A DNA stretch of 64,000 nucleotides, taken from positions 25,310 to 89,309 of the forward strand of contig CAZYDU010000003.1 in NCBI GenBank assembly GCA_964646345.1. Reading direction: 5' to 3'. Every line of letters starts with the position of its first letter. The stretch's first letter is position 1. Below the pieces are notes generated by a model. It ran no database searches, was not told the DNA's origin, and saw only the letters and a program-made list of their open reading frames with translations. Positions 1-64,000 of the stretch are shown here, piece after piece. Position numbers and translations under genes: made by a program. The stretch comes from an uncultured Lachnospiraceae bacterium. Lineage in GTDB: Bacteria > Bacillota > Clostridia > Christensenellales > UBA1242.

Positions 1-624
1 GTTAAAGAAATCATCTTGATATTTAAAGGGTTTAAAATCGTCTTTTATGTTAACGCTATTATATAGATAATCAGCAATACCCGCTAATTTAGGACAGCAT
101 TTAACCGCAATATCTCTACAACTTTTACTTACACAAATATATTTATCAAATCGACTAACTCTATTGATATAATCATCATTTTTAAATCTCTTATTTCTAA
201 AATCACTGTGATAAAAAACAAATTTTTTATTTGCATTTACTTTCTGCAAAACCAATTCGTTTAAAAAAGCATCATCACTATACGATATTGCAATATCACA
301 ATTATAGTTAATACTCGTTTTACCTACTAATTTTTTTATCCATTTTTCTGTTTTTGCACATTTACGTTTCAACGCATAATAGTTTCTTTTTATATACATA
401 GTTAGTTTACTTTTGCTTTCATTTTTTGAAACTCCAAAAACTAACAATTTACCATCTGCAGAGCTTACCTTTATTTTCTTATCTAATTCGTTTAATAATT
501 TTCCCGTTTTATTTAATAACACAAGCTCAACATCATAATCATTAACTATACCATTAAGTAAGTTAACTAAACTCTTTTCAATTCCACCAATATGCAAATT
601 TGAATGGAAAAAAATTAATTTCAT
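1..624 (-). CDS. GT4-family glycosyltransferase, N-terminal part (gene runs off window start)
   Basis: Absent from the ORF track (no stop in window). My hand translation of the minus strand from the ATG at 624 stays open to base 1: MKLIFFHSNLHIGGIEKSLVNLLNG...VFYHSDF... The GGIE(K) N-terminal signature is typical of GT4 enzymes. The start overlaps the stop of the upstream ORF (ATGA). Confidence 0.7.
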   Translation of the reverse strand, partial: MKLIFFHSNLHIGGIEKSLVNLLNGIVNDYDVELVLLNKTGKLLNELDKKIKVSSADGKLLVFGVSKNESKSKLTMYIKRNYYALKRKCAKTEKWIKKLVGKTSINYNCDIAISYSDDAFLNELVLQKVNANKKFVFYHSDFRNKRFKNDDYINRVSRFDKYICVSKSCRDIAVKCCPKLAGIADYLYNSVNIKDDFKPFKYQDDFFN

Positions 625-1593
625 AAAGCATCTTCTCCAATTTTAAAATTGTATTTAAAATGTTCAACTCCGCCCATAACATATTTATAAGGCTCATTTC
701 CCTGTGCCAAATCAAAGACTTCATAACCTTTGCTATTTGTTAAATATTTAATAGTTTCATTTATTAATAAATTTCCAACACTATATCTTGCGTATTTAAT
801 ATCTATACTAAGTCTTGGAATCATTATTTCATTATCGTTGTGCATACCTAAAAAATAACCAACTAATTTTTTATTAATAAATACCCCCCCACGTCAAATT
901 TGACGTATGTACAATGGATTCTACTACGGGTTCAAATTTTTTATAGAACCATTTTTTAATTGTTCCTAAATTATTCTTTTCTTTGGTCCTGTTTACATAT
1001 ATTCGTTTCATTGCGGATTTATATTTTTTTATTTCTTTCGGATTTTCTGAATACGTAAAATTAAAAACCTTACCGTCTGTATGTATTCTATTGTATGCCG
1101 TTCTTATATTTTGTCTCGAACTTTTTGATAAACTATGATAATATTCTTCATAGGAATCACATATATTGATTTTTACACATATATCAGTTTTAAATTTTTC
1201 AACACCTGCAAAAACTTCTAGCAAAATTGAATCTTGTCTACAATTATAAAAAATAATTTCGGTTAGCTTTTCTTGTATAAGAATTTCTTTTATAAATAAC
1301 TTAATCTCATCGCTATCAATCTCCCCTAATTTTATAATATCAAAATAATCAAGAAGATTTGTAGAACATAATTCATTATTCTTAGTCCTTTCTAGTAATA
1401 ATATTGCTTTTGGTTGCAATTCTTCAAATAAACAATAAATAAGTTGCTTGTTTGCTTTCAATTTTCTAAAAACTGTATTATTCCAATTTCTATAGAACTC
1501 AAATGTCATATTAGGCAATAAATTAGTATTCGATATATACTCCTTAAGTTGTTTCTTTGTAATTTTCTTAACAATATAATTTTTCATATTCAA
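621..1593 (-). pseudogene. FemAB/GNAT-like (Acetyltransf_6-type) acyltransferase split into 239-aa and 74-aa ORFs by a frameshift at a G7 tract
   Basis: ORFs 874-1593 and 621-845 are adjacent on the same strand. Deleting one G from the G7 run fuses them with no intervening stop (NLTWGVFINKKLVGYFLGMHNDNE...). The C-terminal piece carries a GNEPYKY..G motif typical of this family. The family call is from memory. Confidence 0.55.
884..890. repeat. C7/G7 homopolymer at the frameshift point of the acyltransferase gene
   Basis: Direct reading: ...aataccccccc acg... on the + strand, giving TGG GGG GGT on the coding strand. Confidence 0.95.
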
Positions 1594-1602
1594 TCCCTAT
1601 GC

Positions 1603-2484
1603 TTAAATTTTTTCTTTAATCTCTATCCCATGACATGGTCGCCTATCTTTTTGTGCAGGCAACTTCATATAATCGCCATACATTAATTTTAAGTAATCTT
1701 CATATCTATGTGATATGTAAAATTTTCTACTCTCAAAAGGAACTTCTATGAGCTCATCAAAAAAATCAGAATTATATAACTCAAAATCATAATACCTTGC
1801 ACCAAAAGGGCAAACAATATATTTTCCTTTTTTCTCAACATGAGCTAATTTATCACATTTTTTAACTAAATAATTTAATCCCAACAAATTGCAGAAAAAA
1901 CCAAGAAATCTTTTTTTTGAATATTCCTTTTTTAACGTTTTTGATTCTTTTACTTTTTCCAACAAAAGTTTTGATGGATATTTATAGGAAATCGCACAAC
2001 GCTTCATTCTTCTATATAAATTAAATTTCTTTCCGCGTTTTTTTCTTTCTTTTTCATCATCTGAACAATATTCTGCAGGAAAAATATCAATAAAAATATT
2101 ATCAGCAAGTCCAGTATCAACATTGTTAATTTGAAGAAATTTTGTACCCTTTTTACAGAATTTCACAAATAAAGTTGGAGCTGTCCTTTCTCTAATATCT
2201 GCTATAAAGTAATTGTCATTGTATTTTTCTTTTACAATTTGAATAAATTTATGATAATCATCATAAGGCATCATTACATCAACATCATCGTCCCAAGGAA
2301 TAAATCCCTTATGCCTTATCGCCCCCAGCATTGTACCACCACACAAGGAATACTTTATATTATTTTCTCGACAAATTTTATCAAGATCCACCATCATCTC
2401 TAACAAAACTTTGTGTAGTATTTTTAAATCTTCTTCTGATATCACATATTCAGAAAACACTCTATCAAATTCTTTCTTATCCAT
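1603..2484 (-). CDS. licD: LicD-family phosphotransferase (phosphocholine/phospho-alditol transfer to glycans)
   Basis: 293 aa with the LicD hallmark CGGTMLGAIRHKGFIPWDDDVDVMMP. Confidence 0.8.
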   Translation of the reverse strand: MDKKEFDRVFSEYVISEEDLKILHKVLLEMMVDLDKICRENNIKYSLCGGTMLGAIRHKGFIPWDDDVDVMMPYDDYHKFIQIVKEKYNDNYFIADIRERTAPTLFVKFCKKGTKFLQINNVDTGLADNIFIDIFPAEYCSDDEKERKKRGKKFNLYRRMKRCAISYKYPSKLLLEKVKESKTLKKEYSKKRFLGFFCNLLGLNYLVKKCDKLAHVEKKGKYIVCPFGARYYDFELYNSDFFDELIEVPFESRKFYISHRYEDYLKLMYGDYMKLPAQKDRRPCHGIEIKEKI

Positions 2485-2539
2485 TATTATCTCCTAAAAT
2501 TTTGTTGATTTTTTTTGAAGTAAAGTTCATAATAGTTTT

Positions 2540-3241
2540 ATGAAAATTAAAATATTTATTAAAAAATGTAAAGTCAAATTTAATTATTTTTTATCAAAAA
2601 GTCATATCATTCACTTTTTTAATAAGGCTTTTTCCACAACAAAATCACATTTAACAAATAGTGATTTAGATACACTCAACAATCTTAAATCCAAAGACTT
2701 AATTATTGTCGCCCACCCTGATGATGAAACAATTTTTTGTGGATCTCATTTGCTTAATAATAACTGTTTTGTTGTTTGTCTTACAAACAAAGACAATAAA
2801 ATCAGAAATGAAGATTTTTCAAATGTTATGAAATTAACAAACTCTGAATACTTAATGTTGGATTATCCTGATTTAACAAATGATATGGTTGATAACTGGA
2901 ACAAATATGAAAAATCAATTCTTTTTGACATTATTAGGATAATTACTATTAAGAATTGGAATAAAATTATTACCCACAATCCATATGGCGAATATGGACA
3001 CATTCACCATAAAAAAACTTCAAAACTTGTTAAAAACTCTTGTAAACAGACAAATAAATTAAGTCATTTATTTTACTTTACATATGATTACACAAAACCC
3101 ATTTCTAATTTTAATAAAAAAGAAAACCTGTTGAATATTTACAAAACACATCAGCCAAATGCTATAAATTTCTTATTTAACACTTCAAAACACGAAACTT
3201 TATGCTTTTATAAAAATTATAAAAAAATCAAAATTAATTAG
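2540..3241 (+). CDS. PIG-L/LmbE-family N-acetylglucosaminyl deacetylase
   Basis: AHPDDE motif (IIVAHPDDETIF) and a downstream H-x-x-H-type motif (GEYGHIHH). Confidence 0.75.
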   Translation: MKIKIFIKKCKVKFNYFLSKSHIIHFFNKAFSTTKSHLTNSDLDTLNNLKSKDLIIVAHPDDETIFCGSHLLNNNCFVVCLTNKDNKIRNEDFSNVMKLTNSEYLMLDYPDLTNDMVDNWNKYEKSILFDIIRIITIKNWNKIITHNPYGEYGHIHHKKTSKLVKNSCKQTNKLSHLFYFTYDYTKPISNFNKKENLLNIYKTHQPNAINFLFNTSKHETLCFYKNYKKIKIN

Positions 3242-5552
3242 AAAATCTTGATTTTCTTTTTTTATGACAAATTTTCGCTGGAAGATATAAAAGTGAAATC
3301 AAAAATTTATTCTGCATGTGATTTTCTTTCATTTCCTTTAAACTCATTCCTGCCTCAATAGAATAAACAATATAAGCGCTTGTATATTTCACTCGCAACT
3401 TAAGGCGAAAATCATTTGTGCTTAGTTGTTTGTAACACGCAACCGAACCTTTTGGATTTTTAAAAAGTCGTTTGTGAACTCCATCTGAAAGGCCTCCTTC
3501 TTGATACTCACAAATATAAATTCCTTTATTAAAGAACATCATTTTATATTTACCAGACATCGCACACCAAACGGTTGCTTCACTTACAAACTTTTCATTT
3601 TCAAATTCAGGAAAAGGGAATTGCTTTAAAATTTCTGTTTTAAATACCTCCGCCTTATCTCCATAAGTGTTTTTATTGTATCTTTGATTGATAAATGTAT
3701 CAACAATCCCATCTTGTGTATATTGTTTACCAACACACTCACCATTAGTTGTTAATTTTAAATAGCCTAAACCACAAATATCTTGGTTATTATCCACTTT
3801 TACTGTATCAGCAAAAATTGTTTCAACCGCATCGTTTGTTAAATAGTCATCACTATCCAAAATAATTACATAATCTTCTTTTACTTCTTTTAACCCAGTG
3901 TTTAATGCGGTGTGTTTTCCACCATTTTCTTTTTTTATATAAACAATTTTAAAATCTTTTTTATTTTTGTTTTGTTTTATAAAATCTTCAACAACTTGCT
4001 CCGTTTTGTCCGTTGAGCCGTCATCAACAATATACCATACAAAATTTTTATTACTTTGTTCTATTAGTGATTTATAAGTCCTTTTTAATAGTTCTGCTCT
4101 GTTAAATGCCGGCGTCAAAATTGCTAATTTAAAATTAAGTTTTTTAACTTCCCCCATGACAAATTCACTCTCCTTCTTTAAATTTTTAGACCCCACAATA
4201 GCATCATCTTTCTTTATTATATTACAAAATCCTAATATCAAATATAAACTTAACATACACGAATAAAAGCCCAAGTAATTAACAAATGCAAATACAGGGA
4301 TTATTGATAACAAACAACGAACATCTATTTTTTTTATAAGATTTTTTCTAATTAAACATAAATAACTACAAACATAAAGCAATGTACCAATAACTCCAAA
4401 ATAGTAAACAAATAAAATAATGGTGTTATGTGGTGCTTCATCTTTTACATAAGGAGCATCTACGCCTAATCCAAAAAATATATTTTTAAATTTTTCACCA
4501 ACAACCGAAAGATATGATTTCCAAATATCCCATCTTCCCGTTGTAAAATCAGATAAGCCAGCTCCCAAATTTGATGGTTTATCTATCGAATTTCCTGGCA
4601 CTTTATCTACAGAAGTTGACAATCTTCCCATTATTGTTAAAAACTGTTTTTTAAATATCAACAAAATAAGTGCAATACTAACAAACAACATAACTAAATC
4701 TATTGATTTAATTTTTAGTGATTTTTTATCAAAAGCTAAAAAGATAATAAATATAATTGTAATTAAAGCAAAAATTATCAAAGAAAATTTTGAAATAGTT
4801 AATAAACACATTGCTAATAAAAATGGGTAAATCACAAAAAAAGAATATCCTATTTCTTTTTTTAAATATAAAATCATAAACAATGCTAAGACAATTAATA
4901 TTTCCCCAGCAAAAACATTAACATTAACATAACTTGCTCCAAATCTATTAATTCCCCCAGCCTGAAAAATTGGACATAAATCTAATAATCGTGGAGAAAT
5001 ATTAATAAATAAGCCTATTAAAATTGAGAAAATCATACCAAGAAAATATATAAAAGTTATTTCCTTAAAATCTATATCTTTCACGTAACCAATCAACAAA
5101 TAAACCAGTACGAAACCCGATAAAAAACTAAGACTAGTTGTTATTTTTGTAATTGTAAAAGGAAAGATAAAGTATAGTATTGTGATAACACTTAAGACTG
5201 TAAAAACCCAATTTATTTTTTTCCTCTTATGAGTAATATCTAATAAGTACTTAATAAAGAAAATAATATCAAATTCCACTATTAATATTGCGATTAAATG
5301 TGTACTATCCTTGTCTTTTAAAAAAATATTCATCAATGGAATTAAAAATAGGATATAATATACACATCTTGCATTCTTTTGGATAAGAATTAGAAATACC
5401 GCCAATCCCAGTGCAACATATACAAATTCTTTAACAAAAATACTTATAAACAAAATCACACCAAGTACCACACAACTTAGAGCAATAGATAAAAAATCCT
5501 TATTTTCAGTTTTTAATGTCTTTCGTTCTGCAATTAAAACATTCTGAAACAT
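3234..5552 (-). CDS. Fusion protein: N-terminal O-antigen polymerase/ligase-like (Wzy_C-type) multi-pass membrane domain plus C-terminal GT2 glycosyltransferase
   Basis: About 470 aa of TM helices including the loop GAGLSDFTTGRWDIWKSY. Then GT2 motifs LAILTPAFNRAELL...WYIVDDGSTDKT...ILDSDDYL. I prefer the start at MFQNV (5552): a GAAGGAG RBS sits 9 nt upstream, inside the end of the preceding gene. The ORF-track start is 5576. Confidence 0.7.
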   Translation of the reverse strand: MFQNVLIAERKTLKTENKDFLSIALSCVVLGVILFISIFVKEFVYVALGLAVFLILIQKNARCVYYILFLIPLMNIFLKDKDSTHLIAILIVEFDIIFFIKYLLDITHKRKKINWVFTVLSVITILYFIFPFTITKITTSLSFLSGFVLVYLLIGYVKDIDFKEITFIYFLGMIFSILIGLFINISPRLLDLCPIFQAGGINRFGASYVNVNVFAGEILIVLALFMILYLKKEIGYSFFVIYPFLLAMCLLTISKFSLIIFALITIIFIIFLAFDKKSLKIKSIDLVMLFVSIALILLIFKKQFLTIMGRLSTSVDKVPGNSIDKPSNLGAGLSDFTTGRWDIWKSYLSVVGEKFKNIFFGLGVDAPYVKDEAPHNTIILFVYYFGVIGTLLYVCSYLCLIRKNLIKKIDVRCLLSIIPVFAFVNYLGFYSCMLSLYLILGFCNIIKKDDAIVGSKNLKKESEFVMGEVKKLNFKLAILTPAFNRAELLKRTYKSLIEQSNKNFVWYIVDDGSTDKTEQVVEDFIKQNKNKKDFKIVYIKKENGGKHTALNTGLKEVKEDYVIILDSDDYLTNDAVETIFADTVKVDNNQDICGLGYLKLTTNGECVGKQYTQDGIVDTFINQRYNKNTYGDKAEVFKTEILKQFPFPEFENEKFVSEATVWCAMSGKYKMMFFNKGIYICEYQEGGLSDGVHKRLFKNPKGSVACYKQLSTNDFRLKLRVKYTSAYIVYSIEAGMSLKEMKENHMQNKFLISLLYLPAKICHKKRKSRFSN

Positions 5553-5556
5553 TAAT

Positions 5557-6603
5557 TTATTCTCCTTCAATATCATAGTTTTGTCTAAGAATTTCTTTGT
5601 ATTTCTCTATATTGTTATATTCTTTTGAAAATTGCTCGGTTGATTTTTGTAATTTATTATACTTTTCTTCATTATTTAAAAGTTTATGAATTATTTTCAC
5701 GCATTCTTCATCTGATTTATATAAAAATCCACTAACACCTTCAACAACCGTTGTTTTTAATTCGCTTATTTCTGGAGCAATTATTGGAAGTCCAAGTGTT
5801 TCCGCCTCTAATATACACATCGGATTACCCTCAAATCTTGACGACATTAAAAATAATTTGCTATTTTTCAAAAGTCCAAAAGCATTGGTTTGAAAACCAT
5901 AGAATTTAATATTATTCTCTAGTTTCAATTCTTTTGCCAGTCTTTCACAATCTTCTTTCAAATCTCCATCACCAACAATTCCAACTTTTAAATTGGGTCT
6001 ATCATTGACTATCTTAGAAATTATTTGAATTAATCTCTGCGGATTTTTTTGATAGCTTATTCTTCCCAAAAATACAATATCACTCTTTTCTTTAAGCTCA
6101 GCATGTTTAGCCTTTGTTATAATTTCATCTTGATTTATTATATTGTCCAAAACAAGACTTTTGGATTTAACATTTTTATTAAAACAGTAATCATTGAAAC
6201 AAGAATTTGACACCCAAAAAATCCTGCTAATCTTTTTCATTTTTGTAATAAAGTTAAATATGAGAGAATTGATTGAGATTCTTTTAAAATCAGGACGATT
6301 ATTGTGAACATGTGCAATAATTTTAAAATTACCCTTAATTCTACCAATAGTGCAAATTGCTCTTGGGTCATGAGCATGGACAATATCCGGTTTAAATTCT
6401 TTTATCGCTCTTTTTACTTCACTTTTTGACATTTTATTTAATGGAATAAATTTAATGTCTCGTTCTTTTAAAGCATCTGCAATTTGTCCATTCGGAGAGC
6501 AATATACAACATCTTGTTCCTCTTTAAAAAGTGAAATTATTTGACATGCAACATTTTCCGCTCCAGAATATCTGTTTGAAGTTAATAAATGTAAAACTCT
6601 CAT
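5557..6603 (-). CDS. GT4-family glycosyltransferase
   Basis: MRVLHLLTSNRYSGAENV N-terminus and C-terminal ...SSRFEGNPMCILEAETLGLPIIA (E-x7-E region). Confidence 0.8.
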   Translation of the reverse strand: MRVLHLLTSNRYSGAENVACQIISLFKEEQDVVYCSPNGQIADALKERDIKFIPLNKMSKSEVKRAIKEFKPDIVHAHDPRAICTIGRIKGNFKIIAHVHNNRPDFKRISINSLIFNFITKMKKISRIFWVSNSCFNDYCFNKNVKSKSLVLDNIINQDEIITKAKHAELKEKSDIVFLGRISYQKNPQRLIQIISKIVNDRPNLKVGIVGDGDLKEDCERLAKELKLENNIKFYGFQTNAFGLLKNSKLFLMSSRFEGNPMCILEAETLGLPIIAPEISELKTTVVEGVSGFLYKSDEECVKIIHKLLNNEEKYNKLQKSTEQFSKEYNNIEKYKEILRQNYDIEGE

Positions 6604-6606
6604 CTT

Positions 6607-7719
6607 TTACTCCTTTGTAATAATGTCATAAATTGTAGAATTAATTTTCTTTTCTGCAAATTTATCTTCGGCAAACCTTCTGGAATTTTTACCGAGAGTT
6701 ACTGCCAAGTCTTTATTTTCTAAAATTTCAATGCATTTTTTTGCCATTGAGTTGATATCATTATGATTTATTCTATAACCGTTATAGTTATCTTCAACGG
6801 TTTCCCTACAGCCTATACCGTTACTTGTGATTACACATCTACCGATAGATTCCGCCTCCATAATTGTCATGGGCAACCCCTCTCGATAATAAGAAGGTAA
6901 TATTAATGCAAGTGAATCTTCAATATAAGGTCTAACATCTTTTGTTATTCCTAAGTAATTTACAGAACCATCATTAATATATTCCTGAATATCCGAAACC
7001 TTAACTGATCCTTCACTTCCAAGATACATAAATTCTGCTTCAGGGTGCGATTGTTTAACAAGCCTTGCACACTTACAATATTCAAAAACTCCCTTTGTGT
7101 GTTGCATTCTTGCAATCATTATAAATTTATTCGATTGTTTATTAACTGCTTTAAATGCAAATTTATCAAGGTCAACACCAATACCATTAACAACCACTGA
7201 TTGTTCAGGCTTTATAAGTTTTAATTCTTCAAATTCTAACTTATCGTCATTATTTAAAAAGAAAACTTTTTTTATGCCTTTAAATGCTTGTTTATATAAC
7301 TTTGTTTCGACAAATTTTATGATTTTCCACTTTAAAGATTTATTAATGAACGCATCACCTGCACCTTCAACCATTGCGAAAATATTTTTTACACCCGCCT
7401 TTTTAGCAGCCTTTACGCCAAAAATGTTTGGTTTTAGTTGGAATGTGAAAACAATGTCTGGATTAATATGCTTAATAATTTTATAATACTTATTTTTTAA
7501 AGTTAAAATTTTTAAAGGATTTAAACTTCTATTTTTATCATTAATATAATAAAGTTTAATTCCTTCATTTTTCAAATCTTCTTCATAATTATTATCAAAA
7601 GTTATCGTTGAGACTTCATAGTCTTCTTCTTGAAACTTTTTTATAAGAGGCAAACGGAATGTGAAAATATTTTGTGAAGTATTACAAATCATTAAAATCT
7701 TTTTTTTTGATTTTTCCAT
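6607..7719 (-). CDS. GT4-family glycosyltransferase
   Basis: C-terminal PSYYREGLPMTIMEAESIGRCVITS motif. The start overlaps the tex stop (TAATG). Confidence 0.8.
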   Translation of the reverse strand: MEKSKKKILMICNTSQNIFTFRLPLIKKFQEEDYEVSTITFDNNYEEDLKNEGIKLYYINDKNRSLNPLKILTLKNKYYKIIKHINPDIVFTFQLKPNIFGVKAAKKAGVKNIFAMVEGAGDAFINKSLKWKIIKFVETKLYKQAFKGIKKVFFLNNDDKLEFEELKLIKPEQSVVVNGIGVDLDKFAFKAVNKQSNKFIMIARMQHTKGVFEYCKCARLVKQSHPEAEFMYLGSEGSVKVSDIQEYINDGSVNYLGITKDVRPYIEDSLALILPSYYREGLPMTIMEAESIGRCVITSNGIGCRETVEDNYNGYRINHNDINSMAKKCIEILENKDLAVTLGKNSRRFAEDKFAEKKINSTIYDIITKE

Positions 7720-9956
7720 TAATTTTCCTCCGAGGCTTTTTTGATTGAAAGACCGATGCGTTTTTTGTTAAGGTCAAGAGAGATGACTTTGACGGTTACG
7801 ATTTGTCCGACAGTGAGTTCTTCACTTGGGTGTTTAATGAAGCGGTCGCAGATTTCAGAAATGTGAACTAGACCGTCTTGATGAACACCGATATCAACAA
7901 ATGCACCAAAGTCGATAACATTTCTAACAGTTCCTTTCAAAATCATACCTTCTTTAAGGTCTTCCATTGATAAAACATCAGAGCGAAGTTCAAGATGTTC
8001 TGCTTCTTCACGAATATCTCTACCTGGTTTTACAAGTTCGGAAACAATGTCTTGCATGGTTGGAACGCCGATACCGATTTCTTCCGCAATTTTGGTTTCG
8101 CCTTTTTCGTTAACAAGTTCTGGAAGTTTTGATACATTGCCGTTTTTTACATCTTCTTCAGTCATTTTGAAAATCTTTAATAATTTTCTTGCACTACCAT
8201 AACTTTCAGGGTGAACTGAAGTGTTATCCAAAATATCTTCGCCACCAACAATTCTTAAAAAGCCGGCACATTGTTCAAAAGCCTTTGCACCGAGTTTTGG
8301 AACTTGTTTAATATCTTCACGTGTTTTGAAAGCACCGTTCTTTTCACGATATGCAACAATATTTTTAGCGATACCTTCATTTAGACCAGCGACACGTTTG
8401 AGTAAGCTTGGACTAGCAGTATTAACATCTGCGCCAACTGCGTTTACGCAATCTTCAACAACGCCATCTAAAACTTCGGTAAGTCTTTTTTGTGGCATAT
8501 CATGTTGATATTGACCAACGCCAATAGATTTAACATCAATTTTGATTAGTTCTGCAAGTGGGTCTTGTAATCTCCTTGCAATAGAAACAGCTGAACGCAA
8601 GTTTACATTATAGTCTGGGAATTCCTCTGCACCGAGTTTGCTTGCAGAGTAAACCGAAGCTCCAGCTTCCGAAACAACGGCATAATTTACTTTTCTAGAC
8701 AAAGTTTTAATTAAATCAGCACAGAAGATTTCACTTTCTTTGCTAGCAGTTCCGTTGCCGATTGAAATAACGTCAACTTTATGCTTTGAAATAAGCTCAG
8801 TCATTTTACGTTTACTTTCATCAATTTTTGAAAATGGTGGAGTTGGATAAATAACATCTGTTGCTAATACTGTGCCATTTTCGTCAATAACAGCGAGTTT
8901 ACAGCCCATTCTATAACCTGGGTCAAAACCCAAAATTCTCTTTCCTTTTAGTGGAGCTTCCATTAAAAGTGGTTTTAAGTTAAGCTCAAAGTTATGAATA
9001 GCTTGTTCATTTGCTTTGTCGGTTAAATCATTTCTAATTTCTCTTTCCAAGCTTGGTTCAATCAAACGGTCAAAAGCATCTTCTTGAGTTTCTTTCAAAA
9101 GCTCTGCAAAAATTGTGTCTTTAATTTCATAATTATTTTCAATAATTTCCAAGCATTTTTCTTTGTTAAATTCAATATTAACTTTCAAGAAACCTTCGTT
9201 TTCGCCACGATTGATTGCCAAAGTTCTATGAGCTGGGATTTTGCAAACTTCTTGTTTAAATCCATCATAAACCGCATAAGTATCTGCAGATGTTGTTTTT
9301 TCGCTACCTTCTTTGTCTGCATATTTATCTGAATTGTCAATAACCTTTTCTTTTGCCTTTTTAGGTTTTTCTTTTTTGATTTCAGAACAAATACTTGCAC
9401 TCTTTTGCAAAAATTCACGAAGTTCTTTTCTTAGGTCACTATCATCGCTAAATCTTTCAGCCAAAATATCTTTAGCTCCTTGAATAGCTTCTTCGGTCGT
9501 TTTAACACCTTTTTCTTCATCAACAAAAGGCTGAGCAAGTTCTTCGACTGTCTTGCCGTTCTCTTTTTGTGCAATGAAAATATCCGCAAGTGGTTCTAGA
9601 CCCTTTGCAATGGCTTCAGTTGCTCTTGTTTTTCTCTTTGGTTTGAATGGTCTGTATATATCTTCAAGTTCCGTGAGAGTTTTTGCTTCGTCAAGTTTTT
9701 TAGCAATCTCATCGGTAAGCTTGCCCTGTTCGTCAATAGTTTTAACGATAGTCTTTTTTCTGTCTTCAAAATTTCTTAAATATGTAAGGCGGTCTGAAAA
9801 CGAACGAATAACCTGGTCATCAAGACTTCCGTGCATTTCTTTTCTATACCTAGCAATAAAAGGTATAGTGCCACCTTCGTCAAGTAGAGTAATTAAATTT
9901 TTTGAGTATTCTTCTCTGATATTAAACTCTTTTGCAAGAGCTTCAAAAATTTCCAT
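7719..9956 (-). CDS. tex: Tex-like transcription accessory protein (S1 RNA-binding domain)
   Basis: 745 aa with N-terminal TIPFIARYRKE, a central YqgF/HhH region, and a C-terminal S1 domain GTVRNVIDFGAFVDIGVHQDGLVHISE. Confidence 0.9.
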   Translation of the reverse strand: MEIFEALAKEFNIREEYSKNLITLLDEGGTIPFIARYRKEMHGSLDDQVIRSFSDRLTYLRNFEDRKKTIVKTIDEQGKLTDEIAKKLDEAKTLTELEDIYRPFKPKRKTRATEAIAKGLEPLADIFIAQKENGKTVEELAQPFVDEEKGVKTTEEAIQGAKDILAERFSDDSDLRKELREFLQKSASICSEIKKEKPKKAKEKVIDNSDKYADKEGSEKTTSADTYAVYDGFKQEVCKIPAHRTLAINRGENEGFLKVNIEFNKEKCLEIIENNYEIKDTIFAELLKETQEDAFDRLIEPSLEREIRNDLTDKANEQAIHNFELNLKPLLMEAPLKGKRILGFDPGYRMGCKLAVIDENGTVLATDVIYPTPPFSKIDESKRKMTELISKHKVDVISIGNGTASKESEIFCADLIKTLSRKVNYAVVSEAGASVYSASKLGAEEFPDYNVNLRSAVSIARRLQDPLAELIKIDVKSIGVGQYQHDMPQKRLTEVLDGVVEDCVNAVGADVNTASPSLLKRVAGLNEGIAKNIVAYREKNGAFKTREDIKQVPKLGAKAFEQCAGFLRIVGGEDILDNTSVHPESYGSARKLLKIFKMTEEDVKNGNVSKLPELVNEKGETKIAEEIGIGVPTMQDIVSELVKPGRDIREEAEHLELRSDVLSMEDLKEGMILKGTVRNVIDFGAFVDIGVHQDGLVHISEICDRFIKHPSEELTVGQIVTVKVISLDLNKKRIGLSIKKASEEN

Positions 9957-10298
9957 AAATAACTTCCTAGTACTAAAATTTGTGGATAATCCACCAAAAT
10001 TATTATAACAAACGATGTGGGATTTTTCAACTAATTAGATTTAATTTATAATTATATTTATTATACCTAATACAAAATCGTTTTTAATAATACTATCTTG
10101 ATGTCTCAAAACCGCAAAATTTTTCTACTTTTGTAAAAAAAATAATTATTAAGACTAAAATTTACATTTTTAATTTATTTTAAGAAAATCCATCACTTGT
10201 GTTACTATGAATATACAATCAAAATTAGTTGCCTAAAAATTCAATAATGTTTACAATATAAGCATATAAATTAATGTAACAAAACTTAAGGAGCTTTT

Positions 10299-11207
10299 AT
10301 GGAATTAGTTATAATGGCTGCCGGAATGGGTAGCAGATATGGTGGGCTAAAACAACTTGACCCAATAGACGATAATGGAAATTTTATTATAGACTATTCA
10401 ATCTACGATGCAATTCGTTGCGGGTTTAATAAGGTTGTTTTTATAATAAAGGAGGAAAATTTTGAAGCTTTTAGAGAAACGATTGGAAAACGTGTTGAAA
10501 ATAAAATTGAAACCGTTTATGTTTTTCAGGACAATGACAATATTCCACTTGAATTTGAAGTGCCGGAAACAAGAACAAAACCTTTCGGAACAGGTCATGC
10601 AGTGCTTTGTGCAAAAGGTGTAGTACACTCAAACTTTGCAGTTATAAATGCCGATGATTTCTATGGTTATGAAGCTTTTAAATCAGCATCGGATTTTATG
10701 AAACTCAATTATTCGCCAAACACCTTTGCACTTATTGGATATAGAGCAGATAATACTTTCTGTTGTTCTAAAGCCGTTAAACGTGGAGTTTGCACCGTTA
10801 CAAAAGACAACAAACTTGCGAACATTGTTGAATCTTCTTTGAGCAAAGACGAGCTGGATGAAATTACGGCAACCCCTATTGATGGAAGTTCAACTAAACC
10901 ATTTCCCATCTCAAAAGATACTACTGTTTCAATGAATTTCTTTGCATTTTCTCCAAAGTTTATGGATTATTTAGATGCTGGATTTTTAGAATTTTTAGAG
11001 AAAAATCGTAAAGATTTATCTGCCTGCGAATTTTTCTTGCCAAGCGTTGTAACAAACCTTATCAAAGACGAAAAGGTTTCGGTTGATGTTATTGATACAA
11101 ATGCAGTTTGGTTTGGAATGACATATAAAGAAGATAAAGAATTTGTAAAGAATTGTATTAAAAATGAAGTTAGCAAAGGAACATACCCTGCTAATCTTTG
11201 GAATTAA
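10299..11207 (+). CDS. Sugar-phosphate nucleotidyltransferase family protein (substrate unknown)
   Basis: N-terminal MAAGMGSRYGGLKQ (G-x-G-x-R loop), GTGHAV and INADDFYG motifs. AAGGAG RBS upstream. Confidence 0.7.
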   Translation: MELVIMAAGMGSRYGGLKQLDPIDDNGNFIIDYSIYDAIRCGFNKVVFIIKEENFEAFRETIGKRVENKIETVYVFQDNDNIPLEFEVPETRTKPFGTGHAVLCAKGVVHSNFAVINADDFYGYEAFKSASDFMKLNYSPNTFALIGYRADNTFCCSKAVKRGVCTVTKDNKLANIVESSLSKDELDEITATPIDGSSTKPFPISKDTTVSMNFFAFSPKFMDYLDAGFLEFLEKNRKDLSACEFFLPSVVTNLIKDEKVSVDVIDTNAVWFGMTYKEDKEFVKNCIKNEVSKGTYPANLWN

Positions 11208-11214
11208 ATAAATA

Positions 11215-11252
11215 AACACCACCTATTCACACATACAAAGGCGGTGTTTTTT
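11215..11252 (+). terminator. Putative intrinsic terminator
   Basis: aacaccacc ... ggcggtgtt stem (one mismatch, 16-nt loop) followed by a T-run. Confidence 0.45.
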
Positions 11253-11277
11253 CAACAAAAAAATTTAAAATTTACTA

Positions 11278-11305
11278 TTGACATTTTAGTCATTTGTGTT
11301 AAACT
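11278..11305 (+). promoter_or_regulatory. Sigma-A-type promoter placing the TSS at or next to the ATG (leaderless mRNA)
   Basis: TTGACA, then 16 nt (with TGT extended -10), then TAAACT, then 6 nt, then the ATG at 11312. There is no SD sequence. Confidence 0.55.
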
Positions 11306-11311
11306 TTAATT

Positions 11312-12364
11312 ATGGAATATGTTAAATATCACAAGAAATTATGTAAAAATTTAAATGAATTACTTTCGCTAAACTATTTAGTGCTTGACACCTATGCACG
11401 AGCTTTCCCTGGAGATAAAAAATTCCGCACTCGTGAAAATTTACCTATGCCGACATCTAAAAGGCAAGAAGTTGAATTTAGTAGACTTCAGGATTATGCT
11501 GAAGAAAGAGTTAAAAGATTTAATGAGTTTCAAAGTGAACTAAATTCGGAAAACCTTGAAGCTATATTTTTTAATTTAGCTGAAGCCTATCTCGATTTCT
11601 ATAATTCAGAAATGGGCATGAATTATGGCATAAAAGATTTGATTAATTTGGAAAACAAGATTTTCGATTATCCAAAAGCATATAAACTAGGTGTTCTTGC
11701 AAGCAAAAGCACTCTACCTGAAGACACAAAAGACTATTTAATTCGTGGACTCAATGAAGTTATAACTGCTTACACTAAATATGATTATAATAAAGAGTTC
11801 CAATCTTTAACAAATGCCGCCTATAATGATGTTACCGACTACGGCACAAAATCTGAAAACTTTGAAAAAGATTATTTTGATTTAATTAGAATAGACAATA
11901 AAGACCTGATAAAATTTATAGACGAATGCAACAAGGTGTCTAGAAAATATGCATCTAAAAGAAATGAATATGTTTTGAGCTTAAATAAACATTTTAAGAC
12001 AATGAGTCAATTACAAGATAATGATGACATGTTCAATTTCTTTAATTTATCCCAAAATCTTGATAATATGGATATGCATTCGGAATTGTTTAGAGCAAGA
12101 ATGGTTGCAACAAACACACCTGCTAAAGTTCACACAATTCGCAACAAAATCACAGATAAAGTTGTAACACCTGAAAACCCAGAGAAAACTGTTAACATAA
12201 ATAAAACTACAGTTCATTATGAAGAATTTGCTAGATATATATCTTATGCGTTAACATTCCCTGAATTAAAGGAACAAGCAGACGCACTAAGCATAAAGTA
12301 TTTCGGTCAACCACTTGATGAAGAAACCAGCAACCCAATCAAGTATGGGAGAGAAAGCTTATAA
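11312..12364 (+). CDS. Hypothetical protein, paralog A (350 aa, soluble, family not recognised)
   Basis: Long ORF. It shares the N-terminal LN.L.S.NYL.LD and C-terminal FPEL.E.A...SI...G..L blocks, and the exact length, with the next gene. Confidence 0.75.
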   Translation: MEYVKYHKKLCKNLNELLSLNYLVLDTYARAFPGDKKFRTRENLPMPTSKRQEVEFSRLQDYAEERVKRFNEFQSELNSENLEAIFFNLAEAYLDFYNSEMGMNYGIKDLINLENKIFDYPKAYKLGVLASKSTLPEDTKDYLIRGLNEVITAYTKYDYNKEFQSLTNAAYNDVTDYGTKSENFEKDYFDLIRIDNKDLIKFIDECNKVSRKYASKRNEYVLSLNKHFKTMSQLQDNDDMFNFFNLSQNLDNMDMHSELFRARMVATNTPAKVHTIRNKITDKVVTPENPEKTVNINKTTVHYEEFARYISYALTFPELKEQADALSIKYFGQPLDEETSNPIKYGRESL

Positions 12365-12370
12365 GTCTAA

Positions 12371-12400
12371 AGCCACGATTTATTCTCGTGGCTTTTTTTA
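12371..12400 (+). terminator. Intrinsic terminator
   Basis: agccacga / tcgtggct 8-bp stem, 7-nt loop, then TTTTTTT. Confidence 0.8.
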
Positions 12401-12424
12401 TTGCTATAAATTTTTATGGCAGTA

Positions 12425-12452
12425 TTGACATTTTCTTGATTTGTGCTAAAAT
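12425..12452 (+). promoter_or_regulatory. Sigma-A-type promoter placing the TSS at or next to the ATG (leaderless mRNA)
   Basis: TTGACA, then 16 nt (TGC extended -10), then TAAAAT, then 6 nt, then the ATG at 12459. Same architecture as the promoter at 11278. Confidence 0.55.
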
Positions 12453-12458
12453 TTAGGT

Positions 12459-13511
12459 ATGGAAAAAATAAAAATTAAAGATAAAATGAACAATGATTTA
12501 AACTTTGCATTTTCAATCAACTATTTAATTCTTGATATACTAGATAAAATTACACCTAAGGGCAAAACAAACTTCACAAGAGAAGATATTTTTGCTGAAA
12601 AATCAATGTATGAAAATTACTTGTTTGAATTGCACAAAATTTATGCAGAAGCCCGTGAAGAAACTTTCGATACTATTCAAGAAAATTTCAACTCCATGAA
12701 TTATGCAAAAACATTTAAACAAAACAATGAAATTTTGTTGGATTTATTTAACGAAACAATGGGAACACAAGTTAAATATGACGAAGTGTTTTCTGAAAAA
12801 GACATTGAGAACTGGGACTTTTTCACAGAGTTCGAAGAAAAACTATCAAATTCCAATTTCTCAGATTTAAAAGTCTCAACTCTTGGGATTATGTTATATC
12901 AATACCTTAGTTTTTATAATGACTACAAAAACTGGCGTTCAGTTACTGAGATTTTTGAAGTTTTAAAAAATGATTTCAATAGTTATGGAGCACAATCGTT
13001 TACTTATGGAAAAACACAAAATCAAGAAATCTTGAAAGTTGACTGCGATTTCCTAAAATCAGTTCTTGATAAATGTGATAGTTTCGTTGAAAAGTATTAC
13101 AAGCAATACAATAAACAATTAAAAAAACTTTCAAAGAATGAAGACCCAAATGTTTTGGGTATTCCTGAAAATTTCTCCATACTTGAACAATGCGGTTCAC
13201 TTGATAAACTTGTTGAGTATTGTGATTTATTTGAAAATAGAATACATTCAGCAAACTCGTCACCTAATCTCAAAAAACCACTAAGTGCTAAAATACTCGA
13301 ATTTATAAATAACTTAAAAAATGAGCCAACCGAACCTGTGAAGGTAAAAGACATTTATATCCACAAGATTGAAATGCTAGACTTTTTGTCTATTCTCTCA
13401 ATGTTCCCAGAACTTTCAGAAATAGCAAAGAATGTTTCAATAACATGTTTAGGCGAAGATTTGGTTTCTGACTTAGAAGAAAAAATAAACACACAATCTG
13501 AAAAACAATAA
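12459..13511 (+). CDS. Hypothetical protein, paralog B (350 aa)
   Basis: See paralog A; conserved terminal blocks and identical length. Confidence 0.75.
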   Translation: MEKIKIKDKMNNDLNFAFSINYLILDILDKITPKGKTNFTREDIFAEKSMYENYLFELHKIYAEAREETFDTIQENFNSMNYAKTFKQNNEILLDLFNETMGTQVKYDEVFSEKDIENWDFFTEFEEKLSNSNFSDLKVSTLGIMLYQYLSFYNDYKNWRSVTEIFEVLKNDFNSYGAQSFTYGKTQNQEILKVDCDFLKSVLDKCDSFVEKYYKQYNKQLKKLSKNEDPNVLGIPENFSILEQCGSLDKLVEYCDLFENRIHSANSSPNLKKPLSAKILEFINNLKNEPTEPVKVKDIYIHKIEMLDFLSILSMFPELSEIAKNVSITCLGEDLVSDLEEKINTQSEKQ

Positions 13512-13518
13512 ATAAAAA

Positions 13519-13547
13519 CACTTAACATTTTAGTTAAGCGTTTTTTT
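13519..13547 (+). terminator. Putative intrinsic terminator overlapping the 3' end of the convergent GH13 gene
   Basis: cacttaac / gttaagcg stem (one mismatch) followed by TTTTTTT. Confidence 0.5.
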
Positions 13548-15312
13548 CTATCAAAATTTCAAACTCATTTTCTTTTAAAGTAAAGTTTGATGATTTATTT
13601 TGATTTAAAAATGAAGTATAGTTGCCTTTCAAATCAACAACTAATGGCGTTGAATTTAAATTTACAATCACAATCACACGTTCGTTATTATTAAATCTTT
13701 CAAAAGCAAACTTTCCATGTCTTGCATAAAGAATATTGATTTCGCCATCTTTTAATACTGGTAACTTTCTTATTTTTGTGAGTTTGCAAAACCAATCATA
13801 AATTTCGTTTTTATAGTTTAACCAATCAAAACAACCACGGGAACTGCCATCATTATCAAGCATACCATACTCATCGCCATAAAAAATTGATGGAACACCA
13901 GGGATAGTAAATATTAATGCAGAAGCAATTTTATAAAGTGAAATTGCTTTATTTTTATCATTATCACAAGATTTTAAAATCTCGCTAAAAACTCGCTTCG
14001 TGTCATGAGTTGTTAGAAAGTTCATCAAATTATCACGAACTAGCTTTGGGTAATTGTTTTCAAGCATTCTAATGGTTGATTCCAATGCATTTGGATTTTT
14101 AGTAAAGATATATTCCAGCACGGTTTCTTTTATTGGATAATTCATGACACTATTAAGTTCATTTTTTGAAAAGTATTGTCTGCGTTTTGAATAGCTTGTT
14201 TTTGTTGAAGCATCTTCCCACACTTCCCCCATAACAATATTGTCTTTACCAAATTCATGTACTTTTTTTTCTATTTTTTGAACAAATGAATCTGTTATTT
14301 CATCAACTACATCAAGTCTTACACCGGAAACTCCTAGTTTTAAAAATTTTTCCAAAACCCCGCCGTTTCCTGCTATAAAATTTTGAAAATCTTGGCAATC
14401 ATGATTAATGCTTGGAAGCGTATCAATTCCCCACCAACTGCGATATTTGTTTGGGTATTCATCGAAATCGTACCAATTATAAAATTTTGAATCCTTGCTT
14501 TTAAAAGCACCCAAAGTGTTAAATGTTCCATTTTTATTAAAATAGATTGAGTCACTTCCAGTGTGATTATAAACCCCGTCAAAAACTATCTTCATGCCTT
14601 TTTCTTTCGCCTTGTCAACAAGCTCCTTAAACTCTGTTTCCGTTCCAAACATATCATCAATTTTCATGTAGTCCGATGTATCATATTTATGATTACTATT
14701 TGCAAGCGAAATTGGGTTGAGATATATAGTTGTAACTCCAAGCCCTGCTAAATAATCAAGTTTAGAAATAATACCTTTAATATTTCCACCGAAAACTTCT
14801 TGATTTATTATAATTGGATCGGTGGAGTTTTTTTGAATTTTTCCACCCCAATCTTCACGCATGATTAGTGGTTTTCTTGCCTTAACATCTCCTTGTTTAC
14901 AGAACCTGTCAACATAAATTTGATATATTAACCCGCCTTGCATTGAGTTTTCGCAATCATATTTTTTTTCAGTCACAAGTTGCAAGAAATCTTCTTGTTT
15001 CTCTGGCGATAAAGAAGACCTTGTGTCAAAAGTCTTGTTTAAATAAACGCAAAAATCCTGAAAGACTAACTGAAAATTATACCAAAAATGCCCGAATGTA
15101 TCAAACTCGTACTCAATTTCATAACCATTTTTAACAGCTTTCATTTCTAAATATTTATAGTTTTCATCGGTATCATTTTTTATCATGAAATAAACATTTT
15201 TTAAATTCTCGTCAGTTTCAAGCTCAATGTAAAATTTTACATTTGTTTTTTGTGTAATTACACCCTTTGGAAATTTAAAAAGCAAAGGGTCATACTTTGC
15301 TTTTATGCTCAT
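13534..15312 (-). CDS. GH13 alpha-amylase-family enzyme (neopullulanase/alpha-glucosidase-like, cytoplasmic)
   Basis: GH13 conserved regions VFDGVYNHTG, GVRLDVVDE, GEVWED and FLTTHDT. No signal peptide. Confidence 0.8.
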   Translation of the reverse strand: MSIKAKYDPLLFKFPKGVITQKTNVKFYIELETDENLKNVYFMIKNDTDENYKYLEMKAVKNGYEIEYEFDTFGHFWYNFQLVFQDFCVYLNKTFDTRSSLSPEKQEDFLQLVTEKKYDCENSMQGGLIYQIYVDRFCKQGDVKARKPLIMREDWGGKIQKNSTDPIIINQEVFGGNIKGIISKLDYLAGLGVTTIYLNPISLANSNHKYDTSDYMKIDDMFGTETEFKELVDKAKEKGMKIVFDGVYNHTGSDSIYFNKNGTFNTLGAFKSKDSKFYNWYDFDEYPNKYRSWWGIDTLPSINHDCQDFQNFIAGNGGVLEKFLKLGVSGVRLDVVDEITDSFVQKIEKKVHEFGKDNIVMGEVWEDASTKTSYSKRRQYFSKNELNSVMNYPIKETVLEYIFTKNPNALESTIRMLENNYPKLVRDNLMNFLTTHDTKRVFSEILKSCDNDKNKAISLYKIASALIFTIPGVPSIFYGDEYGMLDNDGSSRGCFDWLNYKNEIYDWFCKLTKIRKLPVLKDGEINILYARHGKFAFERFNNNERVIVIVNLNSTPLVVDLKGNYTSFLNQNKSSNFTLKENEFEILIEKNA

Positions 15313-15342
15313 AAAATAAACCCCCTTGCTTTATTTTATTTA

Positions 15343-17760
15343 TTAATTTGTTAAATGCCAAATTTTGTTAACATAGTCTTGAATTGCTCTATCTGATGAG
15401 AATTGACCCATTGATGAAATACAATGCAAAACTTTTTTATTCCAAAATTCAGGGTCTGTGTAGGCTTTATCCATTCTATCATAAGCATCAAGATATGAAT
15501 CAAAGTCAGCAAGACACATATATAAATCTTTATTGTTTGAATGACCAAGCAAATATGATACAAGGTCAGCAAAAGACTCGCCACCAATGCCAATATTCAT
15601 TTTATCAACAACGCTTCTAACACGTTCTGATGTGATATAGTATTCAGTTGCATTATAGCCACGACTCTTAATTTTATCAACTTCATCAGCTGTCAAACCA
15701 AACTCAAAAGCATTTTCATGACTACATTCATCAGAAATTTCAATGTTTGCACCATCAGATGTACACATCATTAATGCACCATTGATAACAGCTTTCATGT
15801 TACCCGTTCCACTAGCTTCACGACCAGCAAGTGAAATTTGCTCAGTAACTTCAGTTGCAGGCATCAAAATTTCAGAGATTGTTACTGAATAGTTTTCAAT
15901 AAACACAACCTGAAGTTTTTCTCTTAGCACAGGGTCAAGGCTAATTTCATAAGACAAACGATTGATAAGTTGAATTATTCTTTTTGCCATTTCATAACCC
16001 GAAGCGGCTTTGCCTGCAAAGAAAAACACTTGTGGCGTTACTTTATTGTCAGGATTTTCCCTGATTTGATTGCAAAGATAAATAATACGCATTGCATTCA
16101 TAAGTTGACGTTTATACTCATGAATTCGTTTTGCTTGAACATCAAATCTCCAATTTGGATTAACATCAATACCCTGAGTTTCTTTCAAGTATTTTGCTAA
16201 TTTTTTCTTACTTTCAAGCTTGATGTCTTGAAGTTTGTTTAACACTGCCTTATCGTCATAATATTCTTCGAGTTTTCTGAGTGACATTGGGTCTTTGTAA
16301 TACTCTTTGCCAATCAATGAAACTATCAATTCATCTAAATCCGGATTACATTGGCTAAGCCATCTTCTATGGGTTATCCCATTTGTTACATTTGTGAATT
16401 TATTAGGATAAATCTCAGCGTAAGCATTAAACAATCTAGTCTTTAATATGTGAGTATGAATTTTAGACACACCATTAACACTATGAGATGCGTAGATTGA
16501 AAGGTTTGCCATATAAACATTGTTGCCACTAATAATTGACATGGTTTCAAGTTTTCTATAGTCGCCATTACAATACTTTTCAAGTTCTATTCTAAATCTT
16601 CTATCAAGTTCTCTTAAAATCATTGCAATCCTTGGCATTGACTTTTCAATTTCGCTCATTTGTTGAACTTCTAATGCTTCACTTAAAATTGTGTGATTTG
16701 TGTAAGACACAACTTTTGATACGGCATTCCATGATTCTTCCCAACCAAACTCATACTTGTCAAGCAGGAGTCTCATAAGCTCAGGAATTAATAATGCTGG
16801 GTGCGTATCATTGATATGCACTGAAACTAGTTCTGGAAGTTTTGTTAATGTTTTGTGATGTGAAAAATAGTCAGCTAAAATGTTTTGCATTGCTGAAGAA
16901 ACTAAAAAGTATTCTTGATAAAGTCTAAGCCTTCTACCTTTATCCGTTTGGTCAGATGGATACAAAACTTTGTTTATAGCTTCAACTTCGTTTATTACTC
17001 GCATTGAGTCGGAAAAATCTCCGCCTTCAAATTTCTTTATATCAAATTCGTTAACAGCTTTAGCTTCCCATAATCTTAAAGTTACAACTGAGTCTGAATC
17101 ATAACCTGAAATTAACATATCATAAGGCAGAGCTTTTACAATTTCTGCACCTTCGATAGTGTAACTCATTCTATCATTGATATAATCTTGTTTAACAGTT
17201 CCGCCAAACAATACTTCAACTGCTTGGTCTTCTCTTGGGTCAAGCCAAACCCTGCCACTATCTAACCAATCATCAGGTGTTTCAATTTGCTTGCCATCAA
17301 CTATTCTTTGTTTAAATAAACCATATTCATATTTAATGCAGTGTCCAAAGGCACTATAGCCAAGCCTTGCAAGTGAATCTAAATAACATGAAGCAAGTCT
17401 GCCAAGACCACCATTTCCAAGACCTGCGTCTTTTTCAACCAAATAAACTTCTTCAATATTTTTTCCATTCTCTTGTAAGAATGTTTTGTAAGTTTCTTCT
17501 AGCTCCAAATTCCAAAGATTGTTTTTTAAGGTTTTTCCTATTAAAAACTCGATAGACATATAGTGGATTGTTTTTAGCTCATGTTTTTGTGCGTTGAATT
17601 TACCTTTTTTGCCATACAAAAACTCCTTAGAAATATTTGCTAAGGCATAATAGAGCTGTTTGTTTGTTGTGTGTTTAATATCTGTTCCATAATGCTCAAG
17701 CAAATATTCGCTAAGTCTATCCTTTGCATAATTATTTTGTGCTTCAGTCAACATATGCAC
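15343..17760 (-). CDS. glgP: Glycogen/maltodextrin phosphorylase
   Basis: 805 aa with the PLP-lysine motif EASGTGNMK and GLGNGGLGRLA. Confidence 0.93.
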   Translation of the reverse strand: MHMLTEAQNNYAKDRLSEYLLEHYGTDIKHTTNKQLYYALANISKEFLYGKKGKFNAQKHELKTIHYMSIEFLIGKTLKNNLWNLELEETYKTFLQENGKNIEEVYLVEKDAGLGNGGLGRLASCYLDSLARLGYSAFGHCIKYEYGLFKQRIVDGKQIETPDDWLDSGRVWLDPREDQAVEVLFGGTVKQDYINDRMSYTIEGAEIVKALPYDMLISGYDSDSVVTLRLWEAKAVNEFDIKKFEGGDFSDSMRVINEVEAINKVLYPSDQTDKGRRLRLYQEYFLVSSAMQNILADYFSHHKTLTKLPELVSVHINDTHPALLIPELMRLLLDKYEFGWEESWNAVSKVVSYTNHTILSEALEVQQMSEIEKSMPRIAMILRELDRRFRIELEKYCNGDYRKLETMSIISGNNVYMANLSIYASHSVNGVSKIHTHILKTRLFNAYAEIYPNKFTNVTNGITHRRWLSQCNPDLDELIVSLIGKEYYKDPMSLRKLEEYYDDKAVLNKLQDIKLESKKKLAKYLKETQGIDVNPNWRFDVQAKRIHEYKRQLMNAMRIIYLCNQIRENPDNKVTPQVFFFAGKAASGYEMAKRIIQLINRLSYEISLDPVLREKLQVVFIENYSVTISEILMPATEVTEQISLAGREASGTGNMKAVINGALMMCTSDGANIEISDECSHENAFEFGLTADEVDKIKSRGYNATEYYITSERVRSVVDKMNIGIGGESFADLVSYLLGHSNNKDLYMCLADFDSYLDAYDRMDKAYTDPEFWNKKVLHCISSMGQFSSDRAIQDYVNKIWHLTN

Positions 17761-17762
17761 TC

Positions 17763-19217
17763 CTATAATAATTCATTATATGTTTCAATATATTCTTTTG
17801 CGGTTTTATTCCAACTAAAGTCAAGTGACATGACTTTTTTGATTTTCTTTTCCCATTCAGCCTTGTCTTTAAAGTCATTTACTGCACGGCGAATAGAATA
17901 TTCAAGGTCACCAACAACTGCATTTGTGAATGTGTAACCATTACCACCACCAATGCAACCAAAGTCTTTGATAGTATCTTTAAGTCCACCAGTTTCACGA
18001 ACGATTGGAATAGCACCATAACGACTTGCAACAATTTGAGAAAGCCCGCATGGTTCTGTTAATGATGGCATTAAATAAATATCTGCACCAGAATAAATCT
18101 TTTTGCCAAGTTCTAAGCTGAAGCCTAAAGAAACATGCACGTTCTTTGGATATTTATTGTTAAGATAGCTAAAGAAATCGTAAAATTCCTTATCAGCAGC
18201 ACCAACACCAACAAGTTGAATGTCAAGTTCATTGATGAGTCTTTCAATACAACTTTTGATTAAATCAAAACCTTTTAATACATTGATTCTCGAACAAAAT
18301 GCCAAAATTGGTTTGTCAGGATTAACTTCCAAACAAAACTCTTTTTGCAAAAGTTCTTTGTTCTTTTTTCTTACATCGATGCTGTCTTTATCATAGTTTT
18401 GATAAATCACTTTGTCTGTTGCAGGATTGTAGAAATTGTAATCCAAACCATTCAAAATACCACGAAGCTTGTAAGCATTTTGGTTAACAATAGAAGACAA
18501 TCCGTTGCTATGTTCTGGTGTTTTGATTTCTTCAGCATAACTTGGACTAACTGTGATGATTTTGTCAGCAGTTACAATACCACCTTTCAAAATGTTAACA
18601 TCACCGTCTTGGTCAAGAATGTTTCTATATTGTTCATCAATACCCAAAACATCGGTTAAGATTTGTCTCCCGTATCTTCCTTGATATTGAATGTTGTGAA
18701 TATTTAAAATTGTTTTTATATTCTTGTATTTTTCGCCATAGTCTGTGGTCTTTAGATATACAGGGATAAGTGCTGATTGCCAATCATTAACATGAATAAT
18801 ATCTGGATAAAAGTCAATTATTGGCAAAATTTCAATGACACTTTTTGAGAAGAATGCAAATCTTTCTGCATCATCAAAGTAGCCATATTCGCCGTTATCA
18901 CGTTTGAAATATTTTTCATTGTCGATGAAATAATACTTGATGCCTTGATAATCATATTCAAAAACACCACAATATTCTTTTCTCCATGAAAGTGTGATAT
19001 AAATATATCCAATAAATTTAAAATCCTTTCTAAAGCATGATGGAATATTGCTATAAAGCGGAATGATTGTTCTTATGTCAATGTTTGGATTTTCTTGTTT
19101 AATTTCTCTTGGTAGACTTCCACAAACATCAGCTAGTCCACCTGTTGCACAAAAAGGTTGTGCTTCTGATGCTATAAATAACACCTTTTTCTTAGTATTT
19201 TTTTCTTGATTTTCCAT
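17763..19217 (-). CDS. glgA: Glycogen synthase
   Basis: N-terminal ASEAQPFCATGGLADV (KTGGL-type motif), plus C-terminal PSLTEPCGLSQ. Confidence 0.92.
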   Translation of the reverse strand: MENQEKNTKKKVLFIASEAQPFCATGGLADVCGSLPREIKQENPNIDIRTIIPLYSNIPSCFRKDFKFIGYIYITLSWRKEYCGVFEYDYQGIKYYFIDNEKYFKRDNGEYGYFDDAERFAFFSKSVIEILPIIDFYPDIIHVNDWQSALIPVYLKTTDYGEKYKNIKTILNIHNIQYQGRYGRQILTDVLGIDEQYRNILDQDGDVNILKGGIVTADKIITVSPSYAEEIKTPEHSNGLSSIVNQNAYKLRGILNGLDYNFYNPATDKVIYQNYDKDSIDVRKKNKELLQKEFCLEVNPDKPILAFCSRINVLKGFDLIKSCIERLINELDIQLVGVGAADKEFYDFFSYLNNKYPKNVHVSLGFSLELGKKIYSGADIYLMPSLTEPCGLSQIVASRYGAIPIVRETGGLKDTIKDFGCIGGGNGYTFTNAVVGDLEYSIRRAVNDFKDKAEWEKKIKKVMSLDFSWNKTAKEYIETYNELL

Positions 19218-19231
19218 ATTTTTTCTCCATA

Positions 19232-21673
19232 TTAATTATTTCCTGTTTGTTTTCTTGGTCTACCTTTTGGGCGTTTTGGTCTGTTTGCAAGTTCTGGGTC
19301 AATAGGTTTTCTTGGCCTACCCCTTGGGAGCTTTGGTTTGTTTGCCAGCTCCGGGTCAATAGGTTTTCTTGGCCTGCCCCTTGGAAGCTTTGGCTTGTTT
19401 GCCAGCTCCGGGTCAATAGGTTTTCTTGGCCTGCCCCTTGGAAGCTTTGGCTTATTTGCTAGTTCCGGGTCAATAGGTTTTCTTGGTCTGCCACGTTTTG
19501 CCTTTTTTATATTATCTGATTTCTCAGCTAGCTCCAATTCAATATCAGTAACTTCATTTAACACTTCGTTATTTTGAGAAGGTTCATTGTTTAAATTTAC
19601 ATCTTCGTTAATTTCTGTTTTGTTGTCATCTAATTTGATAGAAAATTGTTCTGGCACAAATTTTTTATTCATATCATCTTGTGAAAACAAATCTTTTCCT
19701 TCTGTCTTTGATTCAATAATTTTTGTTACAACATTTTTTGCTTCAATGGCTGAAACATTTCTATGACCTTGTTCTTCTTCTAATGATTCAAATTTAGATG
19801 AAATGGTAAGTGAATAATCTTTCTTTTTGAAGTATACCGCTGAGTTTGGCTCTAATGTTAACTCAATAGAGTTTTCAAAACCATTGATTCGAACAGCATA
19901 ACTTTCGATTGTTCCATAATGTCTGCCATTTCCACCAAATTTTGATGAGTTAGAGCAAAGTATTTCTTCATATCTACCTGCATCAACACCAACACGATAA
20001 TGTTCATGACGAACTGGTGAAAAGTTTGCAATAACAACAATGGACTCACCTTTTTTATTTTTCCTTTCAAAAGCTACAACATTATTCGTGCTATCGTCAG
20101 GTGTAAGCCATCTGAAACCTTCCCATGAGTAATCGATTTCATAAAATTCACTATTATCTTTATATAAATGATTAAGTGCTTTTGTAAAAGCGTACATTTT
20201 GTTGTGTTTTTCGTATTCAAGAAGCATAAAATCAATACCTTTTGAATTATTCCATTCATCAAACTGAGCAAATTCCGTTCCCATGAATGTAAGTTTTTTA
20301 CCTGGGTGGGCATACATATACATTAAAAATGTTCTCATCAAGTCAAATTTTTGATTGTATTCGCCAAACATTTTATTTAATAATGACTTTTTGCCATAAA
20401 CAACTTCGTCATGCGAAATTGGCAAAATAAAGTTTTCCGAAAATGCATAGAACATTGAAAAAGTTAGTTTTGAGTGATTATCTTTTCTAAAGAACGGGTC
20501 TAATTCGACATAAGAAAGTGTATCGTTCATCCAACCCATATTCCATTTATAGTTAAATCCAAGACCACCAATATAGCCTGGTTTTGTAACCATTGGCCAT
20601 GCGGTTGATTCTTCTGCAATCATAAGAGCGGTTGGTGTTTCTGTTAAAACAACCGAATTGAGTTTTCTTAAAAATTCAATAGCTTCAATATTTTTATTGT
20701 CGCCATATTGATTTGCAACCCACTCACCTTCTTTTTTATCATAATCAAGATAAAGCATTGAACTAACAGCGTCTAGTCTAAAACCATCAACGTGGTATTT
20801 ATCAATAAAGAATGTTGCAGAACTAATTAAGAATGATTGAACTTCTGGTTTGCCGTAGTCAAATCTGCGAGTACCCCAGGTTTTGTGTTCCATTCTATCC
20901 CAGCCTTGGTTTTCGTATAAATATCCGCCGTCCCATTCAACAAGACCATGCTCATCTTTTGGGAAATGTGCAGGAACCCAGTCAAGAATAATTGAAATAT
21001 CATTTTCATGACATTTATTAACAAAATATCTAAAATCATCAGGTGTTCCAAATCTGCTTGTCACTGAAAAGTAACCCGTAACCTGATAACCCCAACTTCC
21101 TTCATATGGATACTCAGTAAGTGGCATACACTCAATGTGTGTATAACCCATATCTTTAACATAAGGCACAAGTTCATCGGCAAGCTCTCTGTAAGAATAA
21201 TTTGAACCATCTTCATGCTTTTTCCAAGAGCTGAAATTTACTTCATAAACATTCATTGGTTTTTCAAAGTGGTTTTCTTTTTTCTTTTGCTCAAAGTACT
21301 CTTTATCCGTCCAATCAAAGTCTGAAAACTCGTATACTTTAGATGCGGTTGAACCATTAGTTTCGCTATGTACAGCATAAGGGTCAGCCTTAAAAAGTGT
21401 TCTATCATCTGCTGAAATGATTTGATATTTGTAGTTATCAAATTGTTTAACGCTTGGCACAAATACTTCCCAAATTGAGCTATTTTCTATTTTAGTAAGT
21501 TTATTTGTTTCACTATTCCAACCATTAAAGTCACCAACAACACTGATAGCTTTTGCGTTTGGAGACCAAACTCTAAACCACGCACCACCATTTTCTGGAT
21601 GACAACCCAAAAGATTGTATGCATGATAGTATGTGCCTTGATGAAATAAATAAATTTCCTTCGATTTTTCCAT
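19232..21673 (-). CDS. glgB: 1,4-alpha-glucan branching enzyme with a ~190-aa C-terminal extension carrying five AT-hook-like RGRPRK repeats
   Basis: GH13_9 core (DGFRLDAV, EESTAWP, ISHDEV) ends near aa 625. An acidic linker follows, then KRGRPRKPIDPELANKPKLP RGRPRKPIDPELANKPKLP ... KGRPRKQTGNN. Confidence 0.9.
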   Translation of the reverse strand: MEKSKEIYLFHQGTYYHAYNLLGCHPENGGAWFRVWSPNAKAISVVGDFNGWNSETNKLTKIENSSIWEVFVPSVKQFDNYKYQIISADDRTLFKADPYAVHSETNGSTASKVYEFSDFDWTDKEYFEQKKKENHFEKPMNVYEVNFSSWKKHEDGSNYSYRELADELVPYVKDMGYTHIECMPLTEYPYEGSWGYQVTGYFSVTSRFGTPDDFRYFVNKCHENDISIILDWVPAHFPKDEHGLVEWDGGYLYENQGWDRMEHKTWGTRRFDYGKPEVQSFLISSATFFIDKYHVDGFRLDAVSSMLYLDYDKKEGEWVANQYGDNKNIEAIEFLRKLNSVVLTETPTALMIAEESTAWPMVTKPGYIGGLGFNYKWNMGWMNDTLSYVELDPFFRKDNHSKLTFSMFYAFSENFILPISHDEVVYGKKSLLNKMFGEYNQKFDLMRTFLMYMYAHPGKKLTFMGTEFAQFDEWNNSKGIDFMLLEYEKHNKMYAFTKALNHLYKDNSEFYEIDYSWEGFRWLTPDDSTNNVVAFERKNKKGESIVVIANFSPVRHEHYRVGVDAGRYEEILCSNSSKFGGNGRHYGTIESYAVRINGFENSIELTLEPNSAVYFKKKDYSLTISSKFESLEEEQGHRNVSAIEAKNVVTKIIESKTEGKDLFSQDDMNKKFVPEQFSIKLDDNKTEINEDVNLNNEPSQNNEVLNEVTDIELELAEKSDNIKKAKRGRPRKPIDPELANKPKLPRGRPRKPIDPELANKPKLPRGRPRKPIDPELANKPKLPRGRPRKPIDPELANRPKRPKGRPRKQTGNN
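19237..19505. repeat. 57-bp tandem repeat array (about 4.7 units) encoding the AT-hook repeats
   Basis: Units start at 19294, 19351, 19408 and 19465, differ by only a few bases, and are flanked by degenerate copies. Confidence 0.9.
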
Positions 21674-21684
21674 TATTTTTTCCT

Positions 21685-23127
21685 TTATCTATTTTTTAAT
21701 TTTATTAATTTTTTGAGATACTTATTATATTCAGATTGTCTATAATTTGGGTCTAATTTATAAATCCAATTACCTTTGTTTGTTCCAGGTGTGTTTATTC
21801 TAAATTCGCTACCTTGAAACAATATATCTTGCATTGAAAGAATGCATACGTTTGAATTTGTAGATAATAAATCTTCTATCGCAATTTTTGTTACAATTTC
21901 ACTTGATGAGTTTTTTGATATTCCAAAATACTCACAGAATTTTTCCTTTTGGTCGGCATTATTTAAAAATCCAACAAATGTATCGTTATCATGTGTTCCA
22001 AGATATGCTACACTATTTTTTTCATAATCATGTGGAAGATGTGTGTTTTTTGTATTGCCGTCAAATGCAAATTGCATAACTTTCATACCGGCAAGACCTG
22101 TTCTTCTTCTTAAAGCTCTTGCTGAATACGAAAACTCACCAAGGTCTTCTAGAATTAAATTCTTTATACCATTAGCATAAAACGCTTCAAAAATATCCAT
22201 TCCTGGACCTTTCATCCAAGCACCATTTTTTACAGTCTGTTCTTTGTATGGTATTGCAAAAAATGATTCGAATCCCCTAAAATGGTCAATACGAATAAAA
22301 TCATACCATTTTGAAAGATGTTTAAGCCTTCTTACCCACCAATCATATTTCGTCTTTTTCATATAGTTATAATCGTAAAGCGGATTATTCCAAATTTGAC
22401 CTTCAGGATTGAAATAGTCGCCAGGAACACCAGAAATATAGGTTGGTTCGCTACTTTCATTTAAAAGAAAGTTTTTCTTACTCGAATACATATCAACACT
22501 ATCCATTGAGCAATAGATTGGAACATCTCCAATTATCAAAATTCCTTTTCGATTTGCATAAGATTTTAGTTCTTGCCATTGACTAAAGAAAAGATATTGC
22601 AAAAAAATGTAATACACTATTTCTTCTGAGTGAGATTTGATAAATTCAATGGTTTCTTTTGATTCTGTATCTTTATATTCACTTGGAAATTTTGTAAAAC
22701 CAACACCCAATTCTTCTTTTAAAACCATATAAACAGCATAGTCATATATCCATTTATCATTTTCTTCAATAAATCTGTCTATATCGGTTTTATAATAAAG
22801 TTTTGAAAAAACAAATCTTAAAGCTTTTTGTTTTTTTGTTCTGTATTCTTCAAAAGAAAGGTCATTGGATAATCCAAAAAATTCAATTTCATCTTTTGTT
22901 AAGAATTTTTCAATATCAATATAAAGTGGCTCCCCAGCAAAAGCTGAAACACTACTATAAGGAGAACCTGCACCATCAACAATGCCAAGTGGTAAGATTT
23001 GCCAATATTTCATGCCGAGTTCATGCAAATAATCAACAAATTCAAAAGCTTCGGCAGACAAACACCCAAAACCATATTTGTTTGGAATTGACGAAACTGG
23101 CAATAAAACACCGCAACCTCTTTCCAT
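21685..23127 (-). CDS. malQ: 4-alpha-glucanotransferase (amylomaltase, GH77)
   Basis: 480 aa with GVLLPVSSIP, IIGDVPIY, IRIDHFRGF and YLGTHDNDT motifs. Confidence 0.9.
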   Translation of the reverse strand: MERGCGVLLPVSSIPNKYGFGCLSAEAFEFVDYLHELGMKYWQILPLGIVDGAGSPYSSVSAFAGEPLYIDIEKFLTKDEIEFFGLSNDLSFEEYRTKKQKALRFVFSKLYYKTDIDRFIEENDKWIYDYAVYMVLKEELGVGFTKFPSEYKDTESKETIEFIKSHSEEIVYYIFLQYLFFSQWQELKSYANRKGILIIGDVPIYCSMDSVDMYSSKKNFLLNESSEPTYISGVPGDYFNPEGQIWNNPLYDYNYMKKTKYDWWVRRLKHLSKWYDFIRIDHFRGFESFFAIPYKEQTVKNGAWMKGPGMDIFEAFYANGIKNLILEDLGEFSYSARALRRRTGLAGMKVMQFAFDGNTKNTHLPHDYEKNSVAYLGTHDNDTFVGFLNNADQKEKFCEYFGISKNSSSEIVTKIAIEDLLSTNSNVCILSMQDILFQGSEFRINTPGTNKGNWIYKLDPNYRQSEYNKYLKKLIKLKNR

Positions 23128-23303
23128 TTTTTCTCCTTTTTTCTTATTATTTTTACTTTTTTATTTTACAATATTTTTGGGTTTATGTAAAATCATTTTT
23201 GATAATTAAATTATATTTTATAAATATTTTTTTAATGATTAAAAAATAATTAAAAATTGTTACAAATTCACTAAATTTTTAGTTGACAGGTTAATAAAAT
23301 TTC

Positions 23304-23339
23304 GCAAAAAAGAAGGAAGATACTAAATTCTTCCTTCTT
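23304..23339 (-). terminator. Intrinsic terminator of leuS
   Basis: agaaggaag / cttccttct stem followed by a U-run on the minus strand. Confidence 0.8.
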
Positions 23340-23343
23340 GTTT

Positions 23344-25755
23344 TTATTTTACTATAATATTCAAAATTTTCTTTGGAACATAAATTGTTTTAACAATATT
23401 ACCTTCTAAATATTTTGAAATTTCGTCACTTGATTTTGCAATATCAATAATCTGTTCTTGGGTTGCATCAGCTGGAACTAATATAACTCCACGCATTTTT
23501 CCGTTAACTTGAACAGGTATTTCAATCTCGTTTAAGACCAGTGCTTTTTCGTCAGCGACTGGCCAATTTTCGCCTTCGATATTTTTTCCGTAACCCATTG
23601 TTTCAAATAACTCATTTGCAATATGTGGTGCAAATGGGCTTATTAATAACAAAAGTTTTTTGTATTCGTCATTTGTTAATTTGTTTGCTTTGTAAATTTC
23701 ATTAACTAAAATCATGATTGCTGAAATTGCAGTGTTAAACTTGGTGTTATCAATATCATAAGTAACTTTTTTGATGGTTGAGTTTAAAATAAATTTAAGT
23801 TCTTCAGTCTCGCCATGACCATTAACCAATTCTTGCAAATTCCAAATACGAGTTAAAAGTTTGTTGCAAGCTTTCAAACCTTCTTCAGACCAAGTTGCTT
23901 TTTCAGAATACTCGCCAATAAAGCTCATCCAAACACGGAGTGAATCTGCACCATATCTATCAATCATTATTCTTGGGTCAATGCCATTGCCTGCAGATTT
24001 ACTCATTTTTTTGCCATCAGCACCCAAAATTAAACCTTGAGAAATTCTCTTTTTGAAAGGTTCGTCAACTGGAACAAGACCTAAATCATAAAGCACTTTT
24101 ACCCAAAATCTTGCGTACAATAAATGTCTTGTTGTGTGTTCATTTCCACCATTATACAAAGTTACTGGAAGCCAAGCCTTGAGTGCTTCTTTGCTAGCAA
24201 ACTCTTTGTCGTTGTGTGGGTCGCAATATCTTAAGAAATACCACGATGAACCAGCCCAGCCTGGCATTGTATCGGTTTCACGTTTTGCTTTTCCACCGCA
24301 ACAAGGACAAGTTGTGTTTACCCAATCAGAAATAAGTGAAAGTGGACTTTCGCCATCTTTTGTTGGTTCATAAGAATCAACTTTTGGAAGTACTATTGGT
24401 AAATTTTCTTCTTTTTCTGGTTGCCAACCGCACTTTTCACAGAAAATCATAGGTATTGGTTCGCCCCAATATCTTTGACGTGAGAAAATCCAATCACGCA
24501 TTTTGAAATTAAGTTTCTTTCTAGCCACGCCCATTTTTACAAGTTTATCTGTGATTGCAACTTTGGCTTGTTCAACAGTTAGACCTGTAAATTCTTCAGA
24601 ATTGATAAGCTTAATTCCTTTTCCAAGATAATCAAATTTTTCAAGAGCTTTTTCTTGAGTATCGCCTTCGATTACTTGAATTTTTGGAATACCGAACTTA
24701 TCAGCAAACTCATAATCTCTTTGGTCGTGAGTTGGAACAGCCATAACAGCACCCGTACCATAACCAACCAAAACAAAGTCGCCAATATAAACATCAACTT
24801 CTCTGCCGTTTACAGGGTTAATAGCAGTTATACCTTCAAGTTTGCAACCTGACTTATCTTTATTCATTTCAGTTCTGTCAAACTCACTCTTCTTAGCTGT
24901 GTCTTTTCTATATTTTTCAACTTCGTCCCAGTTCTTAATTTTATCTTTCAAACTATCAACAATTTTATTTTCTGGTGCTAAAACCATAAAGGTTATACCA
25001 TAAATTGTTTCTATACAAGTTGTAAAAATAGAGAATTTGCCACCTTGTTTGATTTCAAAATCAACTTCTACACCCTCACTTTTTCCAATCCAATTAAGTT
25101 GGCTTAATTTGATATGGTCAAGATATTCGGTTTTGTTTAAATCATCTGCGAGACGTTCGCCATATTTGGTCATTTTCAAAACCCATTGAGCTTTTGCTTT
25201 TTGAGTTGTTTCAGCATGACATTGACAGCAAGTTCCGTCTTCAACTTCTTCATTAGCCAAAACTCCGCAATTTGGACACCAGTTGACAGTTGTTTCTTGC
25301 TTTTCTGCTAAACCCTTTTTATAGAATTGTATAAATTGCCATTGTGTCCATTTATAATAACTTTCATCGCAAGAGTTAATGGTTCTATCCCAATCAAATG
25401 AAAGACCAATGCCTTTTAATTGAGAATGGAAAGTTGCAATATTTCTAGCAACAATTTCCTGTGGAAGTTTGTGCTCACGAATAGCGGTTCTTTCAGCTTC
25501 AAGACCAAAGGCATCAGTTCCAAAAGGAAACATTACATTTTTACCACAGAGTCGTTCTTTTCTTGCAAAAGCATCAATCGCTGTGTAACTTCTGCAATGA
25601 CCAAGATGCAAACCAATACCGCTTGGATAAGGAAACTCTATTAAAATATATTCATTTTCCTTGCCAGGTTCATGATTCTTTACACTATAAGTATGGTCAT
25701 CTTCCCAAATTTTTTGCCATTTCTTTTCTATCTTTAGTGGATTATAATGTAACAT
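23344..25755 (-). CDS. leuS: Leucine--tRNA ligase
   Basis: 803 aa with the HIGH-type motif HLGHCRSY and an exact KMSKS. Confidence 0.95.
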   Translation of the reverse strand: MLHYNPLKIEKKWQKIWEDDHTYSVKNHEPGKENEYILIEFPYPSGIGLHLGHCRSYTAIDAFARKERLCGKNVMFPFGTDAFGLEAERTAIREHKLPQEIVARNIATFHSQLKGIGLSFDWDRTINSCDESYYKWTQWQFIQFYKKGLAEKQETTVNWCPNCGVLANEEVEDGTCCQCHAETTQKAKAQWVLKMTKYGERLADDLNKTEYLDHIKLSQLNWIGKSEGVEVDFEIKQGGKFSIFTTCIETIYGITFMVLAPENKIVDSLKDKIKNWDEVEKYRKDTAKKSEFDRTEMNKDKSGCKLEGITAINPVNGREVDVYIGDFVLVGYGTGAVMAVPTHDQRDYEFADKFGIPKIQVIEGDTQEKALEKFDYLGKGIKLINSEEFTGLTVEQAKVAITDKLVKMGVARKKLNFKMRDWIFSRQRYWGEPIPMIFCEKCGWQPEKEENLPIVLPKVDSYEPTKDGESPLSLISDWVNTTCPCCGGKAKRETDTMPGWAGSSWYFLRYCDPHNDKEFASKEALKAWLPVTLYNGGNEHTTRHLLYARFWVKVLYDLGLVPVDEPFKKRISQGLILGADGKKMSKSAGNGIDPRIMIDRYGADSLRVWMSFIGEYSEKATWSEEGLKACNKLLTRIWNLQELVNGHGETEELKFILNSTIKKVTYDIDNTKFNTAISAIMILVNEIYKANKLTNDEYKKLLLLISPFAPHIANELFETMGYGKNIEGENWPVADEKALVLNEIEIPVQVNGKMRGVILVPADATQEQIIDIAKSSDEISKYLEGNIVKTIYVPKKILNIIVK

Positions 25756-25829
25756 AAACGTTCTCCTTTAATTTAATGCGTTTATAATAACACTTTTTTC
25801 TCGATTTAACAATGATTTTTTAATATTTT

Positions 25830-27086
25830 TTAATTTTCCCTTTTTACAATTACTCCACGAGTTGGATTATATTTATTTTCTCTAATCAATTTTCTTTGCA
25901 CAAGTTCGCCTTTTTGATTATAGTAATTTAGATAACCCCTTGATGTAAAACCATCTTTTGAATAACTTATTCGTTTTTCTTCGCCAATGTTTAAATTATA
26001 ATCTCCAAATTTTAAATAATCTTTTTCAATTATATCTGGCTCTGCTGATATTATTGATAACTTTTCACTTTGCCTTGTGATTTTGTATTTGTTCTTTAAT
26101 CCAAAAATTTTTATTTTGCATGTGTCATTTTCACTGCTGGTTGTGATTATTATTTTTCCACCAGAGTTATTTCGCACTTTTAAGTCTGAAGAACCGAAAC
26201 TTACCATTGCATCAAAACTTGGCTCAACATAAGACACTGGCAAACTGTGACTTGTTGATTCTATTATTTCTAAATCCGAAAGCAAACAAGCATTGAAAAG
26301 TGTTGTTGAAACTTGGCATACACCACCACCATATCCAATAGCAAATGTTCCATTTGATATTATTTTGGCTTGCTTATAGCCAGTTGATTCATTTCTTTCG
26401 CCCGTAATTTTATTAAAACTAAAAATTTCCCCTTCTTCTATAACTAATCCATCAAGGGACTTAAGTGCAAGCTTTATATTATTTTTTCTCTCGGCTGAAC
26501 TAGATGAAAAATTTGTCGAGAAACAACTTTTTTCACAAAACAATTCACTAGCGCTTTTTTTATTTTTATAATCTAAAATTTCCAACTTTACATTTATGTC
26601 TTTTATATTTTGTTTTACCTGTAAAAAAATGTCACTATAAAACTTTGTACGATTAATATTAACCCCGTTGTTGCCTTTACAAAATTTAAGCTTGCATTTG
26701 TTGGGTATCACAAAAACTCCATCTTCGGTTTCTTGCATATCAAATTTTTGAGAAAGTCTTTCATAAATCTCAATTACTTCAGGAAAAATATAATTAACAA
26801 TTTCTTCTATTGAAAAATTCATTTTCTCAAGTTTCGAAATTATGTTTACATTGTGATAATTTTCTTTTTGTGTTTTGCTAAAAATTAACTTAAAATCGCT
26901 ATCTTTATAATTATAAGTTTTATCATTATATAAAAATGTATAACTATATTGGCTATTTTCAGCATAAGCATTTTGTTTGCTAAGGTTAGGAAAATTACAT
27001 AAACAAAATAAAAAGAGCATGAAAATTATTTTTAAATTTTTCATACTCTTAATATTTGCTAATTTGTCATATTTTATCAAAAACAA
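25830..27086 (-). CDS. VanW-family protein (secreted or membrane-anchored)
   Basis: VanW domain motif GYGGGVCQVSTTLFNA. An alternative start at 27044 (MKNLKIIFMLFLF..., signal-like) is possible. Confidence 0.75.
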   Translation of the reverse strand: MFLIKYDKLANIKSMKNLKIIFMLFLFCLCNFPNLSKQNAYAENSQYSYTFLYNDKTYNYKDSDFKLIFSKTQKENYHNVNIISKLEKMNFSIEEIVNYIFPEVIEIYERLSQKFDMQETEDGVFVIPNKCKLKFCKGNNGVNINRTKFYSDIFLQVKQNIKDINVKLEILDYKNKKSASELFCEKSCFSTNFSSSSAERKNNIKLALKSLDGLVIEEGEIFSFNKITGERNESTGYKQAKIISNGTFAIGYGGGVCQVSTTLFNACLLSDLEIIESTSHSLPVSYVEPSFDAMVSFGSSDLKVRNNSGGKIIITTSSENDTCKIKIFGLKNKYKITRQSEKLSIISAEPDIIEKDYLKFGDYNLNIGEEKRISYSKDGFTSRGYLNYYNQKGELVQRKLIRENKYNPTRGVIVKREN

Positions 27087-27141
27087 TATTTTGATATTAA
27101 AATGATAGAAATTGTAAAACTAATTAAAGAAATAGTAATCA

Positions 27142-28536
27142 TTAATCATCTAAATAAAATCCACGTTTTGAATTTATCATCTTTTTCATAACAAGCAAGA
27201 GTTCTTTTTTGTTATTCTTCCTTGGATTTAAAACTGCCCATTCAAGCAAACTATCAAGCAAAACGTCAATATTTTCAATATTAATTTGTGGGCAATTTTT
27301 TATTACATCATCGCCATTTATTTCCAAATCTCTAAGTTCAAATGGAGTTTTTTCTTTAATCATTTGATTGTAAGTATTTCTCAAAATTTCAGCTGACCTG
27401 TTTTTTTTGCCATAACCAGTTGTTTCATTATAAATAACGGTTTTTATTTCAATTATATTTTCAATAACAACTCTATTGTTAAAAATAAATTTTCTAACTG
27501 TGTTTTTTGGAGCAAGACAATATTTATTAAAATCGTAACCCAAAATAGTTCTGATTACATTTTCAACAACATGTTTTGGATAACCCAAACCATTTATGCC
27601 CAAGTTTTTTTCAACAATAACTCTAACAAAATCTTTTGAACCAAAAATACTTTTTGATTCTTCAATTACTTTTACTTTTGCCGAATCATGCAACAAAACA
27701 GCTAGACGAATGCTTGGAGAAGAATTTTTTAAAGTATTTAAAATATGGTCGTAAATTTTTTCGCCTTTCTTGTCACAAACTTTAGATTTTTGAATATCTG
27801 CCATTGCTGGTAATATTTCATTCCAAACACCAAGTTCCCCAATTAAAACCATGGCTCTAAAATGTGCATCTTTTGTATACAATAAATCAGGATAAATTTG
27901 GTCAGCTGTTAAAAGTTTTTCAAACTCATTTTTTAATCTAAATTTAGACATATAATGAATTTTGTATGCATTTTGTTTTGCATAAAACCATTCTTCTTCC
28001 GGAATAGTTAACCCTAAGCTACAAGCAAATCTAACAAATCTCAAAATTCTTTCAGGGTCATCATTAAATACAATTTTTGGAACTTTTACTGTTGTGATTT
28101 TTTTATCCTTCAAATCTTCAATACCACCCAATGGGTCAATAAATGATGAATTTTGAATATCATAGTAAATTGCATTAATTCTAAAATCACGGCGTCTTGC
28201 ATCTTCTTCTAGCTGGTCAATAAATTCAATAGATGTTGGGCTGTGAGATTCATCTTCATAAATTTCACGTCTAAAGGTAGCGTATTCATATCTACGTTTA
28301 CCACTTATTTCCATAACACCAAATTTTTCATTTAAAGAAGATACACTAAATTTTGTACCGTCAAGCATTTCTCTCAATTCATCAGGTTTAACTGAAGAAC
28401 AAAGGTCAATATCATCTCTAATTAAGCTTTGTATTCCTAAATAAGAATCTCTAACATAACCACCAACAATATAAAGTGGTTTATTATTATCTCTAAAGAT
28501 TTCAGAAAGTTCTTTAAGTTCTGCTGAAATTTTCAT
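27142..28536 (-). CDS. cca: CCA-adding tRNA nucleotidyltransferase / poly(A) polymerase family with HD domain
   Basis: GGYVRDSYLG...DDIDL head motif, RRDFRINA, and HD region LLHDSAK. Confidence 0.8.
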   Translation of the reverse strand: MKISAELKELSEIFRDNNKPLYIVGGYVRDSYLGIQSLIRDDIDLCSSVKPDELREMLDGTKFSVSSLNEKFGVMEISGKRRYEYATFRREIYEDESHSPTSIEFIDQLEEDARRRDFRINAIYYDIQNSSFIDPLGGIEDLKDKKITTVKVPKIVFNDDPERILRFVRFACSLGLTIPEEEWFYAKQNAYKIHYMSKFRLKNEFEKLLTADQIYPDLLYTKDAHFRAMVLIGELGVWNEILPAMADIQKSKVCDKKGEKIYDHILNTLKNSSPSIRLAVLLHDSAKVKVIEESKSIFGSKDFVRVIVEKNLGINGLGYPKHVVENVIRTILGYDFNKYCLAPKNTVRKFIFNNRVVIENIIEIKTVIYNETTGYGKKNRSAEILRNTYNQMIKEKTPFELRDLEINGDDVIKNCPQINIENIDVLLDSLLEWAVLNPRKNNKKELLLVMKKMINSKRGFYLDD

Positions 28537-28671
28537 TTTATTCTCCTTAGATTACATTTTACTACATAATATTAACACAAAAACTAAGTTTATCAAACCA
28601 TTTTTTATTATCAAACGTAATTTTTTTGTAAATTATTACATATTTTTAATTTATTTATAAACACTAAAAGT

Positions 28672-29349
28672 ATGAAAAAACTAATTTTATGTTTTTGTGG
28701 TTTTATGTTATTGTTTTTTGTTTCTTGCAAAAATATACCTATTCAAGATAATCCACCCGATTTAGAAAATCAAGTTGCACACGAATTAATGATAAGAGAT
28801 AAAAATTACTCAGATGAAACACTAAAAGCAATGTCGGTTATTATTCGAACTAATTTATCTATTAATTCACCTACTAAAAGCAATTTTGGGGCTAGTGAAA
28901 AATATTTAAAGTTAACAAATCAAACAAAAGGACAAGTTTTAAAAAATAATCAAAATAATATTGTTGAAATTTCATTTGAAAATTCGGATAATTATAAATG
29001 GCAAAAATCAATTAAAAAAAGTGAGATTTTAAAATACGCTTTAAAAAATAATATTTCGCTTACAACTCTATCGAAAATTAATCCAGACATAAAAGACGGA
29101 GTTGTTATGGGCTTAGAAATTGGCAATAAATACTTTAATTATGAAGAATTAGCAAAAGAATTTAATCTTGAATCAAATATTATAGAAAATATCACACAAA
29201 ATAAAAATGAAATTATATTAAGCGGAAAAAATAAGGGATTTAATGGATATTTTAATATAGAAAAATGCGAACAATTATCAAATAATAATTATTTTTATCA
29301 GGATATTTTAGGGTATTTTTTCGAGAATTTAACAGTTATTAAAAATTAA
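28672..29349 (+). CDS. Lipoprotein, weakly SpoIID/LytB-like (short, divergent)
   Basis: Signal peptide plus lipobox (LLFFVSC). ETLKAMSVIIRTN and TKGQVL resemble N-terminal SpoIID motifs, but this is a weak call. Confidence 0.4.
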   Translation: MKKLILCFCGFMLLFFVSCKNIPIQDNPPDLENQVAHELMIRDKNYSDETLKAMSVIIRTNLSINSPTKSNFGASEKYLKLTNQTKGQVLKNNQNNIVEISFENSDNYKWQKSIKKSEILKYALKNNISLTTLSKINPDIKDGVVMGLEIGNKYFNYEELAKEFNLESNIIENITQNKNEIILSGKNKGFNGYFNIEKCEQLSNNNYFYQDILGYFFENLTVIKN

Positions 29350-29509
29350 TGTTAAAAAATGTTAAAAATTAACAAAAAAATCTTAAAAAATTAGAGTTAT
29401 TATTAACAATGTTTTCTTTAATTTATAAGCATTTAGGCGACTTATTAACATATTAACAAAGCTTATTATTAATATAATTCTTAAAAAATATAAATTATCT
29501 TGTTAAAAA

Positions 29510-29553
29510 TCAAAAAATAAAAAATCTCCTAAGTTTATTTTCTTAAGAGATTT
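29510..29553 (-). terminator. Intrinsic terminator of the ABC exporter operon
   Basis: aaatctcttaag / cttaggagattt stem (one G-U pair) plus a U-run on the minus strand. Confidence 0.7.
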
Positions 29554-29557
29554 ATTT

Positions 29558-31381
29558 TTATGAATTAGAACTTTCAAACTGACTATTATATAAATTAGCA
29601 TAAAAGCCTTTCTTTTTTAATAATTCAGAGTGATTTCCCTGTTCAATTATTTGACCTTTATTCATGACGAGAATAACATCTGCTGATGTAATTGTTGAAA
29701 GCCTGTGAGCAACAACAAAACTTGTTCTTCCAGCCATAATTCTATCAAAAGCTTCTTGAACACTTTTTTCTGTTCTAGTGTCAATATTAGATGTAGCTTC
29801 GTCTAAAATAAGCATTGGTGGTTTTAATAGCATTACACGGGCAATACAAATAAGTTGTTTTTCGCCTTGTGATAAGTTGCTACCACCTTCAATAATTTCA
29901 GTATCATATTTTTTTGGTAATTTTTCAATATAATCATGAATACCTGCCATTTTGGCTGCTTCAATAATGTCATTTAGTGAAGCATTTGGGTTTCCATAGG
30001 CAATATTTTCACGAATTGTTGAACTAAATAGCCAAGTATCTTGCAATACCATGCCGTATTTATTACGTAAACTGCTTCTTGTTATTTCTTTTATAGGTGT
30101 GTCACTAACTGTGATATATCCTGAGTTTACATCATAAAATCTCATCAAAAGATTGATGATTGTTGATTTTCCACAGCCGGTTGGACCAACAATCGCAATT
30201 TTTTGACCTTGTTTAACTGATAAGTTTAGATTTTGTATAAGTGAAGTTTTTGGAATATATGAGAAATTAACGTTTTTTATTTCAATTTCGCCAGTACAAT
30301 TAAGTAAGTCTGGCAAGAGCTCATCACTTGGTTCATCACGTTCTTCGAGTATTGAAAATACACGGTTTGAAGCTGCGAAAGCTGCTTGAATATCTGATAT
30401 TTGCTCAGATATATCGGCAAAAGGTTCGCCAAAGCTATTTGCATAAGAAAGGAATGTTGTGATAATTCCGACTTGTATTTCCCCACGCAATGCTAATATA
30501 CAACCAAATAGACCAACTGCACCATAAGTTATACCATTGATAAATCTTGTTGTTGGTGCGGTTAAAGTGCTATAAAATAATGCTTGAGTTGATGTTTTTG
30601 CATATTCATTGTTTAAAGTTTTAAAACTTTCAATACTTTTTTCTTCATGGTTGAAAGCTTTAACAACTCTTTCCCCACCAATATATTCTTCAAGGTAACC
30701 AGACATTTCGCCTTGTTTTTCCATTTCTTTTTTGATATATTTTCGGGATTTTTTTACAATTATAGTTGAAGTTACTAAACTTAGTGGCGTTATAATTAAT
30801 ATTACTAATGATAAATGAACATTCATAACAAACATTGCTATAAGCGTTCCAATAATTGTTCCAATACCGCTAATTGCAGTGGCAAGACCTTCCAAAAAAC
30901 CATCAGTCATAACATCAATGTCATTAATCATACGAGAAATTAAGTCGCCATGTGATGTTGTATCGATAAAACTTATAGGAACTTTTTGGAATTTTTCAAA
31001 TAAAAGGTCACGTATTCGATAAGTTCCCATGTAGTTATATTTTGCTAAAAATACTTGTTGTAAAAAGTTAGAAATTGCGGAAACTATTGAAATTCCAGCA
31101 ATAATTGCGATATTTTTATAAAGTTCTGCGAAATTTACATTACCTTCAGAGATGATGCAGTTTATTGCATATCCTGTGTAAATAGGATTAAAAACAACGC
31201 AAAATGTGTAAATAATATCCAAAATTACGGCAAAATATAAGTAAAAACGGTAATCTCTTGCATAATGGAATACTTTTTTTATTGTTGCAAAAGCACCTTT
31301 TTTCTTTGATAATTTATTTTTTAATTTTTCAGATTGTTTATCACGCAATTCATTTGAAGACAGTCGTTTATAATCGCTCAT
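29558..31381 (-). CDS. ABC exporter half-transporter (TMD-NBD), consensus-site subunit
   Basis: Walker A GPTGCGKST, Walker B LILDEATS, and a degenerate signature LSQGEKQ. Confidence 0.9.
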   Translation of the reverse strand: MSDYKRLSSNELRDKQSEKLKNKLSKKKGAFATIKKVFHYARDYRFYLYFAVILDIIYTFCVVFNPIYTGYAINCIISEGNVNFAELYKNIAIIAGISIVSAISNFLQQVFLAKYNYMGTYRIRDLLFEKFQKVPISFIDTTSHGDLISRMINDIDVMTDGFLEGLATAISGIGTIIGTLIAMFVMNVHLSLVILIITPLSLVTSTIIVKKSRKYIKKEMEKQGEMSGYLEEYIGGERVVKAFNHEEKSIESFKTLNNEYAKTSTQALFYSTLTAPTTRFINGITYGAVGLFGCILALRGEIQVGIITTFLSYANSFGEPFADISEQISDIQAAFAASNRVFSILEERDEPSDELLPDLLNCTGEIEIKNVNFSYIPKTSLIQNLNLSVKQGQKIAIVGPTGCGKSTIINLLMRFYDVNSGYITVSDTPIKEITRSSLRNKYGMVLQDTWLFSSTIRENIAYGNPNASLNDIIEAAKMAGIHDYIEKLPKKYDTEIIEGGSNLSQGEKQLICIARVMLLKPPMLILDEATSNIDTRTEKSVQEAFDRIMAGRTSFVVAHRLSTITSADVILVMNKGQIIEQGNHSELLKKKGFYANLYNSQFESSNS

Positions 31382-33132
31382 TATCTTGACTCCTTTTTAT
31401 TTTGTGAATAATGTATTTCTTGATAAACATTGCATCTTTCAAGAAGTTCGGCATGAGTACCAATATCAACAATGTCACCATTATTGATAACGATAATTTT
31501 ATTTGCGTCACGAATTGAGTTTGTTCTTTGTGTTACAATAAAGGTTGTTGCGTTTGCTAGTGATAATCTAATTGATTTTCTAAGTTTTGCATCAGTAGCA
31601 AAGTCTAACGCACTTGATGCGTCATCTAAAATAATAATATGTGGGTTGCCTACTAATGCTCTTGCAATAGTTAACCTTTGTCTTTGACCACCAGAAAAAT
31701 TTGTTCCACCTTTGTTTACGTGGTGTTCCAAAAATTCAGGATAATCTTTAACAAAATCATATGCTTGTGCAATTTTTAAAGCTTTAATAATTTCTTCATC
31801 ACTTGCATCAGGTTTTCTCCAGCACATATTTGATTTTATTGTACCTTCAAATAGTGTTGGATTTTGTGGAACTAGTCCTATAATGTTTCTTAAATCTTCA
31901 AGAGAATATTTTTTTACATTTATATCATTAACTAATATTTCTCCACTTGTGGCATCGTAAAACCTTGGAATAAGGTTAATAATTGAACTTTTTCCGCTTC
32001 CAGTACCACCGATTATACCAATAATATCTCCTGGTTCTGCGGTAAAACTTAAACCATTTACCGCATTTTTAACTTCTGAATAAGAAAAGTTAACATTTTT
32101 AAATTCAACTTTTCCTAAGTTAACATTTTCAAAATCAACTTTAGTTGGGTTTGCTGGGTCTTTGACTGAATTTTTAATAATCATTAATTCATTAACACGT
32201 TCACTTGATGCATTCATTCTTGTAACTATTGTGATTAAGTTTGCAAGTGTTACAATACAAGCTGAAATCGTGCCAAAATAATCAATAAAGGCAATAAGTT
32301 TTCCTTGAGAAAGTTCGCCGATATTAACTTCAATCCCACCAAAATAGAATAATGCAATAACCGCAAAGTTTACGACTAAAGAAATTAGTGGAATTAACGA
32401 ACTATTCCAAACACCGTGTTTTAATTGAGTTTGAATTAAATCATAGTTTGAATTTTTAAATTTTTCTGTTTCAGATGTTTGTTTATTAAACGCTCTTACA
32501 ACTCTAACACCAGTTAGATTTTCACGTGTAATACTTGTTGTTTTGTCAAGTTTTGCTTTAATGTTAACAAGTAATGGCTTTAATTTGCCCATTATTTTCC
32601 AAACTATAAATATTAATATAGGAATAATAACTATAAATATTAAGCTTAATTTAACATTTATAAATAATGACATTATTAATGAACCGATAATTAGCACTGG
32701 TGTTCGCATGATTGTTCTTAGGATTGAGCCAATACCTACTTGGATATTTCTTACATCGTTAACAGTTCTATTTAATAATGTTGTTGTTGAAAATTTATCA
32801 AGTTCTGAATGTGAAAGTGAGTTAATGTGTCCAAAAACATCGTCACGGATATCTCGACCAACACCGCGAGATGCAATGGCGGCACATTTTTGACCGATAA
32901 TTGCAAAAAAGAAACCAACAATATTCAAAATCAGAATAAGGACACCATATTTAATTATATAGTTTTTATCGTTATGTGAAATTCCTACGTCAATAATTTG
33001 TGCCATAATAAAAGGAACGAAAAGTTCTGTTAACGTTTCGATACATTTGCAAAATGGTGCAAAAAATGCCTGGAATTTGTAATTTTTCAAATAACTAAAA
33101 TATCTAAATTCTTTTTTTGTTTTGTTTTTCAT
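31381..33132 (-). CDS. ABC exporter half-transporter (TMD-NBD), degenerate-site subunit
   Basis: Walker A GGTGSGKSS, signature FSGGQRQR, and Walker B IILDDASS (Asp replaces the catalytic Glu). This asymmetry is typical of heterodimeric exporters (LmrCD/BmrCD/TM287-288 type). The stop and start of the two genes overlap. Confidence 0.9.
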   Translation of the reverse strand: MKNKTKKEFRYFSYLKNYKFQAFFAPFCKCIETLTELFVPFIMAQIIDVGISHNDKNYIIKYGVLILILNIVGFFFAIIGQKCAAIASRGVGRDIRDDVFGHINSLSHSELDKFSTTTLLNRTVNDVRNIQVGIGSILRTIMRTPVLIIGSLIMSLFINVKLSLIFIVIIPILIFIVWKIMGKLKPLLVNIKAKLDKTTSITRENLTGVRVVRAFNKQTSETEKFKNSNYDLIQTQLKHGVWNSSLIPLISLVVNFAVIALFYFGGIEVNIGELSQGKLIAFIDYFGTISACIVTLANLITIVTRMNASSERVNELMIIKNSVKDPANPTKVDFENVNLGKVEFKNVNFSYSEVKNAVNGLSFTAEPGDIIGIIGGTGSGKSSIINLIPRFYDATSGEILVNDINVKKYSLEDLRNIIGLVPQNPTLFEGTIKSNMCWRKPDASDEEIIKALKIAQAYDFVKDYPEFLEHHVNKGGTNFSGGQRQRLTIARALVGNPHIIILDDASSALDFATDAKLRKSIRLSLANATTFIVTQRTNSIRDANKIIVINNGDIVDIGTHAELLERCNVYQEIHYSQNKKESR

Positions 33133-33245
33133 TTTAATTTAAACCGTTGTAAAATTTTTTATATTATTGTATAATAAGCATATTATAAGATAAATAAAAT
33201 TTTCAGTCAAACAAAAAGGAGTTGAAATTTTAAACAAAATACAAA

Positions 33246-34625
33246 ATGGAAAAAGAAAAAAACGCAAAATATAATAAAAAACAAGTAAAAAATATAATAA
33301 AAATTAAAAAAACTGCTACAAAAAGAAATTTTAGACGAGATTTTGTCAATAAGTCTATAGTTGATAAATGTAACAAAAATATTACGAATGATAATGTTGA
33401 TTTGGAAATTTTGCACAAGATAAATGAGTATAACACTAATGGCAAAAAAACGATAGCTTATTTTATTGATTCATATTTTCCGGTTATCGATGGGGTTGTT
33501 TCAGTTCTTGATAATTATGCAAAATTTATGTCCAGATATTATAATGTTGTTGTGTGTACTCCAAAACATAAAAGGAAAAGTTATAAAACTGAAAATTATT
33601 TTGTGCTTTCAAGTGATTCGATTTATTTAAAGAAACAAGGTTATGATTTGGGATTTCCGCAACTTGATAATGAATTTGTAAAATATATTTCGATGTTAAA
33701 AATTGACTTAGTTCATTGCAATGCACCTTTTTTGATGGGTATGTTTGGTTTGGAGCTTGCAAGAAAAAGGCATATTCCAAGTATAACAACTTTTCATAGC
33801 CAATTTAGACAAGATTTTTATAAGTCAACAAATAGTGTTTTTTTATCTAAAATTATGTCTAATGTAATTATTAAGTTTTATGATAAATCAACATTAACTC
33901 TAACAATGAATGAATTTTCAAAGGGGATAATGAAAGAATATGGATTAAAGAGAAGTAATGTTCAAATTGTTCCAAATGCCACTAATTTAAAATTTAAAGA
34001 ATTTGAAAAATTACAAGAAATTGAAGTTTTAAATAAATATAAAATTCAACAAAATAAATTTACGATGTTGTTTATTGGTAGATTTGTTAAAGTAAAAAAT
34101 GTGTATTTTATTATTGATATATTAACTAAACTTTATGAAACAAATAAAAATTTTCAGTTTATATTTTTAGGTTATGGTCCTGAAGAAGAAAAAATGAAAA
34201 AATTAATAAAGGATAGGGGATTTGAAAATAATATTATTTTTACTGGAAAAGTTTTAGATACAGATGAAAAATCTATAATAATAAAAAATAGTAATTTATT
34301 GGTATTTCCATCTGATTATGATACAGATGGAATTGTTAAAATAGAATGTGCTTGTTTTTCAGTTCCAACACTTTGCTTAAAAAATACTGGAGTATCTTCT
34401 GGGCTTGTTGATAATGATACTGGATTTATTGAAGAAAATGACACAGAAAAATTAGCTAAACGTATTGATTTTTTATCTAAAAATGTAGATTTTGTTCAAA
34501 ATATTGGCAAAAATGCCAAAGAAAAAATTTACATTACATGGGAAGATGTTGGAAATAAACTTAAAAACATTTACGAAAAACTTCTCAAAACAAAAAATTT
34601 AAAAGGTTTAAAAAATAAAAAATAA
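33246..34625 (+). CDS. GT4-family glycosyltransferase with a basic ~65-aa N-terminal extension
   Basis: IAYFIDSYFPVIDGV N-terminal GT4 core. The C-terminal FPSDYDTDGIVKIECA occupies the E-x7-E position. The start codon is uncertain because no good RBS is present. Confidence 0.7.
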   Translation: MEKEKNAKYNKKQVKNIIKIKKTATKRNFRRDFVNKSIVDKCNKNITNDNVDLEILHKINEYNTNGKKTIAYFIDSYFPVIDGVVSVLDNYAKFMSRYYNVVVCTPKHKRKSYKTENYFVLSSDSIYLKKQGYDLGFPQLDNEFVKYISMLKIDLVHCNAPFLMGMFGLELARKRHIPSITTFHSQFRQDFYKSTNSVFLSKIMSNVIIKFYDKSTLTLTMNEFSKGIMKEYGLKRSNVQIVPNATNLKFKEFEKLQEIEVLNKYKIQQNKFTMLFIGRFVKVKNVYFIIDILTKLYETNKNFQFIFLGYGPEEEKMKKLIKDRGFENNIIFTGKVLDTDEKSIIIKNSNLLVFPSDYDTDGIVKIECACFSVPTLCLKNTGVSSGLVDNDTGFIEENDTEKLAKRIDFLSKNVDFVQNIGKNAKEKIYITWEDVGNKLKNIYEKLLKTKNLKGLKNKK

Positions 34626-34824
34626 ATATTTATTTAATAATTTTAAATTAATTTAACAGTAAAATTTTTAATTATTTAAAAATATTAATTAAAATGCAAA
34701 ATAATATTAATTAATCAATTTTTAATGATTTTTTAATTATTTTGCGTTTTTTATTTGCTTAAAAGTATGATATTATTTGAAATGTAGATAAATTTATTTT
34801 TATTAAGATATAACCTAATTTTGT

Positions 34825-34852
34825 TTGCAAAAACACAAAAATGTATTATAAT
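34825..34852 (+). promoter_or_regulatory. Putative parAB promoter
   Basis: TTGCAA, then 16 nt, then TATAAT. The predicted TSS lies downstream of the ORF-track ATG (34841), which supports the 34886 start. Confidence 0.45.
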
Positions 34853-34885
34853 CATTATATAAAATATAATACAATAGGGGAATTT

Positions 34886-35665
34886 ATGGGTAGGATTATT
34901 TCGTTTGCTAATCAAAAAGGTGGTGTTGGAAAAACAACTACCTGTGTTAATATGTCTGCTTATATGGCAATGTTGGGCAAAAAGGTATTAATTGTTGACC
35001 TTGACCCACAAGGAAATGCTACAAGTAATTTAGGGTTTTCAAAAGATGGTAAATATGACTCAATTTATCAGGTTATGAGTGGAGATAAAAAAGTTGAAGA
35101 TTGTGTTTATGATACAAAAGTGGATAATCTTAAAATAATTCCATCAAATATTGATTTGGCAGGTATTGAAGTTGAACTTGTTTACATGGAAAAAAGGGAA
35201 TATGTTATAAAAAAATTCTTTGAGAAAATAAAAAATGATTATGATTATATAACTATTGATTGCCCACCATCACTTGGTCTTTTGACGATTAACGCTTTTA
35301 CTGCGTCGGATGCTGTTATTATTCCAATCCAATGTGAATTTTTTGCTTTGGAAGGACTTAGTCAATTAATGAATACTATAAGGCTTGTAAAGAAAAAACT
35401 TAATTCTGAAATTTCAATAGATGGTGTTGTTTTGACAATGCGAGATACAAGAAGTAATTTGGGAAAACAGGTTGCTGAAGAAATTAAGAAATTTTTTGCC
35501 ACAACTGTTTTTGAAACACAGATTCCAAGAAATGTTAGACTTGCAGAAGCTCCAAGTTTTGGTGAGCCTATATGTATTTATGATAAATCTTGTGTTGGTG
35601 CAAAAGCTTATTTAAAGCTTACTGAAGAATATTTTTTAAGAAATAACGTTAAATATAGTAAATAA
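34886..35665 (+). CDS. parA: Chromosome partitioning ATPase ParA/Soj
   Basis: MGRIISFANQKGGVGKTT (deviant Walker A). AGGGGA RBS 5-6 nt upstream of this ATG. Confidence 0.92.
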   Translation: MGRIISFANQKGGVGKTTTCVNMSAYMAMLGKKVLIVDLDPQGNATSNLGFSKDGKYDSIYQVMSGDKKVEDCVYDTKVDNLKIIPSNIDLAGIEVELVYMEKREYVIKKFFEKIKNDYDYITIDCPPSLGLLTINAFTASDAVIIPIQCEFFALEGLSQLMNTIRLVKKKLNSEISIDGVVLTMRDTRSNLGKQVAEEIKKFFATTVFETQIPRNVRLAEAPSFGEPICIYDKSCVGAKAYLKLTEEYFLRNNVKYSK

Positions 35666-35678
35666 ATTAGGAGAAATT

Positions 35679-36557
35679 ATGAAAAGAGGATTGGGAAGGG
35701 GTTTAGATTCACTTTTTGGTGAATATGAAGATGAAAAACCAGCTGAAGAAGTTAAAATTGAAACGAAAATTGAACAAGTTATTGTAAATGAACCAAAAGA
35801 AATTGATATAGGATTAATTGATAGAAATCCTGATCAGCCTAGAAAAATCTTTGATGATGATGCGTTGAAAGAATTGTCTGATTCAATTAAGGTACATGGT
35901 GTTATTCAACCTATTATTGTTAAAAGAGTTGATGATAGATTTGTTATTATTGCAGGGGAAAGGCGTTGGAGAGCTTCTAGACTTGCTGGATTAAAAACTA
36001 TTCCTTGTATTATTAAGGATTATACGGAACAAGAAATTAGTGAAATTGCAATTATTGAAAATTTGCAAAGGGAAGATTTAAATCCAATAGAGTCGGCAAA
36101 AGCTATTAAGAATTTAATTAGTCAATATGATTTAACTCAAGATGAAGTTGCTGATAAAATAGGAAAAAGTAGACCAGCGGTTGCAAATACTTTAAGATTA
36201 TTGCTTTTACCTGATAGTATTATATCTTTGGTTGAATCAAATAAGATTTCTGCAGGACACGCAAGAGCTTTACTTTCAATTACTGACATAAAAAAGCAAA
36301 AAGAAATAGCTCTTTTAATCGTGGAAAAAGGTTTAACAGTTCGTGATGTTGAAAATCTAATTAAGAACCTTGGAAAACCAATACCTGAAAAGATAGTAAA
36401 AGAAAAAAGTCTTGAATTAAAAGATTTTGAAAATAGTATTAAAAGAGTTTTTGCAACAAAAGTTCAAATTAAAGGTAATGATAATAAAGGAAAAATTGTT
36501 ATTGATTATTATTCTAAAGATGACTTAAACAGAATCTATGATATTTTGAATAAATAA
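35679..36557 (+). CDS. parB: Chromosome partitioning protein ParB/Spo0J
   Basis: GERRWRA CTPase motif, HTH region TQDEVADKIGKSRPAVANTLRLL, and an AGGAG RBS. Confidence 0.93.
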   Translation: MKRGLGRGLDSLFGEYEDEKPAEEVKIETKIEQVIVNEPKEIDIGLIDRNPDQPRKIFDDDALKELSDSIKVHGVIQPIIVKRVDDRFVIIAGERRWRASRLAGLKTIPCIIKDYTEQEISEIAIIENLQREDLNPIESAKAIKNLISQYDLTQDEVADKIGKSRPAVANTLRLLLLPDSIISLVESNKISAGHARALLSITDIKKQKEIALLIVEKGLTVRDVENLIKNLGKPIPEKIVKEKSLELKDFENSIKRVFATKVQIKGNDNKGKIVIDYYSKDDLNRIYDILNK

Positions 36558-36561
36558 AAGA

Positions 36562-36577
36562 TGTTTCACGTGAAACA
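36562..36577. promoter_or_regulatory. parS: parS site 1 (TGTTTCACGTGAAACA), embedded in the parB terminator hairpin
   Basis: Perfect 16-bp palindrome matching the Firmicute parS consensus TGTTNCACGTGAAACA. The palindrome extends to aaaagaTGTTTCACGTGAAACAtctttt and is followed by a T-run. Confidence 0.85.
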
Positions 36578-36608
36578 TCTTTTTTGTTGTTTGTTTTTTT
36601 TGATACAT

Positions 36609-36624
36609 TGTTTCACGTGAAACA
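36609..36624. promoter_or_regulatory. parS: parS site 2
   Basis: Perfect site inside the 28-bp palindrome atacatTGTTTCACGTGAAACAatgtat. Confidence 0.85.
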
Positions 36625-36727
36625 ATGTATTTTTTATTATATAAATATTTTATTAAATTGATGTTATATTTATTATCAAATTAAACATTTTAGGTCTCAA
36701 TTAATTTTATATGTTTTAGAAGTAATA

Positions 36728-36743
36728 TGTTTCACGTGAAACA
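36728..36743. promoter_or_regulatory. parS: parS site 3
   Basis: Perfect TGTTTCACGTGAAACA. Confidence 0.85.
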
Positions 36744-36844
36744 TTTGTTTCTTTATAGTGATTTATTGTAATTGATTGTTTTAGACGGAATATGATTTGA
36801 TAAATATATTATTTATTATTTGGAATTACAATAAGAATGTTTAT

Positions 36845-36860
36845 TGTTTCATGTGAAACA
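36845..36860. promoter_or_regulatory. parS: parS-like site 4 (one mismatch)
   Basis: TGTTTCATGTGAAACA (central CG changed to TG). Confidence 0.65.
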
Positions 36861-37074
36861 TTTTATGTTGTTACAATTTATACATATTGTACCTTTTTAA
36901 TAAAAACAATAAAAACCTAGTAAGAATGGCAAATAATAATTTATATCAGGTTGTTTATTATTTTTTTTGGGGTATTGTAAAGAGATAATGAATCTTAAAT
37001 CTATTATAAATTTAATTTAGGGTTAAAATTGTGTAGATAAAACTAATTAAAGATAGTTGTATAAAAATAAAAAG

Positions 37075-37090
37075 TGTTTCACGTGAAACA
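37075..37090. promoter_or_regulatory. parS: parS site 5
   Basis: Perfect site inside the palindrome agTGTTTCACGTGAAACAct. Confidence 0.85.
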
Positions 37091-37173
37091 CTCTAGAATT
37101 TAATAATATAATAAGGAAATGTATTTTTATAGATAAAATCCTTTTTTAAAAAGATTAGAAACAAAAAAGGATG

Positions 37174-37189
37174 TGTTTCACGTGAAACA
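37174..37189. promoter_or_regulatory. parS: parS site 6, embedded in the cvpA terminator hairpin
   Basis: Perfect site. The extended stem ggatgTGTTTCACGTGAAACAtatcc is flanked by A/T runs directly after the cvpA stop. Confidence 0.85.
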
Positions 37190-37197
37190 TATCCTTT

Positions 37198-37962
37198 TTA
37201 GAAAACAAAATTAATTAAATCAGTGTATCCTAATAAATTATCTAGCAAATTAGTAATTTGATTGTAAATAAGCTTTCCAAAGAAAGAGTTACTAATGTAA
37301 TTTGTTATGGGTTTCATAAATGAAATAGGGGCTAAAAGCTTTATTATTATGCAAATAACTACTAAAATAAACAATCCGTGTAAAATTCCATAGAATGCAC
37401 CTAAAACATTATCTACAATTCTAATTAAACCAATGTTTCTTAGTTTGTTAATTAAAAGCTTAAATAGACATAGAATTAATAGTAATAATAAGAATGTTAT
37501 AGTGAAAGCAATAATTGTTGTAAAGAATGATGCATATGATTTTGATATAATTTCAGCAAGTGTTCTAGATTCAATGCCAGAACTATGTAACTTAGTGTAT
37601 AAAGACCTAGTGTTTAAGAATAATTTAAACATTATTCTAGGAATTAACGGAATTGCTCCAAGGTTTAAAGTAGATTTAACAAATGAACGCAAACTACTTT
37701 CTTCTATTAAAAGTAGATTTTCATTAAAATCCGGAGAAAATTCAACCAATTTTGTGTGATATGAATTAAATATTGCGTTTTTTAGTCCAAACCAGTTGTT
37801 TAATAATGAAGAAATTGGTTTATATAAGAAGAAAGTTATTGTAATAATTACCCAAAACGAGAAATTTGAAACAACTGATGACATAAAACCATTTTTTATG
37901 CCTATAATTATAAATATGATGATAAATAATATAATGGCAAGGTCAAGCCAGTTCATAAACAC
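37198..37962 (-). CDS. cvpA: CvpA-family membrane protein
   Basis: N-terminal NWLDLAIILFIIIFIIIGIKNGFMSS and a 4-5 TM topology typical of CvpA. Confidence 0.7.
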   Translation of the reverse strand: MFMNWLDLAIILFIIIFIIIGIKNGFMSSVVSNFSFWVIITITFFLYKPISSLLNNWFGLKNAIFNSYHTKLVEFSPDFNENLLLIEESSLRSFVKSTLNLGAIPLIPRIMFKLFLNTRSLYTKLHSSGIESRTLAEIISKSYASFFTTIIAFTITFLLLLLILCLFKLLINKLRNIGLIRIVDNVLGAFYGILHGLFILVVICIIIKLLAPISFMKPITNYISNSFFGKLIYNQITNLLDNLLGYTDLINFVF

Positions 37963-38076
37963 CCCCTAACTGGTTTAATTATATTACAATTTTTTAAATT
38001 AGTCTATTCATTCGATGTAAAAAGCCAAAATTTAAGCAAAAAAGGCATAATTGATGGAAATAAATTAATAAAAGGA

Positions 38077-38105
38077 TTGATAAATTATAATATTTTTGTT
38101 AAAAT
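38077..38105 (+). promoter_or_regulatory. Putative ftsH promoter
   Basis: TTGATA, then 17 nt (TGT extended -10), then TAAAAT. Confidence 0.5.
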
Positions 38106-38131
38106 AATATCAGATTATTTTGGAGGCTAAA

Positions 38132-40321
38132 ATGAACGAACAAGAAAATAAAAATAGAGAAAATAGAATAAAACAGCAAAGACAGTTATTTTGGAAACGC
38201 ACAATAATTTGTATAGCTTTGGTTCTAGTTATTACAGTTTTGTTCGTTGCTTTAAAAAGTAGGGCGACAGGAACAAAAATTAATGTAAATACCTTTGAGT
38301 CGGAGTTAAATGCTGGACACATAAAAGAAGTATACTTTGAAAACAATAAAATTCAAGTGTATTATGCAAATGGCGATGCTCATTGGCTATATTATGCAAG
38401 GGGTACTGTTGAACAAGATACAATAATTGAAATGATTAATAATTTAGGCGATAATAAACCAGCCTATAGTTATGGAACAACCACAACAATCTCAGTTTTA
38501 AATATTTTGTATCCTGTTTTAATGATTGGTATATCTATTGCATTCTTTGTATTCTTATTTAAAAGAGTAAAAGGCGAAAATAATAAAAGTTTTGAATTTG
38601 TTAAAAGTAGGGCAAGAGTTACATCTTCTAAAACAAAATTTTCAGATGTTGCAGGAGAAGATGAAGAAAAGGCTGAACTTGAAGATGTTGTAGATTTCTT
38701 AAAAAACCCACAAAAATATATAGATTTGGGTGCTAAAATTCCAAAAGGTGTATTACTTGTTGGCCCACCGGGAACTGGTAAAACCCTTTTGGCTAGAGCT
38801 GTTGCAGGCGAAGCAAATGTACCATTCTTTACAATAAGTGGTTCTGATTTTATGGAATTATTTGTTGGTGTTGGTGCATCGCGTGTTAGAGATTTATTTG
38901 AAAATGCTAAAAAAGCAAAACCAAGCATTATATTTATTGATGAAATTGATGCAGTGGGTCGTCAACGTGGAGCTGGACTTGGTGGTGGAAATGATGAAAG
39001 AGAGCAAACACTTAACCAATTACTAGTTCAAATGGACGGTTTTGAAGCAAATGAAGGCGTAATTGTTATGGCTGCAACAAACCGTGTAGATATTCTTGAC
39101 CCAGCATTACTTAGACCTGGAAGATTTGATAGAACTGTTCATATCAATATTCCAGATATTAAAGGTAGAGAAGAAATATTAAAAGTTCATGCTAGAAATA
39201 AACCGCTAGACAAGAATGTAGATTTAAAGAATATTGCAAGAATTACATCGGGTTTTACCGGTGCTGAAATTGAAAACCTTTTAAATGAATCAGCTATTTT
39301 AACAGCAAAAGAGAATAGAAAAGTTATTACTGAAGAAGATATACAAAAGTCTATGATGAAAGTTACTCTTGGTCCGCAAAAAAAGAGCAGAGTGATTTCA
39401 GATACAGAGAAATTTAACACTGCAGTTCATGAATCAGGTCATGCTATCATTCATAAGTTAGCAAAAGAACCAAGCCCTGTTCAAGAAGTTTCAATCATTC
39501 CACGTGGTGGTGCTGGTGGTTATACATTATCTGCAGATGACGATAAATTATATTATTATAAAGAAACTCTTTACAGTAAAATTCAAGCTTTACTTGGTGG
39601 AATTTGTGCTGAAAAACTTATTCTTGGAGATACTTCAACTGGTGCATCAAGTGATTTGAAACGAGCAACAAGCATTGCAAAACGTATGGTTACTGAATGG
39701 GGTATGAGTGATGAACTTGGATTTGTTTACTCAGGAAGTGATGGAGATATATTTGTTGGCAAAAGCTATCAAGAAAGAATGAGTTATAGTGAAAGCCAAG
39801 CAAGTAAAATTGATTTAGAAATAAAAAAGATAATTGATAATTGTGAAAAAGAAACTACAAAGTTATTAAATAATAACAAAACCAAATTAATTACTATGTC
39901 TGAAGTTTTGGTTGAAAAAGAAACGATTTACGCAGAAGAAATAGACCTTATTATGAATGGTAAAACAAAAGACGAAATCATTGAGTATATTAATAGCAAA
40001 GACAATAAATCTAGCGTTAGTGAAAATTCTGAAACCAACGATAAAAAGAATGAAGAAAATAGCGACAAGAAATTAGAAAAAGAAATTGAGACAAATGATT
40101 TTAAATCAGTAGATGATTTATTAAAAATTGCCGAAGAAAGAGAATCTAAAGCAGAAGAAAAAAAGAGAGAAACCTCAGAGAAAAACGCAAAAAATACACA
40201 AAAAATAGAGAAAAATAACACAAAAACTAAAGAAAATTCAGAAAAAATAGAAACAAAACCGGCAAAGACAAGAAAAACTGTTAAGAAAACTACAAAGAAA
40301 GAAGTGAAAGACGATGAGTAG
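38132..40321 (+). CDS. ftsH: ATP-dependent zinc metalloprotease FtsH with a K/E-rich C-terminal tail
   Basis: Walker [31 protein letters not shown], and zinc motif HESGHA. The ATG at 38132 is preceded by GGAGG; the ORF-track start at 38120 is a TTG that overlaps the RBS. Confidence 0.95.
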
Positions 40322-40904
40322 ATTAAAAAAAATATTTATTGCAATAGCTGGCGGACTTTCTCTTGTTATAGTTATCTTTTTGATAACTGTTTGCAATGTA
40401 AAATCTAATGTCAGCATAGCTTTTAATTCGCCATATAGTGTTGTAATTTTTAACAATTCGACAAAAGGCGAAGAATATAAAACTGAAGCAAACCTAGAAA
40501 TATTGCATGAAGAAATCAATAAGCTTACAAATTTAACGGTTTATAATAAGTTGGTTAATGGTTTTTCGTTAACTAAAAATATTGAGATGGATACATCGGG
40601 GAAATTCACAAAATATTCAACCGACCTGTTAAATAAAAACTTGGTAATAGAATTTATTTATACAACAGAACAAGATTTGGTTGTTTATGAAGATGGAAAT
40701 TCAAGAGTAATTTCATTTTATTGTTTGTCACTAGTTATTCCTAAAGTAGATGATTGTACAGAGATAGCGGTATATTACTCAAATACTTCTAATACTGAAA
40801 ATAACGAAAAAAATGATTCTTATGCAACAAACACACCATTGATTTTACATGGAAATGCTAAAGATTTTATTAATCAAATCAAAAATTTAAAAACTGAAGC
40901 ATAA
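40314..40904 (+). CDS. Hypothetical N-terminally anchored protein
   Basis: 196 aa with one N-terminal TM helix. It overlaps the ftsH stop by 8 nt. No recognised motifs. Confidence 0.6.
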
Positions 40905-40906
40905 TA

Positions 40907-40958
40907 AAAACCTTATCATAAGTGAGAATAATAACTCATAGATGATAAGGTTTTTTAT
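40907..40958. terminator. Bidirectional intrinsic terminator
   Basis: aaaaccttatcat ... atgataaggtttt long stem (with inner tgag/ctca pairing), flanked by A- and T-runs between convergent genes. Confidence 0.75.
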
Positions 40959-40979
40959 TATTTATTTTTAATTTTTGTT

Positions 40980-41912
40980 TTATTTTTTTTCTGATTTTTT
41001 AGTTTGTTGTTTTTGTTTAGTTGGTGTTTCTTTAACTGTTTCCTTAGGCGGTTCTGCTTTTTCAGTTTCAGTTAAGTTCTTAATATTTTCATCAACTTTA
41101 GAATCGTTAAATAATTCATCGGGGTTGTTTGATATGAAGTTATCAATAATTATTGCGTCTTGGGCAGGGGGTATTGTTTCAAGTTGTTCTTGTTGAGTAG
41201 AAGTGTTCGAAATTGTTTTTTGTTCAGTTTTTTTCTTTTTCTTTATGATAGATAAATCTTCAACTTTGATTTTATTTTTGCAAACTGCGATAACGCAAAT
41301 AATACAAACAATTCCAGCACCTATTGAATCGAGAATTAAGTCTTTCATTGTGTCGGCAAGTGCAGCTTGTCCAAGTAGTGGTTCGCCACGGCCGTTCATT
41401 GTTGATACATAAGCTCTTTGCATATTTGAACCAGAAATTGAATCGTTTGCAAATTCAAAGATTTCCCACATAACACCTATTGTTAATGTTAATGAAAAAG
41501 CAAATAGTGCCATAAAACCAATGCTTAGTTTAAAATCTTTAGAATTCTTATTTAAAAGATTTATTAATGAGAAACTTAGTAATGCCATCATCATTCCTGA
41601 GAATGTGTGTAAGAATGAATCCCACCACCAAATTTTTACATAAAAGCCTAGGATTTCTCCGCAGAAATAATGTGCTAAGCAGAAGAAGATAAATATAATG
41701 TAAATATAGTCGGGAATATCAAGTTCTAATTTTTTCAAAAATGTTGGAACGAACGATATGATTAAAAAATAAGCACTTTGTGTGCAAATGAATAAATATT
41801 CGGACTTTGCCGACTGGTCTTTGTTAAACAGCACTCCAAGTGCACCTGTAATAAAGACAACAGTCATCAAAATTCGTTGCCAAAGAAACGTTATTTTTGC
41901 TGGTTTTTTCAT
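40980..41912 (-). CDS. Multi-pass membrane protein with a low-complexity K/Q/E-rich C-terminal tail (family not recognised)
   Basis: 310 aa with about 6 TM segments and the motifs WWWDSFLHTFSG and WEIFEF. Confidence 0.65.
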   Translation of the reverse strand: MKKPAKITFLWQRILMTVVFITGALGVLFNKDQSAKSEYLFICTQSAYFLIISFVPTFLKKLELDIPDYIYIIFIFFCLAHYFCGEILGFYVKIWWWDSFLHTFSGMMMALLSFSLINLLNKNSKDFKLSIGFMALFAFSLTLTIGVMWEIFEFANDSISGSNMQRAYVSTMNGRGEPLLGQAALADTMKDLILDSIGAGIVCIICVIAVCKNKIKVEDLSIIKKKKKTEQKTISNTSTQQEQLETIPPAQDAIIIDNFISNNPDELFNDSKVDENIKNLTETEKAEPPKETVKETPTKQKQQTKKSEKK

Positions 41913-42091
41913 ATTTTTACCCCTAAAAATCTAATATATAAATAATGCAAAATTTATCGGAAAATGTCAAGAGTAAATAAAAATTAAATGTTTAAATTAT
42001 GTAAAAATATTGTTATTGTTACGAAATTTTATATTTGTTATTGGATTTATATTTGATTTATACTATTCAAAATACTCATTATAGTTTCATT

Positions 42092-42123
42092 AAAAAAGCA
42101 AGTTGAAAGATTGCAACCTGCTT
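42092..42123 (-). terminator. Intrinsic terminator of ychF
   Basis: gcaggttg / caacttgc stem (one G-U pair) plus a U-run on the minus strand. Confidence 0.6.
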
Positions 42124-42181
42124 AAAGCGTATAAATAATCCTTAAAATCTAAAAAATTTACATTTTAAAAATAGCAAATAG

Positions 42182-43279
42182 TTAGACGTTGAATTTAAAT
42201 AGTATAACATCGCCATCTTGAACGACATAATCTTTTCCTTCACTGCGAACCTTTCCGGCTTCTTTTGCCTGGTTGTAACCACCAAAAGAAACTAAGTTTT
42301 CATAAGAAACCACATCGGCTCTTATAAACCCTTTTTCAAAATCACTATGTATTTTGCCGGCAGCACCTGGAGCTTTTGTGCCTTTGATGATTGTCCAGGC
42401 ACGAACTTCCTTTTCTCCAGCTGTTAGATAAGATATTTGACCAAGTGTTTCATAACCAAGTTTGATTATCTTTTCAAGACCACTGGAGCTTAAGCCTAGG
42501 TCTTCTAAAAACATTTGTTTTTCATCGTCTGAAAGCTCTGATAACTCTTGTTCAATTTTTGCACAAACAACCAAAACTTTTGAGTTTTCTTTACCAGCAT
42601 ATTCTTTAACTTGATTTACAAATTTAAGGTCGTCTTCTTTTGTTTGCAAATCTTTTTCAGAAATATTGCAAGCATAAATAACTGGTTTTGTTGTTAATAA
42701 GAAGTAAGATGAAGCTAATTTTTTCTCGTCATCATTTTCAATAACGGACCTTGCAGGCTTTCCTTCATTTAGTGCTTCATTGATTTTCTTTAATAATGCA
42801 ACTTCTTCTCCATACTCTTTGTTGCCTTGTTTATACATTTTTTCAGCCTTTTCAAGTTTGGTTTTTACTGAATCAAGGTCAGCAAGGGCGAGTTCTGTAT
42901 TAATTGTTTCAATATCACGGATTGGGTCAATAGAACCGTCTACGTGAGTGATATTAGTGTCTTCAAAACAACGCACAACGTGAACAATAGCATCGCATTC
43001 ACGGATTGCTCCTAAAAATTTATTGCCCAAACCTTCGCCACGAGAAGCTCCTTTAACAAGTCCAGCAATATCTACAAATTTTAAAATTGCGGGTGTGATT
43101 TTTTTTGTGTTATACATTTTACCTAAAACTTCCAATCTTTCATCAGGCACGGCAACTACACCAACGTTTGGTTCAATAGTACAGAAAGGGTAGTTTGCTA
43201 CTTCTGCTCCAACTTTTGTGATTGCGTTAAATAGTGTGCTTTTTCCAACATTAGGAAGTCCAACAACTCCAAGTTCCAT
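42182..43279 (-). CDS. ychF: Ribosome-binding ATPase YchF
   Basis: 365 aa with [13 protein letters not shown] and a C-terminal TGS-like domain ending [11 protein letters not shown]. Confidence 0.95.
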
Positions 43280-43380
43280 AAATTTCTCCTAAAATTTTAT
43301 TATGTAGATATTATACAATATATTTTTCTAAAAATAAAGCACAAAAGCATAAATAAATAAAATCAAAACTATAATTAAGT

Positions 43381-44163
43381 ATGAGTGTTTATGTTTTGTT
43401 GATTCTTTGTGTGGTTCAAGGGTTGACCGAATTTTTACCGGTTTCAAGCAGTGGTCATTTGTTGTTATTTGAGCAATTATTTAATGTTTCGGGTGACTTG
43501 ATGTTTTTGAATTTGTTTTTGCATGTTGCAACACTTTTAGCTGTTATTATTGTCTATAGAAAAACTTTATGGAATTTGATAAAAAAACCATTTCAACCTT
43601 ACACATTAAAACTCTTTATTGCTACTATCTTCACAGTTATTTTGGCTTTTACTTATGAGTTTAGTGGCATAGAGAAAATTGTTACTAAAATTTATCCGTT
43701 TGGATTTTTATTAACATCAATTTTATTGTTTTGTTGTCATCAGTTTCAAAAAAAATGTAGTGTGATTAGAAGTGGCGAAATTTCAATGAAAAACTCATGC
43801 TTAGTTGGAATTGTTCAAGGGTTTGCGGTTGTTCCTGGGTTATCAAGGTCAGGGAGTACAATTTCAAGCATGCTTTTAAGCGGTTGTGATGAAAAACAAT
43901 CTACCGAGTTTAGCTTTTTGCTAAGTTTGCCGATAATAATTGGTGGATTTATTTTGGAACTATTTAAAATTAATAAAGGCTCAAATATCTTAGCGGTAGG
44001 CGATTTTAAAATATATGTTTTTGCATTTATAATAACATTTCTTGTGTCTTTAATTGCTTTAAAACTTACAATAAAACTTGTAAAAAAACACAAGTTTATT
44101 ATTTTTTCAATTTATACTTTTGTTTTATTTGTTGTGACATTTATATTAAATTATCTAATATAA
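43381..44163 (+). CDS. uppP: Undecaprenyl-diphosphate phosphatase
   Basis: GLTEFLPVSSSGHL and PGLSRSGSTIS motifs. Confidence 0.92.
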   Translation: MSVYVLLILCVVQGLTEFLPVSSSGHLLLFEQLFNVSGDLMFLNLFLHVATLLAVIIVYRKTLWNLIKKPFQPYTLKLFIATIFTVILAFTYEFSGIEKIVTKIYPFGFLLTSILLFCCHQFQKKCSVIRSGEISMKNSCLVGIVQGFAVVPGLSRSGSTISSMLLSGCDEKQSTEFSFLLSLPIIIGGFILELFKINKGSNILAVGDFKIYVFAFIITFLVSLIALKLTIKLVKKHKFIIFSIYTFVLFVVTFILNYLI

Positions 44164-44192
44164 AAAGAGTCTTCATTTAGAAGACTCTTTTA
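44163..44192. terminator. Bidirectional intrinsic terminator
   Basis: aagagtcttc / gaagactctt 10-bp stem. The U-run is good on the minus strand and shorter on the plus strand. Confidence 0.7.
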
Positions 44193-44207
44193 GGTGGAAA
44201 AGAAAAA

Positions 44208-44303
44208 TTAGTTGCAGTCTTTTGTTTTTGTAGACTTACAATCGCATTTTGATTTAGCACTGCAATCTCTGATTTTTCTATCTTGTTTTTTGTTTTTTCT
44301 CAT
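44208..44303 (-). CDS. Small basic Cys-rich ORF (31 aa), candidate micropeptide
   Basis: Below the ORF-track cutoff; hand translation gives MRKNKKQDRKIRDCSAKSKCDCKSTKTKDCN. GGAG lies 7 nt upstream of the ATG. The ORF starts 14 nt after the stop of the upstream gene, and a terminator follows it. Confidence 0.4.
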   Translation of the reverse strand: MRKNKKQDRKIRDCSAKSKCDCKSTKTKDCN

Positions 44304-44317
44304 AAAACATCTCCTTT

Positions 44318-46024
44318 TTAGTTTCTAATATTATTGTTTGCATTTTTCGACAAAATATTCGCATATTTTCGATTAATTTCTATAAAAAATATTTCGTCAA
44401 AAATATCTTCAAATTGTGAGCTATTGAAATAACAAATAACCGTGCAATGTTTTTTGAGATTTAGAAAAACTTGTTTTATCAAGTCTTTATCTGAACGTGA
44501 TAAGTTTTCAGGCAACTTATAGATATTAATTATTTTCGAGCCGGAAAGATAAGCTCTAATAATTCCTAAAAGAAATCTTTGTTTAGTTGATATATCATTG
44601 TTAGCTAAGGTATTATATTTATCTTCAAAAGAACAGATAAATTCGCTTAGCCCGAGATTTTTTATTTCTTTAAATATCTTATTTCGTGACGGGCAAACCA
44701 AGTATAAATTTTCATAAATTGAGATATTGAAAAACTGTTCATTTGGAGTAACTGAAGAAATATATTTATTAATGTTGGGTTTATCGAGATTAGATATATT
44801 TTTATCTCCCAAAAAAATGCAACCGCCATCGGGTAAGGTTTGTTTAGTTGAAAGATTAAATAGCTCCAAAATTTTATAATCTTCGTCACCAACAAAACAA
44901 ACTAATGATTTGTAAGGAATTTTTAATTGCAAATCCTTTAGTTTTAATTTGGAGTTTGTTGAAACATTGTAGTAATACAAGTTAAACGACTCAAGCTCAA
45001 TGGGCTTTTCTTGTTGTGTGGCCTGAATGTATTTTAATGATTCAAAATGTTTTAGAGTATTATCCATCAGAGCTATTTCAGAGAAAATATCAAAAAATGA
45101 AATCAGGTTTTCAGCAGAACTTGTTAAGTATGGGGTTAATATTAAATAAACCGAAAGAGTGATTTCGGTTGATTTTACTTGACCAATTAAAAATAAAGTT
45201 GAAGCAAATACAGCTGTTTTTAAAATTAAAGATATAAAATTGTTATTGATATTATAAAGCATTGAAATTGAGTTGCTGGTTTTAATGTTTTCTTCAACAT
45301 ATTGAAAATACTTTTCTTTTAATGCATATTCAAGATTATAGTTTTTCTCAGCACTATCTCCACCGCAAATACTGTTAAATAGTCCAATAGAAACATTTTC
45401 ATATTTAGAAAGTTCCTTTGTTTTCGTTTGAATTTTGTTGTCCGTTAACTTTAATAAAAAATAAGAAATAATACTAACAATGATAATGCCGATTGCAAGA
45501 ATATAACTATAAAATAATATGATTCCGAGAATGATTAAAGCTTTTATAAAAAAACAAAATTTATATATTAAGTTTTTGTTAAAATTTACACAGGCTGAAA
45601 CATCTTTTAGAATTGTTACGTCAACATTTTTAACATTTTTATTGTTTTTAACATTATGATAAATATAGTTCTGATAATTAGTTATGATAATGCGGTTCAC
45701 TTTAATGCTGATTTTGTGGTAGCAAAAATATAAAAATGCAGAAACTAGTATCACAAGAAATTCTATAATGGTTTGTTTGATTGCTTTGTTAAAATCATAA
45801 ACTGTGATTGCTGTGATTGCATTAGAAACCAAAATAGGAGTCCATACTGAAAGAATTGCAGGAATTAGCAAGGTTAGAAACATTAAAAATATCAAAATGG
45901 GTTTTATTTTTGATAATTTATAAAATGACTTGATTGTCTTGAAATTTTTGAACAAAGATACTCCTAATTTGCTGTTTTTTATTGTAAAAACGAGCCTAAT
46001 GTTATATAATTTAATTATTAACAA
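44318..46024 (-). CDS. ABC-exporter-like TMD-NBD protein with all ATPase motifs degenerate
   Basis: N-terminal 6-TM ABC_membrane-like region. In the C-terminal NBD-like fold: Walker A is GDEDYKIL, the signature is ISTKQRF, Walker B is IINIYKLPEN, and the H-loop is VICYFN. An alternative TTG start at 45955 has AGGAG 5 nt upstream. Confidence 0.65.
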   Translation of the reverse strand: MLIIKLYNIRLVFTIKNSKLGVSLFKNFKTIKSFYKLSKIKPILIFLMFLTLLIPAILSVWTPILVSNAITAITVYDFNKAIKQTIIEFLVILVSAFLYFCYHKISIKVNRIIITNYQNYIYHNVKNNKNVKNVDVTILKDVSACVNFNKNLIYKFCFFIKALIILGIILFYSYILAIGIIIVSIISYFLLKLTDNKIQTKTKELSKYENVSIGLFNSICGGDSAEKNYNLEYALKEKYFQYVEENIKTSNSISMLYNINNNFISLILKTAVFASTLFLIGQVKSTEITLSVYLILTPYLTSSAENLISFFDIFSEIALMDNTLKHFESLKYIQATQQEKPIELESFNLYYYNVSTNSKLKLKDLQLKIPYKSLVCFVGDEDYKILELFNLSTKQTLPDGGCIFLGDKNISNLDKPNINKYISSVTPNEQFFNISIYENLYLVCPSRNKIFKEIKNLGLSEFICSFEDKYNTLANNDISTKQRFLLGIIRAYLSGSKIINIYKLPENLSRSDKDLIKQVFLNLKKHCTVICYFNSSQFEDIFDEIFFIEINRKYANILSKNANNNIRN

Positions 46025-46051
46025 AATCTAAATTTTTATAAGGAAAATATT

Positions 46052-46531
46052 ATGGAAGAAAACAACACTCAAAAACGTGACAAATGGGATAAACGTTTCA
46101 TGGAAATGGCAAAACTTGTTGGAACTTGGTGCACTTGCCATAGACGTCAAGTTGGGGCAATTATTGTTAAGGATAAACGCATTATCGCAACAGGTTACAA
46201 CGGAGCTCCTTCAGGAATTGAAAATTGTTTGGAAAAAGGTTATTGCATAAGAAACAAACTCAATATTCCAAGTGGAACGAAAGCTGAAACTTGTTATTCA
46301 GTTCATGCTGAACAAAATGCTATTATTCAAGCATCAAAACTTGGTATTGCCGTTGATGGAGCAACAATTTATGTTACACATCAACCTTGCACAATCTGCA
46401 CAAGGCTTATTATTAATGCTGGAATTAAAAGAATTGTTTATGGTATTGAATATCCTGATGAATTTTCTTTGCAATTATTAAATGAAGCGGGCATCGAACT
46501 TAAATTTTTACCTTATGGGGACGGTGAATAA
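46052..46531 (+). CDS. comEB: dCMP deaminase (ComEB-type)
   Basis: HAEQNAI and PCTICTR zinc motifs; 159 aa. Confidence 0.9.
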   Translation: MEENNTQKRDKWDKRFMEMAKLVGTWCTCHRRQVGAIIVKDKRIIATGYNGAPSGIENCLEKGYCIRNKLNIPSGTKAETCYSVHAEQNAIIQASKLGIAVDGATIYVTHQPCTICTRLIINAGIKRIVYGIEYPDEFSLQLLNEAGIELKFLPYGDGE

Positions 46532-46532
46532 A

Positions 46533-48731
46533 ATGGATATCATGATAATAATTTCTATTGCTCTTGGATTGCTTTTAATTATTGGTTTTTTGCTGGGATT
46601 TTTGCGAAGCTGGAAAAAATCAACAATAAGATTTGGATTAATCGTTGTTTGTTTTTTTGTTGCTTTGCTGTCATCTTCAAAAATTTCAGAAAGCCTTATG
46701 TCGAAATATGTTAGTGGTTTGGTTATTTCTATTTTTGGTCAAACCATAGATTTTGAGTCATTGGTTGGTGAAGTTGCAGGCGATTTGATTAGCGAAGGTT
46801 CTGCTCTAACAAATTTTGCAACTGCACTATTAAATATTTTTGTAAAATTAATTGCGTTTCTAATAGTATTCATTTCATTAATGGTTGTTACGTTATTGAT
46901 TTATTATATTATCGTTGCGATAATGTCTAGCAAACAAAAGAAAAAATCTGTAGGAAATATTACACCTAAATGGTGGGAAAGACTTATTGGTGGCGGTGTT
47001 GGAATTATAGGTTCACTATTAATTTGCATTGCACTATTTACCCCAGTGTTTGGTGTAATGAATGTTTGTGATAGATTTTTTGAAGAAGAATCTAAAAACG
47101 CAACAGCTTCAGCTTATGCTTATGAAAATAGTTTGATTTGTGGAAAGTTTTACACCGAAGATAAAAATATCGGAAAAGTTGAAACATACCTTGAAAAATA
47201 TGACAAGTTGAGAACAGAATATAAAAAATCTTTTGCGGGTTTTGTGTTCACTTATACTGGTGTTGATGCTATTGGAAAATCAACTTTTAACAAACTTTCA
47301 ACGGTAACTCAAAACGGAATGAATGTTAATTTCACGACAGAGTGTGTTAATATTATTAATGCCTATAATTTATACAAAACCAATTTTGTTGAAAACAAGT
47401 TTGATTTAGCAACCGAACAAAGTGTTGAAGCTGTGCAAAGTATTTATGATATTGCTAAAAATTCAGAAGTAATGCGAGAAGTTGTTTTGGATATTGTTCC
47501 ACGCATGGCTAGCAAATGGACAAATGATGAAACATTCCTTGGAATGGAATTGCCAGTTTCGGGCGATATGAAAGACATTGCAGTTGAACTTTTGGAAGTG
47601 TTTAACTCATCAGAGTTTGACGTTATTGATAGAAATATTAATGTTTTGCTCAATGCTATAAGGGTTGCAAACAAACATGATATTATTGTCGATGTTAATG
47701 CGGGTTCAGAATTAATGGACGTTATTGATAGAGATGATTTTGTTAAAGACGAACTCAATACTTTAGCAACTACTCCAGAAATGAAAAGAGCTTTGCCAAA
47801 CATAATGGTAACTACTGTTAAACTTGCTTACAAGTCGGTTATTGATACAGAACCTAGTGAGCCACTCGAACAAGAATTTACACAAGATGACATTGCAAAA
47901 ATCACTTGGAATAATGAATCAACAAGAATGCAAACTATTGTTACAAAAATGTTTGAGTTTTTTGATACACAAGATGTTATAAACAACTTAACAAATTTTG
48001 GTATTGTTATTGACAATGCAAGAAAGTCGGACGTTATTTCAAAACCTGTTCAAATTTTGATGTATGATTATATCAATTTAAAAGTTCAAGGTGTTGATAG
48101 TGCAAAATCTGTATTGCTAAGTGCGATAAAAAACAACTGGACATCGGAAGATTATAGTTACACAAGTTTGTTTGCAACGGTAGAAACAACCGCGAAAGTT
48201 GCTCAAAGTCTAGAAAATAAAACACTTGAAGACATGACTGGTTCGCTTGAAAATATCAAAAATAATGAAGAATTAAAACAAACTGTTCAAAATGCTGTTA
48301 ATAGTGGAATTATTAATGATTTGATTAGCGATGAAAAGAAAGCAAATATATATAAAGACATGATTAATAGTGTTTTGGATTCAGAAGAAGAATTGAATAT
48401 CGGAAACGAAATGAAGGCTGGACAAGTTGTATCAAACATTGTTAATAAGTCTTCAAACAAAGAAGGCAGTGAATCTTCAATGTTTGCGGGAGAAACGCAA
48501 GAAGAAAAAACACAAGAAGCAAAAGACTCAATCACTACACTCACTCAGTCAAATGCGGTTATGGATTTGCTTGGGATAGAATCAAACAAAAATGACTCTG
48601 CAGTGAAGTCTTATATTAATGGAATGAATAATGAAGACAAGATAGCTTTTGAAAATGCTATTAGAGACATGTCTGTAGGAGAAGACCAAAATACACTTGC
48701 AAAATTGTTTGGTGTAGACTTAAATTCGTAA
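46533..48731 (+). CDS. Large membrane protein: CvpA-like N-terminal 4-5 TM module plus a ~550-aa helical domain of unknown function
   Basis: I prefer the start at MDIMIIISIALGLLLIIGFLLGFLRSWKK (ATG 46533, 2 nt after the comEB stop). The ORF-track start at 46482 overlaps comEB. Confidence 0.7.
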   Translation: MDIMIIISIALGLLLIIGFLLGFLRSWKKSTIRFGLIVVCFFVALLSSSKISESLMSKYVSGLVISIFGQTIDFESLVGEVAGDLISEGSALTNFATALLNIFVKLIAFLIVFISLMVVTLLIYYIIVAIMSSKQKKKSVGNITPKWWERLIGGGVGIIGSLLICIALFTPVFGVMNVCDRFFEEESKNATASAYAYENSLICGKFYTEDKNIGKVETYLEKYDKLRTEYKKSFAGFVFTYTGVDAIGKSTFNKLSTVTQNGMNVNFTTECVNIINAYNLYKTNFVENKFDLATEQSVEAVQSIYDIAKNSEVMREVVLDIVPRMASKWTNDETFLGMELPVSGDMKDIAVELLEVFNSSEFDVIDRNINVLLNAIRVANKHDIIVDVNAGSELMDVIDRDDFVKDELNTLATTPEMKRALPNIMVTTVKLAYKSVIDTEPSEPLEQEFTQDDIAKITWNNESTRMQTIVTKMFEFFDTQDVINNLTNFGIVIDNARKSDVISKPVQILMYDYINLKVQGVDSAKSVLLSAIKNNWTSEDYSYTSLFATVETTAKVAQSLENKTLEDMTGSLENIKNNEELKQTVQNAVNSGIINDLISDEKKANIYKDMINSVLDSEEELNIGNEMKAGQVVSNIVNKSSNKEGSESSMFAGETQEEKTQEAKDSITTLTQSNAVMDLLGIESNKNDSAVKSYINGMNNEDKIAFENAIRDMSVGEDQNTLAKLFGVDLNS

Positions 48732-48738
48732 AATGTAT

Positions 48739-48777
48739 AAAAGTATGAAAAATTAACAATTTTCATACTTTTTTTTG
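48739..48777 (+). terminator. Intrinsic terminator
   Basis: aaagtatgaaaa / ttttcatacttt stem followed by TTTTTT. Confidence 0.75.
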
Positions 48778-48836
48778 TTAAAAAAGTGTACAAATTTTAT
48801 TGATTTATGCTATATTATTTTATGTAAGGAGATATT

Positions 48837-49787
48837 ATGGCTAAAAATACAAAAAAAATACATTTAATCATTAATTGCGACCCAGGAATTGATGATGCGG
48901 TTGCATTAATGCTTGTTATAAAAAGCGAAATGTTTGATGTAAAACTTATCACTACAGACCTTGGAAATGCTGGTCCACAACAATCTGCAAAAAACTGCAA
49001 TAACATCTTTGAACTTCTCGGCGGGCCTGAAGTTAAGGTTTGTGCTGGCGATGGCAAGGGTTTGACTAGAGATAGAGAACATGTTGCTGTTCATGGCAAA
49101 ACAGGTATGGGTAGTTATATCTTTGAGCCACATTCAAGAAAGGTGTCAAAAGATGATGCTATTGATGCAATGTATGAAGCTATAATGAACTCAGATGAAA
49201 AAGTAACCATTCTTTGTATGTCTCCAACATCAAACTTAGCAAAACTACAACTAAAACACAAAGATTGTTGGACTGCTGATAAAATTGAGAGAATCGTTAT
49301 TATGGCTGGTTCTATAGAAGACTTAAAAAAAGGCGAAATCCCTTATGCTGAATTTAATATTTCTTGCGACCCAGAATCAGCGGAGATGCTTTTTCCAAAA
49401 ACTCCAAAAGTTCCAGTTGTTGTTGTTCCAATGGAAATGGGGCACACTGCATACCTTGATTGGCAAGATGTGTTTAAAACTAAAAATATGAATTCGGTTG
49501 GTGCTGTTTTTGAATATATGTTTAGAAACTATAAAGACAGACATGTCAAAAACGGAATTGCAACTCATGACGGTTGTGCCGTTGCTTACATGATTGACCC
49601 TACAATTTTCAAGACCGAAGAAATGTTTACTGAAGTAAAATATTTCGATGCTATTGATTCTGGTGTTTTGATGTTCAAGAAAGGCGAAGAACTCAAGAAA
49701 ACGAAACCAAATGTTTTAGTTTGTTCTGAAGTTAATGTTAAAAAATTTAAAAAACTATATTTTAAATATTTAAAAAAATGTAAATAA
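48837..49787 (+). CDS. Nucleoside hydrolase (IUNH family)
   Basis: N-terminal INCDPGIDDAVAL aspartate cluster and the ATHDGCAVAY region. Confidence 0.85.
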   Translation: MAKNTKKIHLIINCDPGIDDAVALMLVIKSEMFDVKLITTDLGNAGPQQSAKNCNNIFELLGGPEVKVCAGDGKGLTRDREHVAVHGKTGMGSYIFEPHSRKVSKDDAIDAMYEAIMNSDEKVTILCMSPTSNLAKLQLKHKDCWTADKIERIVIMAGSIEDLKKGEIPYAEFNISCDPESAEMLFPKTPKVPVVVVPMEMGHTAYLDWQDVFKTKNMNSVGAVFEYMFRNYKDRHVKNGIATHDGCAVAYMIDPTIFKTEEMFTEVKYFDAIDSGVLMFKKGEELKKTKPNVLVCSEVNVKKFKKLYFKYLKKCK

Positions 49788-49799
49788 AGGAAAAGTACC

Positions 49800-51143
49800 A
49801 TGGTTAAAAGTCGATTTTTAGAGTTTGTTCACGATTACATTTTAAAAATGTTCACAGGCTCTGAAATTATTGGAGAAGAAGAATCTTCAACTCGTGATAA
49901 TATTATTGCTCAGGGCGAAGCGGGTTCAATTAAGGTTAAGTTTGATAGAGAAGATAATTATAGAATTATTATCAAACGTGCTCAGCCTTTCAAAAATTTG
50001 GAAATTTCGCTTATCAAGTCAATAATTGAAGAATCACAAAAAATTGATGATTTAAGCATTAAAGATGATTACAAAAAAGGCTTAAAAAATCTTGTAATTG
50101 AAAAAGCAATTTGCAGGTCTCTTTCAAATTCTTGTGCAAAAACCCTTGCGGTAATTTTGCGTGAAATGAATTATTGGGGGCAAAGAACATATGAAGGGAA
50201 TAGAATAACTTTGGGCTGTATTGTCAGCAATAAAAAGGTTGGAAGCAAAACCAATCAAAATTTGCATGTATCAAAGTTATTTGAAAAAGATTTCAGTGCT
50301 CTTTTGTCTGACGGCAAAAATTCATTCATTGAAATTTCTGCTGATGGATTTTTTGTTGACCATATAAATTTCTCGAAAGTTGTTGATTATTCGCTTTATG
50401 CTCCTTATGAAAACCTGGAATTAGCGAGTTTATCAACTGGTTCAAAAATTGGAATTTGCCTAAATAGCGAAGGCGAAGTTTTGATATTTAAAAACAAAAG
50501 TTTGGTTTTTGCAAAAAAGAGTGGTGTTTGGGTTTGTTTTTCGCATGAAGAAATTGTTGGTAAACTAGCAGAGCATGCTGGAGAATATGAAGATGTGAGA
50601 AAAGCCATATATCTATCGGCTCTAGACACAAGCTTTAATCGTTGCGGTGGGTGTATTGTTCACGTTAACTCAGGTGATTCTAAAAATGTTTTAAAACACA
50701 TTGACGTTGCTGATGTTTTGTTAAGAGATAGCTACGACTACTTGCAACAAGAAAAAATCAATCAATCCTTTTTCGTTAAGCTAGATGATAATGTTTCAGA
50801 AATTCCTTCATTTGATGAATTTTTATATGAAGAAAGAAGTGCCAAGTCGGCAGCTTTGATTAAACTTATAAAGGGAAGAAAATTTCAGGAGCTTGATAGA
50901 AAGTTTAGGCAAGAAATAATTGCTATCGATGGTGCTACAATTATTGACTATGACGGAACAATTATTGCGGCGGGGGCAATTATAAAGATTGAAGCCGGTA
51001 GTACTGGTGGTGGAAGACTTGCAGCGGCAAAAACATTATCGAATTACGGAATTTCGATAAAAATTTCTAATGACGGCTCAATGCAAGGCTTTAAAATTGA
51101 TAAAAATAAATTAAGAGCAAGACTGATATTTGTTATTGGTTAA
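49800..51143 (+). CDS. Protein with an unknown N-terminal domain and a divergent DisA_N/diadenylate-cyclase-like C-terminal domain lacking RHR
   Basis: C-terminal region: RCGGCIVHV (GALIV position), IDGATIIDYDGTIIAAG (DGA motif), TGGGRLAAA (at the GTRHRAA position), and ISIKISNDGS (IVVSEETG position). The alignment was done by eye only. Confidence 0.45.
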   Translation: MVKSRFLEFVHDYILKMFTGSEIIGEEESSTRDNIIAQGEAGSIKVKFDREDNYRIIIKRAQPFKNLEISLIKSIIEESQKIDDLSIKDDYKKGLKNLVIEKAICRSLSNSCAKTLAVILREMNYWGQRTYEGNRITLGCIVSNKKVGSKTNQNLHVSKLFEKDFSALLSDGKNSFIEISADGFFVDHINFSKVVDYSLYAPYENLELASLSTGSKIGICLNSEGEVLIFKNKSLVFAKKSGVWVCFSHEEIVGKLAEHAGEYEDVRKAIYLSALDTSFNRCGGCIVHVNSGDSKNVLKHIDVADVLLRDSYDYLQQEKINQSFFVKLDDNVSEIPSFDEFLYEERSAKSAALIKLIKGRKFQELDRKFRQEIIAIDGATIIDYDGTIIAAGAIIKIEAGSTGGGRLAAAKTLSNYGISIKISNDGSMQGFKIDKNKLRARLIFVIG

Positions 51144-51152
51144 GGAGAAATT

Positions 51153-52661
51153 ATGGTAACTTTATGTATCTTAGACGGTTTTGGTGTAACTGAAAAAAAA
51201 CTTGGCAATGCAATTCTAGCTCAAGGTACTCCAAATTTAGATAAACTCAGGGCAGAATATTCAAACACATTAATAGAAGCAAGTGGCGAAGCTGTTGGTT
51301 TGCCTGCTGGTCAAATGGGTAATAGCGAAGTTGGACATTTGACTATCGGTGCTGGCAGAATTATTGAGCAGGACTTATTGCACATCGACAATGAAATTAA
51401 AAGGGGAGACTTTTTCAAAAACCCTGCACTTGTCAAAGCAATGAAATATGCTGAAGAAAATGGTTCAGATTTACATTTGATAGGTCTTGCATCTGATGGT
51501 GGTATACATTCAAAATTATCTCATATGTATGCAATCTTGGATACCGCAAAAAATTATAAAATTCGTCATATCTACATTCACGTTATAACTGACGGACGTG
51601 ATAGACCAATAACTAGCGGTAAAGATTTTATTGCAGAAATTGAAAGGAAAATTGCAGGAACAAATGCAAGTATTGCTGATATTTGTGGTCGTGTTTATGC
51701 AATGGATAGAGAAAAACGTTACGATAGACTTGAAAAAGCTTATGACTTGATTGTTCGTGGTATCGGAGAAAAATTTGATTCTGCTAGCGATGCTATTAAT
51801 GCAAGCTATCAAAGAAATATTACCGATGAATTTGTTGAACCAATGGTTATTTACGAACAAGGTAAAATTAAAAATGGTGACAGCTTGATTTTCTATAACT
51901 ATAGAAGCGATAGAGCAAGGGAAATGACTTTTGCTTTAACCGACCCAAAATTTAGCGAGTTTAAAACAGAAAAATTGGATAAACTTTTAGTTACTCCAAT
52001 GCAAGAGTATTCTGATGAACTTAAACACCTAAACACAATGTATCCACCAAAGATTGTAAAAGATAACTTGTCATGCTTGGTTTCAGAAGCTGGAAAAACA
52101 CAATATCATATTTCTGAAACAACAAAGTATGCTCACGTTACATTCTTCTTTAATGGTGGTATTGAAGAACCTTACAAAGGCGAGACAAGACAATTAATTG
52201 ATAGTTATAATGATAAAAACTTTGCGGTTCACCCACAAATGCGTGCACCTGAAATCACGGAAAATTTATTGAAAGCTATTGATAGCAAAAAATACGATTT
52301 CTTGCTTGTTAACTTTTCAAATCCAGACATGATTGGTCACACTGGCGACTTCGAAGCATCTAAAAAAGCTGTTGAAATTTGCGATGATTGTGCTTATAAA
52401 GTTGCAAAAGAAACACTAAAGAATGGTGGCGAATGTATAATCATTGCCGACCATGGCAACATTGAGGAAATGTTTGATGAAGAAGGCACGGTTTTAACAA
52501 AACACACAACTAACAAAGTTCCATTTATTTTGGTTAGTGAAAAGAATAAAAATGTTAAGCTAAAAAATGATGGAAGTTTGGCAAATGTCGCTCCAACAAT
52601 TCTTGAACTTATGGGAATTGCAAAACCAAATACAATGGTTGAGTCAATGATTGAAGAATAA
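51153..52661 (+). CDS. gpmI: 2,3-bisphosphoglycerate-independent phosphoglycerate mutase
   Basis: GNSEVGH, DGGIHS, ITDGRD and ADHGN motifs; 502 aa. Confidence 0.95.
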   Translation: MVTLCILDGFGVTEKKLGNAILAQGTPNLDKLRAEYSNTLIEASGEAVGLPAGQMGNSEVGHLTIGAGRIIEQDLLHIDNEIKRGDFFKNPALVKAMKYAEENGSDLHLIGLASDGGIHSKLSHMYAILDTAKNYKIRHIYIHVITDGRDRPITSGKDFIAEIERKIAGTNASIADICGRVYAMDREKRYDRLEKAYDLIVRGIGEKFDSASDAINASYQRNITDEFVEPMVIYEQGKIKNGDSLIFYNYRSDRAREMTFALTDPKFSEFKTEKLDKLLVTPMQEYSDELKHLNTMYPPKIVKDNLSCLVSEAGKTQYHISETTKYAHVTFFFNGGIEEPYKGETRQLIDSYNDKNFAVHPQMRAPEITENLLKAIDSKKYDFLLVNFSNPDMIGHTGDFEASKKAVEICDDCAYKVAKETLKNGGECIIIADHGNIEEMFDEEGTVLTKHTTNKVPFILVSEKNKNVKLKNDGSLANVAPTILELMGIAKPNTMVESMIEE

Positions 52662-52664
52662 AAT

Positions 52665-52706
52665 AAAAGACTTGAAATTCAAATGCGAGTATTTCAAGTC
52701 TTTTTT
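52665..52706. terminator. Bidirectional intrinsic terminator
   Basis: aagacttgaaat / atttcaagtctt 12-bp stem with T/A runs on both sides, between convergent genes. Confidence 0.8.
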
Positions 52707-52718
52707 ATTGTGCATTAT

Positions 52719-54005
52719 TTATACAATTTGATTGTGTGATAAATTATTGTAAGTAAGAATTACTTTCAATGGCTCGGTTTCGCCGTTGCGAGTGAATGTA
52801 AGTTCAATTTGACTATTTGTTGTTAGCAATGGCAGGTAATCTTCAAGGTCAAAATATCTTTTCACTTCTTTTTCAAGAGTTTCGTCTTGAGTTGTGATTT
52901 TGAAAGAAATAAGTCTATCTCCAATTTGCAATGAACTTAGACTTGATGTGCTTGAAATGGTTGAGATTGTAACAACATCAATAGTTTCGGTTAGTCCGCT
53001 TGTTGCGTTTTGTTGTCTTGTTGATGAGCTTGAAAAAGTTAATCCCAAATCCGCAAGAACGACTTTGCTATTTAATTTTCCAAAACAATTATTTATTATA
53101 TTTTTTGTAATCGAGTAAACTATGCTTGCAGGAATTGCTAGTTTCATTTGAGAGTTGTCAACTGAGCTAGTTGAAGTTAGTCCGCCATTTGTTATTCCAA
53201 TAAGTTCGCCGTAAACATTAAACAAACCACCGCCACTATTGCCATTTGTGATAAATGCGTCATGACCAATAAATCTATGAGTTGCACTATTGCTTACTGG
53301 TGCAAAGAAATGTTCTTCACTTTCTTTTCGTATGCAACCTTTCGTAACATTTATTCCTTCGTTATTGGTGTTTCCTATAGCGATACATGTTGAGCCCGGT
53401 TGCTGGGTATCGAGATTAAATGTTGCAGGAGTTGCCTTTGCAGATTCTAGCAAAGAGCAGTTTTCTAGGTAAATGACTGCTATGTCATAAGTCTCAGAAC
53501 CACCAACAACACTTGCATTAAAATTTTCGGATTCATTAGTTCCATAAAGTTTGACGGTGCAAGATGAATAGCCGTAAACCACGTGATAGTTTGTTATGAT
53601 AAATGCATCGTTTTCGCTATCTATGCTATAAATCACACCAGATCCTGCTTTGGAACTTGTTGAAATTTCCACAATACTAGACAGTGCTTTGTTTGTAGCG
53701 AATGTTGTGTCATCATATAAAAAGTATGTTTCCAAAAACTCAAGATAAGTTCCAGTAAATGAGCCTTCTTGCTTTGCTTTTTCCCACATTTGATAAGATG
53801 TTTCAGATTGTTTGTCTTTTCCGTTTGAACCATTTGTGCCTTTTAATGATTCTAACCATTCGTCAAGCGTGCCAACAAAGCCGTTTTCAACAGCAAGTTC
53901 GTAAGCACTTTTCCCATTAGAGCAGGCGACTGATGCAAAAGATATTGGCAAGATGATAATAAAACAAATGAGAATTTTAAATAATATTTTTAACGTTTTT
54001 TTCAT
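52719..54005 (-). CDS. Trypsin-like (S1C) serine protease lipoprotein
   Basis: Lipobox SFASVAC. Catalytic triad contexts TNYHVV, YDIAVIY and GNSGGGLF. The N-terminal SAYELAVENGFVGTLDEWLESLKG motif is common in phage/tail-fibre-like proteins. Confidence 0.8.
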   Translation of the reverse strand: MKKTLKILFKILICFIIILPISFASVACSNGKSAYELAVENGFVGTLDEWLESLKGTNGSNGKDKQSETSYQMWEKAKQEGSFTGTYLEFLETYFLYDDTTFATNKALSSIVEISTSSKAGSGVIYSIDSENDAFIITNYHVVYGYSSCTVKLYGTNESENFNASVVGGSETYDIAVIYLENCSLLESAKATPATFNLDTQQPGSTCIAIGNTNNEGINVTKGCIRKESEEHFFAPVSNSATHRFIGHDAFITNGNSGGGLFNVYGELIGITNGGLTSTSSVDNSQMKLAIPASIVYSITKNIINNCFGKLNSKVVLADLGLTFSSSSTRQQNATSGLTETIDVVTISTISSTSSLSSLQIGDRLISFKITTQDETLEKEVKRYFDLEDYLPLLTTNSQIELTFTRNGETEPLKVILTYNNLSHNQIV

Positions 54006-54065
54006 AATATTTTCCTAGTTATTTAATATTTTTATTATAAATTAATTTATAAAAATAGTAAACAA

Positions 54066-54104
54066 AATAAAAAGATACAAACTTAGTATTTGTATCTTTT
54101 TTTA
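54066..54104 (-). terminator. Intrinsic terminator of gltX
   Basis: aagatacaaa / tttgtatctt stem with a flanking U-run. Confidence 0.75.
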
Positions 54105-54106
54105 AT

Positions 54107-55780
54107 TTATTTCAAGTTATTGATAACATAGTCAAGTCTTGAATTAATTTCATTTTCTCCCAAAAGCTTCATGATTTCATATAGGTCAGGAGTTGTTGTT
54201 TTTCCTGTTAAAGCAATTCTAACGATATTGCTTGCATCTGCAACATTTCCTTTGTATGCTTCAGGGTTTGCTTTATAGGTTTTCATATCCACAAATCCAC
54301 AAGTATCAGCGGTTGCTTTTAGTCTATCAAACCAAGTTTGTTTGTCGTCTGATAAATTGTATGAAGTCTTATAAAGTTTGAGTAATTCTTTTATGTCGTT
54401 TGATGAAAATTTACTATCAAAAACAAGAGTTGTGTTTTTGTCAAAATATTCGTTAAACATGTAACTATAAAGTTCCTTAACTTCAGCAAAATGTCCAAAA
54501 TCTTTTCTTGGTCTATTCGCATTTTCTCTATCAATCTTGAAGAAATTTTCAACCATTTCTTGATTATTTAAAAGAACCTTAGCAAAATCTGCGTCATATT
54601 CATTAGCCCAGTCAATAAGTTTTCTGGTCAATTCTTTAGCTGGGAGTTTTGAAATAATGTTTTTAGCAATGTCATTAATTTTTACAAGGTCAAATATTGG
54701 GTTGCTAGATGAAATGATTTTTTTGATTGAGAATGGAAATTCTAGCCAGTGGGTGTCAGGATTTGCTTTTCTCCAGTTTTCAAAGTCGCTATTTAAAAGG
54801 TTTAAAAGATATTCATTAACTGAATCAGTTGGATAACCTTCGCTAATGATATATCTCGAGTCTGCTTCAGGGTCACGGCGTTTGCTGAGTTTGCGTTTGT
54901 TTCCAGTTTCTTCGTCAAGTTTACATACAACAGGGTGGTGTGCATATCTTGGTGGGGTTAGTCCTAACGCTTTAAATATTTCAAGATGTGCATTTAGTGA
55001 TGGCCACCATTCTTCGCCACGAATAACGGTTGTAACATGCATTAAGGTGTCGTCAACAACGTGAGCTAGAGCATAAGGTGGTATGCCATTGCTTTTTACA
55101 AGAACAACGTCTTTTGCGTTTTCGTGAATTTCACGTTTACCTTTGATTAGGTCGACAAATTCAAATGTTTTATTTGGGTCGCCTGTTGAAAGCAATCTCA
55201 AAGCCCAAGGTTTGCCCATTTTGATATTGAGCTCAATGGTTGCAAAATCCAAGTTTCTGCAAGGGTCTTTATCTTCGATATTTTCACTTTCTTCGAGTTG
55301 TTCTTCACGTCTTTTTTCAATATCAGATTTGTTTTCTGACATTGCACAAAAACAAGGGAACGCCCTGCCTAGTTCAACGAGACGTTTTGCAAAACTGTGG
55401 TAAATTTCCAATCTTTCAGACTGGATATAACTTCCGTAGTTACCTTTTTGAGAAACTCCTTCTCCCATGAATCCTTCGTCAGGTTTGAGATTGAATTTGC
55501 AAAGTGCGTGATAAGCAATATCTGAAGCTCCCGCAACTTGACGTTTTTTATCCGTATCTTCAATTCTTAAAAAGAATACACCATTTGATTTGTATGCAAG
55601 CATTTTATCAATCATTGCACCGAATAAACCACCTGTATGATAAAATCCTGTTGGGCTTGGAGCTGTTCTTGTAACTTCTGCACCAGGTGCAAGTTGCCTT
55701 TCAGGAAATTGCTCGAAATAATATTCAGGTGTGGTGTGAATGTTTTTGTAAAGTAAATTTGCTAATTTTTGATAGTCCAT
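54107..55780 (-). CDS. gltX: Glutamate--tRNA ligase (long form)
   Basis: TRTAPSPTGFYHTGG (HIGH region) and KLSKRR (KMSKS region); 557 aa. Confidence 0.8.
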   Translation of the reverse strand: MDYQKLANLLYKNIHTTPEYYFEQFPERQLAPGAEVTRTAPSPTGFYHTGGLFGAMIDKMLAYKSNGVFFLRIEDTDKKRQVAGASDIAYHALCKFNLKPDEGFMGEGVSQKGNYGSYIQSERLEIYHSFAKRLVELGRAFPCFCAMSENKSDIEKRREEQLEESENIEDKDPCRNLDFATIELNIKMGKPWALRLLSTGDPNKTFEFVDLIKGKREIHENAKDVVLVKSNGIPPYALAHVVDDTLMHVTTVIRGEEWWPSLNAHLEIFKALGLTPPRYAHHPVVCKLDEETGNKRKLSKRRDPEADSRYIISEGYPTDSVNEYLLNLLNSDFENWRKANPDTHWLEFPFSIKKIISSSNPIFDLVKINDIAKNIISKLPAKELTRKLIDWANEYDADFAKVLLNNQEMVENFFKIDRENANRPRKDFGHFAEVKELYSYMFNEYFDKNTTLVFDSKFSSNDIKELLKLYKTSYNLSDDKQTWFDRLKATADTCGFVDMKTYKANPEAYKGNVADASNIVRIALTGKTTTPDLYEIMKLLGENEINSRLDYVINNLK

Positions 55781-55790
55781 AAGTTCTCCT

Positions 55791-56384
55791 TTAGTTTGGT
55801 CTGGTTTCGTCTAAATATGTTGCCATTATGTCGGCGATATGCAATAAAACGCAAATAGGGTATTTGTAGTAGCTTGCAGACATTTCGTTTCCGCCTGCTT
55901 GAGTTCGTTTATCAAAACCACCCATGTGCCAGTTAATAGCTAAAGCTTCTTCTCGTGTGAGCCTTAGATAACCATTAATCATATATACACTTTTTTCTCC
56001 GTGGCCATAAGGTAGTTGGTCGTCAACTGTGTAATATGGTTTTTGCACCCATTCGCCGTTTTCTTTAACGTTTCGCATTTCTTGTTTATAGAAACAACAT
56101 TTGCATACATCGTGAAATAAAGACATGATTGTAATGCTTTCAAGATTGATGTTTTCTTCGCCGTATTCGTCTTTTGCGAGTTTCAAAAGACGCTTGTAAA
56201 CATTTAAAGAGTGAAAACACAATCCACCTGCTTCTGCTGAATGAAATTTTGCACTTGCTGGGCAAACAAAGAAATCTGTTGTTTCAAGCCAAGCGAGCAA
56301 TTCGTTAATTCCTTCTCTTTTGATGTTGTTTTTTGCTATTTCTAAAAATTCGTTTTTATTTAATTCAATTTCTTTTTGTTCCAT
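55791..56384 (-). CDS. HD-domain phosphohydrolase
   Basis: Motifs HS...LFHDVCK...H; 197 aa. Confidence 0.55.
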   Translation of the reverse strand: MEQKEIELNKNEFLEIAKNNIKREGINELLAWLETTDFFVCPASAKFHSAEAGGLCFHSLNVYKRLLKLAKDEYGEENINLESITIMSLFHDVCKCCFYKQEMRNVKENGEWVQKPYYTVDDQLPYGHGEKSVYMINGYLRLTREEALAINWHMGGFDKRTQAGGNEMSASYYKYPICVLLHIADIMATYLDETRPN

Positions 56385-56462
56385 GCTTTTATATTATCAC
56401 AAAAGTTTTATTTTGTAAATTAGTTTGTTAAATGTGGTGCAAAATGAATAGTGAAAAAGCAA

Positions 56463-56493
56463 TAAAAAGAAAAACGCAATTTTACTTGCGTTT
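56463..56493 (-). terminator. Intrinsic terminator after the amidase gene
   Basis: aaacgcaa / ttgcgttt stem plus a U-run on the minus strand. Confidence 0.7.
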
Positions 56494-56513
56494 TATGTAA
56501 AAATGTATAAAAA

Positions 56514-57320
56514 CTAATTATTTTGCAAAAAATTTACAATTCCTTTATAAATTGAGTCGATAATTTTTGCTTGATATTCTTGGTTTTGTAAAAGTTGTTC
56601 TTCTTCAGGGTGAGATAAAAATCCGCATTCAACTATAACCGATGGGGCTGGCGAGCACTTGAGCATATAATAATCTCCAGGGCTAGGCGATTTGATGCTT
56701 TTATCAAGGTTTAATTTAAATTGTTCTTGAATGGACTCAGCGATTTGCTTGCTTATTTCGCTTTTTTTATCATAAAACACCTGTGCTCCACGGAGAGTGT
56801 GATTTGTGTATGAGTTTTGATGTAAAGATATTACCATATTTGGTCTAGTTTTCACAATAAGTTCTCGCCTTGCTTTCATTTCGTCTTTTTTCCATTGTCT
56901 TCCACGACCTTCAATCAAGGCGTCATCTGTTTCCCTTGTCATAACAACATTAATCCCCGCATCTTCTAGTTTCTGTTTTAAAAGTTTGGACATTTGTAAG
57001 TTGAGTTTATCTTCATGAATTTTGGTTTTATATCCGATTGAGCCGGGGTCAGTTCCGCCGTGACCTGGGTCTATTACAACAATATAATTCTTGCTTGGAA
57101 CACTATCAGAATTTGCGGGAAATGTTTTTTCTGTTTCATCGCTTGCAACATTTTCTTCAATGAAGAAATGTTCAAGATTATCGTTGTGATTTTCTTCTAA
57201 TGCAAAGGATTGGTTTGCAGGTTTTGAACTCAAATAAAAAACACTAACAAGAACGACATATAAAAACATGGAAATTATATTAAAAAATGATAATTTTTTC
57301 ATAGTTTTAGTTTGTGACAC
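56514..57320 (-). CDS. N-acetylmuramoyl-L-alanine amidase (Amidase_3, CwlD-like), membrane-anchored
   Basis: VVIDPGHGGTDPGS, ISLHQNS and ECGFLSHPEE motifs, with an N-terminal TM anchor. Confidence 0.85.
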   Translation of the reverse strand: MSQTKTMKKLSFFNIISMFLYVVLVSVFYLSSKPANQSFALEENHNDNLEHFFIEENVASDETEKTFPANSDSVPSKNYIVVIDPGHGGTDPGSIGYKTKIHEDKLNLQMSKLLKQKLEDAGINVVMTRETDDALIEGRGRQWKKDEMKARRELIVKTRPNMVISLHQNSYTNHTLRGAQVFYDKKSEISKQIAESIQEQFKLNLDKSIKSPSPGDYYMLKCSPAPSVIVECGFLSHPEEEQLLQNQEYQAKIIDSIYKGIVNFLQNN

Positions 57321-57428
57321 TGAGTTAAATTTATTCGTATAAGTTTTATTTATAGCCTGAAAATATCAAATATCTATATGTTAAAAATGTTGTTAAATTA
57401 GAGATAAAATGTTATAATATTTGTAGTT

Positions 57429-57821
57429 ATGGAAAAAGAGAAAATCAAACAAATGCAACCATTGGTTCTTGCGATGATTGGCGATAGTGTGCAAACATTG
57501 TTTGTTCGTGAACATATTGCATTAAATTATGGTGTTAAAGTTAACAAAATGAATAAGATGGTGTCTTCAGTGGTTTCGGCGGGCTCGCAATTTGTAACTT
57601 TTAAAAAGATTGAAGAACTTTTGAGCGAAGAAGAAGCTGACATTGCTAGACGTGCGAGAAATACACATATTCATACAAAAGCAAGGAATTTTAGTTATAA
57701 TGAATATATACATGCAACGGCATTTGAGTCATTGCTTGGATATTTATACCTTGCCGGCGAAACGGAAAGGTTGAATGAGTTTTTAAATAAATCACTTGAA
57801 GAATTAAAGGTTGATTTTTAG
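57429..57821 (+). CDS. mrnC: Mini-ribonuclease 3
   Basis: LVLAMIGDSVQTLFVREH and TAFESLLGYLYL motifs. Bacillus-like synteny with rlmB-sigH. Confidence 0.85.
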   Translation: MEKEKIKQMQPLVLAMIGDSVQTLFVREHIALNYGVKVNKMNKMVSSVVSAGSQFVTFKKIEELLSEEEADIARRARNTHIHTKARNFSYNEYIHATAFESLLGYLYLAGETERLNEFLNKSLEELKVDF

Positions 57822-57829
57822 GAGTAAAT

Positions 57830-58555
57830 ATGAAAATAGAAGGAAAAAATCCGGTTAGAGAACTTCTCAAAACTGATGAGACTATTGAAAAAATTATGAT
57901 ATTGAATGGAACGGTTGACCCTGAAATTAGAAAATTTCAGCAAATCGCAAAAGATAAGAATATAAAAATAGAATTTGTTGATAAACGTGTTCTGGACAAA
58001 ACGAGTGAAACTGGTCATCATCAAGGTGTTATTGCAATTCACACCGATTTTAAATATGCAGACTTAAATGATACTATTCAAAACGCAAGAAATAATGGTA
58101 AAGATATTTTGTTTGTTGTTCTTGACGAAGTTTTAGACCCACATAACCTGGGTTCGGTTATAAGAGTTGCTGAATGTGCTGGTGCTACTGGTGTAATTAT
58201 TCCAAATAGAAGAAGTGCAACTGTTAATGAAACCGTTGTTAGAACTTCGGCAGGAGCTACTGCATTTATGCCTGTTATAAAAGTTAATAACTTGAACCAA
58301 GCCATTGAAGAAATGAAAAAACAAAACGTTTGGGTTTATGCTGCAGATATGGACGGCGAACAGATGTATAAAACCAATTTAACAGGAGACATTGCACTAG
58401 TGATTGGTGGCGAAGGTACGGGTGTGCGTGATCTTACAAGAAAAAGCTGTGACGGAATTATATCTATTCCAATGTTTGGCAATGTAAATTCACTCAATGC
58501 AAGTGTTAGTGCTGGAATTGTGCTTTATGAAGCTGTAAGACAAAGAATAAAATAA
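57830..58555 (+). CDS. rlmB: 23S rRNA 2'-O-methyltransferase (TrmH/SpoU family, RlmB/YacO)
   Basis: LDEVLDPHNLGSVIRVAE, VIGGEGTGV and NSLNASVSAGIVLYE SPOUT motifs. Confidence 0.85.
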   Translation: MKIEGKNPVRELLKTDETIEKIMILNGTVDPEIRKFQQIAKDKNIKIEFVDKRVLDKTSETGHHQGVIAIHTDFKYADLNDTIQNARNNGKDILFVVLDEVLDPHNLGSVIRVAECAGATGVIIPNRRSATVNETVVRTSAGATAFMPVIKVNNLNQAIEEMKKQNVWVYAADMDGEQMYKTNLTGDIALVIGGEGTGVRDLTRKSCDGIISIPMFGNVNSLNASVSAGIVLYEAVRQRIK

Positions 58556-58563
58556 GGTGGCAA

Positions 58564-59118
58564 ATGAATAATATTGATACAGGAGATATTGTAAAAATTG
58601 TGCAAAGCTATAGCGGTTACATAAAAAATTTGTGTCGCAAGTTTTATATTGCAGGCGGGACAACCGAAGATTTGTATCAAGAAGGAATTATTGGTCTTTT
58701 GGAAGCTTGCAAAAACTATAACGGCACAAGTTTGTTTGAAGATGGTTTTGATTATTTTGCTAAGCTCTGCATAAAACGTCAGATATTTGACGCAATTAAG
58801 AAAACACAGAATGGAAAAAACAAGGTTCTAAACGAATCGGTTTCACTTGTTGGAATAAGTGAGAGCGGAGATGAACTTTCAAAACTTGACATTATTGTGG
58901 ATAGAACAGCCATCTGTGACCCTTTAGAAATTTTTATTGATAAAGAAAAATTTAATGAGAAAATGCAGGTTTGCGAAAGAGAACTTAGCGAAGCAGAGCG
59001 AGTTGTTTTGAAACATTATCTTGCAGGAGAAAAGCAATCCGAGATAGCAAAGATTTTGAATAAGAATGTTAAATCAATAGATAATACTTTGCAAAGAATA
59101 AAAAATAAGTTGAAATAA
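58564..59118 (+). CDS. sigH: Sigma-H-like RNA polymerase sigma factor
   Basis: EDLYQEGIIGLLEA and FAKLCIKRQIFDAIKK...LNESVSL closely parallel B. subtilis SigH region 2. C-terminal HTH QSEIAKILNKNVKSIDNTLQRIKNK. Confidence 0.8.
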   Translation: MNNIDTGDIVKIVQSYSGYIKNLCRKFYIAGGTTEDLYQEGIIGLLEACKNYNGTSLFEDGFDYFAKLCIKRQIFDAIKKTQNGKNKVLNESVSLVGISESGDELSKLDIIVDRTAICDPLEIFIDKEKFNEKMQVCERELSEAERVVLKHYLAGEKQSEIAKILNKNVKSIDNTLQRIKNKLK

Positions 59119-59128
59119 GGAGAAACTT

Positions 59129-60271
59129 ATGTATTTAGCTTTATACAGAAAATATCGTCCGCAAAATTTTAGCGATGTAGTTGGACAAAATCATATTGTA
59201 AAAACCCTTGTGAACCAAATCAAATTTGACAAAATTTCCCATGCTTATTTATTTACTGGCAGTCGTGGAACGGGAAAAACTAGTATCGCAAAGATATTTG
59301 CAAGAGCGATTAATTGCACAAATTTAAACGAAGATGGTTCGCCTTGTGGAGAGTGTGAAACATGCAAAGCTTTGCAAGGAACAAGTATTGATGTTTTGGA
59401 AATTGATGCGGCTTCTAATAATGGTGTTGATGAAATTCGTGATTTGCGTGAAAAAGTTAAATATCCACCAGTAGTTGGAAAATATAAGGTATACATCATT
59501 GATGAAGTTCATATGCTTTCAATTAGTGCATTCAATGCACTTTTGAAAACACTTGAAGAACCACCAACAAACACAGTGTTTATTTTGGCAACAACCGAAG
59601 TTCACAAACTTCCAGCAACGATTCTTTCAAGATGTTTGAGATTTGACTTTAAACTTGTGTCTCTCGAAGATTTAACTGGATTATTAAGAAAAGTTTTAAC
59701 AAATGAAAAAGTGAAATTTGAAGAAAGTGCAATTAATGTTATTGCTAGAGCTGGAGAAGGTAGTGTTCGTGACACACTTTCAATAGCTGACAGATGTGTG
59801 TCTTTTGCTGGCGATGAGTTAACATATAAAAAAGTAATTGAAGTATTGGGTGTTTCGCAAAGAGAAACACTTATTAAAATGACGGATTTGATTTTAAATA
59901 GAGATATTGGTAATGCTTTAAGTGAAATTGACAATGTGCTTTCAAGCGGAAAAAGTCCTTTGGTTTTTTCAAATGATATGATTTCGTATTTTAGGGATTT
60001 ATTGTTGATTTATAGTTTAAAAGAAAAGGCGAGAGAAATTGTTGTTGTAAAAGACGATATTTATGAGCTTATGAAAATGCAGGCAACAGAAGAACATTAT
60101 GTTGAGATTTTAAAATCAATCGAAATTTTGAGTGGTGTTGAACAAGAACTTAGATATAGTGCACAACCTAGAATAGTTTTAGAGACTGCTATAATCAAAA
60201 TAATAAATGATAGTTCAATAGAAAGAAGAATTGAAAAAATCGAAGAAGCTTTAAAGAAATTTCCCAGCTAA
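59129..60271 (+). CDS. dnaX: DNA polymerase III gamma-like product of dnaX (domains I-III only)
   Basis: YRKYRPQNFSDVVGQ, GSRGTGKTS, zinc module CGECETC, IIDEVHML and SRC motifs. It stops after about 380 aa. Confidence 0.9.
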   Translation: MYLALYRKYRPQNFSDVVGQNHIVKTLVNQIKFDKISHAYLFTGSRGTGKTSIAKIFARAINCTNLNEDGSPCGECETCKALQGTSIDVLEIDAASNNGVDEIRDLREKVKYPPVVGKYKVYIIDEVHMLSISAFNALLKTLEEPPTNTVFILATTEVHKLPATILSRCLRFDFKLVSLEDLTGLLRKVLTNEKVKFEESAINVIARAGEGSVRDTLSIADRCVSFAGDELTYKKVIEVLGVSQRETLIKMTDLILNRDIGNALSEIDNVLSSGKSPLVFSNDMISYFRDLLLIYSLKEKAREIVVVKDDIYELMKMQATEEHYVEILKSIEILSGVEQELRYSAQPRIVLETAIIKIINDSSIERRIEKIEEALKKFPS

Positions 60272-60293
60272 AAGCTCAAGTTTAAATAATTCA

Positions 60294-60707
60294 GTGTATA
60301 AAGATTTAGATGAAATATCGCTAAAAACTGAAGAAAATAAAAATAACAAAGCATTGGAGTTGAAACCGGTTGAAGAAAAAACCATTGAATTTGACAAAAA
60401 TGAAAAAGCAACAACCGAAGATTTGATATTAGGAGAACTTTTGAGTTGGTTGAGAGAGAATAAACAAATGTCAACTCTCATGATTTGTCGTCAAATTGAT
60501 AATATCAAGGTTGAAAATTTCACTGTTGAATTAGATTCTAAGCGAATAAATTTAAGAGAACTCGTGGAGAATGAAAAACACAAAGTTGAGCTTGATAAGT
60601 TTTTTAAGTTAAAGGGCTTGAGCTATAAAATTAAGGAAATTGTAAAAGAATATAATCCACTAGATTCTTTAAAAGAATTTTTTGGAGATAAATTAATTAT
60701 TAAGTAA
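60294..60707 (+). CDS. dnaX: DnaX (tau) C-terminal domain encoded as a separate +1-frame ORF (open from 60255)
   Basis: The ending PLDSLKEFFGDKLIIK parallels the B. subtilis DnaX C-terminus (as recalled) ...PLIAEAKRLFGEELIEIKE, and the ILGELLSWL block fits the W..IL block. The only start is a GTG without an SD, so independent initiation is doubtful. Confidence 0.6.
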   Translation: MYKDLDEISLKTEENKNNKALELKPVEEKTIEFDKNEKATTEDLILGELLSWLRENKQMSTLMICRQIDNIKVENFTVELDSKRINLRELVENEKHKVELDKFFKLKGLSYKIKEIVKEYNPLDSLKEFFGDKLIIK

Positions 60708-60740
60708 AAATCAAAAATTAATAGAAAAGGAGATATAATT

Positions 60741-61070
60741 ATGGCAAATAAATTTGGTGGTTTTGGTGGTTTTGGTGGCGGAAATATGCAAGCAATGATG
60801 CGTCAAGCACAAAAAATGCAACAAGATGCAATGAAAGCAAAGGAAGAACTTGATAACACAGTTTATGAAGGAACTGCAAGCGGAGAAATGGTAAAGGTTG
60901 AAATTAATGGTGCATTTGAAATGCAAAGTGTAAAAATCAATCCAGCGGTTGTTGATCCTGACGATATAGAAATGCTTGAAGACTTGATTGTTGCAGCCTA
61001 TAATGATGCAAAGAGCAAGGCGGATAGTGATAAGTCTAGCAAAATGGGTGCATTTGGGGGTCTCATTTAG
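60741..61070 (+). CDS. ybaB: Nucleoid-associated protein YbaB/EbfC
   Basis: 109 aa, MMRQAQKMQQDAMKAKEEL...GEMVKVEINGAFE; dnaX-ybaB-recR synteny. Confidence 0.92.
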   Translation: MANKFGGFGGFGGGNMQAMMRQAQKMQQDAMKAKEELDNTVYEGTASGEMVKVEINGAFEMQSVKINPAVVDPDDIEMLEDLIVAAYNDAKSKADSDKSSKMGAFGGLI

Positions 61071-61666
61071 TGGATATTAATCAGATAGAACCGATAGCAA
61101 GGCTTGTTAATGAGTTCTCAAAGCTTCCAAGTGTCGGAAAGAAAACAGCAGAAAGATATGCTTATTCTATTATTAAAGCAAGTGATGAACAGGCTAAAAA
61201 CTTCGCAGATGCAATTATAAACATAAAAGCAAAAATTAAATTTTGTGAAGTTTGTGGAAACTACACCGAAACATCGCCTTGTTCAATTTGTAGAACTAGA
61301 GCATCAAAAGTGATTTGTGTTGTGAAAGAGCCAAAAGATGCTATTGCTATTGAAAAAACAGGTTCATTTAAAGGACAATATCATATCTTACATGGCACAA
61401 TTAATCCACTTGCTGGCGTTGGTCCAAATGATATTCGTTTAAAAGAATTGCTAGCAAGGGTTAGTGATGATGGAACAAGTGAAGTTATCATTGCAACAAA
61501 TCCTGATGTTGAAGGCGAAGCAACGGCAATGTATATTTCAAAACTTTTAAAACCGCTTGATATAAAAGTAACAAGAATTGCTCAAGGTATTTCCATGGGA
61601 AGCGAACTTGAGTATGCCGATGAAGTTACTTTATCAAAAGCGTTATCAGACAGAAAAGAAATGTAA
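61070..61666 (+). CDS. recR: Recombination protein RecR
   Basis: LPSVGKKTAERYA HhH, zinc finger CEVCGNYTETSPCSIC, and Toprim ATNPDVEGEATAMY. GTG start overlaps the ybaB stop. Confidence 0.95.
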   Translation: MDINQIEPIARLVNEFSKLPSVGKKTAERYAYSIIKASDEQAKNFADAIINIKAKIKFCEVCGNYTETSPCSICRTRASKVICVVKEPKDAIAIEKTGSFKGQYHILHGTINPLAGVGPNDIRLKELLARVSDDGTSEVIIATNPDVEGEATAMYISKLLKPLDIKVTRIAQGISMGSELEYADEVTLSKALSDRKEM

Positions 61667-61682
61667 TTACATTTCTTTTTTA
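61657..61682 (+). terminator. Putative intrinsic terminator overlapping the recR stop
   Basis: Palindrome agaaatgta-at-tacatttct followed by TTTTTT. Confidence 0.55.
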
Positions 61683-61698
61683 TAAAAAGGAGCGAGTT

Positions 61699-63423
61699 AT
61701 GGAATTTAAATATAAAATGAGTTTAAAAGAACTTAGGAAAAGGACATCTAAAACACGTTATAGAAAAATCGAGTTTTTAAAAAGAGAAGATAAAGAAGTT
61801 CAAGAATTATCAAATGACGATTTAATGGTTTTGTGCCATTTGACTCGCGCTGCTTATGAAATTGAAAATATTCATTTTTCACTTGAAAATGTAAAAAATC
61901 ACCAAATTTTGGCTTTTTTAAACAAACAAAGTGTAAAAAATGACAAAAAGGCGATTTTGGCAAAAAAGATGTTTTTATCACAAAAAAGTAATTTTTCTCC
62001 TGATATGGAAGGTAATAAAACTGCTCTTTTTGATGGCGTAAACAAAACATTGGGAATGGGATATTTTCCAGAAGATTTGACTGTTGAAAAATTCCACGAG
62101 ATTTTGTCGCGAATGATAGATAACTCAGAAGTTCAAGAAGTGCAAGAAATTTTAAACCAACGTTCAATTGTTAAATGGGATGGTGATAAACTCAAGGCGA
62201 TTGATTTTGTTGATGCCTTTAGTGACGAATTTAAAATTGTTACAAATGAATTAAGGCAAGCAAAACAATATTCGACTGACGAAAAGTTCAATAAATACTT
62301 AGATTTGCAAATTAAAGCTCTTGAGAAAGCTGACCCTATGCTTGATGCTTATGCAGACAAGGCTTGGGCTGAACTTGACGAAGACACGAAATTTGAGTTT
62401 ACTATCACAAGAGAAAAGTATGATGAAAGATTAACAAAAACAATTTTTGATAATTTGGAATTAACTAAAAAAATTCAAGAAGCTGGTGTTAAAATTTATT
62501 CGAAAGATAGTTTAGGTGCAAGGGTTGGACTTGTTAATAAAAAAGGCACTGAGCTTTTGAATAAACTCAAAAGTTTGGTTGATATCGCTGCTAAATTTAT
62601 GCCATATAAAGAATTGTATGAAAATAAAAAATCGTCAAAGGTTAAACAAATTGCCGTTGATGTTGATTTAATTGCCTTGGTTGGTGATGAAGGTGCTTAT
62701 CAAGCCAGTTTTGTTACCGCTCAAAATTTGCCAAATAGTGATAAACTTGCGTTTTCTATCGGTGGTGGCAATAGAAATGTTTACCACAGACAAGTTAGAA
62801 AATCGGGAAACAAGAAAAATTACAAAAAACTTATTGCTCAAGAATTTTGCAAATTTTACAATCCTGAAGCTGACCACTGGGCTGTAATTTGCCATGAAAA
62901 TACTCATTCTCTTGGTCCAAATTCGAATACGCTCGGAAAGTATAGTTCAATTTTAGAAGAGTATAAGGCGGATATGGGCATGTATGCATTTTTAGATGAG
63001 TTTGTTCAAGAAAAATGCTTTACAGATTTTGAAACAAAACAGATGATGGTTACGGGCTTGTTTAGAAACTTTATGAAGGGTAAACCAGTGCTTGCTCAAG
63101 CTCATAAAACCAGGTCGGTAATGATTTGCAATCGTATGCTTACCGAAAACGCAATAACCTTGGATGAAAATAACAAAATGCATTTTGATTTTGATAAGAT
63201 AAAATCGCTCACAAAAACTATGCTTGCTGAAGTTGTGAAACTTCAAATTGCCGGCGATGTGAAGCAAGCAGAAGAGTATGTTCAAAAATGGTTTGTTTGG
63301 TCAGAAGAAATTGAAAAAATTGCGACAGTTATCCGTTCTTACAATAAATATTTAAACGGTTATGTTGACGATAGTTTGGCTCAAGAATTTTTAAATCCAA
63401 ATTTTGAAAACACTCTTATTTAA
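61699..63423 (+). CDS. Zinc metallopeptidase, DPP-III-like (M49-like) with a pentapeptide HExxH motif
   Basis: VICHENTHSLGP (HExxH), followed about 25 aa later by LEEYKADMG (EExxAD second zinc motif). The family assignment is from memory of M49 variants. Confidence 0.5.
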   Translation: MEFKYKMSLKELRKRTSKTRYRKIEFLKREDKEVQELSNDDLMVLCHLTRAAYEIENIHFSLENVKNHQILAFLNKQSVKNDKKAILAKKMFLSQKSNFSPDMEGNKTALFDGVNKTLGMGYFPEDLTVEKFHEILSRMIDNSEVQEVQEILNQRSIVKWDGDKLKAIDFVDAFSDEFKIVTNELRQAKQYSTDEKFNKYLDLQIKALEKADPMLDAYADKAWAELDEDTKFEFTITREKYDERLTKTIFDNLELTKKIQEAGVKIYSKDSLGARVGLVNKKGTELLNKLKSLVDIAAKFMPYKELYENKKSSKVKQIAVDVDLIALVGDEGAYQASFVTAQNLPNSDKLAFSIGGGNRNVYHRQVRKSGNKKNYKKLIAQEFCKFYNPEADHWAVICHENTHSLGPNSNTLGKYSSILEEYKADMGMYAFLDEFVQEKCFTDFETKQMMVTGLFRNFMKGKPVLAQAHKTRSVMICNRMLTENAITLDENNKMHFDFDKIKSLTKTMLAEVVKLQIAGDVKQAEEYVQKWFVWSEEIEKIATVIRSYNKYLNGYVDDSLAQEFLNPNFENTLI

Positions 63424-63673
63424 GTGTTTTATGTTTAGATTTTATAAAACGTTTTAAATTACGTTCAATAGATTTTGTTTGTGATGCATATAGTGCAACA
63501 CGTTCTTCAGAATTGTCCATATTATTATTCTTTGCAAGAATTGAAAATTAATACAAGTTTTAAAATTATTGGTATTTTTCTGGGATTTTTGGATATTTTT
63601 GCGTTTTATAATATTTTATATGGAGCTTTGAATGAAAGTTAATGTTAAAATTTGAATTTATTGTCGAATAAAA

Positions 63674-63702
63674 TTGACAAAACATAAAAATTTAAGTATA
63701 TT
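63674..63702 (+). promoter_or_regulatory. Putative promoter
   Basis: TTGACA, then 17 nt, then TATATT; an AAGGAG RBS and the ATG at 63723 follow. Confidence 0.5.
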
Positions 63703-63722
63703 GAAATTAAGGAGAAAAGATT

Positions 63723-64000
63723 ATGGTAGATAATAGTAAAGAAGTTAGAAAACAAATTTTAGACTGTATTGGCTGTATTGCTGCAGTAATCACAATTTTG
63801 GCATACCTGGTTTTATGCATTCATTCACAATGGGCATTCATTGATGAAACAACACTTGTTTTCAAGATTTTGTTAATCATTAAAACATGGGCACCGTTAA
63901 TTGTTGTTGGAATTGTTGGTTGGGAATTTGTTGCAGACAAGGGTTTGCTTTGGAGAATTGTTTTCTATGTAGCAGTTGGTTTGATTGTTATTTGTATGTT
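63723..64000 (+). CDS. Small membrane protein, 5' part (runs off window end)
   Basis: Hand translation MVDNSKEVRKQILDCIGCIAAVITILAYLVLC...WAPLIVVGIVGWEF...VAVGLIVICM is open to the window end. Strong AAGGAG RBS. Confidence 0.7.
   Translation, partial: MVDNSKEVRKQILDCIGCIAAVITILAYLVLCIHSQWAFIDETTLVFKILLIIKTWAPLIVVGIVGWEFVADKGLLWRIVFYVAVGLIVICM

Follow-up and report, generated by a model that had tools for sequence, protein, structure and literature searches.

Canonical bacterial glycogen branching enzymes (GlgB, GH13_9), which in Firmicutes are ~626 aa long, consist of CBM48, GH13 and C-terminal beta domains, have an invariant Asp/Glu/Asp set and are encoded in a glg operon context. Glycogen is commonly viewed as a cytoplasmic polymer that diffuses freely or is pole-excluded, and we know of no dedicated mechanism for its positioning or inheritance comparable to PhaM/PhaF. 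PhaM (Cupriavidus necator) and PhaF (Pseudomonas putida) have basic, unfolded, histone-like tails, which bind DNA non-specifically, attach PHA granules to the nucleoid and provide for their segregation to daughter cells (PMC9049629). AT-hooks are defined by a G-R-P core that has basic residues at a distance of 1-5 aa (PMC4615771). The C-terminal domain of CarD, an RNA-polymerase-binding transcription factor of M. xanthus, comprises ~140 residues, is intrinsically unfolded, has several RGRP hooks after an acidic segment, and binds DNA by experiment (PMC4374960; PMC2919716). In CarD, an HMGA-like domain can functionally replace an H1-like one and vice versa, and an article of 2010 regarded CarD and one ortholog as the sole prokaryotic HMGA-like cases (PMC2919716). 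The bacterial xenogeneic silencers H-NS and Lsr2 also recognize AT-rich DNA, through AT-hook-like motifs of the Arg-Gly-Arg type that contact its narrow minor groove (PMC4466236, PMC8476142). The available text of a 2024 review on prokaryotic alpha-glucan enzymes contains none of the terms 'AT-hook', 'nucleoid', 'DNA-binding' and 'disordered' (PMC11046441). The initial annotation of the locus described here knew of no AT-hook tail on a GlgB protein, and we likewise found no description of one on GlgB or another glycogen enzyme in the literature.

The glgB gene lies at 19232..21673 on the minus strand of the window (the whole 64-kb stretch of DNA that was analysed; all features given below are on this strand). 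It codes for 813 aa followed by a stop codon and was identified from the list of open reading frames and NCBIfam GlgB equivalogs as a branching enzyme with a C-terminal extension. A GlgB core, an acidic linker and five AT-hooks had been annotated in one gene and in frame, and the open reading frame reads exactly in this way. The catalytic core (aa 1-625; 19799..21673), composed of GlgB_N/CBM48, the GH13 catalytic domain and Alpha-amylase_C and delimited with Pfam, core-end mapping and an AF2 model, aligns end to end with the equivalog models. Their matches span aa 2-619 and are all above the cut-off: NF008967 with 839 bits (cut-off 577), NF003811 with 833 bits (cut-off 741) and TIGR01515 with 768 bits (cut-off 464). 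The Pfam domains follow one another as CBM_48, Alpha-amylase and Alpha-amylase_C, and the core is folded in the AF2 model. D301, E354 and D422 are invariant across 61 homologues; from general knowledge of GH13 enzymes, we take them to be the nucleophile, the acid/base and the transition-state stabilizer, respectively. Orthologue comparisons gave dN/dS values of 0.072 and 0.080 for the core. Judged by its sequence, the core is an ordinary and presumably catalytically competent glycogen branching enzyme, which shares domain composition, invariant residues and operon context with the canonical enzymes. The difference from these, and from the nearest untailed relatives, is the C-terminal extension of 188 aa: in a core-end mapping with 120 homologues, the untailed proteins stop at ~aa 626, where the core ends.

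The gene is part of a conserved glycogen operon. Upstream of glgB lies malQ (21685..23127; PF02446, E 1e-143), which codes for a GH77 4-alpha-glucanotransferase. Downstream are glgA (glycogen synthase; 17763..19217; Pfam Glyco_transf_5/Glycos_transf_1), which starts 14 nt past the glgB stop, glgP (glycogen phosphorylase; 15343..17760; PF00343, E 5e-278) and a GH13 alpha-amylase-family gene (13534..15312; PF00128), with which the conserved cluster ends. The malQ-glgB-glgA-glgP-GH13 context, including its last gene, is kept at the related loci L081-L086, and the longer order cca-vanW-leuS-malQ-glgB-glgA-glgP-GH13 is syntenic in these five further genomes. The C-terminus of the window GlgA, when inspected, had no basic tail, and no AT-hooks were found on GlgA, GlgP or other open reading frames in the window and ~115 kb of related loci. 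In the window, neither Rfam nor a tRNA scan gave a match, and an exact look-up of the window GlgB protein returned no record. A replication origin at the GC-skew sign change at ~32-34 kb was considered and rejected, as the 24 DnaA boxes observed are no enrichment over the 21.5 expected.

The extension begins with a linker of 100 aa (aa 626-725; 19499..19798), which has a net charge of -11 and a GC content of 0.27. Among relatives the linker is variable in sequence and ranges from 40 to 191 aa in length; in those with AT-hook tails its net charge lies between -17 and +6, so that it is not acidic in all of them. Inside the linker is a conserved helix at aa 641-656 (19706..19753), recognized by column conservation and in the AF2 model, where it has low confidence. 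Its motif, EAKxxVxKIIExK, is found in the AT-hook-tailed relatives, and the motif columns are at least 70-90% conserved in 47 tailed sequences. The AF2 model has pLDDT values below 50 for most of aa 655-813, and the tail is therefore predicted to be disordered.

The AT-hook array itself (aa 726-813; 19235..19498) consists of four units of 19 aa and a terminal hook and has a net charge of +22. The C-terminus reads ...KRGRPRKPIDPELANKPKLP RGRPRKPIDPELANKPKLP RGRPRKPIDPELANKPKLP RGRPRKPIDPELANRPKRP KGRPRKQTGNN, followed by the stop codon. A motif scan located the five GRPRK hooks at aa 728-732 (19478..19492), 747-751 (19421..19435), 766-770 (19364..19378), 785-789 (19307..19321) and 804-808 (19250..19264), the last of which is followed by QTGNN and the stop codon, and the hooks are exactly 19 aa apart. 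All five have the form [KR]-G-R-P-R-K and agree with the published definition of an AT-hook. They are the only GRP[RK] motifs in any frame of the window, and the array is therefore not a chance occurrence. At the DNA level, Tandem Repeats Finder reports a 57-bp period at 19249-19492 (4.3 copies, 91% matches, score 355). The units had been annotated as differing by a few bases, which is true of the two inner ones (2/57 nt); for the remaining pairs of the four full units the count is 7-14/57, and these differences are mostly synonymous. The array, with a GC content of 0.48, is the GC-richest part of the gene, above the core (0.34) and the linker (0.27), and opposes the AT bias of the genome. The RGRPRKQ of the last unit is, we believe, the sequence of HMGA1a hook 1. 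When the isolated array was searched, Pfam AT_hook (PF02178) was the top match (14.2 bits, E 0.04, 4 stretches), below the gathering score of 17.4, and it was not listed when the whole GlgB protein was used; among arrays of relatives, 6 of 10 pass the gathering score, with 20.1-48.2 bits. A PDB sequence search with the array gave no match to any solved structure.

In its layout the tail resembles CarD: multiple RGRP hooks adjoin an acidic linker (+22 and -11, respectively) in a region of predicted disorder, C-terminal to a folded bacterial domain, and, as for CarD, homologues in other taxa have a Lys-rich, H1-like domain instead. In contrast to the myxobacterial transcription factor, the carrier here is a metabolic enzyme of Clostridia, and the tail differs in having five hooks, a strict tandem period of 19 aa, a P-[VI]-D-P extension of the hook and concerted evolution; the resemblance is likely due to convergence. 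H-NS and Lsr2 are more distant, with a single motif in the folded domain of an oligomerizing silencer, whereas the GlgB hooks are five free-standing motifs in an enzyme tail. PhaM and PhaF have no sequence relationship to the GlgB tail and belong to a different system, in which PAKKA/AAKP repeats are found on a separate phasin or activator of PHA, whereas here AT-hooks are fused directly to a biosynthetic enzyme of glycogen. Like GlgB, they are polymer-associated proteins with a basic disordered tail, and they provide the closest analogy for how the tail could act, its role here being suggested by that analogy.

The initial annotation proposed a search for tailed homologues, and this yielded ~90 protein clusters with 2-6 hooks, whose GlgB proteins have 59-83% identity, from assemblies in ENA, NCBI, JGI and Logan; the genome records of these relatives are MAGs named 'Clostridia bacterium'. 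GlgB relatives with a length of 625-630 aa have no hooks, and in a scan of species-representative genomes the relatives among the matches listed all had at most 57% identity and no hooks. Of 282 intervals between hooks, 264 measure exactly 19 aa, and five is the number of hooks in 47 of 90 proteins. The unit consensus is G-R-P-R-K-P-[VI]-D-P-[EN]-x3-K-P-K-R-P-[RK]. Its G, R, P and K residues are invariant, in part by construction, as the hooks were located by the pattern GRP[RK]; positions 6-9 (P-[VI]-D-P), which lie outside the canonical AT-hook, are 96-98% conserved. Orthologous arrays have dN/dS values of 0.061 and 0.071 at a dS of 0.86-0.94, and purifying selection acts on the array as strongly as it does on the core (0.06-0.07 and 0.07-0.08, respectively). 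The units are homogenized by concerted evolution, and this, together with purifying selection, is the reason for their similarity. The recent expansion that had been suggested therefore did not stand, as the array is common to a whole clade in which the cores have diverged to ~60% identity, and its dS is ~0.9. A role of the 57-bp repeat at the DNA or RNA level was also rejected, since synonymous sites are near saturation between orthologues and the peptide is conserved.

The suggested variability in copy number, on the other hand, was borne out: hook number varies between close relatives, even inside clusters of 90% identity. P0079 has two hooks and P0137 four, and their tails are otherwise identical; P0076 has five and P0134 three, although short-read assemblies may collapse repeats. 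The array is thus a coding VNTR, a 57-bp tandem repeat with a copy number differing among close relatives, and as the unit length is a multiple of three, variation alters the number of hooks and never the frame. A functionless repeat, either a neutral, recently expanded VNTR or an artefact of assembly or frame, would be in keeping with the tandem unit, with a hook number of 2-6 that varies inside such clusters and with the tendency of short-read assemblers to collapse repeats. It has almost no chance of being correct. The same in-frame architecture is present in ~90 clusters from four independent data sources, dN/dS is 0.06-0.07 at a dS of ~0.9 with mostly synonymous differences between units, and the array is just 244 bp long with distinguishable outer units in an intact operon, glgA starting 14 nt past the stop. 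An assembly artefact or a wrong frame or gene, which the initial annotation had named as a concern, and likewise a gene-fusion error, are ruled out by the independent clusters and by the operon shared among five genomes, and the VNTR/artefact explanation is largely refuted. The GlgB/AT-hook fusion is real and ancient.

With regard to function, we propose that the HMGA-like AT-hook tail is a multivalent nucleoid tether for GlgB and the glycogen particle, a reading to which we give an even chance of being correct. Of its parts, glucan binding is implied by the CBM48 and GH13 domains, and the tail is basic and predicted to be disordered; that it binds DNA is what we infer. Tethering to the nucleoid is suggested by motif identity, the CarD precedent and the PhaM/PhaF analogy, and a role in tethering and partitioning is more speculative than DNA binding. 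In the proposed model, one low-GC gut Clostridia lineage gained a disordered, HMGA-like tail composed of a short conserved helix, an acidic spacer that varies in length and typically five hooks. The RGRPRK core of each hook would enter the minor groove of duplex DNA at AT-rich sites, and the 19 residues from core to core would allow adjacent hooks to contact sites as much as ~2 helical turns from each other. Together, the five would bind the ~30% GC chromosome with high avidity and largely without sequence specificity. With alpha-glucan bound by the core (CBM48 and GH13) and DNA held by the tail, the protein would link the nucleoid to the glycogen particle as it grows. This would place glycogen synthesis on the nucleoid and share particles between both daughter cells, as PhaM/PhaF do for PHA. 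Counted in favour of this reading are the presence of the GlgB-type unit on a transposase and the H1-like alternative tails, a type interchangeable with HMGA-like domains in CarD. Counted against it are the sub-threshold Pfam score of the window array, the lack of a match to a solved structure and the noncanonical P-[VI]-D-P; as the latter lies outside the canonical AT-hook, the ligand or the geometry may differ. It is GlgB, not GlgA, that bears the tail, a choice which tethering leaves unexplained.

Several other functions can be envisaged for the tail. It could lack a specific ligand and be a generic disordered appendage of polycationic character, working as a charged brush that disperses the enzyme or glycogen particles, as a binder of polyanions such as polyphosphate or anionic lipids, or through autoregulatory fold-back on the acidic linker. 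The linker (-11) does adjoin the basic array (+22), the Lys-rich tails on 30 of 80 distant GlgB loci, which are compositionally different, suggest that charge matters, and arrays are found on unrelated enzymes too. However, charge alone fails to account for the uniform R-K-P-[VI]-D-P after each GRP, the exact 19-aa period (264 of 282 intervals) and a dN/dS at the level of the core, and a linker charge that ranges from -17 to +6 among tailed relatives argues against a required acidic/basic clamp, which makes this appendage unlikely. Binding to RNA, or to nucleic acids generally, could instead take GlgB to RNA-rich regions or lead to co-condensation of glycogen and RNA. The tail is multivalent and predicted to be disordered, and each GRP core has basic patches 12-19 residues away, in the neighbouring hooks, resembling the pattern of extended AT-hooks; both canonical and extended hooks can bind RNA, some ~10-fold more tightly than DNA (PMC4615771). 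Here, basic residues flank GRP directly (R-GRP-RK), as in canonical DNA-type hooks (PMC4615771), the closest bacterial precedent, CarD, binds DNA, and the GlgB-type unit is also carried by a transposase, and we regard RNA as quite an unlikely ligand.

A moonlighting role of GlgB in regulation or as a nucleoid-associated protein, in which the DNA-bound enzyme would act on chromosome structure or gene expression and its link to glycogen would be incidental, is very unlikely: the catalytic residues and the entire core are under strong purifying selection, all relatives examined have glgB within the glycogen operon, and the analysis gave no pointer to a specific DNA target. What speaks for moonlighting is that five hooks could bend or bridge DNA, that the HMGA-like CarD is a global transcription factor (PMC4374960; PMC2919716) and that PhaF also affects transcription of the pha genes (PMC9049629).

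Returning to the nucleoid tether, the tail offers a testable handle on the spatial organization of glycogen in abundant uncultured gut anaerobes. It also adds to a very small set of bacterial HMGA-like domains, and its strict 19-residue period and conserved P-V-D-P are new for AT-hook biophysics. Basic tails of another kind are found on more distant Firmicutes GlgB proteins, 30 of 80 loci encoding a Lys-rich, histone-H1-like tail. It is conceivable, if on balance doubtful, that many gut Firmicutes anchor glycogen particles to the chromosome via DNA-binding tails of GlgB, with AT-hooks in the lowest-GC Clostridia and H1-like Lys-rich tails in Ruminococcus and relatives, as a convergent positioning and partitioning system tuned to base composition; the association between AT-hook tails and low GC comes from a single clade and lacks phylogenetic independence. 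If true, this would be a previously unrecognized system for positioning and partitioning a storage polysaccharide.

AT-hook-type arrays are also present on SDR, NifU_N and Ppx/GppA proteins, and the 19-aa unit of the GlgB type on a DDE transposase, a DNA enzyme. As the SDR, NifU_N and Ppx/GppA enzymes are unrelated to granules, the array may be a general localization or solubility tag that is not specific to glycogen. Periodic AT-hook arrays are a module that is portable between enzyme families (SDR, NifU-like, Ppx/GppA and transposase), and the SDR examples, at least, are from low-GC genomes.

GlgB of this genome is a catalytically intact glycogen branching enzyme that carries a conserved, selected C-terminal tail of canonical AT-hooks. 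It is encoded by an ORF of 813 aa on the minus strand (19232-21673), whose residues 2-619 score far over the cut-offs of three curated GlgB equivalog models. The Pfam domains CBM_48, the GH13 catalytic domain and Alpha-amylase_C are present, and the catalytic residues D301, E354 and D422 are invariant in a 61-sequence homologue alignment, so that GlgB presumably retains its activity. Beyond the core lies a linker of ~100 residues with a net charge of -11, and then a basic array of 88 residues with a net charge of +22, which reads, in order, KRGRPRKPIDPELANKPKL, PRGRPRKPIDPELANKPKL (twice), PRGRPRKPIDPELANRPKR and PKGRPRKQTGNN. In the DNA, a 57-bp tandem unit is found at 19249-19492 (4.3 copies with 91% matches in Tandem Repeats Finder), and the five GRP[RK] motifs of the tail are the only ones in all six frames of the 64-kb window. 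Together with the ORF and the equivalog matches, this bears out the initial annotation, which had described a GlgB with five AT-hooks encoded by a 57-bp repeat. Core, linker and array have GC contents of 0.34, 0.27 and 0.48, which makes the array the gene's most GC-rich section; it is therefore retained in the face of the genome's mutational bias. An AlphaFold2 model based on a 61-sequence alignment shows a folded core, low-confidence helices at residues 627-637 and 641-656, and pLDDT values below 50 across most of residues 655-813, so that disorder is predicted for the tail. The second of these helices (19706-19753, minus strand) contains the motif EAKxxVxKIIExK, which is conserved in AT-hook-tailed relatives and may serve in dimerisation, bind a partner or act as an amphipathic anchor.

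AT-hooks are defined by a G-R-P core with basic residues 1-5 positions away (PMC4615771), a pattern found in all five GlgB hooks. The best Pfam match of the isolated array is the 13-residue AT_hook model, at 14.2 bits and hence under its gathering score of 17.4 bits; this model scores 20-48 bits for 6 of 10 arrays of relatives, and one relative has a precomputed AT_hook domain.

A search for homologues among 5.8 billion proteins, a check that the initial annotation had proposed, returned ~90 GlgB clusters with the extension, at 59-83% identity, from ENA, NCBI, JGI and Logan assemblies; the few named ones are 'Clostridia bacterium' MAGs. At no more than 66% identity, the next relatives (625-630 aa) end where the core ends. 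All extended proteins with a complete C-terminus share one plan: core, EAKxxVxKIIExK helix, a linker of 40-191 aa and 2-6 hooks, with five hooks in 47 of 90 full-length proteins. The unit consensus is G-R-P-R-K-P-[VI]-D-P-[EN]-x-x-x-K-P-K-R-P-[RK]; across these related, phylogenetically non-independent sequences, the hook-to-hook distance is exactly 19 residues in 264 of 282 cases, and P6, D8 and P9, outside the hook proper, are conserved at 96-98%. Gene order around glgB is the same in five further genomes (loci L081-L086; GC 0.27-0.34), and in these ~115 kb hooks in real ORFs are confined to glgB.

The repeat had also been read as a product of recent expansion with units differing by only a few bases. 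The latter holds for the inner two units, which differ at 2 of 57 nt, but not for the remaining pairs among the four full units, which differ at 7-14 of 57 nt, mostly in synonymous codons. Recent expansion is contradicted by the clade-wide occurrence of the array and by its divergence: between the window and two orthologues, each with 83% core identity, dS is 0.86-0.94 and dN/dS is 0.061 and 0.071 over ~50-60 synonymous sites, matching the core (dN/dS 0.072 and 0.080 in the same comparisons). Units are 93% identical inside one protein and 73% identical between proteins, whether at the same or different array positions, which is a signature of concerted evolution. The predicted variability in copy number was seen within 90%-identity clusters, where one protein has two hooks and another four in otherwise identical tails (P0079 and P0137), or five and three (P0076 and P0134), although these counts come mainly from short-read assemblies and some low ones may be collapsed repeats. 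Judged from these sequence comparisons, the array is an old, selected and homogenised repeat with some copy-number play, and these data essentially exclude a neutral VNTR or an artefact.

Basic tails of another kind are found on more distant GlgB proteins. Among 80 such loci (48-57% identity) from species-representative genomes of Clostridia, Negativicutes and Bacilli, 30 encode a basic C-terminal tail (cut-off 15 residues, span 15-197 aa). These tails are mostly Lys-rich with Ala, Pro or Thr, of low complexity and histone-H1-like, and GRP hooks are absent from all 30. Carriers include Ruminococcus, Oscillospiraceae and Selenomonadales, among others (e.g. loci L005-L007, L011, L014, L015, L017, L018, L020, L023, L026, L028, L030, L038, L042, L055, L058, L061 and L070); one Ruminococcus tail of 124 aa repeats KKAPAKKAPAKKAAEKPAEE, and that of Ruminococcus sp. 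JE7B6 (complete genome) contains AAKKPAAKKPAKKAPVKK. The GC content of Lys-rich-tail loci is 0.38-0.64, compared with 0.28-0.34 for the hook-tailed loci, a descriptive difference since the latter all belong to one clade. In Firmicutes, GlgB with a basic tail looks like a widespread and probably convergent theme.

As for function, all of which we infer, the hooks would insert into the minor groove of AT-rich DNA, where 19 residues from core to core would let neighbouring hooks reach sites up to ~18 bp apart, and five hooks together would bind a 30%-GC nucleoid avidly and for the most part non-specifically. Since the GlgB core binds alpha-glucan, the protein might further bridge glycogen and chromosome. 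Two experimentally grounded precedents support, by analogy, such a chain from DNA binding to bridging. In CarD, the HMGA-like protein of Myxococcus xanthus, DNA is bound by an unfolded C-terminal domain in which RGRP hooks come after an acidic segment (PMC4374960), and the H1-like domain of its Anaeromyxobacter analogue can stand in for it with no loss of function (PMC2919716), the same pair of alternatives as the hooks and Lys-rich tails of GlgB; and the basic histone-like tails of PhaM and PhaF fix PHA granules to the nucleoid, securing granule segregation (PMC9049629).

We consider it likely that the tail binds nucleic acid, with DNA as the likeliest partner; RNA is the competing ligand, as AT-hooks can bind it (PMC4615771). 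The tail could also act as a ligand-independent polycation, i.e. as a charged brush, by contacting other polyanions or as a clamp with the acidic linker, but the strict motif and 19-residue period count against this, as does the linker charge, which varies from -17 to +6 among relatives. Alternatively, GlgB could moonlight as a nucleoid or regulatory protein. For the full tether, in which DNA binding is combined with glycogen-nucleoid bridging, we see the balance as even, and a role of the tail in positioning or partitioning glycogen is proposed only tentatively.

The initial annotation knew of no described example, and none emerged here: a full-text literature search found nothing relevant on an AT-hook, Lys-rich or other C-terminal extension of glycogen branching enzyme or on AT-hooks and glycogen in Clostridia, and 'nucleoid', 'DNA-binding', 'disordered' and 'AT-hook' do not occur in the available portion of a 2024 comprehensive review of prokaryotic alpha-glucan enzymes. 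AT-hooks, HMGA-like bacterial domains and storage-granule/nucleoid tethers are known in kind; what appears to be undescribed is that they come together on a glycogen enzyme, that the array keeps a strict 19-residue period and that other GlgB proteins have H1-like tails in parallel.

Similar periodic units were found on other proteins among 1.84 billion representative sequences. These include a DDE_Tnp_1 transposase (C-terminal array, 19-aa units), a Ppx/GppA phosphatase, NifU_N (IscU-like) proteins (7-16 hooks, 21-25 aa spacing) and a helicase-associated (HA) domain protein (carriers P0140, P0141, P0143, P0145, P0150, P0153, P0154, P0187, P0202, P0207, P0215/P0144 and P0166), as well as several large proteins without known domains. 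SDR dehydrogenases (adh_short; proteins P0165, P0175, P0205 and P0217-P0251) provide a second clade-wide fusion of an enzyme with AT-hooks: ~35 full-length clusters of 459-629 aa have an N-terminal array of 3-6 hooks that recur every 17-19 aa, relatives without it are ~290-360 aa long, and GC is 0.30 and 0.36 in the two loci examined (L087, 8001-9476; L088, 8001-9440). The recurrence of periodic AT-hook arrays on several enzyme families, in low-GC genomes where checked, suggests a portable module. The 189-aa protein P0142 has a lipoprotein-like signal peptide (…ISGC…) and ends in GlgB-type 19-aa units and a terminal …GRPKKHTENN, as in the GlgB proteins P0002 and P0012; either the module has passed to a second gene, or assembly has created a chimera at the repeat.

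In the window (GC ~30%), glgB lies in a compact minus-strand cluster with malQ (GH77; 21685-23127), glgA (17763-19217; start 14 nt past the glgB stop), glgP (15343-17760) and a GH13 amylase-family gene (13534-15312), and the AT-hook tail is on GlgB, not on GlgA or GlgP. In L084, the most AT-rich relative (GC 0.28), GlgP (14961-18134; 1057 aa) has a ~200-aa Asn/Asp/Lys-rich low-complexity insertion near its N-terminus and GlgA (13294-14952) has 552 aa; no hooks and no basic tail are found in either extension. Upstream of the cluster are leuS, a VanW-domain gene and a CCA-adding-type gene, and the window also holds ordinary chromosomal genes such as tex, ftsH, gpmI, gltX and those for glycosyltransferases; tRNA and Rfam scans of the 64 kb gave no match. 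Between ~28000 and 34000 the GC skew flips its sign, with the cumulative curve lowest near 32 kb, and genes turn from a minus-strand to a plus-strand majority, a pattern like that of a replication origin; DnaA-box matches are not enriched (24 against 21.5 expected), and dnaA itself was not seen. No Pfam family matches the two large ORFs 44318-46024 (minus, 568 aa) and 46482-48731 (plus, 749 aa) at E <=1e-5. Beside the glg cluster, two neighbouring plus-strand ORFs of 350 aa without a Pfam match (11312-12364 and 12459-13511) are distant paralogues (25% identity, E 8e-21), and L081 and L082 have one ~350-aa ORF in the same place.

What the first reader, a model, noticed from the sequence alone, without database searches (positions are those of the whole stretch)
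36558..37197. Six parS palindromes packed into a 640-bp non-coding region immediately downstream of parB
TGTTTCACGTGAAACA matches the Firmicute parS consensus perfectly. It occurs at 36562, 36609, 36728, 37075 and 37174, with a one-mismatch copy (TGTTTCATGTGAAACA) at 36845. I did not see the motif anywhere else in the 64 kb. In B. subtilis, parS sites are scattered over hundreds of kb and mostly lie inside genes. Here a dedicated intergenic centromere-like array follows parAB and contains no convincing ORF. This is the largest non-coding gap in the window.
Basis: partly seen in the sequence, partly recalled or inferred. Interest (0 to 1): 0.65.

Follow-up and report, generated by a model that had tools for sequence, protein, structure and literature searches.

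The report
Dense chromosomal parS centromere array
Six copies of the bacterial centromere motif parS fill the 640-bp gap after the parA-parB genes of an uncultured gut Clostridia bacterium; this is a real, conserved but unusually compact version of a well-known chromosome-segregation site.

Summary
There are five perfect TGTTTCACGTGAAACA sites and one one-mismatch copy at the stated coordinates, and none elsewhere in the 64 kb (0.03 expected by chance).

The sites lie between convergent parB and a cvpA-like gene, in the window's largest non-coding gap. That gap has no credible ORF, no Rfam match and no DnaA-box cluster.

ParB is canonical. It has the GERRWRA CTP-binding motif and parS-type specificity residues. 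ParA is a small Soj-type ATPase.

All six closest relatives (ParB 73-87% identical) keep an array of 4-11 sites in the same place, although the spacer DNA cannot be aligned. A diverged strain keeps all six sites: only 2 of its 42 gap substitutions fall in the cores.

The reading as a dedicated intergenic centromere is therefore supported. The kind is already known from parS clusters in Caulobacter and Corynebacterium and from the plasmid parA-parB-parS layout. Only the density is unusual, and other Clostridia show similar arrays.

Origin proximity is suggested by GC skew but not shown.

Two side observations are newer. The outermost sites are built into terminator-like hairpins of the flanking genes. 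In relatives that avoid ACGT, the central ACGT of parS has been rewritten.

The parts
34886..35665 (+). parA (Soj-type partition ATPase, about 259 aa counted from the ATG at 34886; the longest ORF starts at 34841)
   Evidence: Pfam AAA_31, CbiA and ParA domains. Deviant Walker A motif NQKGGVGKTT. Called as 259 aa on identical contigs. A promoter-like TTGCAA-16-TATAAT lies at 34825-34852.
35679..36557 (+). parB (Spo0J-type CTPase clamp, 292 aa)
   Evidence: Pfam ParB_N, HTH_ParB and ParB_C; TIGR00180 scores 196 bits, and the protein is below the Noc cutoff. Best solved-structure matches are chromosomal ParBs (7bnk, 6sdk, 6t1f), with GERRWRA and ENLQREDL conserved. The GKSR..NT..AGHAR motifs correspond to R173/T179/G201, the parS-type specificity residues.
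36562..36577 (.). parS1, perfect. It is embedded in the hairpin 36556-36583, which overlaps the parB stop codon and is followed by a T-run.
   Evidence: Terminator-like on both strands. RNA fold -15.6 kcal/mol, z -4.3.
36609..36624 (.). parS2, perfect. It is embedded in the 13-bp-stem hairpin 36602-36631, followed by TTTTTTATT.
   Evidence: Fold -14.4 kcal/mol, z -5.3. A diverged strain carries A>G at 36622.
36728..36743 (.). parS3, perfect, interior site
   Evidence: Weak extended fold of -9.2 kcal/mol. Unchanged in the diverged strain.
36845..36860 (.). parS4, one mismatch (CATGTG core)
   Evidence: Position 36852 is C in a diverged strain, which gives a perfect site there. The window's T is therefore a CpG-to-TpG polymorphism.
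37075..37090 (.). parS5, perfect. It has a 2-bp extension and is terminator-like on the minus strand (37094-37071).
   Evidence: Fold -10.8 kcal/mol on the minus strand.
37174..37189 (.). parS6, perfect. It is embedded in the hairpin 37164-37199, which abuts the stop codon of the minus-strand cvpA-like gene and is followed by a U-tract on that strand.
   Evidence: Inverted repeat I20, 18 nt arms, 94% complementary. Fold -15.0 kcal/mol, z -4.6.
36558..37197 (.). Non-coding centromere gap, 20% GC. Site spacings are irregular: 47, 119, 117, 230 and 99 bp.
   Evidence: No Rfam family near threshold. DnaA-like box density equals the window background. Spacers cannot be aligned to relatives.
37198..37962 (-). 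cvpA-like membrane protein gene, convergent with parB. It is the syntenic right-hand boundary of the array.
   Evidence: Pfam Colicin_V. The same neighbour is present in L001, L003, L005, L006 and L074-76.

Best explanation
The gap is the chromosomal centromere of a ParABS segregation system.

Each of the six 16-bp palindromes is a loading site where a ParB dimer binds through its helix-turn-helix domain, closes as a CTP-dependent clamp and slides onto flanking DNA. Six loading sites within 640 bp feed a single partition complex. The Soj-type ParA then acts on that complex, and it probably also loads SMC.

The multiple sites give redundancy and a high loading rate. They are not each required: in other species a single site is enough.

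The outermost sites (parS1, parS2 and parS6) are built into longer hairpins followed by T-runs, placed exactly at the 3' ends of the convergent parB and cvpA genes. They probably double as intrinsic terminators that keep transcription out of the array.

What is shown: the motif, its statistical excess, the gene context, the ParB and ParA motifs, conservation between and within species, and the hairpin energetics. What is inferred: ParB binding, clamp loading, termination and the link to the origin.
For: Motif: 6 sites against 0.03 expected, exclusive to this gap.

Proteins: ParB has its N-terminal, HTH and C-terminal domains, the GERRWRA motif and parS-type specificity residues. ParA has a deviant Walker A motif.

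Between species: L001-L006 all carry 4-11 sites directly downstream of parB, with the same ABC-GT4-parA-parB-array-cvpA-ftsH synteny. Flanking genes are 66-78% identical in DNA, but in the gap only the parS cores and their immediate palindromic flanks find matches.

Within species: a strain with 42 substitutions, 9 indels and a 67-nt replacement in the gap keeps all six sites. Only 2 substitutions fall in the cores, and one of them restores the consensus (binomial P = 0.02, or 0.005 if indels are counted).

Hairpins: -14.4 to -15.6 kcal/mol, z -4.3 to -5.3. In the 3.8-kb scan, 4 terminator-like hits against 0.7 expected, all of them at parS sites. 13 of 46 sites in the clade have at least 4 bp of extra palindrome, against about 1% in controls. 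The flank sequences differ between sites yet stay complementary. Other genes in the window end in comparable terminators.

Precedent: in C. glutamicum, ten identical parS sites, nine of them intergenic, recruit ParB, and one site suffices (PMC7083940).
Against: There is no binding or expression data. Only DNA metagenomes hold this locus.

Origin proximity is unproven: no dnaA gene and no DnaA-box cluster was found.

The rest of the genome could not be scanned, so other parS sites may exist.

Terminator stems built on the parS core have few G-C pairs. Interior sites lack extensions. In L003 and L004 the first site after parB is not extended, so the terminator role is not universal in the clade.
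Confidence: 0.85

Rival explanations
1. The palindromes are mainly intrinsic terminators or a REP-like palindromic repeat family. Their match to parS is incidental or secondary.
For: Four of the six sites score as terminator-like. The extended stems have strongly negative z-scores.
Against: Five exact 16/16 matches to the parS consensus lie directly beside parB and nowhere else in 64 kb. Interior sites have no extension or only a weak T-run. Other terminators in the window use unrelated stems. In relatives the 16-mer is conserved but the flanks are not.
Confidence: 0.04
2. The gap is, or contains, the replication origin, with the parS sites interspersed in oriC.
For: It is the largest AT-rich non-coding gap (20% GC). 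GC skew changes sign upstream of it.
Against: DnaA-like boxes occur at background density: 3 with up to 2 mismatches in 640 bp, the same as the window average. The equivalent gaps of L001 and L003-L005 have none with up to 1 mismatch, and L006's 3.4-kb gap has one. No dnaA or dnaN gene lies in the window. The GC3 skew switch lies left of 29.5 kb, not at the gap.
Confidence: 0.03
3. The parA-parB-parS cassette derives from a plasmid or integrative element, since the P1 and F plasmids have the same layout with the centromere downstream of parB. It would then not be the native chromosomal centromere.
For: The gene order parA-parB-centromere array mirrors type Ia plasmid partition loci.
Against: Synteny with housekeeping genes (ftsH, ychF, leuS) is stable across six species. 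ParA is a small ATPase with no N-terminal DNA-binding extension. The closest solved structures to ParB are chromosomal ParBs, and the site is the chromosomal consensus. The sites are not tandem iterons.
Confidence: 0.04
4. The main role of the array is regulatory or architectural. It would act as a ParB roadblock or silencing domain controlling neighbouring genes (cvpA, ftsH, parAB), or as a ParB sink. This does not exclude the centromere role.
For: ParB bound at intergenic parS represses adjacent genes in P. aeruginosa (PMC7022226). Six sites would concentrate a lot of ParB.
Against: The array lies downstream of both convergent genes, not over a promoter. No expression data exist.
Confidence: 0.1

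Closest known systems
Corynebacterium glutamicum oriC-proximal parS cluster (PMC7083940)
   Same: Multiple identical B. subtilis-type 16-bp parS sites form one cluster, almost all of them intergenic. They are bound by chromosomal ParB, and one site is sufficient.
   Different: That cluster has ten sites over 35 kb spread across many gaps. Here six sites lie in one 0.64-kb gap, roughly 30 times denser. ParB binding is demonstrated there by ChIP-seq but not here.
Caulobacter crescentus parS cluster near parAB (PMC5815017)
   Same: At least five parS sites cluster close to the parAB operon and about 8 kb from ori, nucleating a ParB domain of about 10 kb.
   Different: Those sites differ in sequence and affinity and are spread over kilobases. 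The distance to the origin is known there and unknown here.
Plasmid type Ia centromeres (F sopC, P1 parS) - from general knowledge
   Same: The layout is parA-parB followed directly by a multi-site centromere. F sopC carries repeated 16-bp inverted repeats.
   Different: sopC is a regular 43-bp tandem array with its own plasmid-specific motif, and its ParA carries an N-terminal DNA-binding domain. Here the spacing is irregular (47-230 bp), the spacers are unrelated, the motif is the chromosomal consensus and ParA is the small type.
Bacillus subtilis Spo0J parS sites - from general knowledge
   Same: The same 16-bp consensus and the same ParB family.
   Different: The B. subtilis sites are dispersed over the origin-proximal part of the chromosome and are often inside genes. 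Here they are concentrated in one dedicated gap.
parS arrays upstream of parA in Lachnospiraceae genomes
   Same: The same motif in dense intergenic arrays next to parAB. L010 has 9 sites in a 1.25-kb gap free of long ORFs.
   Different: These arrays lie upstream of parA rather than downstream of parB. L027 is a true 71-bp tandem repeat.

Membership tests
Chromosomal ParABS centromere (parS) | 16-bp palindrome matching TGTTNCACGTGAAACA | tested here: met
   Five perfect sites and one with a single mismatch.
Chromosomal ParABS centromere (parS) | Cognate ParB with an HTH DNA-binding domain, the GERRxR CTP-binding motif and parS-type specificity residues (R173, G201) | tested here: met
   Residue roles are taken from PMC7383237.
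Chromosomal ParABS centromere (parS) | Cognate Walker-type ParA in an operon with parB | tested here: met
   (KGGVGKT motif).
Chromosomal ParABS centromere (parS) | Origin-proximal location | tested here: inconclusive
   The cumulative GC skew minimum lies at about 32-33 kb, and top-strand GC3 skew is positive from 29.5 kb on. However, there is no dnaA gene and no DnaA-box cluster.
Chromosomal ParABS centromere (parS) | Selective conservation of the sites relative to surrounding DNA | tested here: met
   Between species. Within species: (2 of 42 substitutions fall in the cores, P = 0.02).
Chromosomal ParABS centromere (parS) | Specific ParB binding and CTP-dependent loading at the sites | not testable with these tools
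   The organism is uncultured, and only DNA metagenomes are available.
Plasmid iteron-type centromere (sopC-like tandem array) | Regular head-to-tail repeat units containing the binding site | tested here: not met
   Spacings are 47, 119, 117, 230 and 99 bp. Flanks are only 68-81% alike in AT-rich DNA.
Intrinsic (Rho-independent) terminator | Stable hairpin followed by a U-tract directly after a stop codon | tested here: met
   parS1, parS2 and parS6. Their positions match those of other terminators in the window.
Intrinsic (Rho-independent) terminator | Transcripts end there in vivo | not testable with these tools
   No RNA runs hold the locus.
oriC | Cluster of DnaA boxes plus an AT-rich unwinding element, usually next to dnaA | tested here: not met

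The most novel reading that the evidence does not exclude
The array is a transcription-insulated regional centromere. Its outermost parS palindromes would be dual-function elements: ParB loading sites in the DNA, and terminator hairpins in the RNA of the convergent flanking genes.

In addition, the centromere core appears to evolve under restriction-site avoidance. In lineages that purge ACGT, every site in the array loses the central ACGT through one asymmetric change, while the ParB DNA-contact residues stay the same.
Probability: 0.3. Interest if true: 0.55.

Novelty: new member of a known kind. Interest (0 to 1): 0.35.

Why it matters
This shows that some uncultured gut Clostridia concentrate their chromosomal centromere into one short, gene-free, plasmid-like array instead of scattering sites as B. 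subtilis does. Such arrays turn over quickly in copy number and spacing while the motif is kept.

That makes the 640-bp fragment a compact natural substrate for studying multi-site ParB loading.

The side observations, if confirmed, would link the evolution of the centromere sequence to transcription termination and to restriction-modification pressure. I found neither link in the literature searched.

Tried and rejected
**oriC in the gap.** DnaA boxes are at background density in the window's gaps and nearly absent from the relatives' gaps. Rejected.

**Hidden RNA gene.** No Rfam hit reaches gathering score. The best E-value hits score 21-25 bits against cutoffs of 49-111. Rejected.

**Hidden small protein.** Only 23-33 aa low-complexity ORFs are present, and they are not conserved. 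Rejected.

**Tandem-duplication origin of the sites.** Spacings are irregular and the flanks are unrelated. Not supported for this window, although it is true for L027.

**ParB co-evolution with the variant cores in relatives.** The DNA-contact motifs are invariant. Not supported.

**Transcription evidence.** Only DNA metagenomes hold the locus.

**Strain variation in copy number.** Four contigs encoding the identical ParB have the same 640-nt gap. The diverged strain keeps six sites.

**Promoter enrichment in the region around the gap.** 32 promoter-like hits against 28.8 expected. No signal.

**Literature.** Searches for parS as a terminator and for restriction avoidance at parS found nothing relevant. 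Livny et al. 2007 could not be opened.

**L006's 3.4-kb gap.** No RNA family, no further parS sites and no alternative-code ORFs were found. It stays unexplained.

Full report
**1. Observation**

A search for TGTTTCACGTGAAACA allowing up to 2 mismatches finds exactly six matches in the 64-kb window. Five are perfect (36562, 36609, 36728, 37075, 37174). One has a single mismatch (36845, central CATGTG). Shuffles give 0.03 expected, and none of 100 shuffles reached six.

The 8-bp half-site occurs only twice outside the array. The gap 36558-37197 is the largest stretch without an ORF of at least 100 aa (640 bp; the next largest is 342 bp). It contains only 23-33 aa low-complexity ORFs.

**2. Context**

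Upstream lie a GT4 glycosyltransferase, a Soj-type ParA and a ParB. ParA has the Walker A motif NQKGGVGKTT, and its likely start is the ATG at 34886. ParB has its N-terminal, HTH and C-terminal domains.

Downstream, and convergent with parB, is a cvpA-like membrane protein gene, followed by ftsH and ychF. The rest of the window is ordinary chromosome: leuS, gltX, a glycogen operon, and cell-envelope glycosyltransferases.

The closest solved structures to ParB are chromosomal ParBs from Myxococcus, B. subtilis, Caulobacter, Thermus and Helicobacter. The alignment shows the CTP-binding motif GERRWRA and the ENLQREDL box.

Using the Caulobacter numbering of Jalal et al. (PMC7383237), the motifs GKSR...NT...AGHAR give R173, T179, L184 and G201. 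This is the RxxG pattern of parS-specific proteins rather than Noc-type proteins.

**3. Organism and relatives**

A scan of one genome per species with the ParB protein returned 73 loci. The closest are uncultured gut Clostridia MAGs of 26-31% GC, with ParB 73-87% identical (L001-L006).

All six carry parS-like sites directly downstream of parB, between 4 and 11 of them. Where the contig extends far enough, the synteny is the same: ABC exporters, GT4, parA, parB, array, cvpA, ftsH.

blastn shows the flanking genes at 66-78% nucleotide identity. Within the gap, only short segments centred on the parS cores find matches. Copy number, spacing and spacer sequence all turn over, while the motif and its location persist.

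**4. Within-species test**

Public gut metagenomes hold the locus. Four contigs that encode the identical ParB have the same 640-nt gap.

A diverged strain (runs X9 and X11) differs in the gap by 42 substitutions and 9 listed indels, and the 67 nt between parS5 and parS6 are replaced. It still keeps all six sites.

Only two substitutions fall in the 96 core positions. One, 36622 A>G, weakens parS2. The other, 36852 T>C, turns the window's imperfect parS4 into a perfect site. With cores making up 16.8% of the alignable positions, two or fewer hits has P = 0.02, or 0.005 if indels are counted.

**5. What the gap is not**

- It matches no Rfam family.
- DnaA-like boxes occur at the window's background density, and the relatives' gaps have essentially none.
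- It is not a tandem iteron array: the spacings are 47, 119, 117, 230 and 99 bp and the flanks are unrelated.
- Promoter-like matches are not enriched.

**6. Hairpins**

parS1, parS2 and parS6 sit inside longer palindromes followed by T-runs. parS1 overlaps the parB stop codon, and parS6 abuts the cvpA stop codon on the other strand.

Predicted RNA hairpins are -15.6, -14.4 and -15.0 kcal/mol, with z-scores from -4.3 to -5.3. In the 3.8-kb region scanned, all four terminator-like hits are parS sites, against 0.7 expected.

Across the clade, 13 of 46 sites have at least 4 bp of extra perfect palindrome, against about 1% for random positions. The flank sequences differ from site to site yet remain complementary. 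The long extensions are mostly at the array edges: the window, L001, L005, and the last site of L004.

Elsewhere in the window, genes end in conventional hairpin-plus-T-run terminators at equivalent positions. I therefore infer that the edge sites double as terminators of the convergent genes and keep RNA polymerase out of the array. This is inference only: no RNA data exist, and L003 and L004 lack an extended first site.

**7. Origin proximity**

Cumulative GC skew has its minimum at about 32-33 kb, and gene orientation flips at 33.2 kb.

Third-codon-position skew separates replication bias from coding bias. On the top strand it is negative left of 7 kb, near zero from 7 to 28 kb, and positive from 29.5 kb onward for genes on both strands. 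This fits an origin-type polarity switch a few kb to about 30 kb left of the array.

However, there is no dnaA, dnaN or gyrB gene and no DnaA-box cluster in the window. I cannot decide this point.

**8. Mechanism**

The best explanation is a dedicated chromosomal centromere. ParB dimers load at six closely spaced parS sites, close as CTP-dependent clamps and spread onto flanking DNA. ParA then acts on the resulting complex. The multiple sites provide redundancy and a high loading flux.

The sequence features are shown. Binding, spreading and termination are inferred from the known behaviour of this protein family (PMC7053999, PMC8367383, PMC7083940).

**9. Comparison with known systems**

Clustered, mostly intergenic parS sites near parAB are established. 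C. glutamicum has ten identical sites within 35 kb, nine of them intergenic, and one is sufficient. Caulobacter has at least five sites about 8 kb from ori.

The parA-parB-centromere layout is classic for P1 and F plasmids (general knowledge).

What differs here is density: one site per roughly 107 bp, all in one gap. That is not unique either. In my sample, 6 of 74 loci have at least five sites within 1 kb. One of these is an independent array of nine sites upstream of parA in a Lachnospiraceae MAG, and another is a 71-bp tandem parS repeat in a Dorea MAG.

I therefore rate this as a new member of a known kind.

**10. Side finding on centromere sequence evolution**

In L001 all nine sites read CATGTG or CACATG. 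In L004 most read CACGGG. In L006, three of four sites are altered. These are the loci where ACGT is almost absent from the surrounding DNA:

| Locus | ACGT observed (outside parS) | ACGT expected from CG and base frequencies |
|---|---|---|
| L001 | 1 | 21 |
| L004 | 0 | 9.5 |
| L006 | 4 | 22 |

The window and L005, whose ACGT depletion is mild or absent, keep canonical cores.

The pattern recurs outside the clade. Acetivibrio L053 has a ratio of 0.22 and ACAT cores. In loci with a ratio of at least 0.35, 93 of 107 sites are intact. L003 is a clear exception, with a ratio of 0.97 and 0 of 11 sites intact.

The ParB DNA-contact motifs are invariant across these lineages. My reading is that avoidance of an ACGT-type restriction site rewrites the palindromic centromere core by one asymmetric change, and that ParB tolerates it. 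The samples are only 7-13 kb per genome, and sites within one array are not independent, so this remains a lead.

**11. Verdict**

Interest is moderate to low. The terminator-embedded edge sites and the link to ACGT avoidance are the parts most worth following up.

Noticed in passing
L001:6906-7823, L004:1499-2102, L006:7165-8477, L053 (relatives); window 36845-36860: In relatives whose DNA is strongly depleted of ACGT (L001 1 observed against 21 expected; L004 0 against 9.5; L006 4 against 22; L053 6 against 27.5), the parS sites have lost the central ACGT through one asymmetric change (CATGTG/CACATG or CACGGG). The ParB DNA-contact motifs are unchanged. L003 is an exception: ACGT is not depleted there, yet 0 of 11 sites are intact. 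This suggests that restriction-site avoidance reshapes the centromere core.
   Followed up: partly
window 1-64000: GATC (8 observed against about 140-179 expected) and GCGC (4 against about 27-44) are strongly under-represented in the window. This looks like the footprint of restriction-modification systems.
   Followed up: no
L006:6892-10292 and L006:3896-5115: This relative has a 3.4-kb stretch of 14-22% GC between parB and cvpA with no ORF of 80 aa or more and only four parS sites. It also has a 1.2-kb ORF-poor stretch where the GT4 gene lies in the other genomes. No Rfam family, no DnaA-box cluster and no alternative-code signal was found, only some short AT-rich tandem repeats.
   Followed up: partly
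L010:3810-4882; L027:37-333; L036:2255-5111: Lachnospiraceae genomes carry parS arrays upstream of parA instead of downstream of parB. L010 has nine sites in a 1.25-kb gap free of long ORFs. L027 has five sites in a 71-bp tandem repeat, resembling sopC. L036 has seven sites, five of them at a spacing of about 400 bp.
   Followed up: partly
window 7000-33200; 9981-9989: There is an origin-type GC3-skew polarity switch and a flip in gene strand, but no dnaA or dnaN gene anywhere in the 64 kb. The only perfect DnaA box (9981, minus strand) sits alone in the second-largest gap, 9957-10298.
   Followed up: partly
window 37096-37162: In a diverged strain (runs X9 and X11), the 67 nt between parS5 and parS6 are replaced by 66 unrelated letters while both flanking sites stay intact. 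This is a local cassette-like replacement inside the array.
   Followed up: partly
window 11312-12364 and 12459-13511; 44318-46024; 46482-48731; 49800-51143: There are two adjacent 350-aa ORFs without Pfam matches (whether they are related to each other was not checked). Three large ORFs of 568, 749 and 447 aa also have no Pfam match at E <= 1e-5.
   Followed up: no
window 13534-23127: A complete glycogen-metabolism operon lies on the minus strand: alpha-amylase family enzyme, glycogen phosphorylase, starch synthase, branching enzyme and 4-alpha-glucanotransferase. Its GC3 skew is near zero, unlike its surroundings.
   Followed up: no
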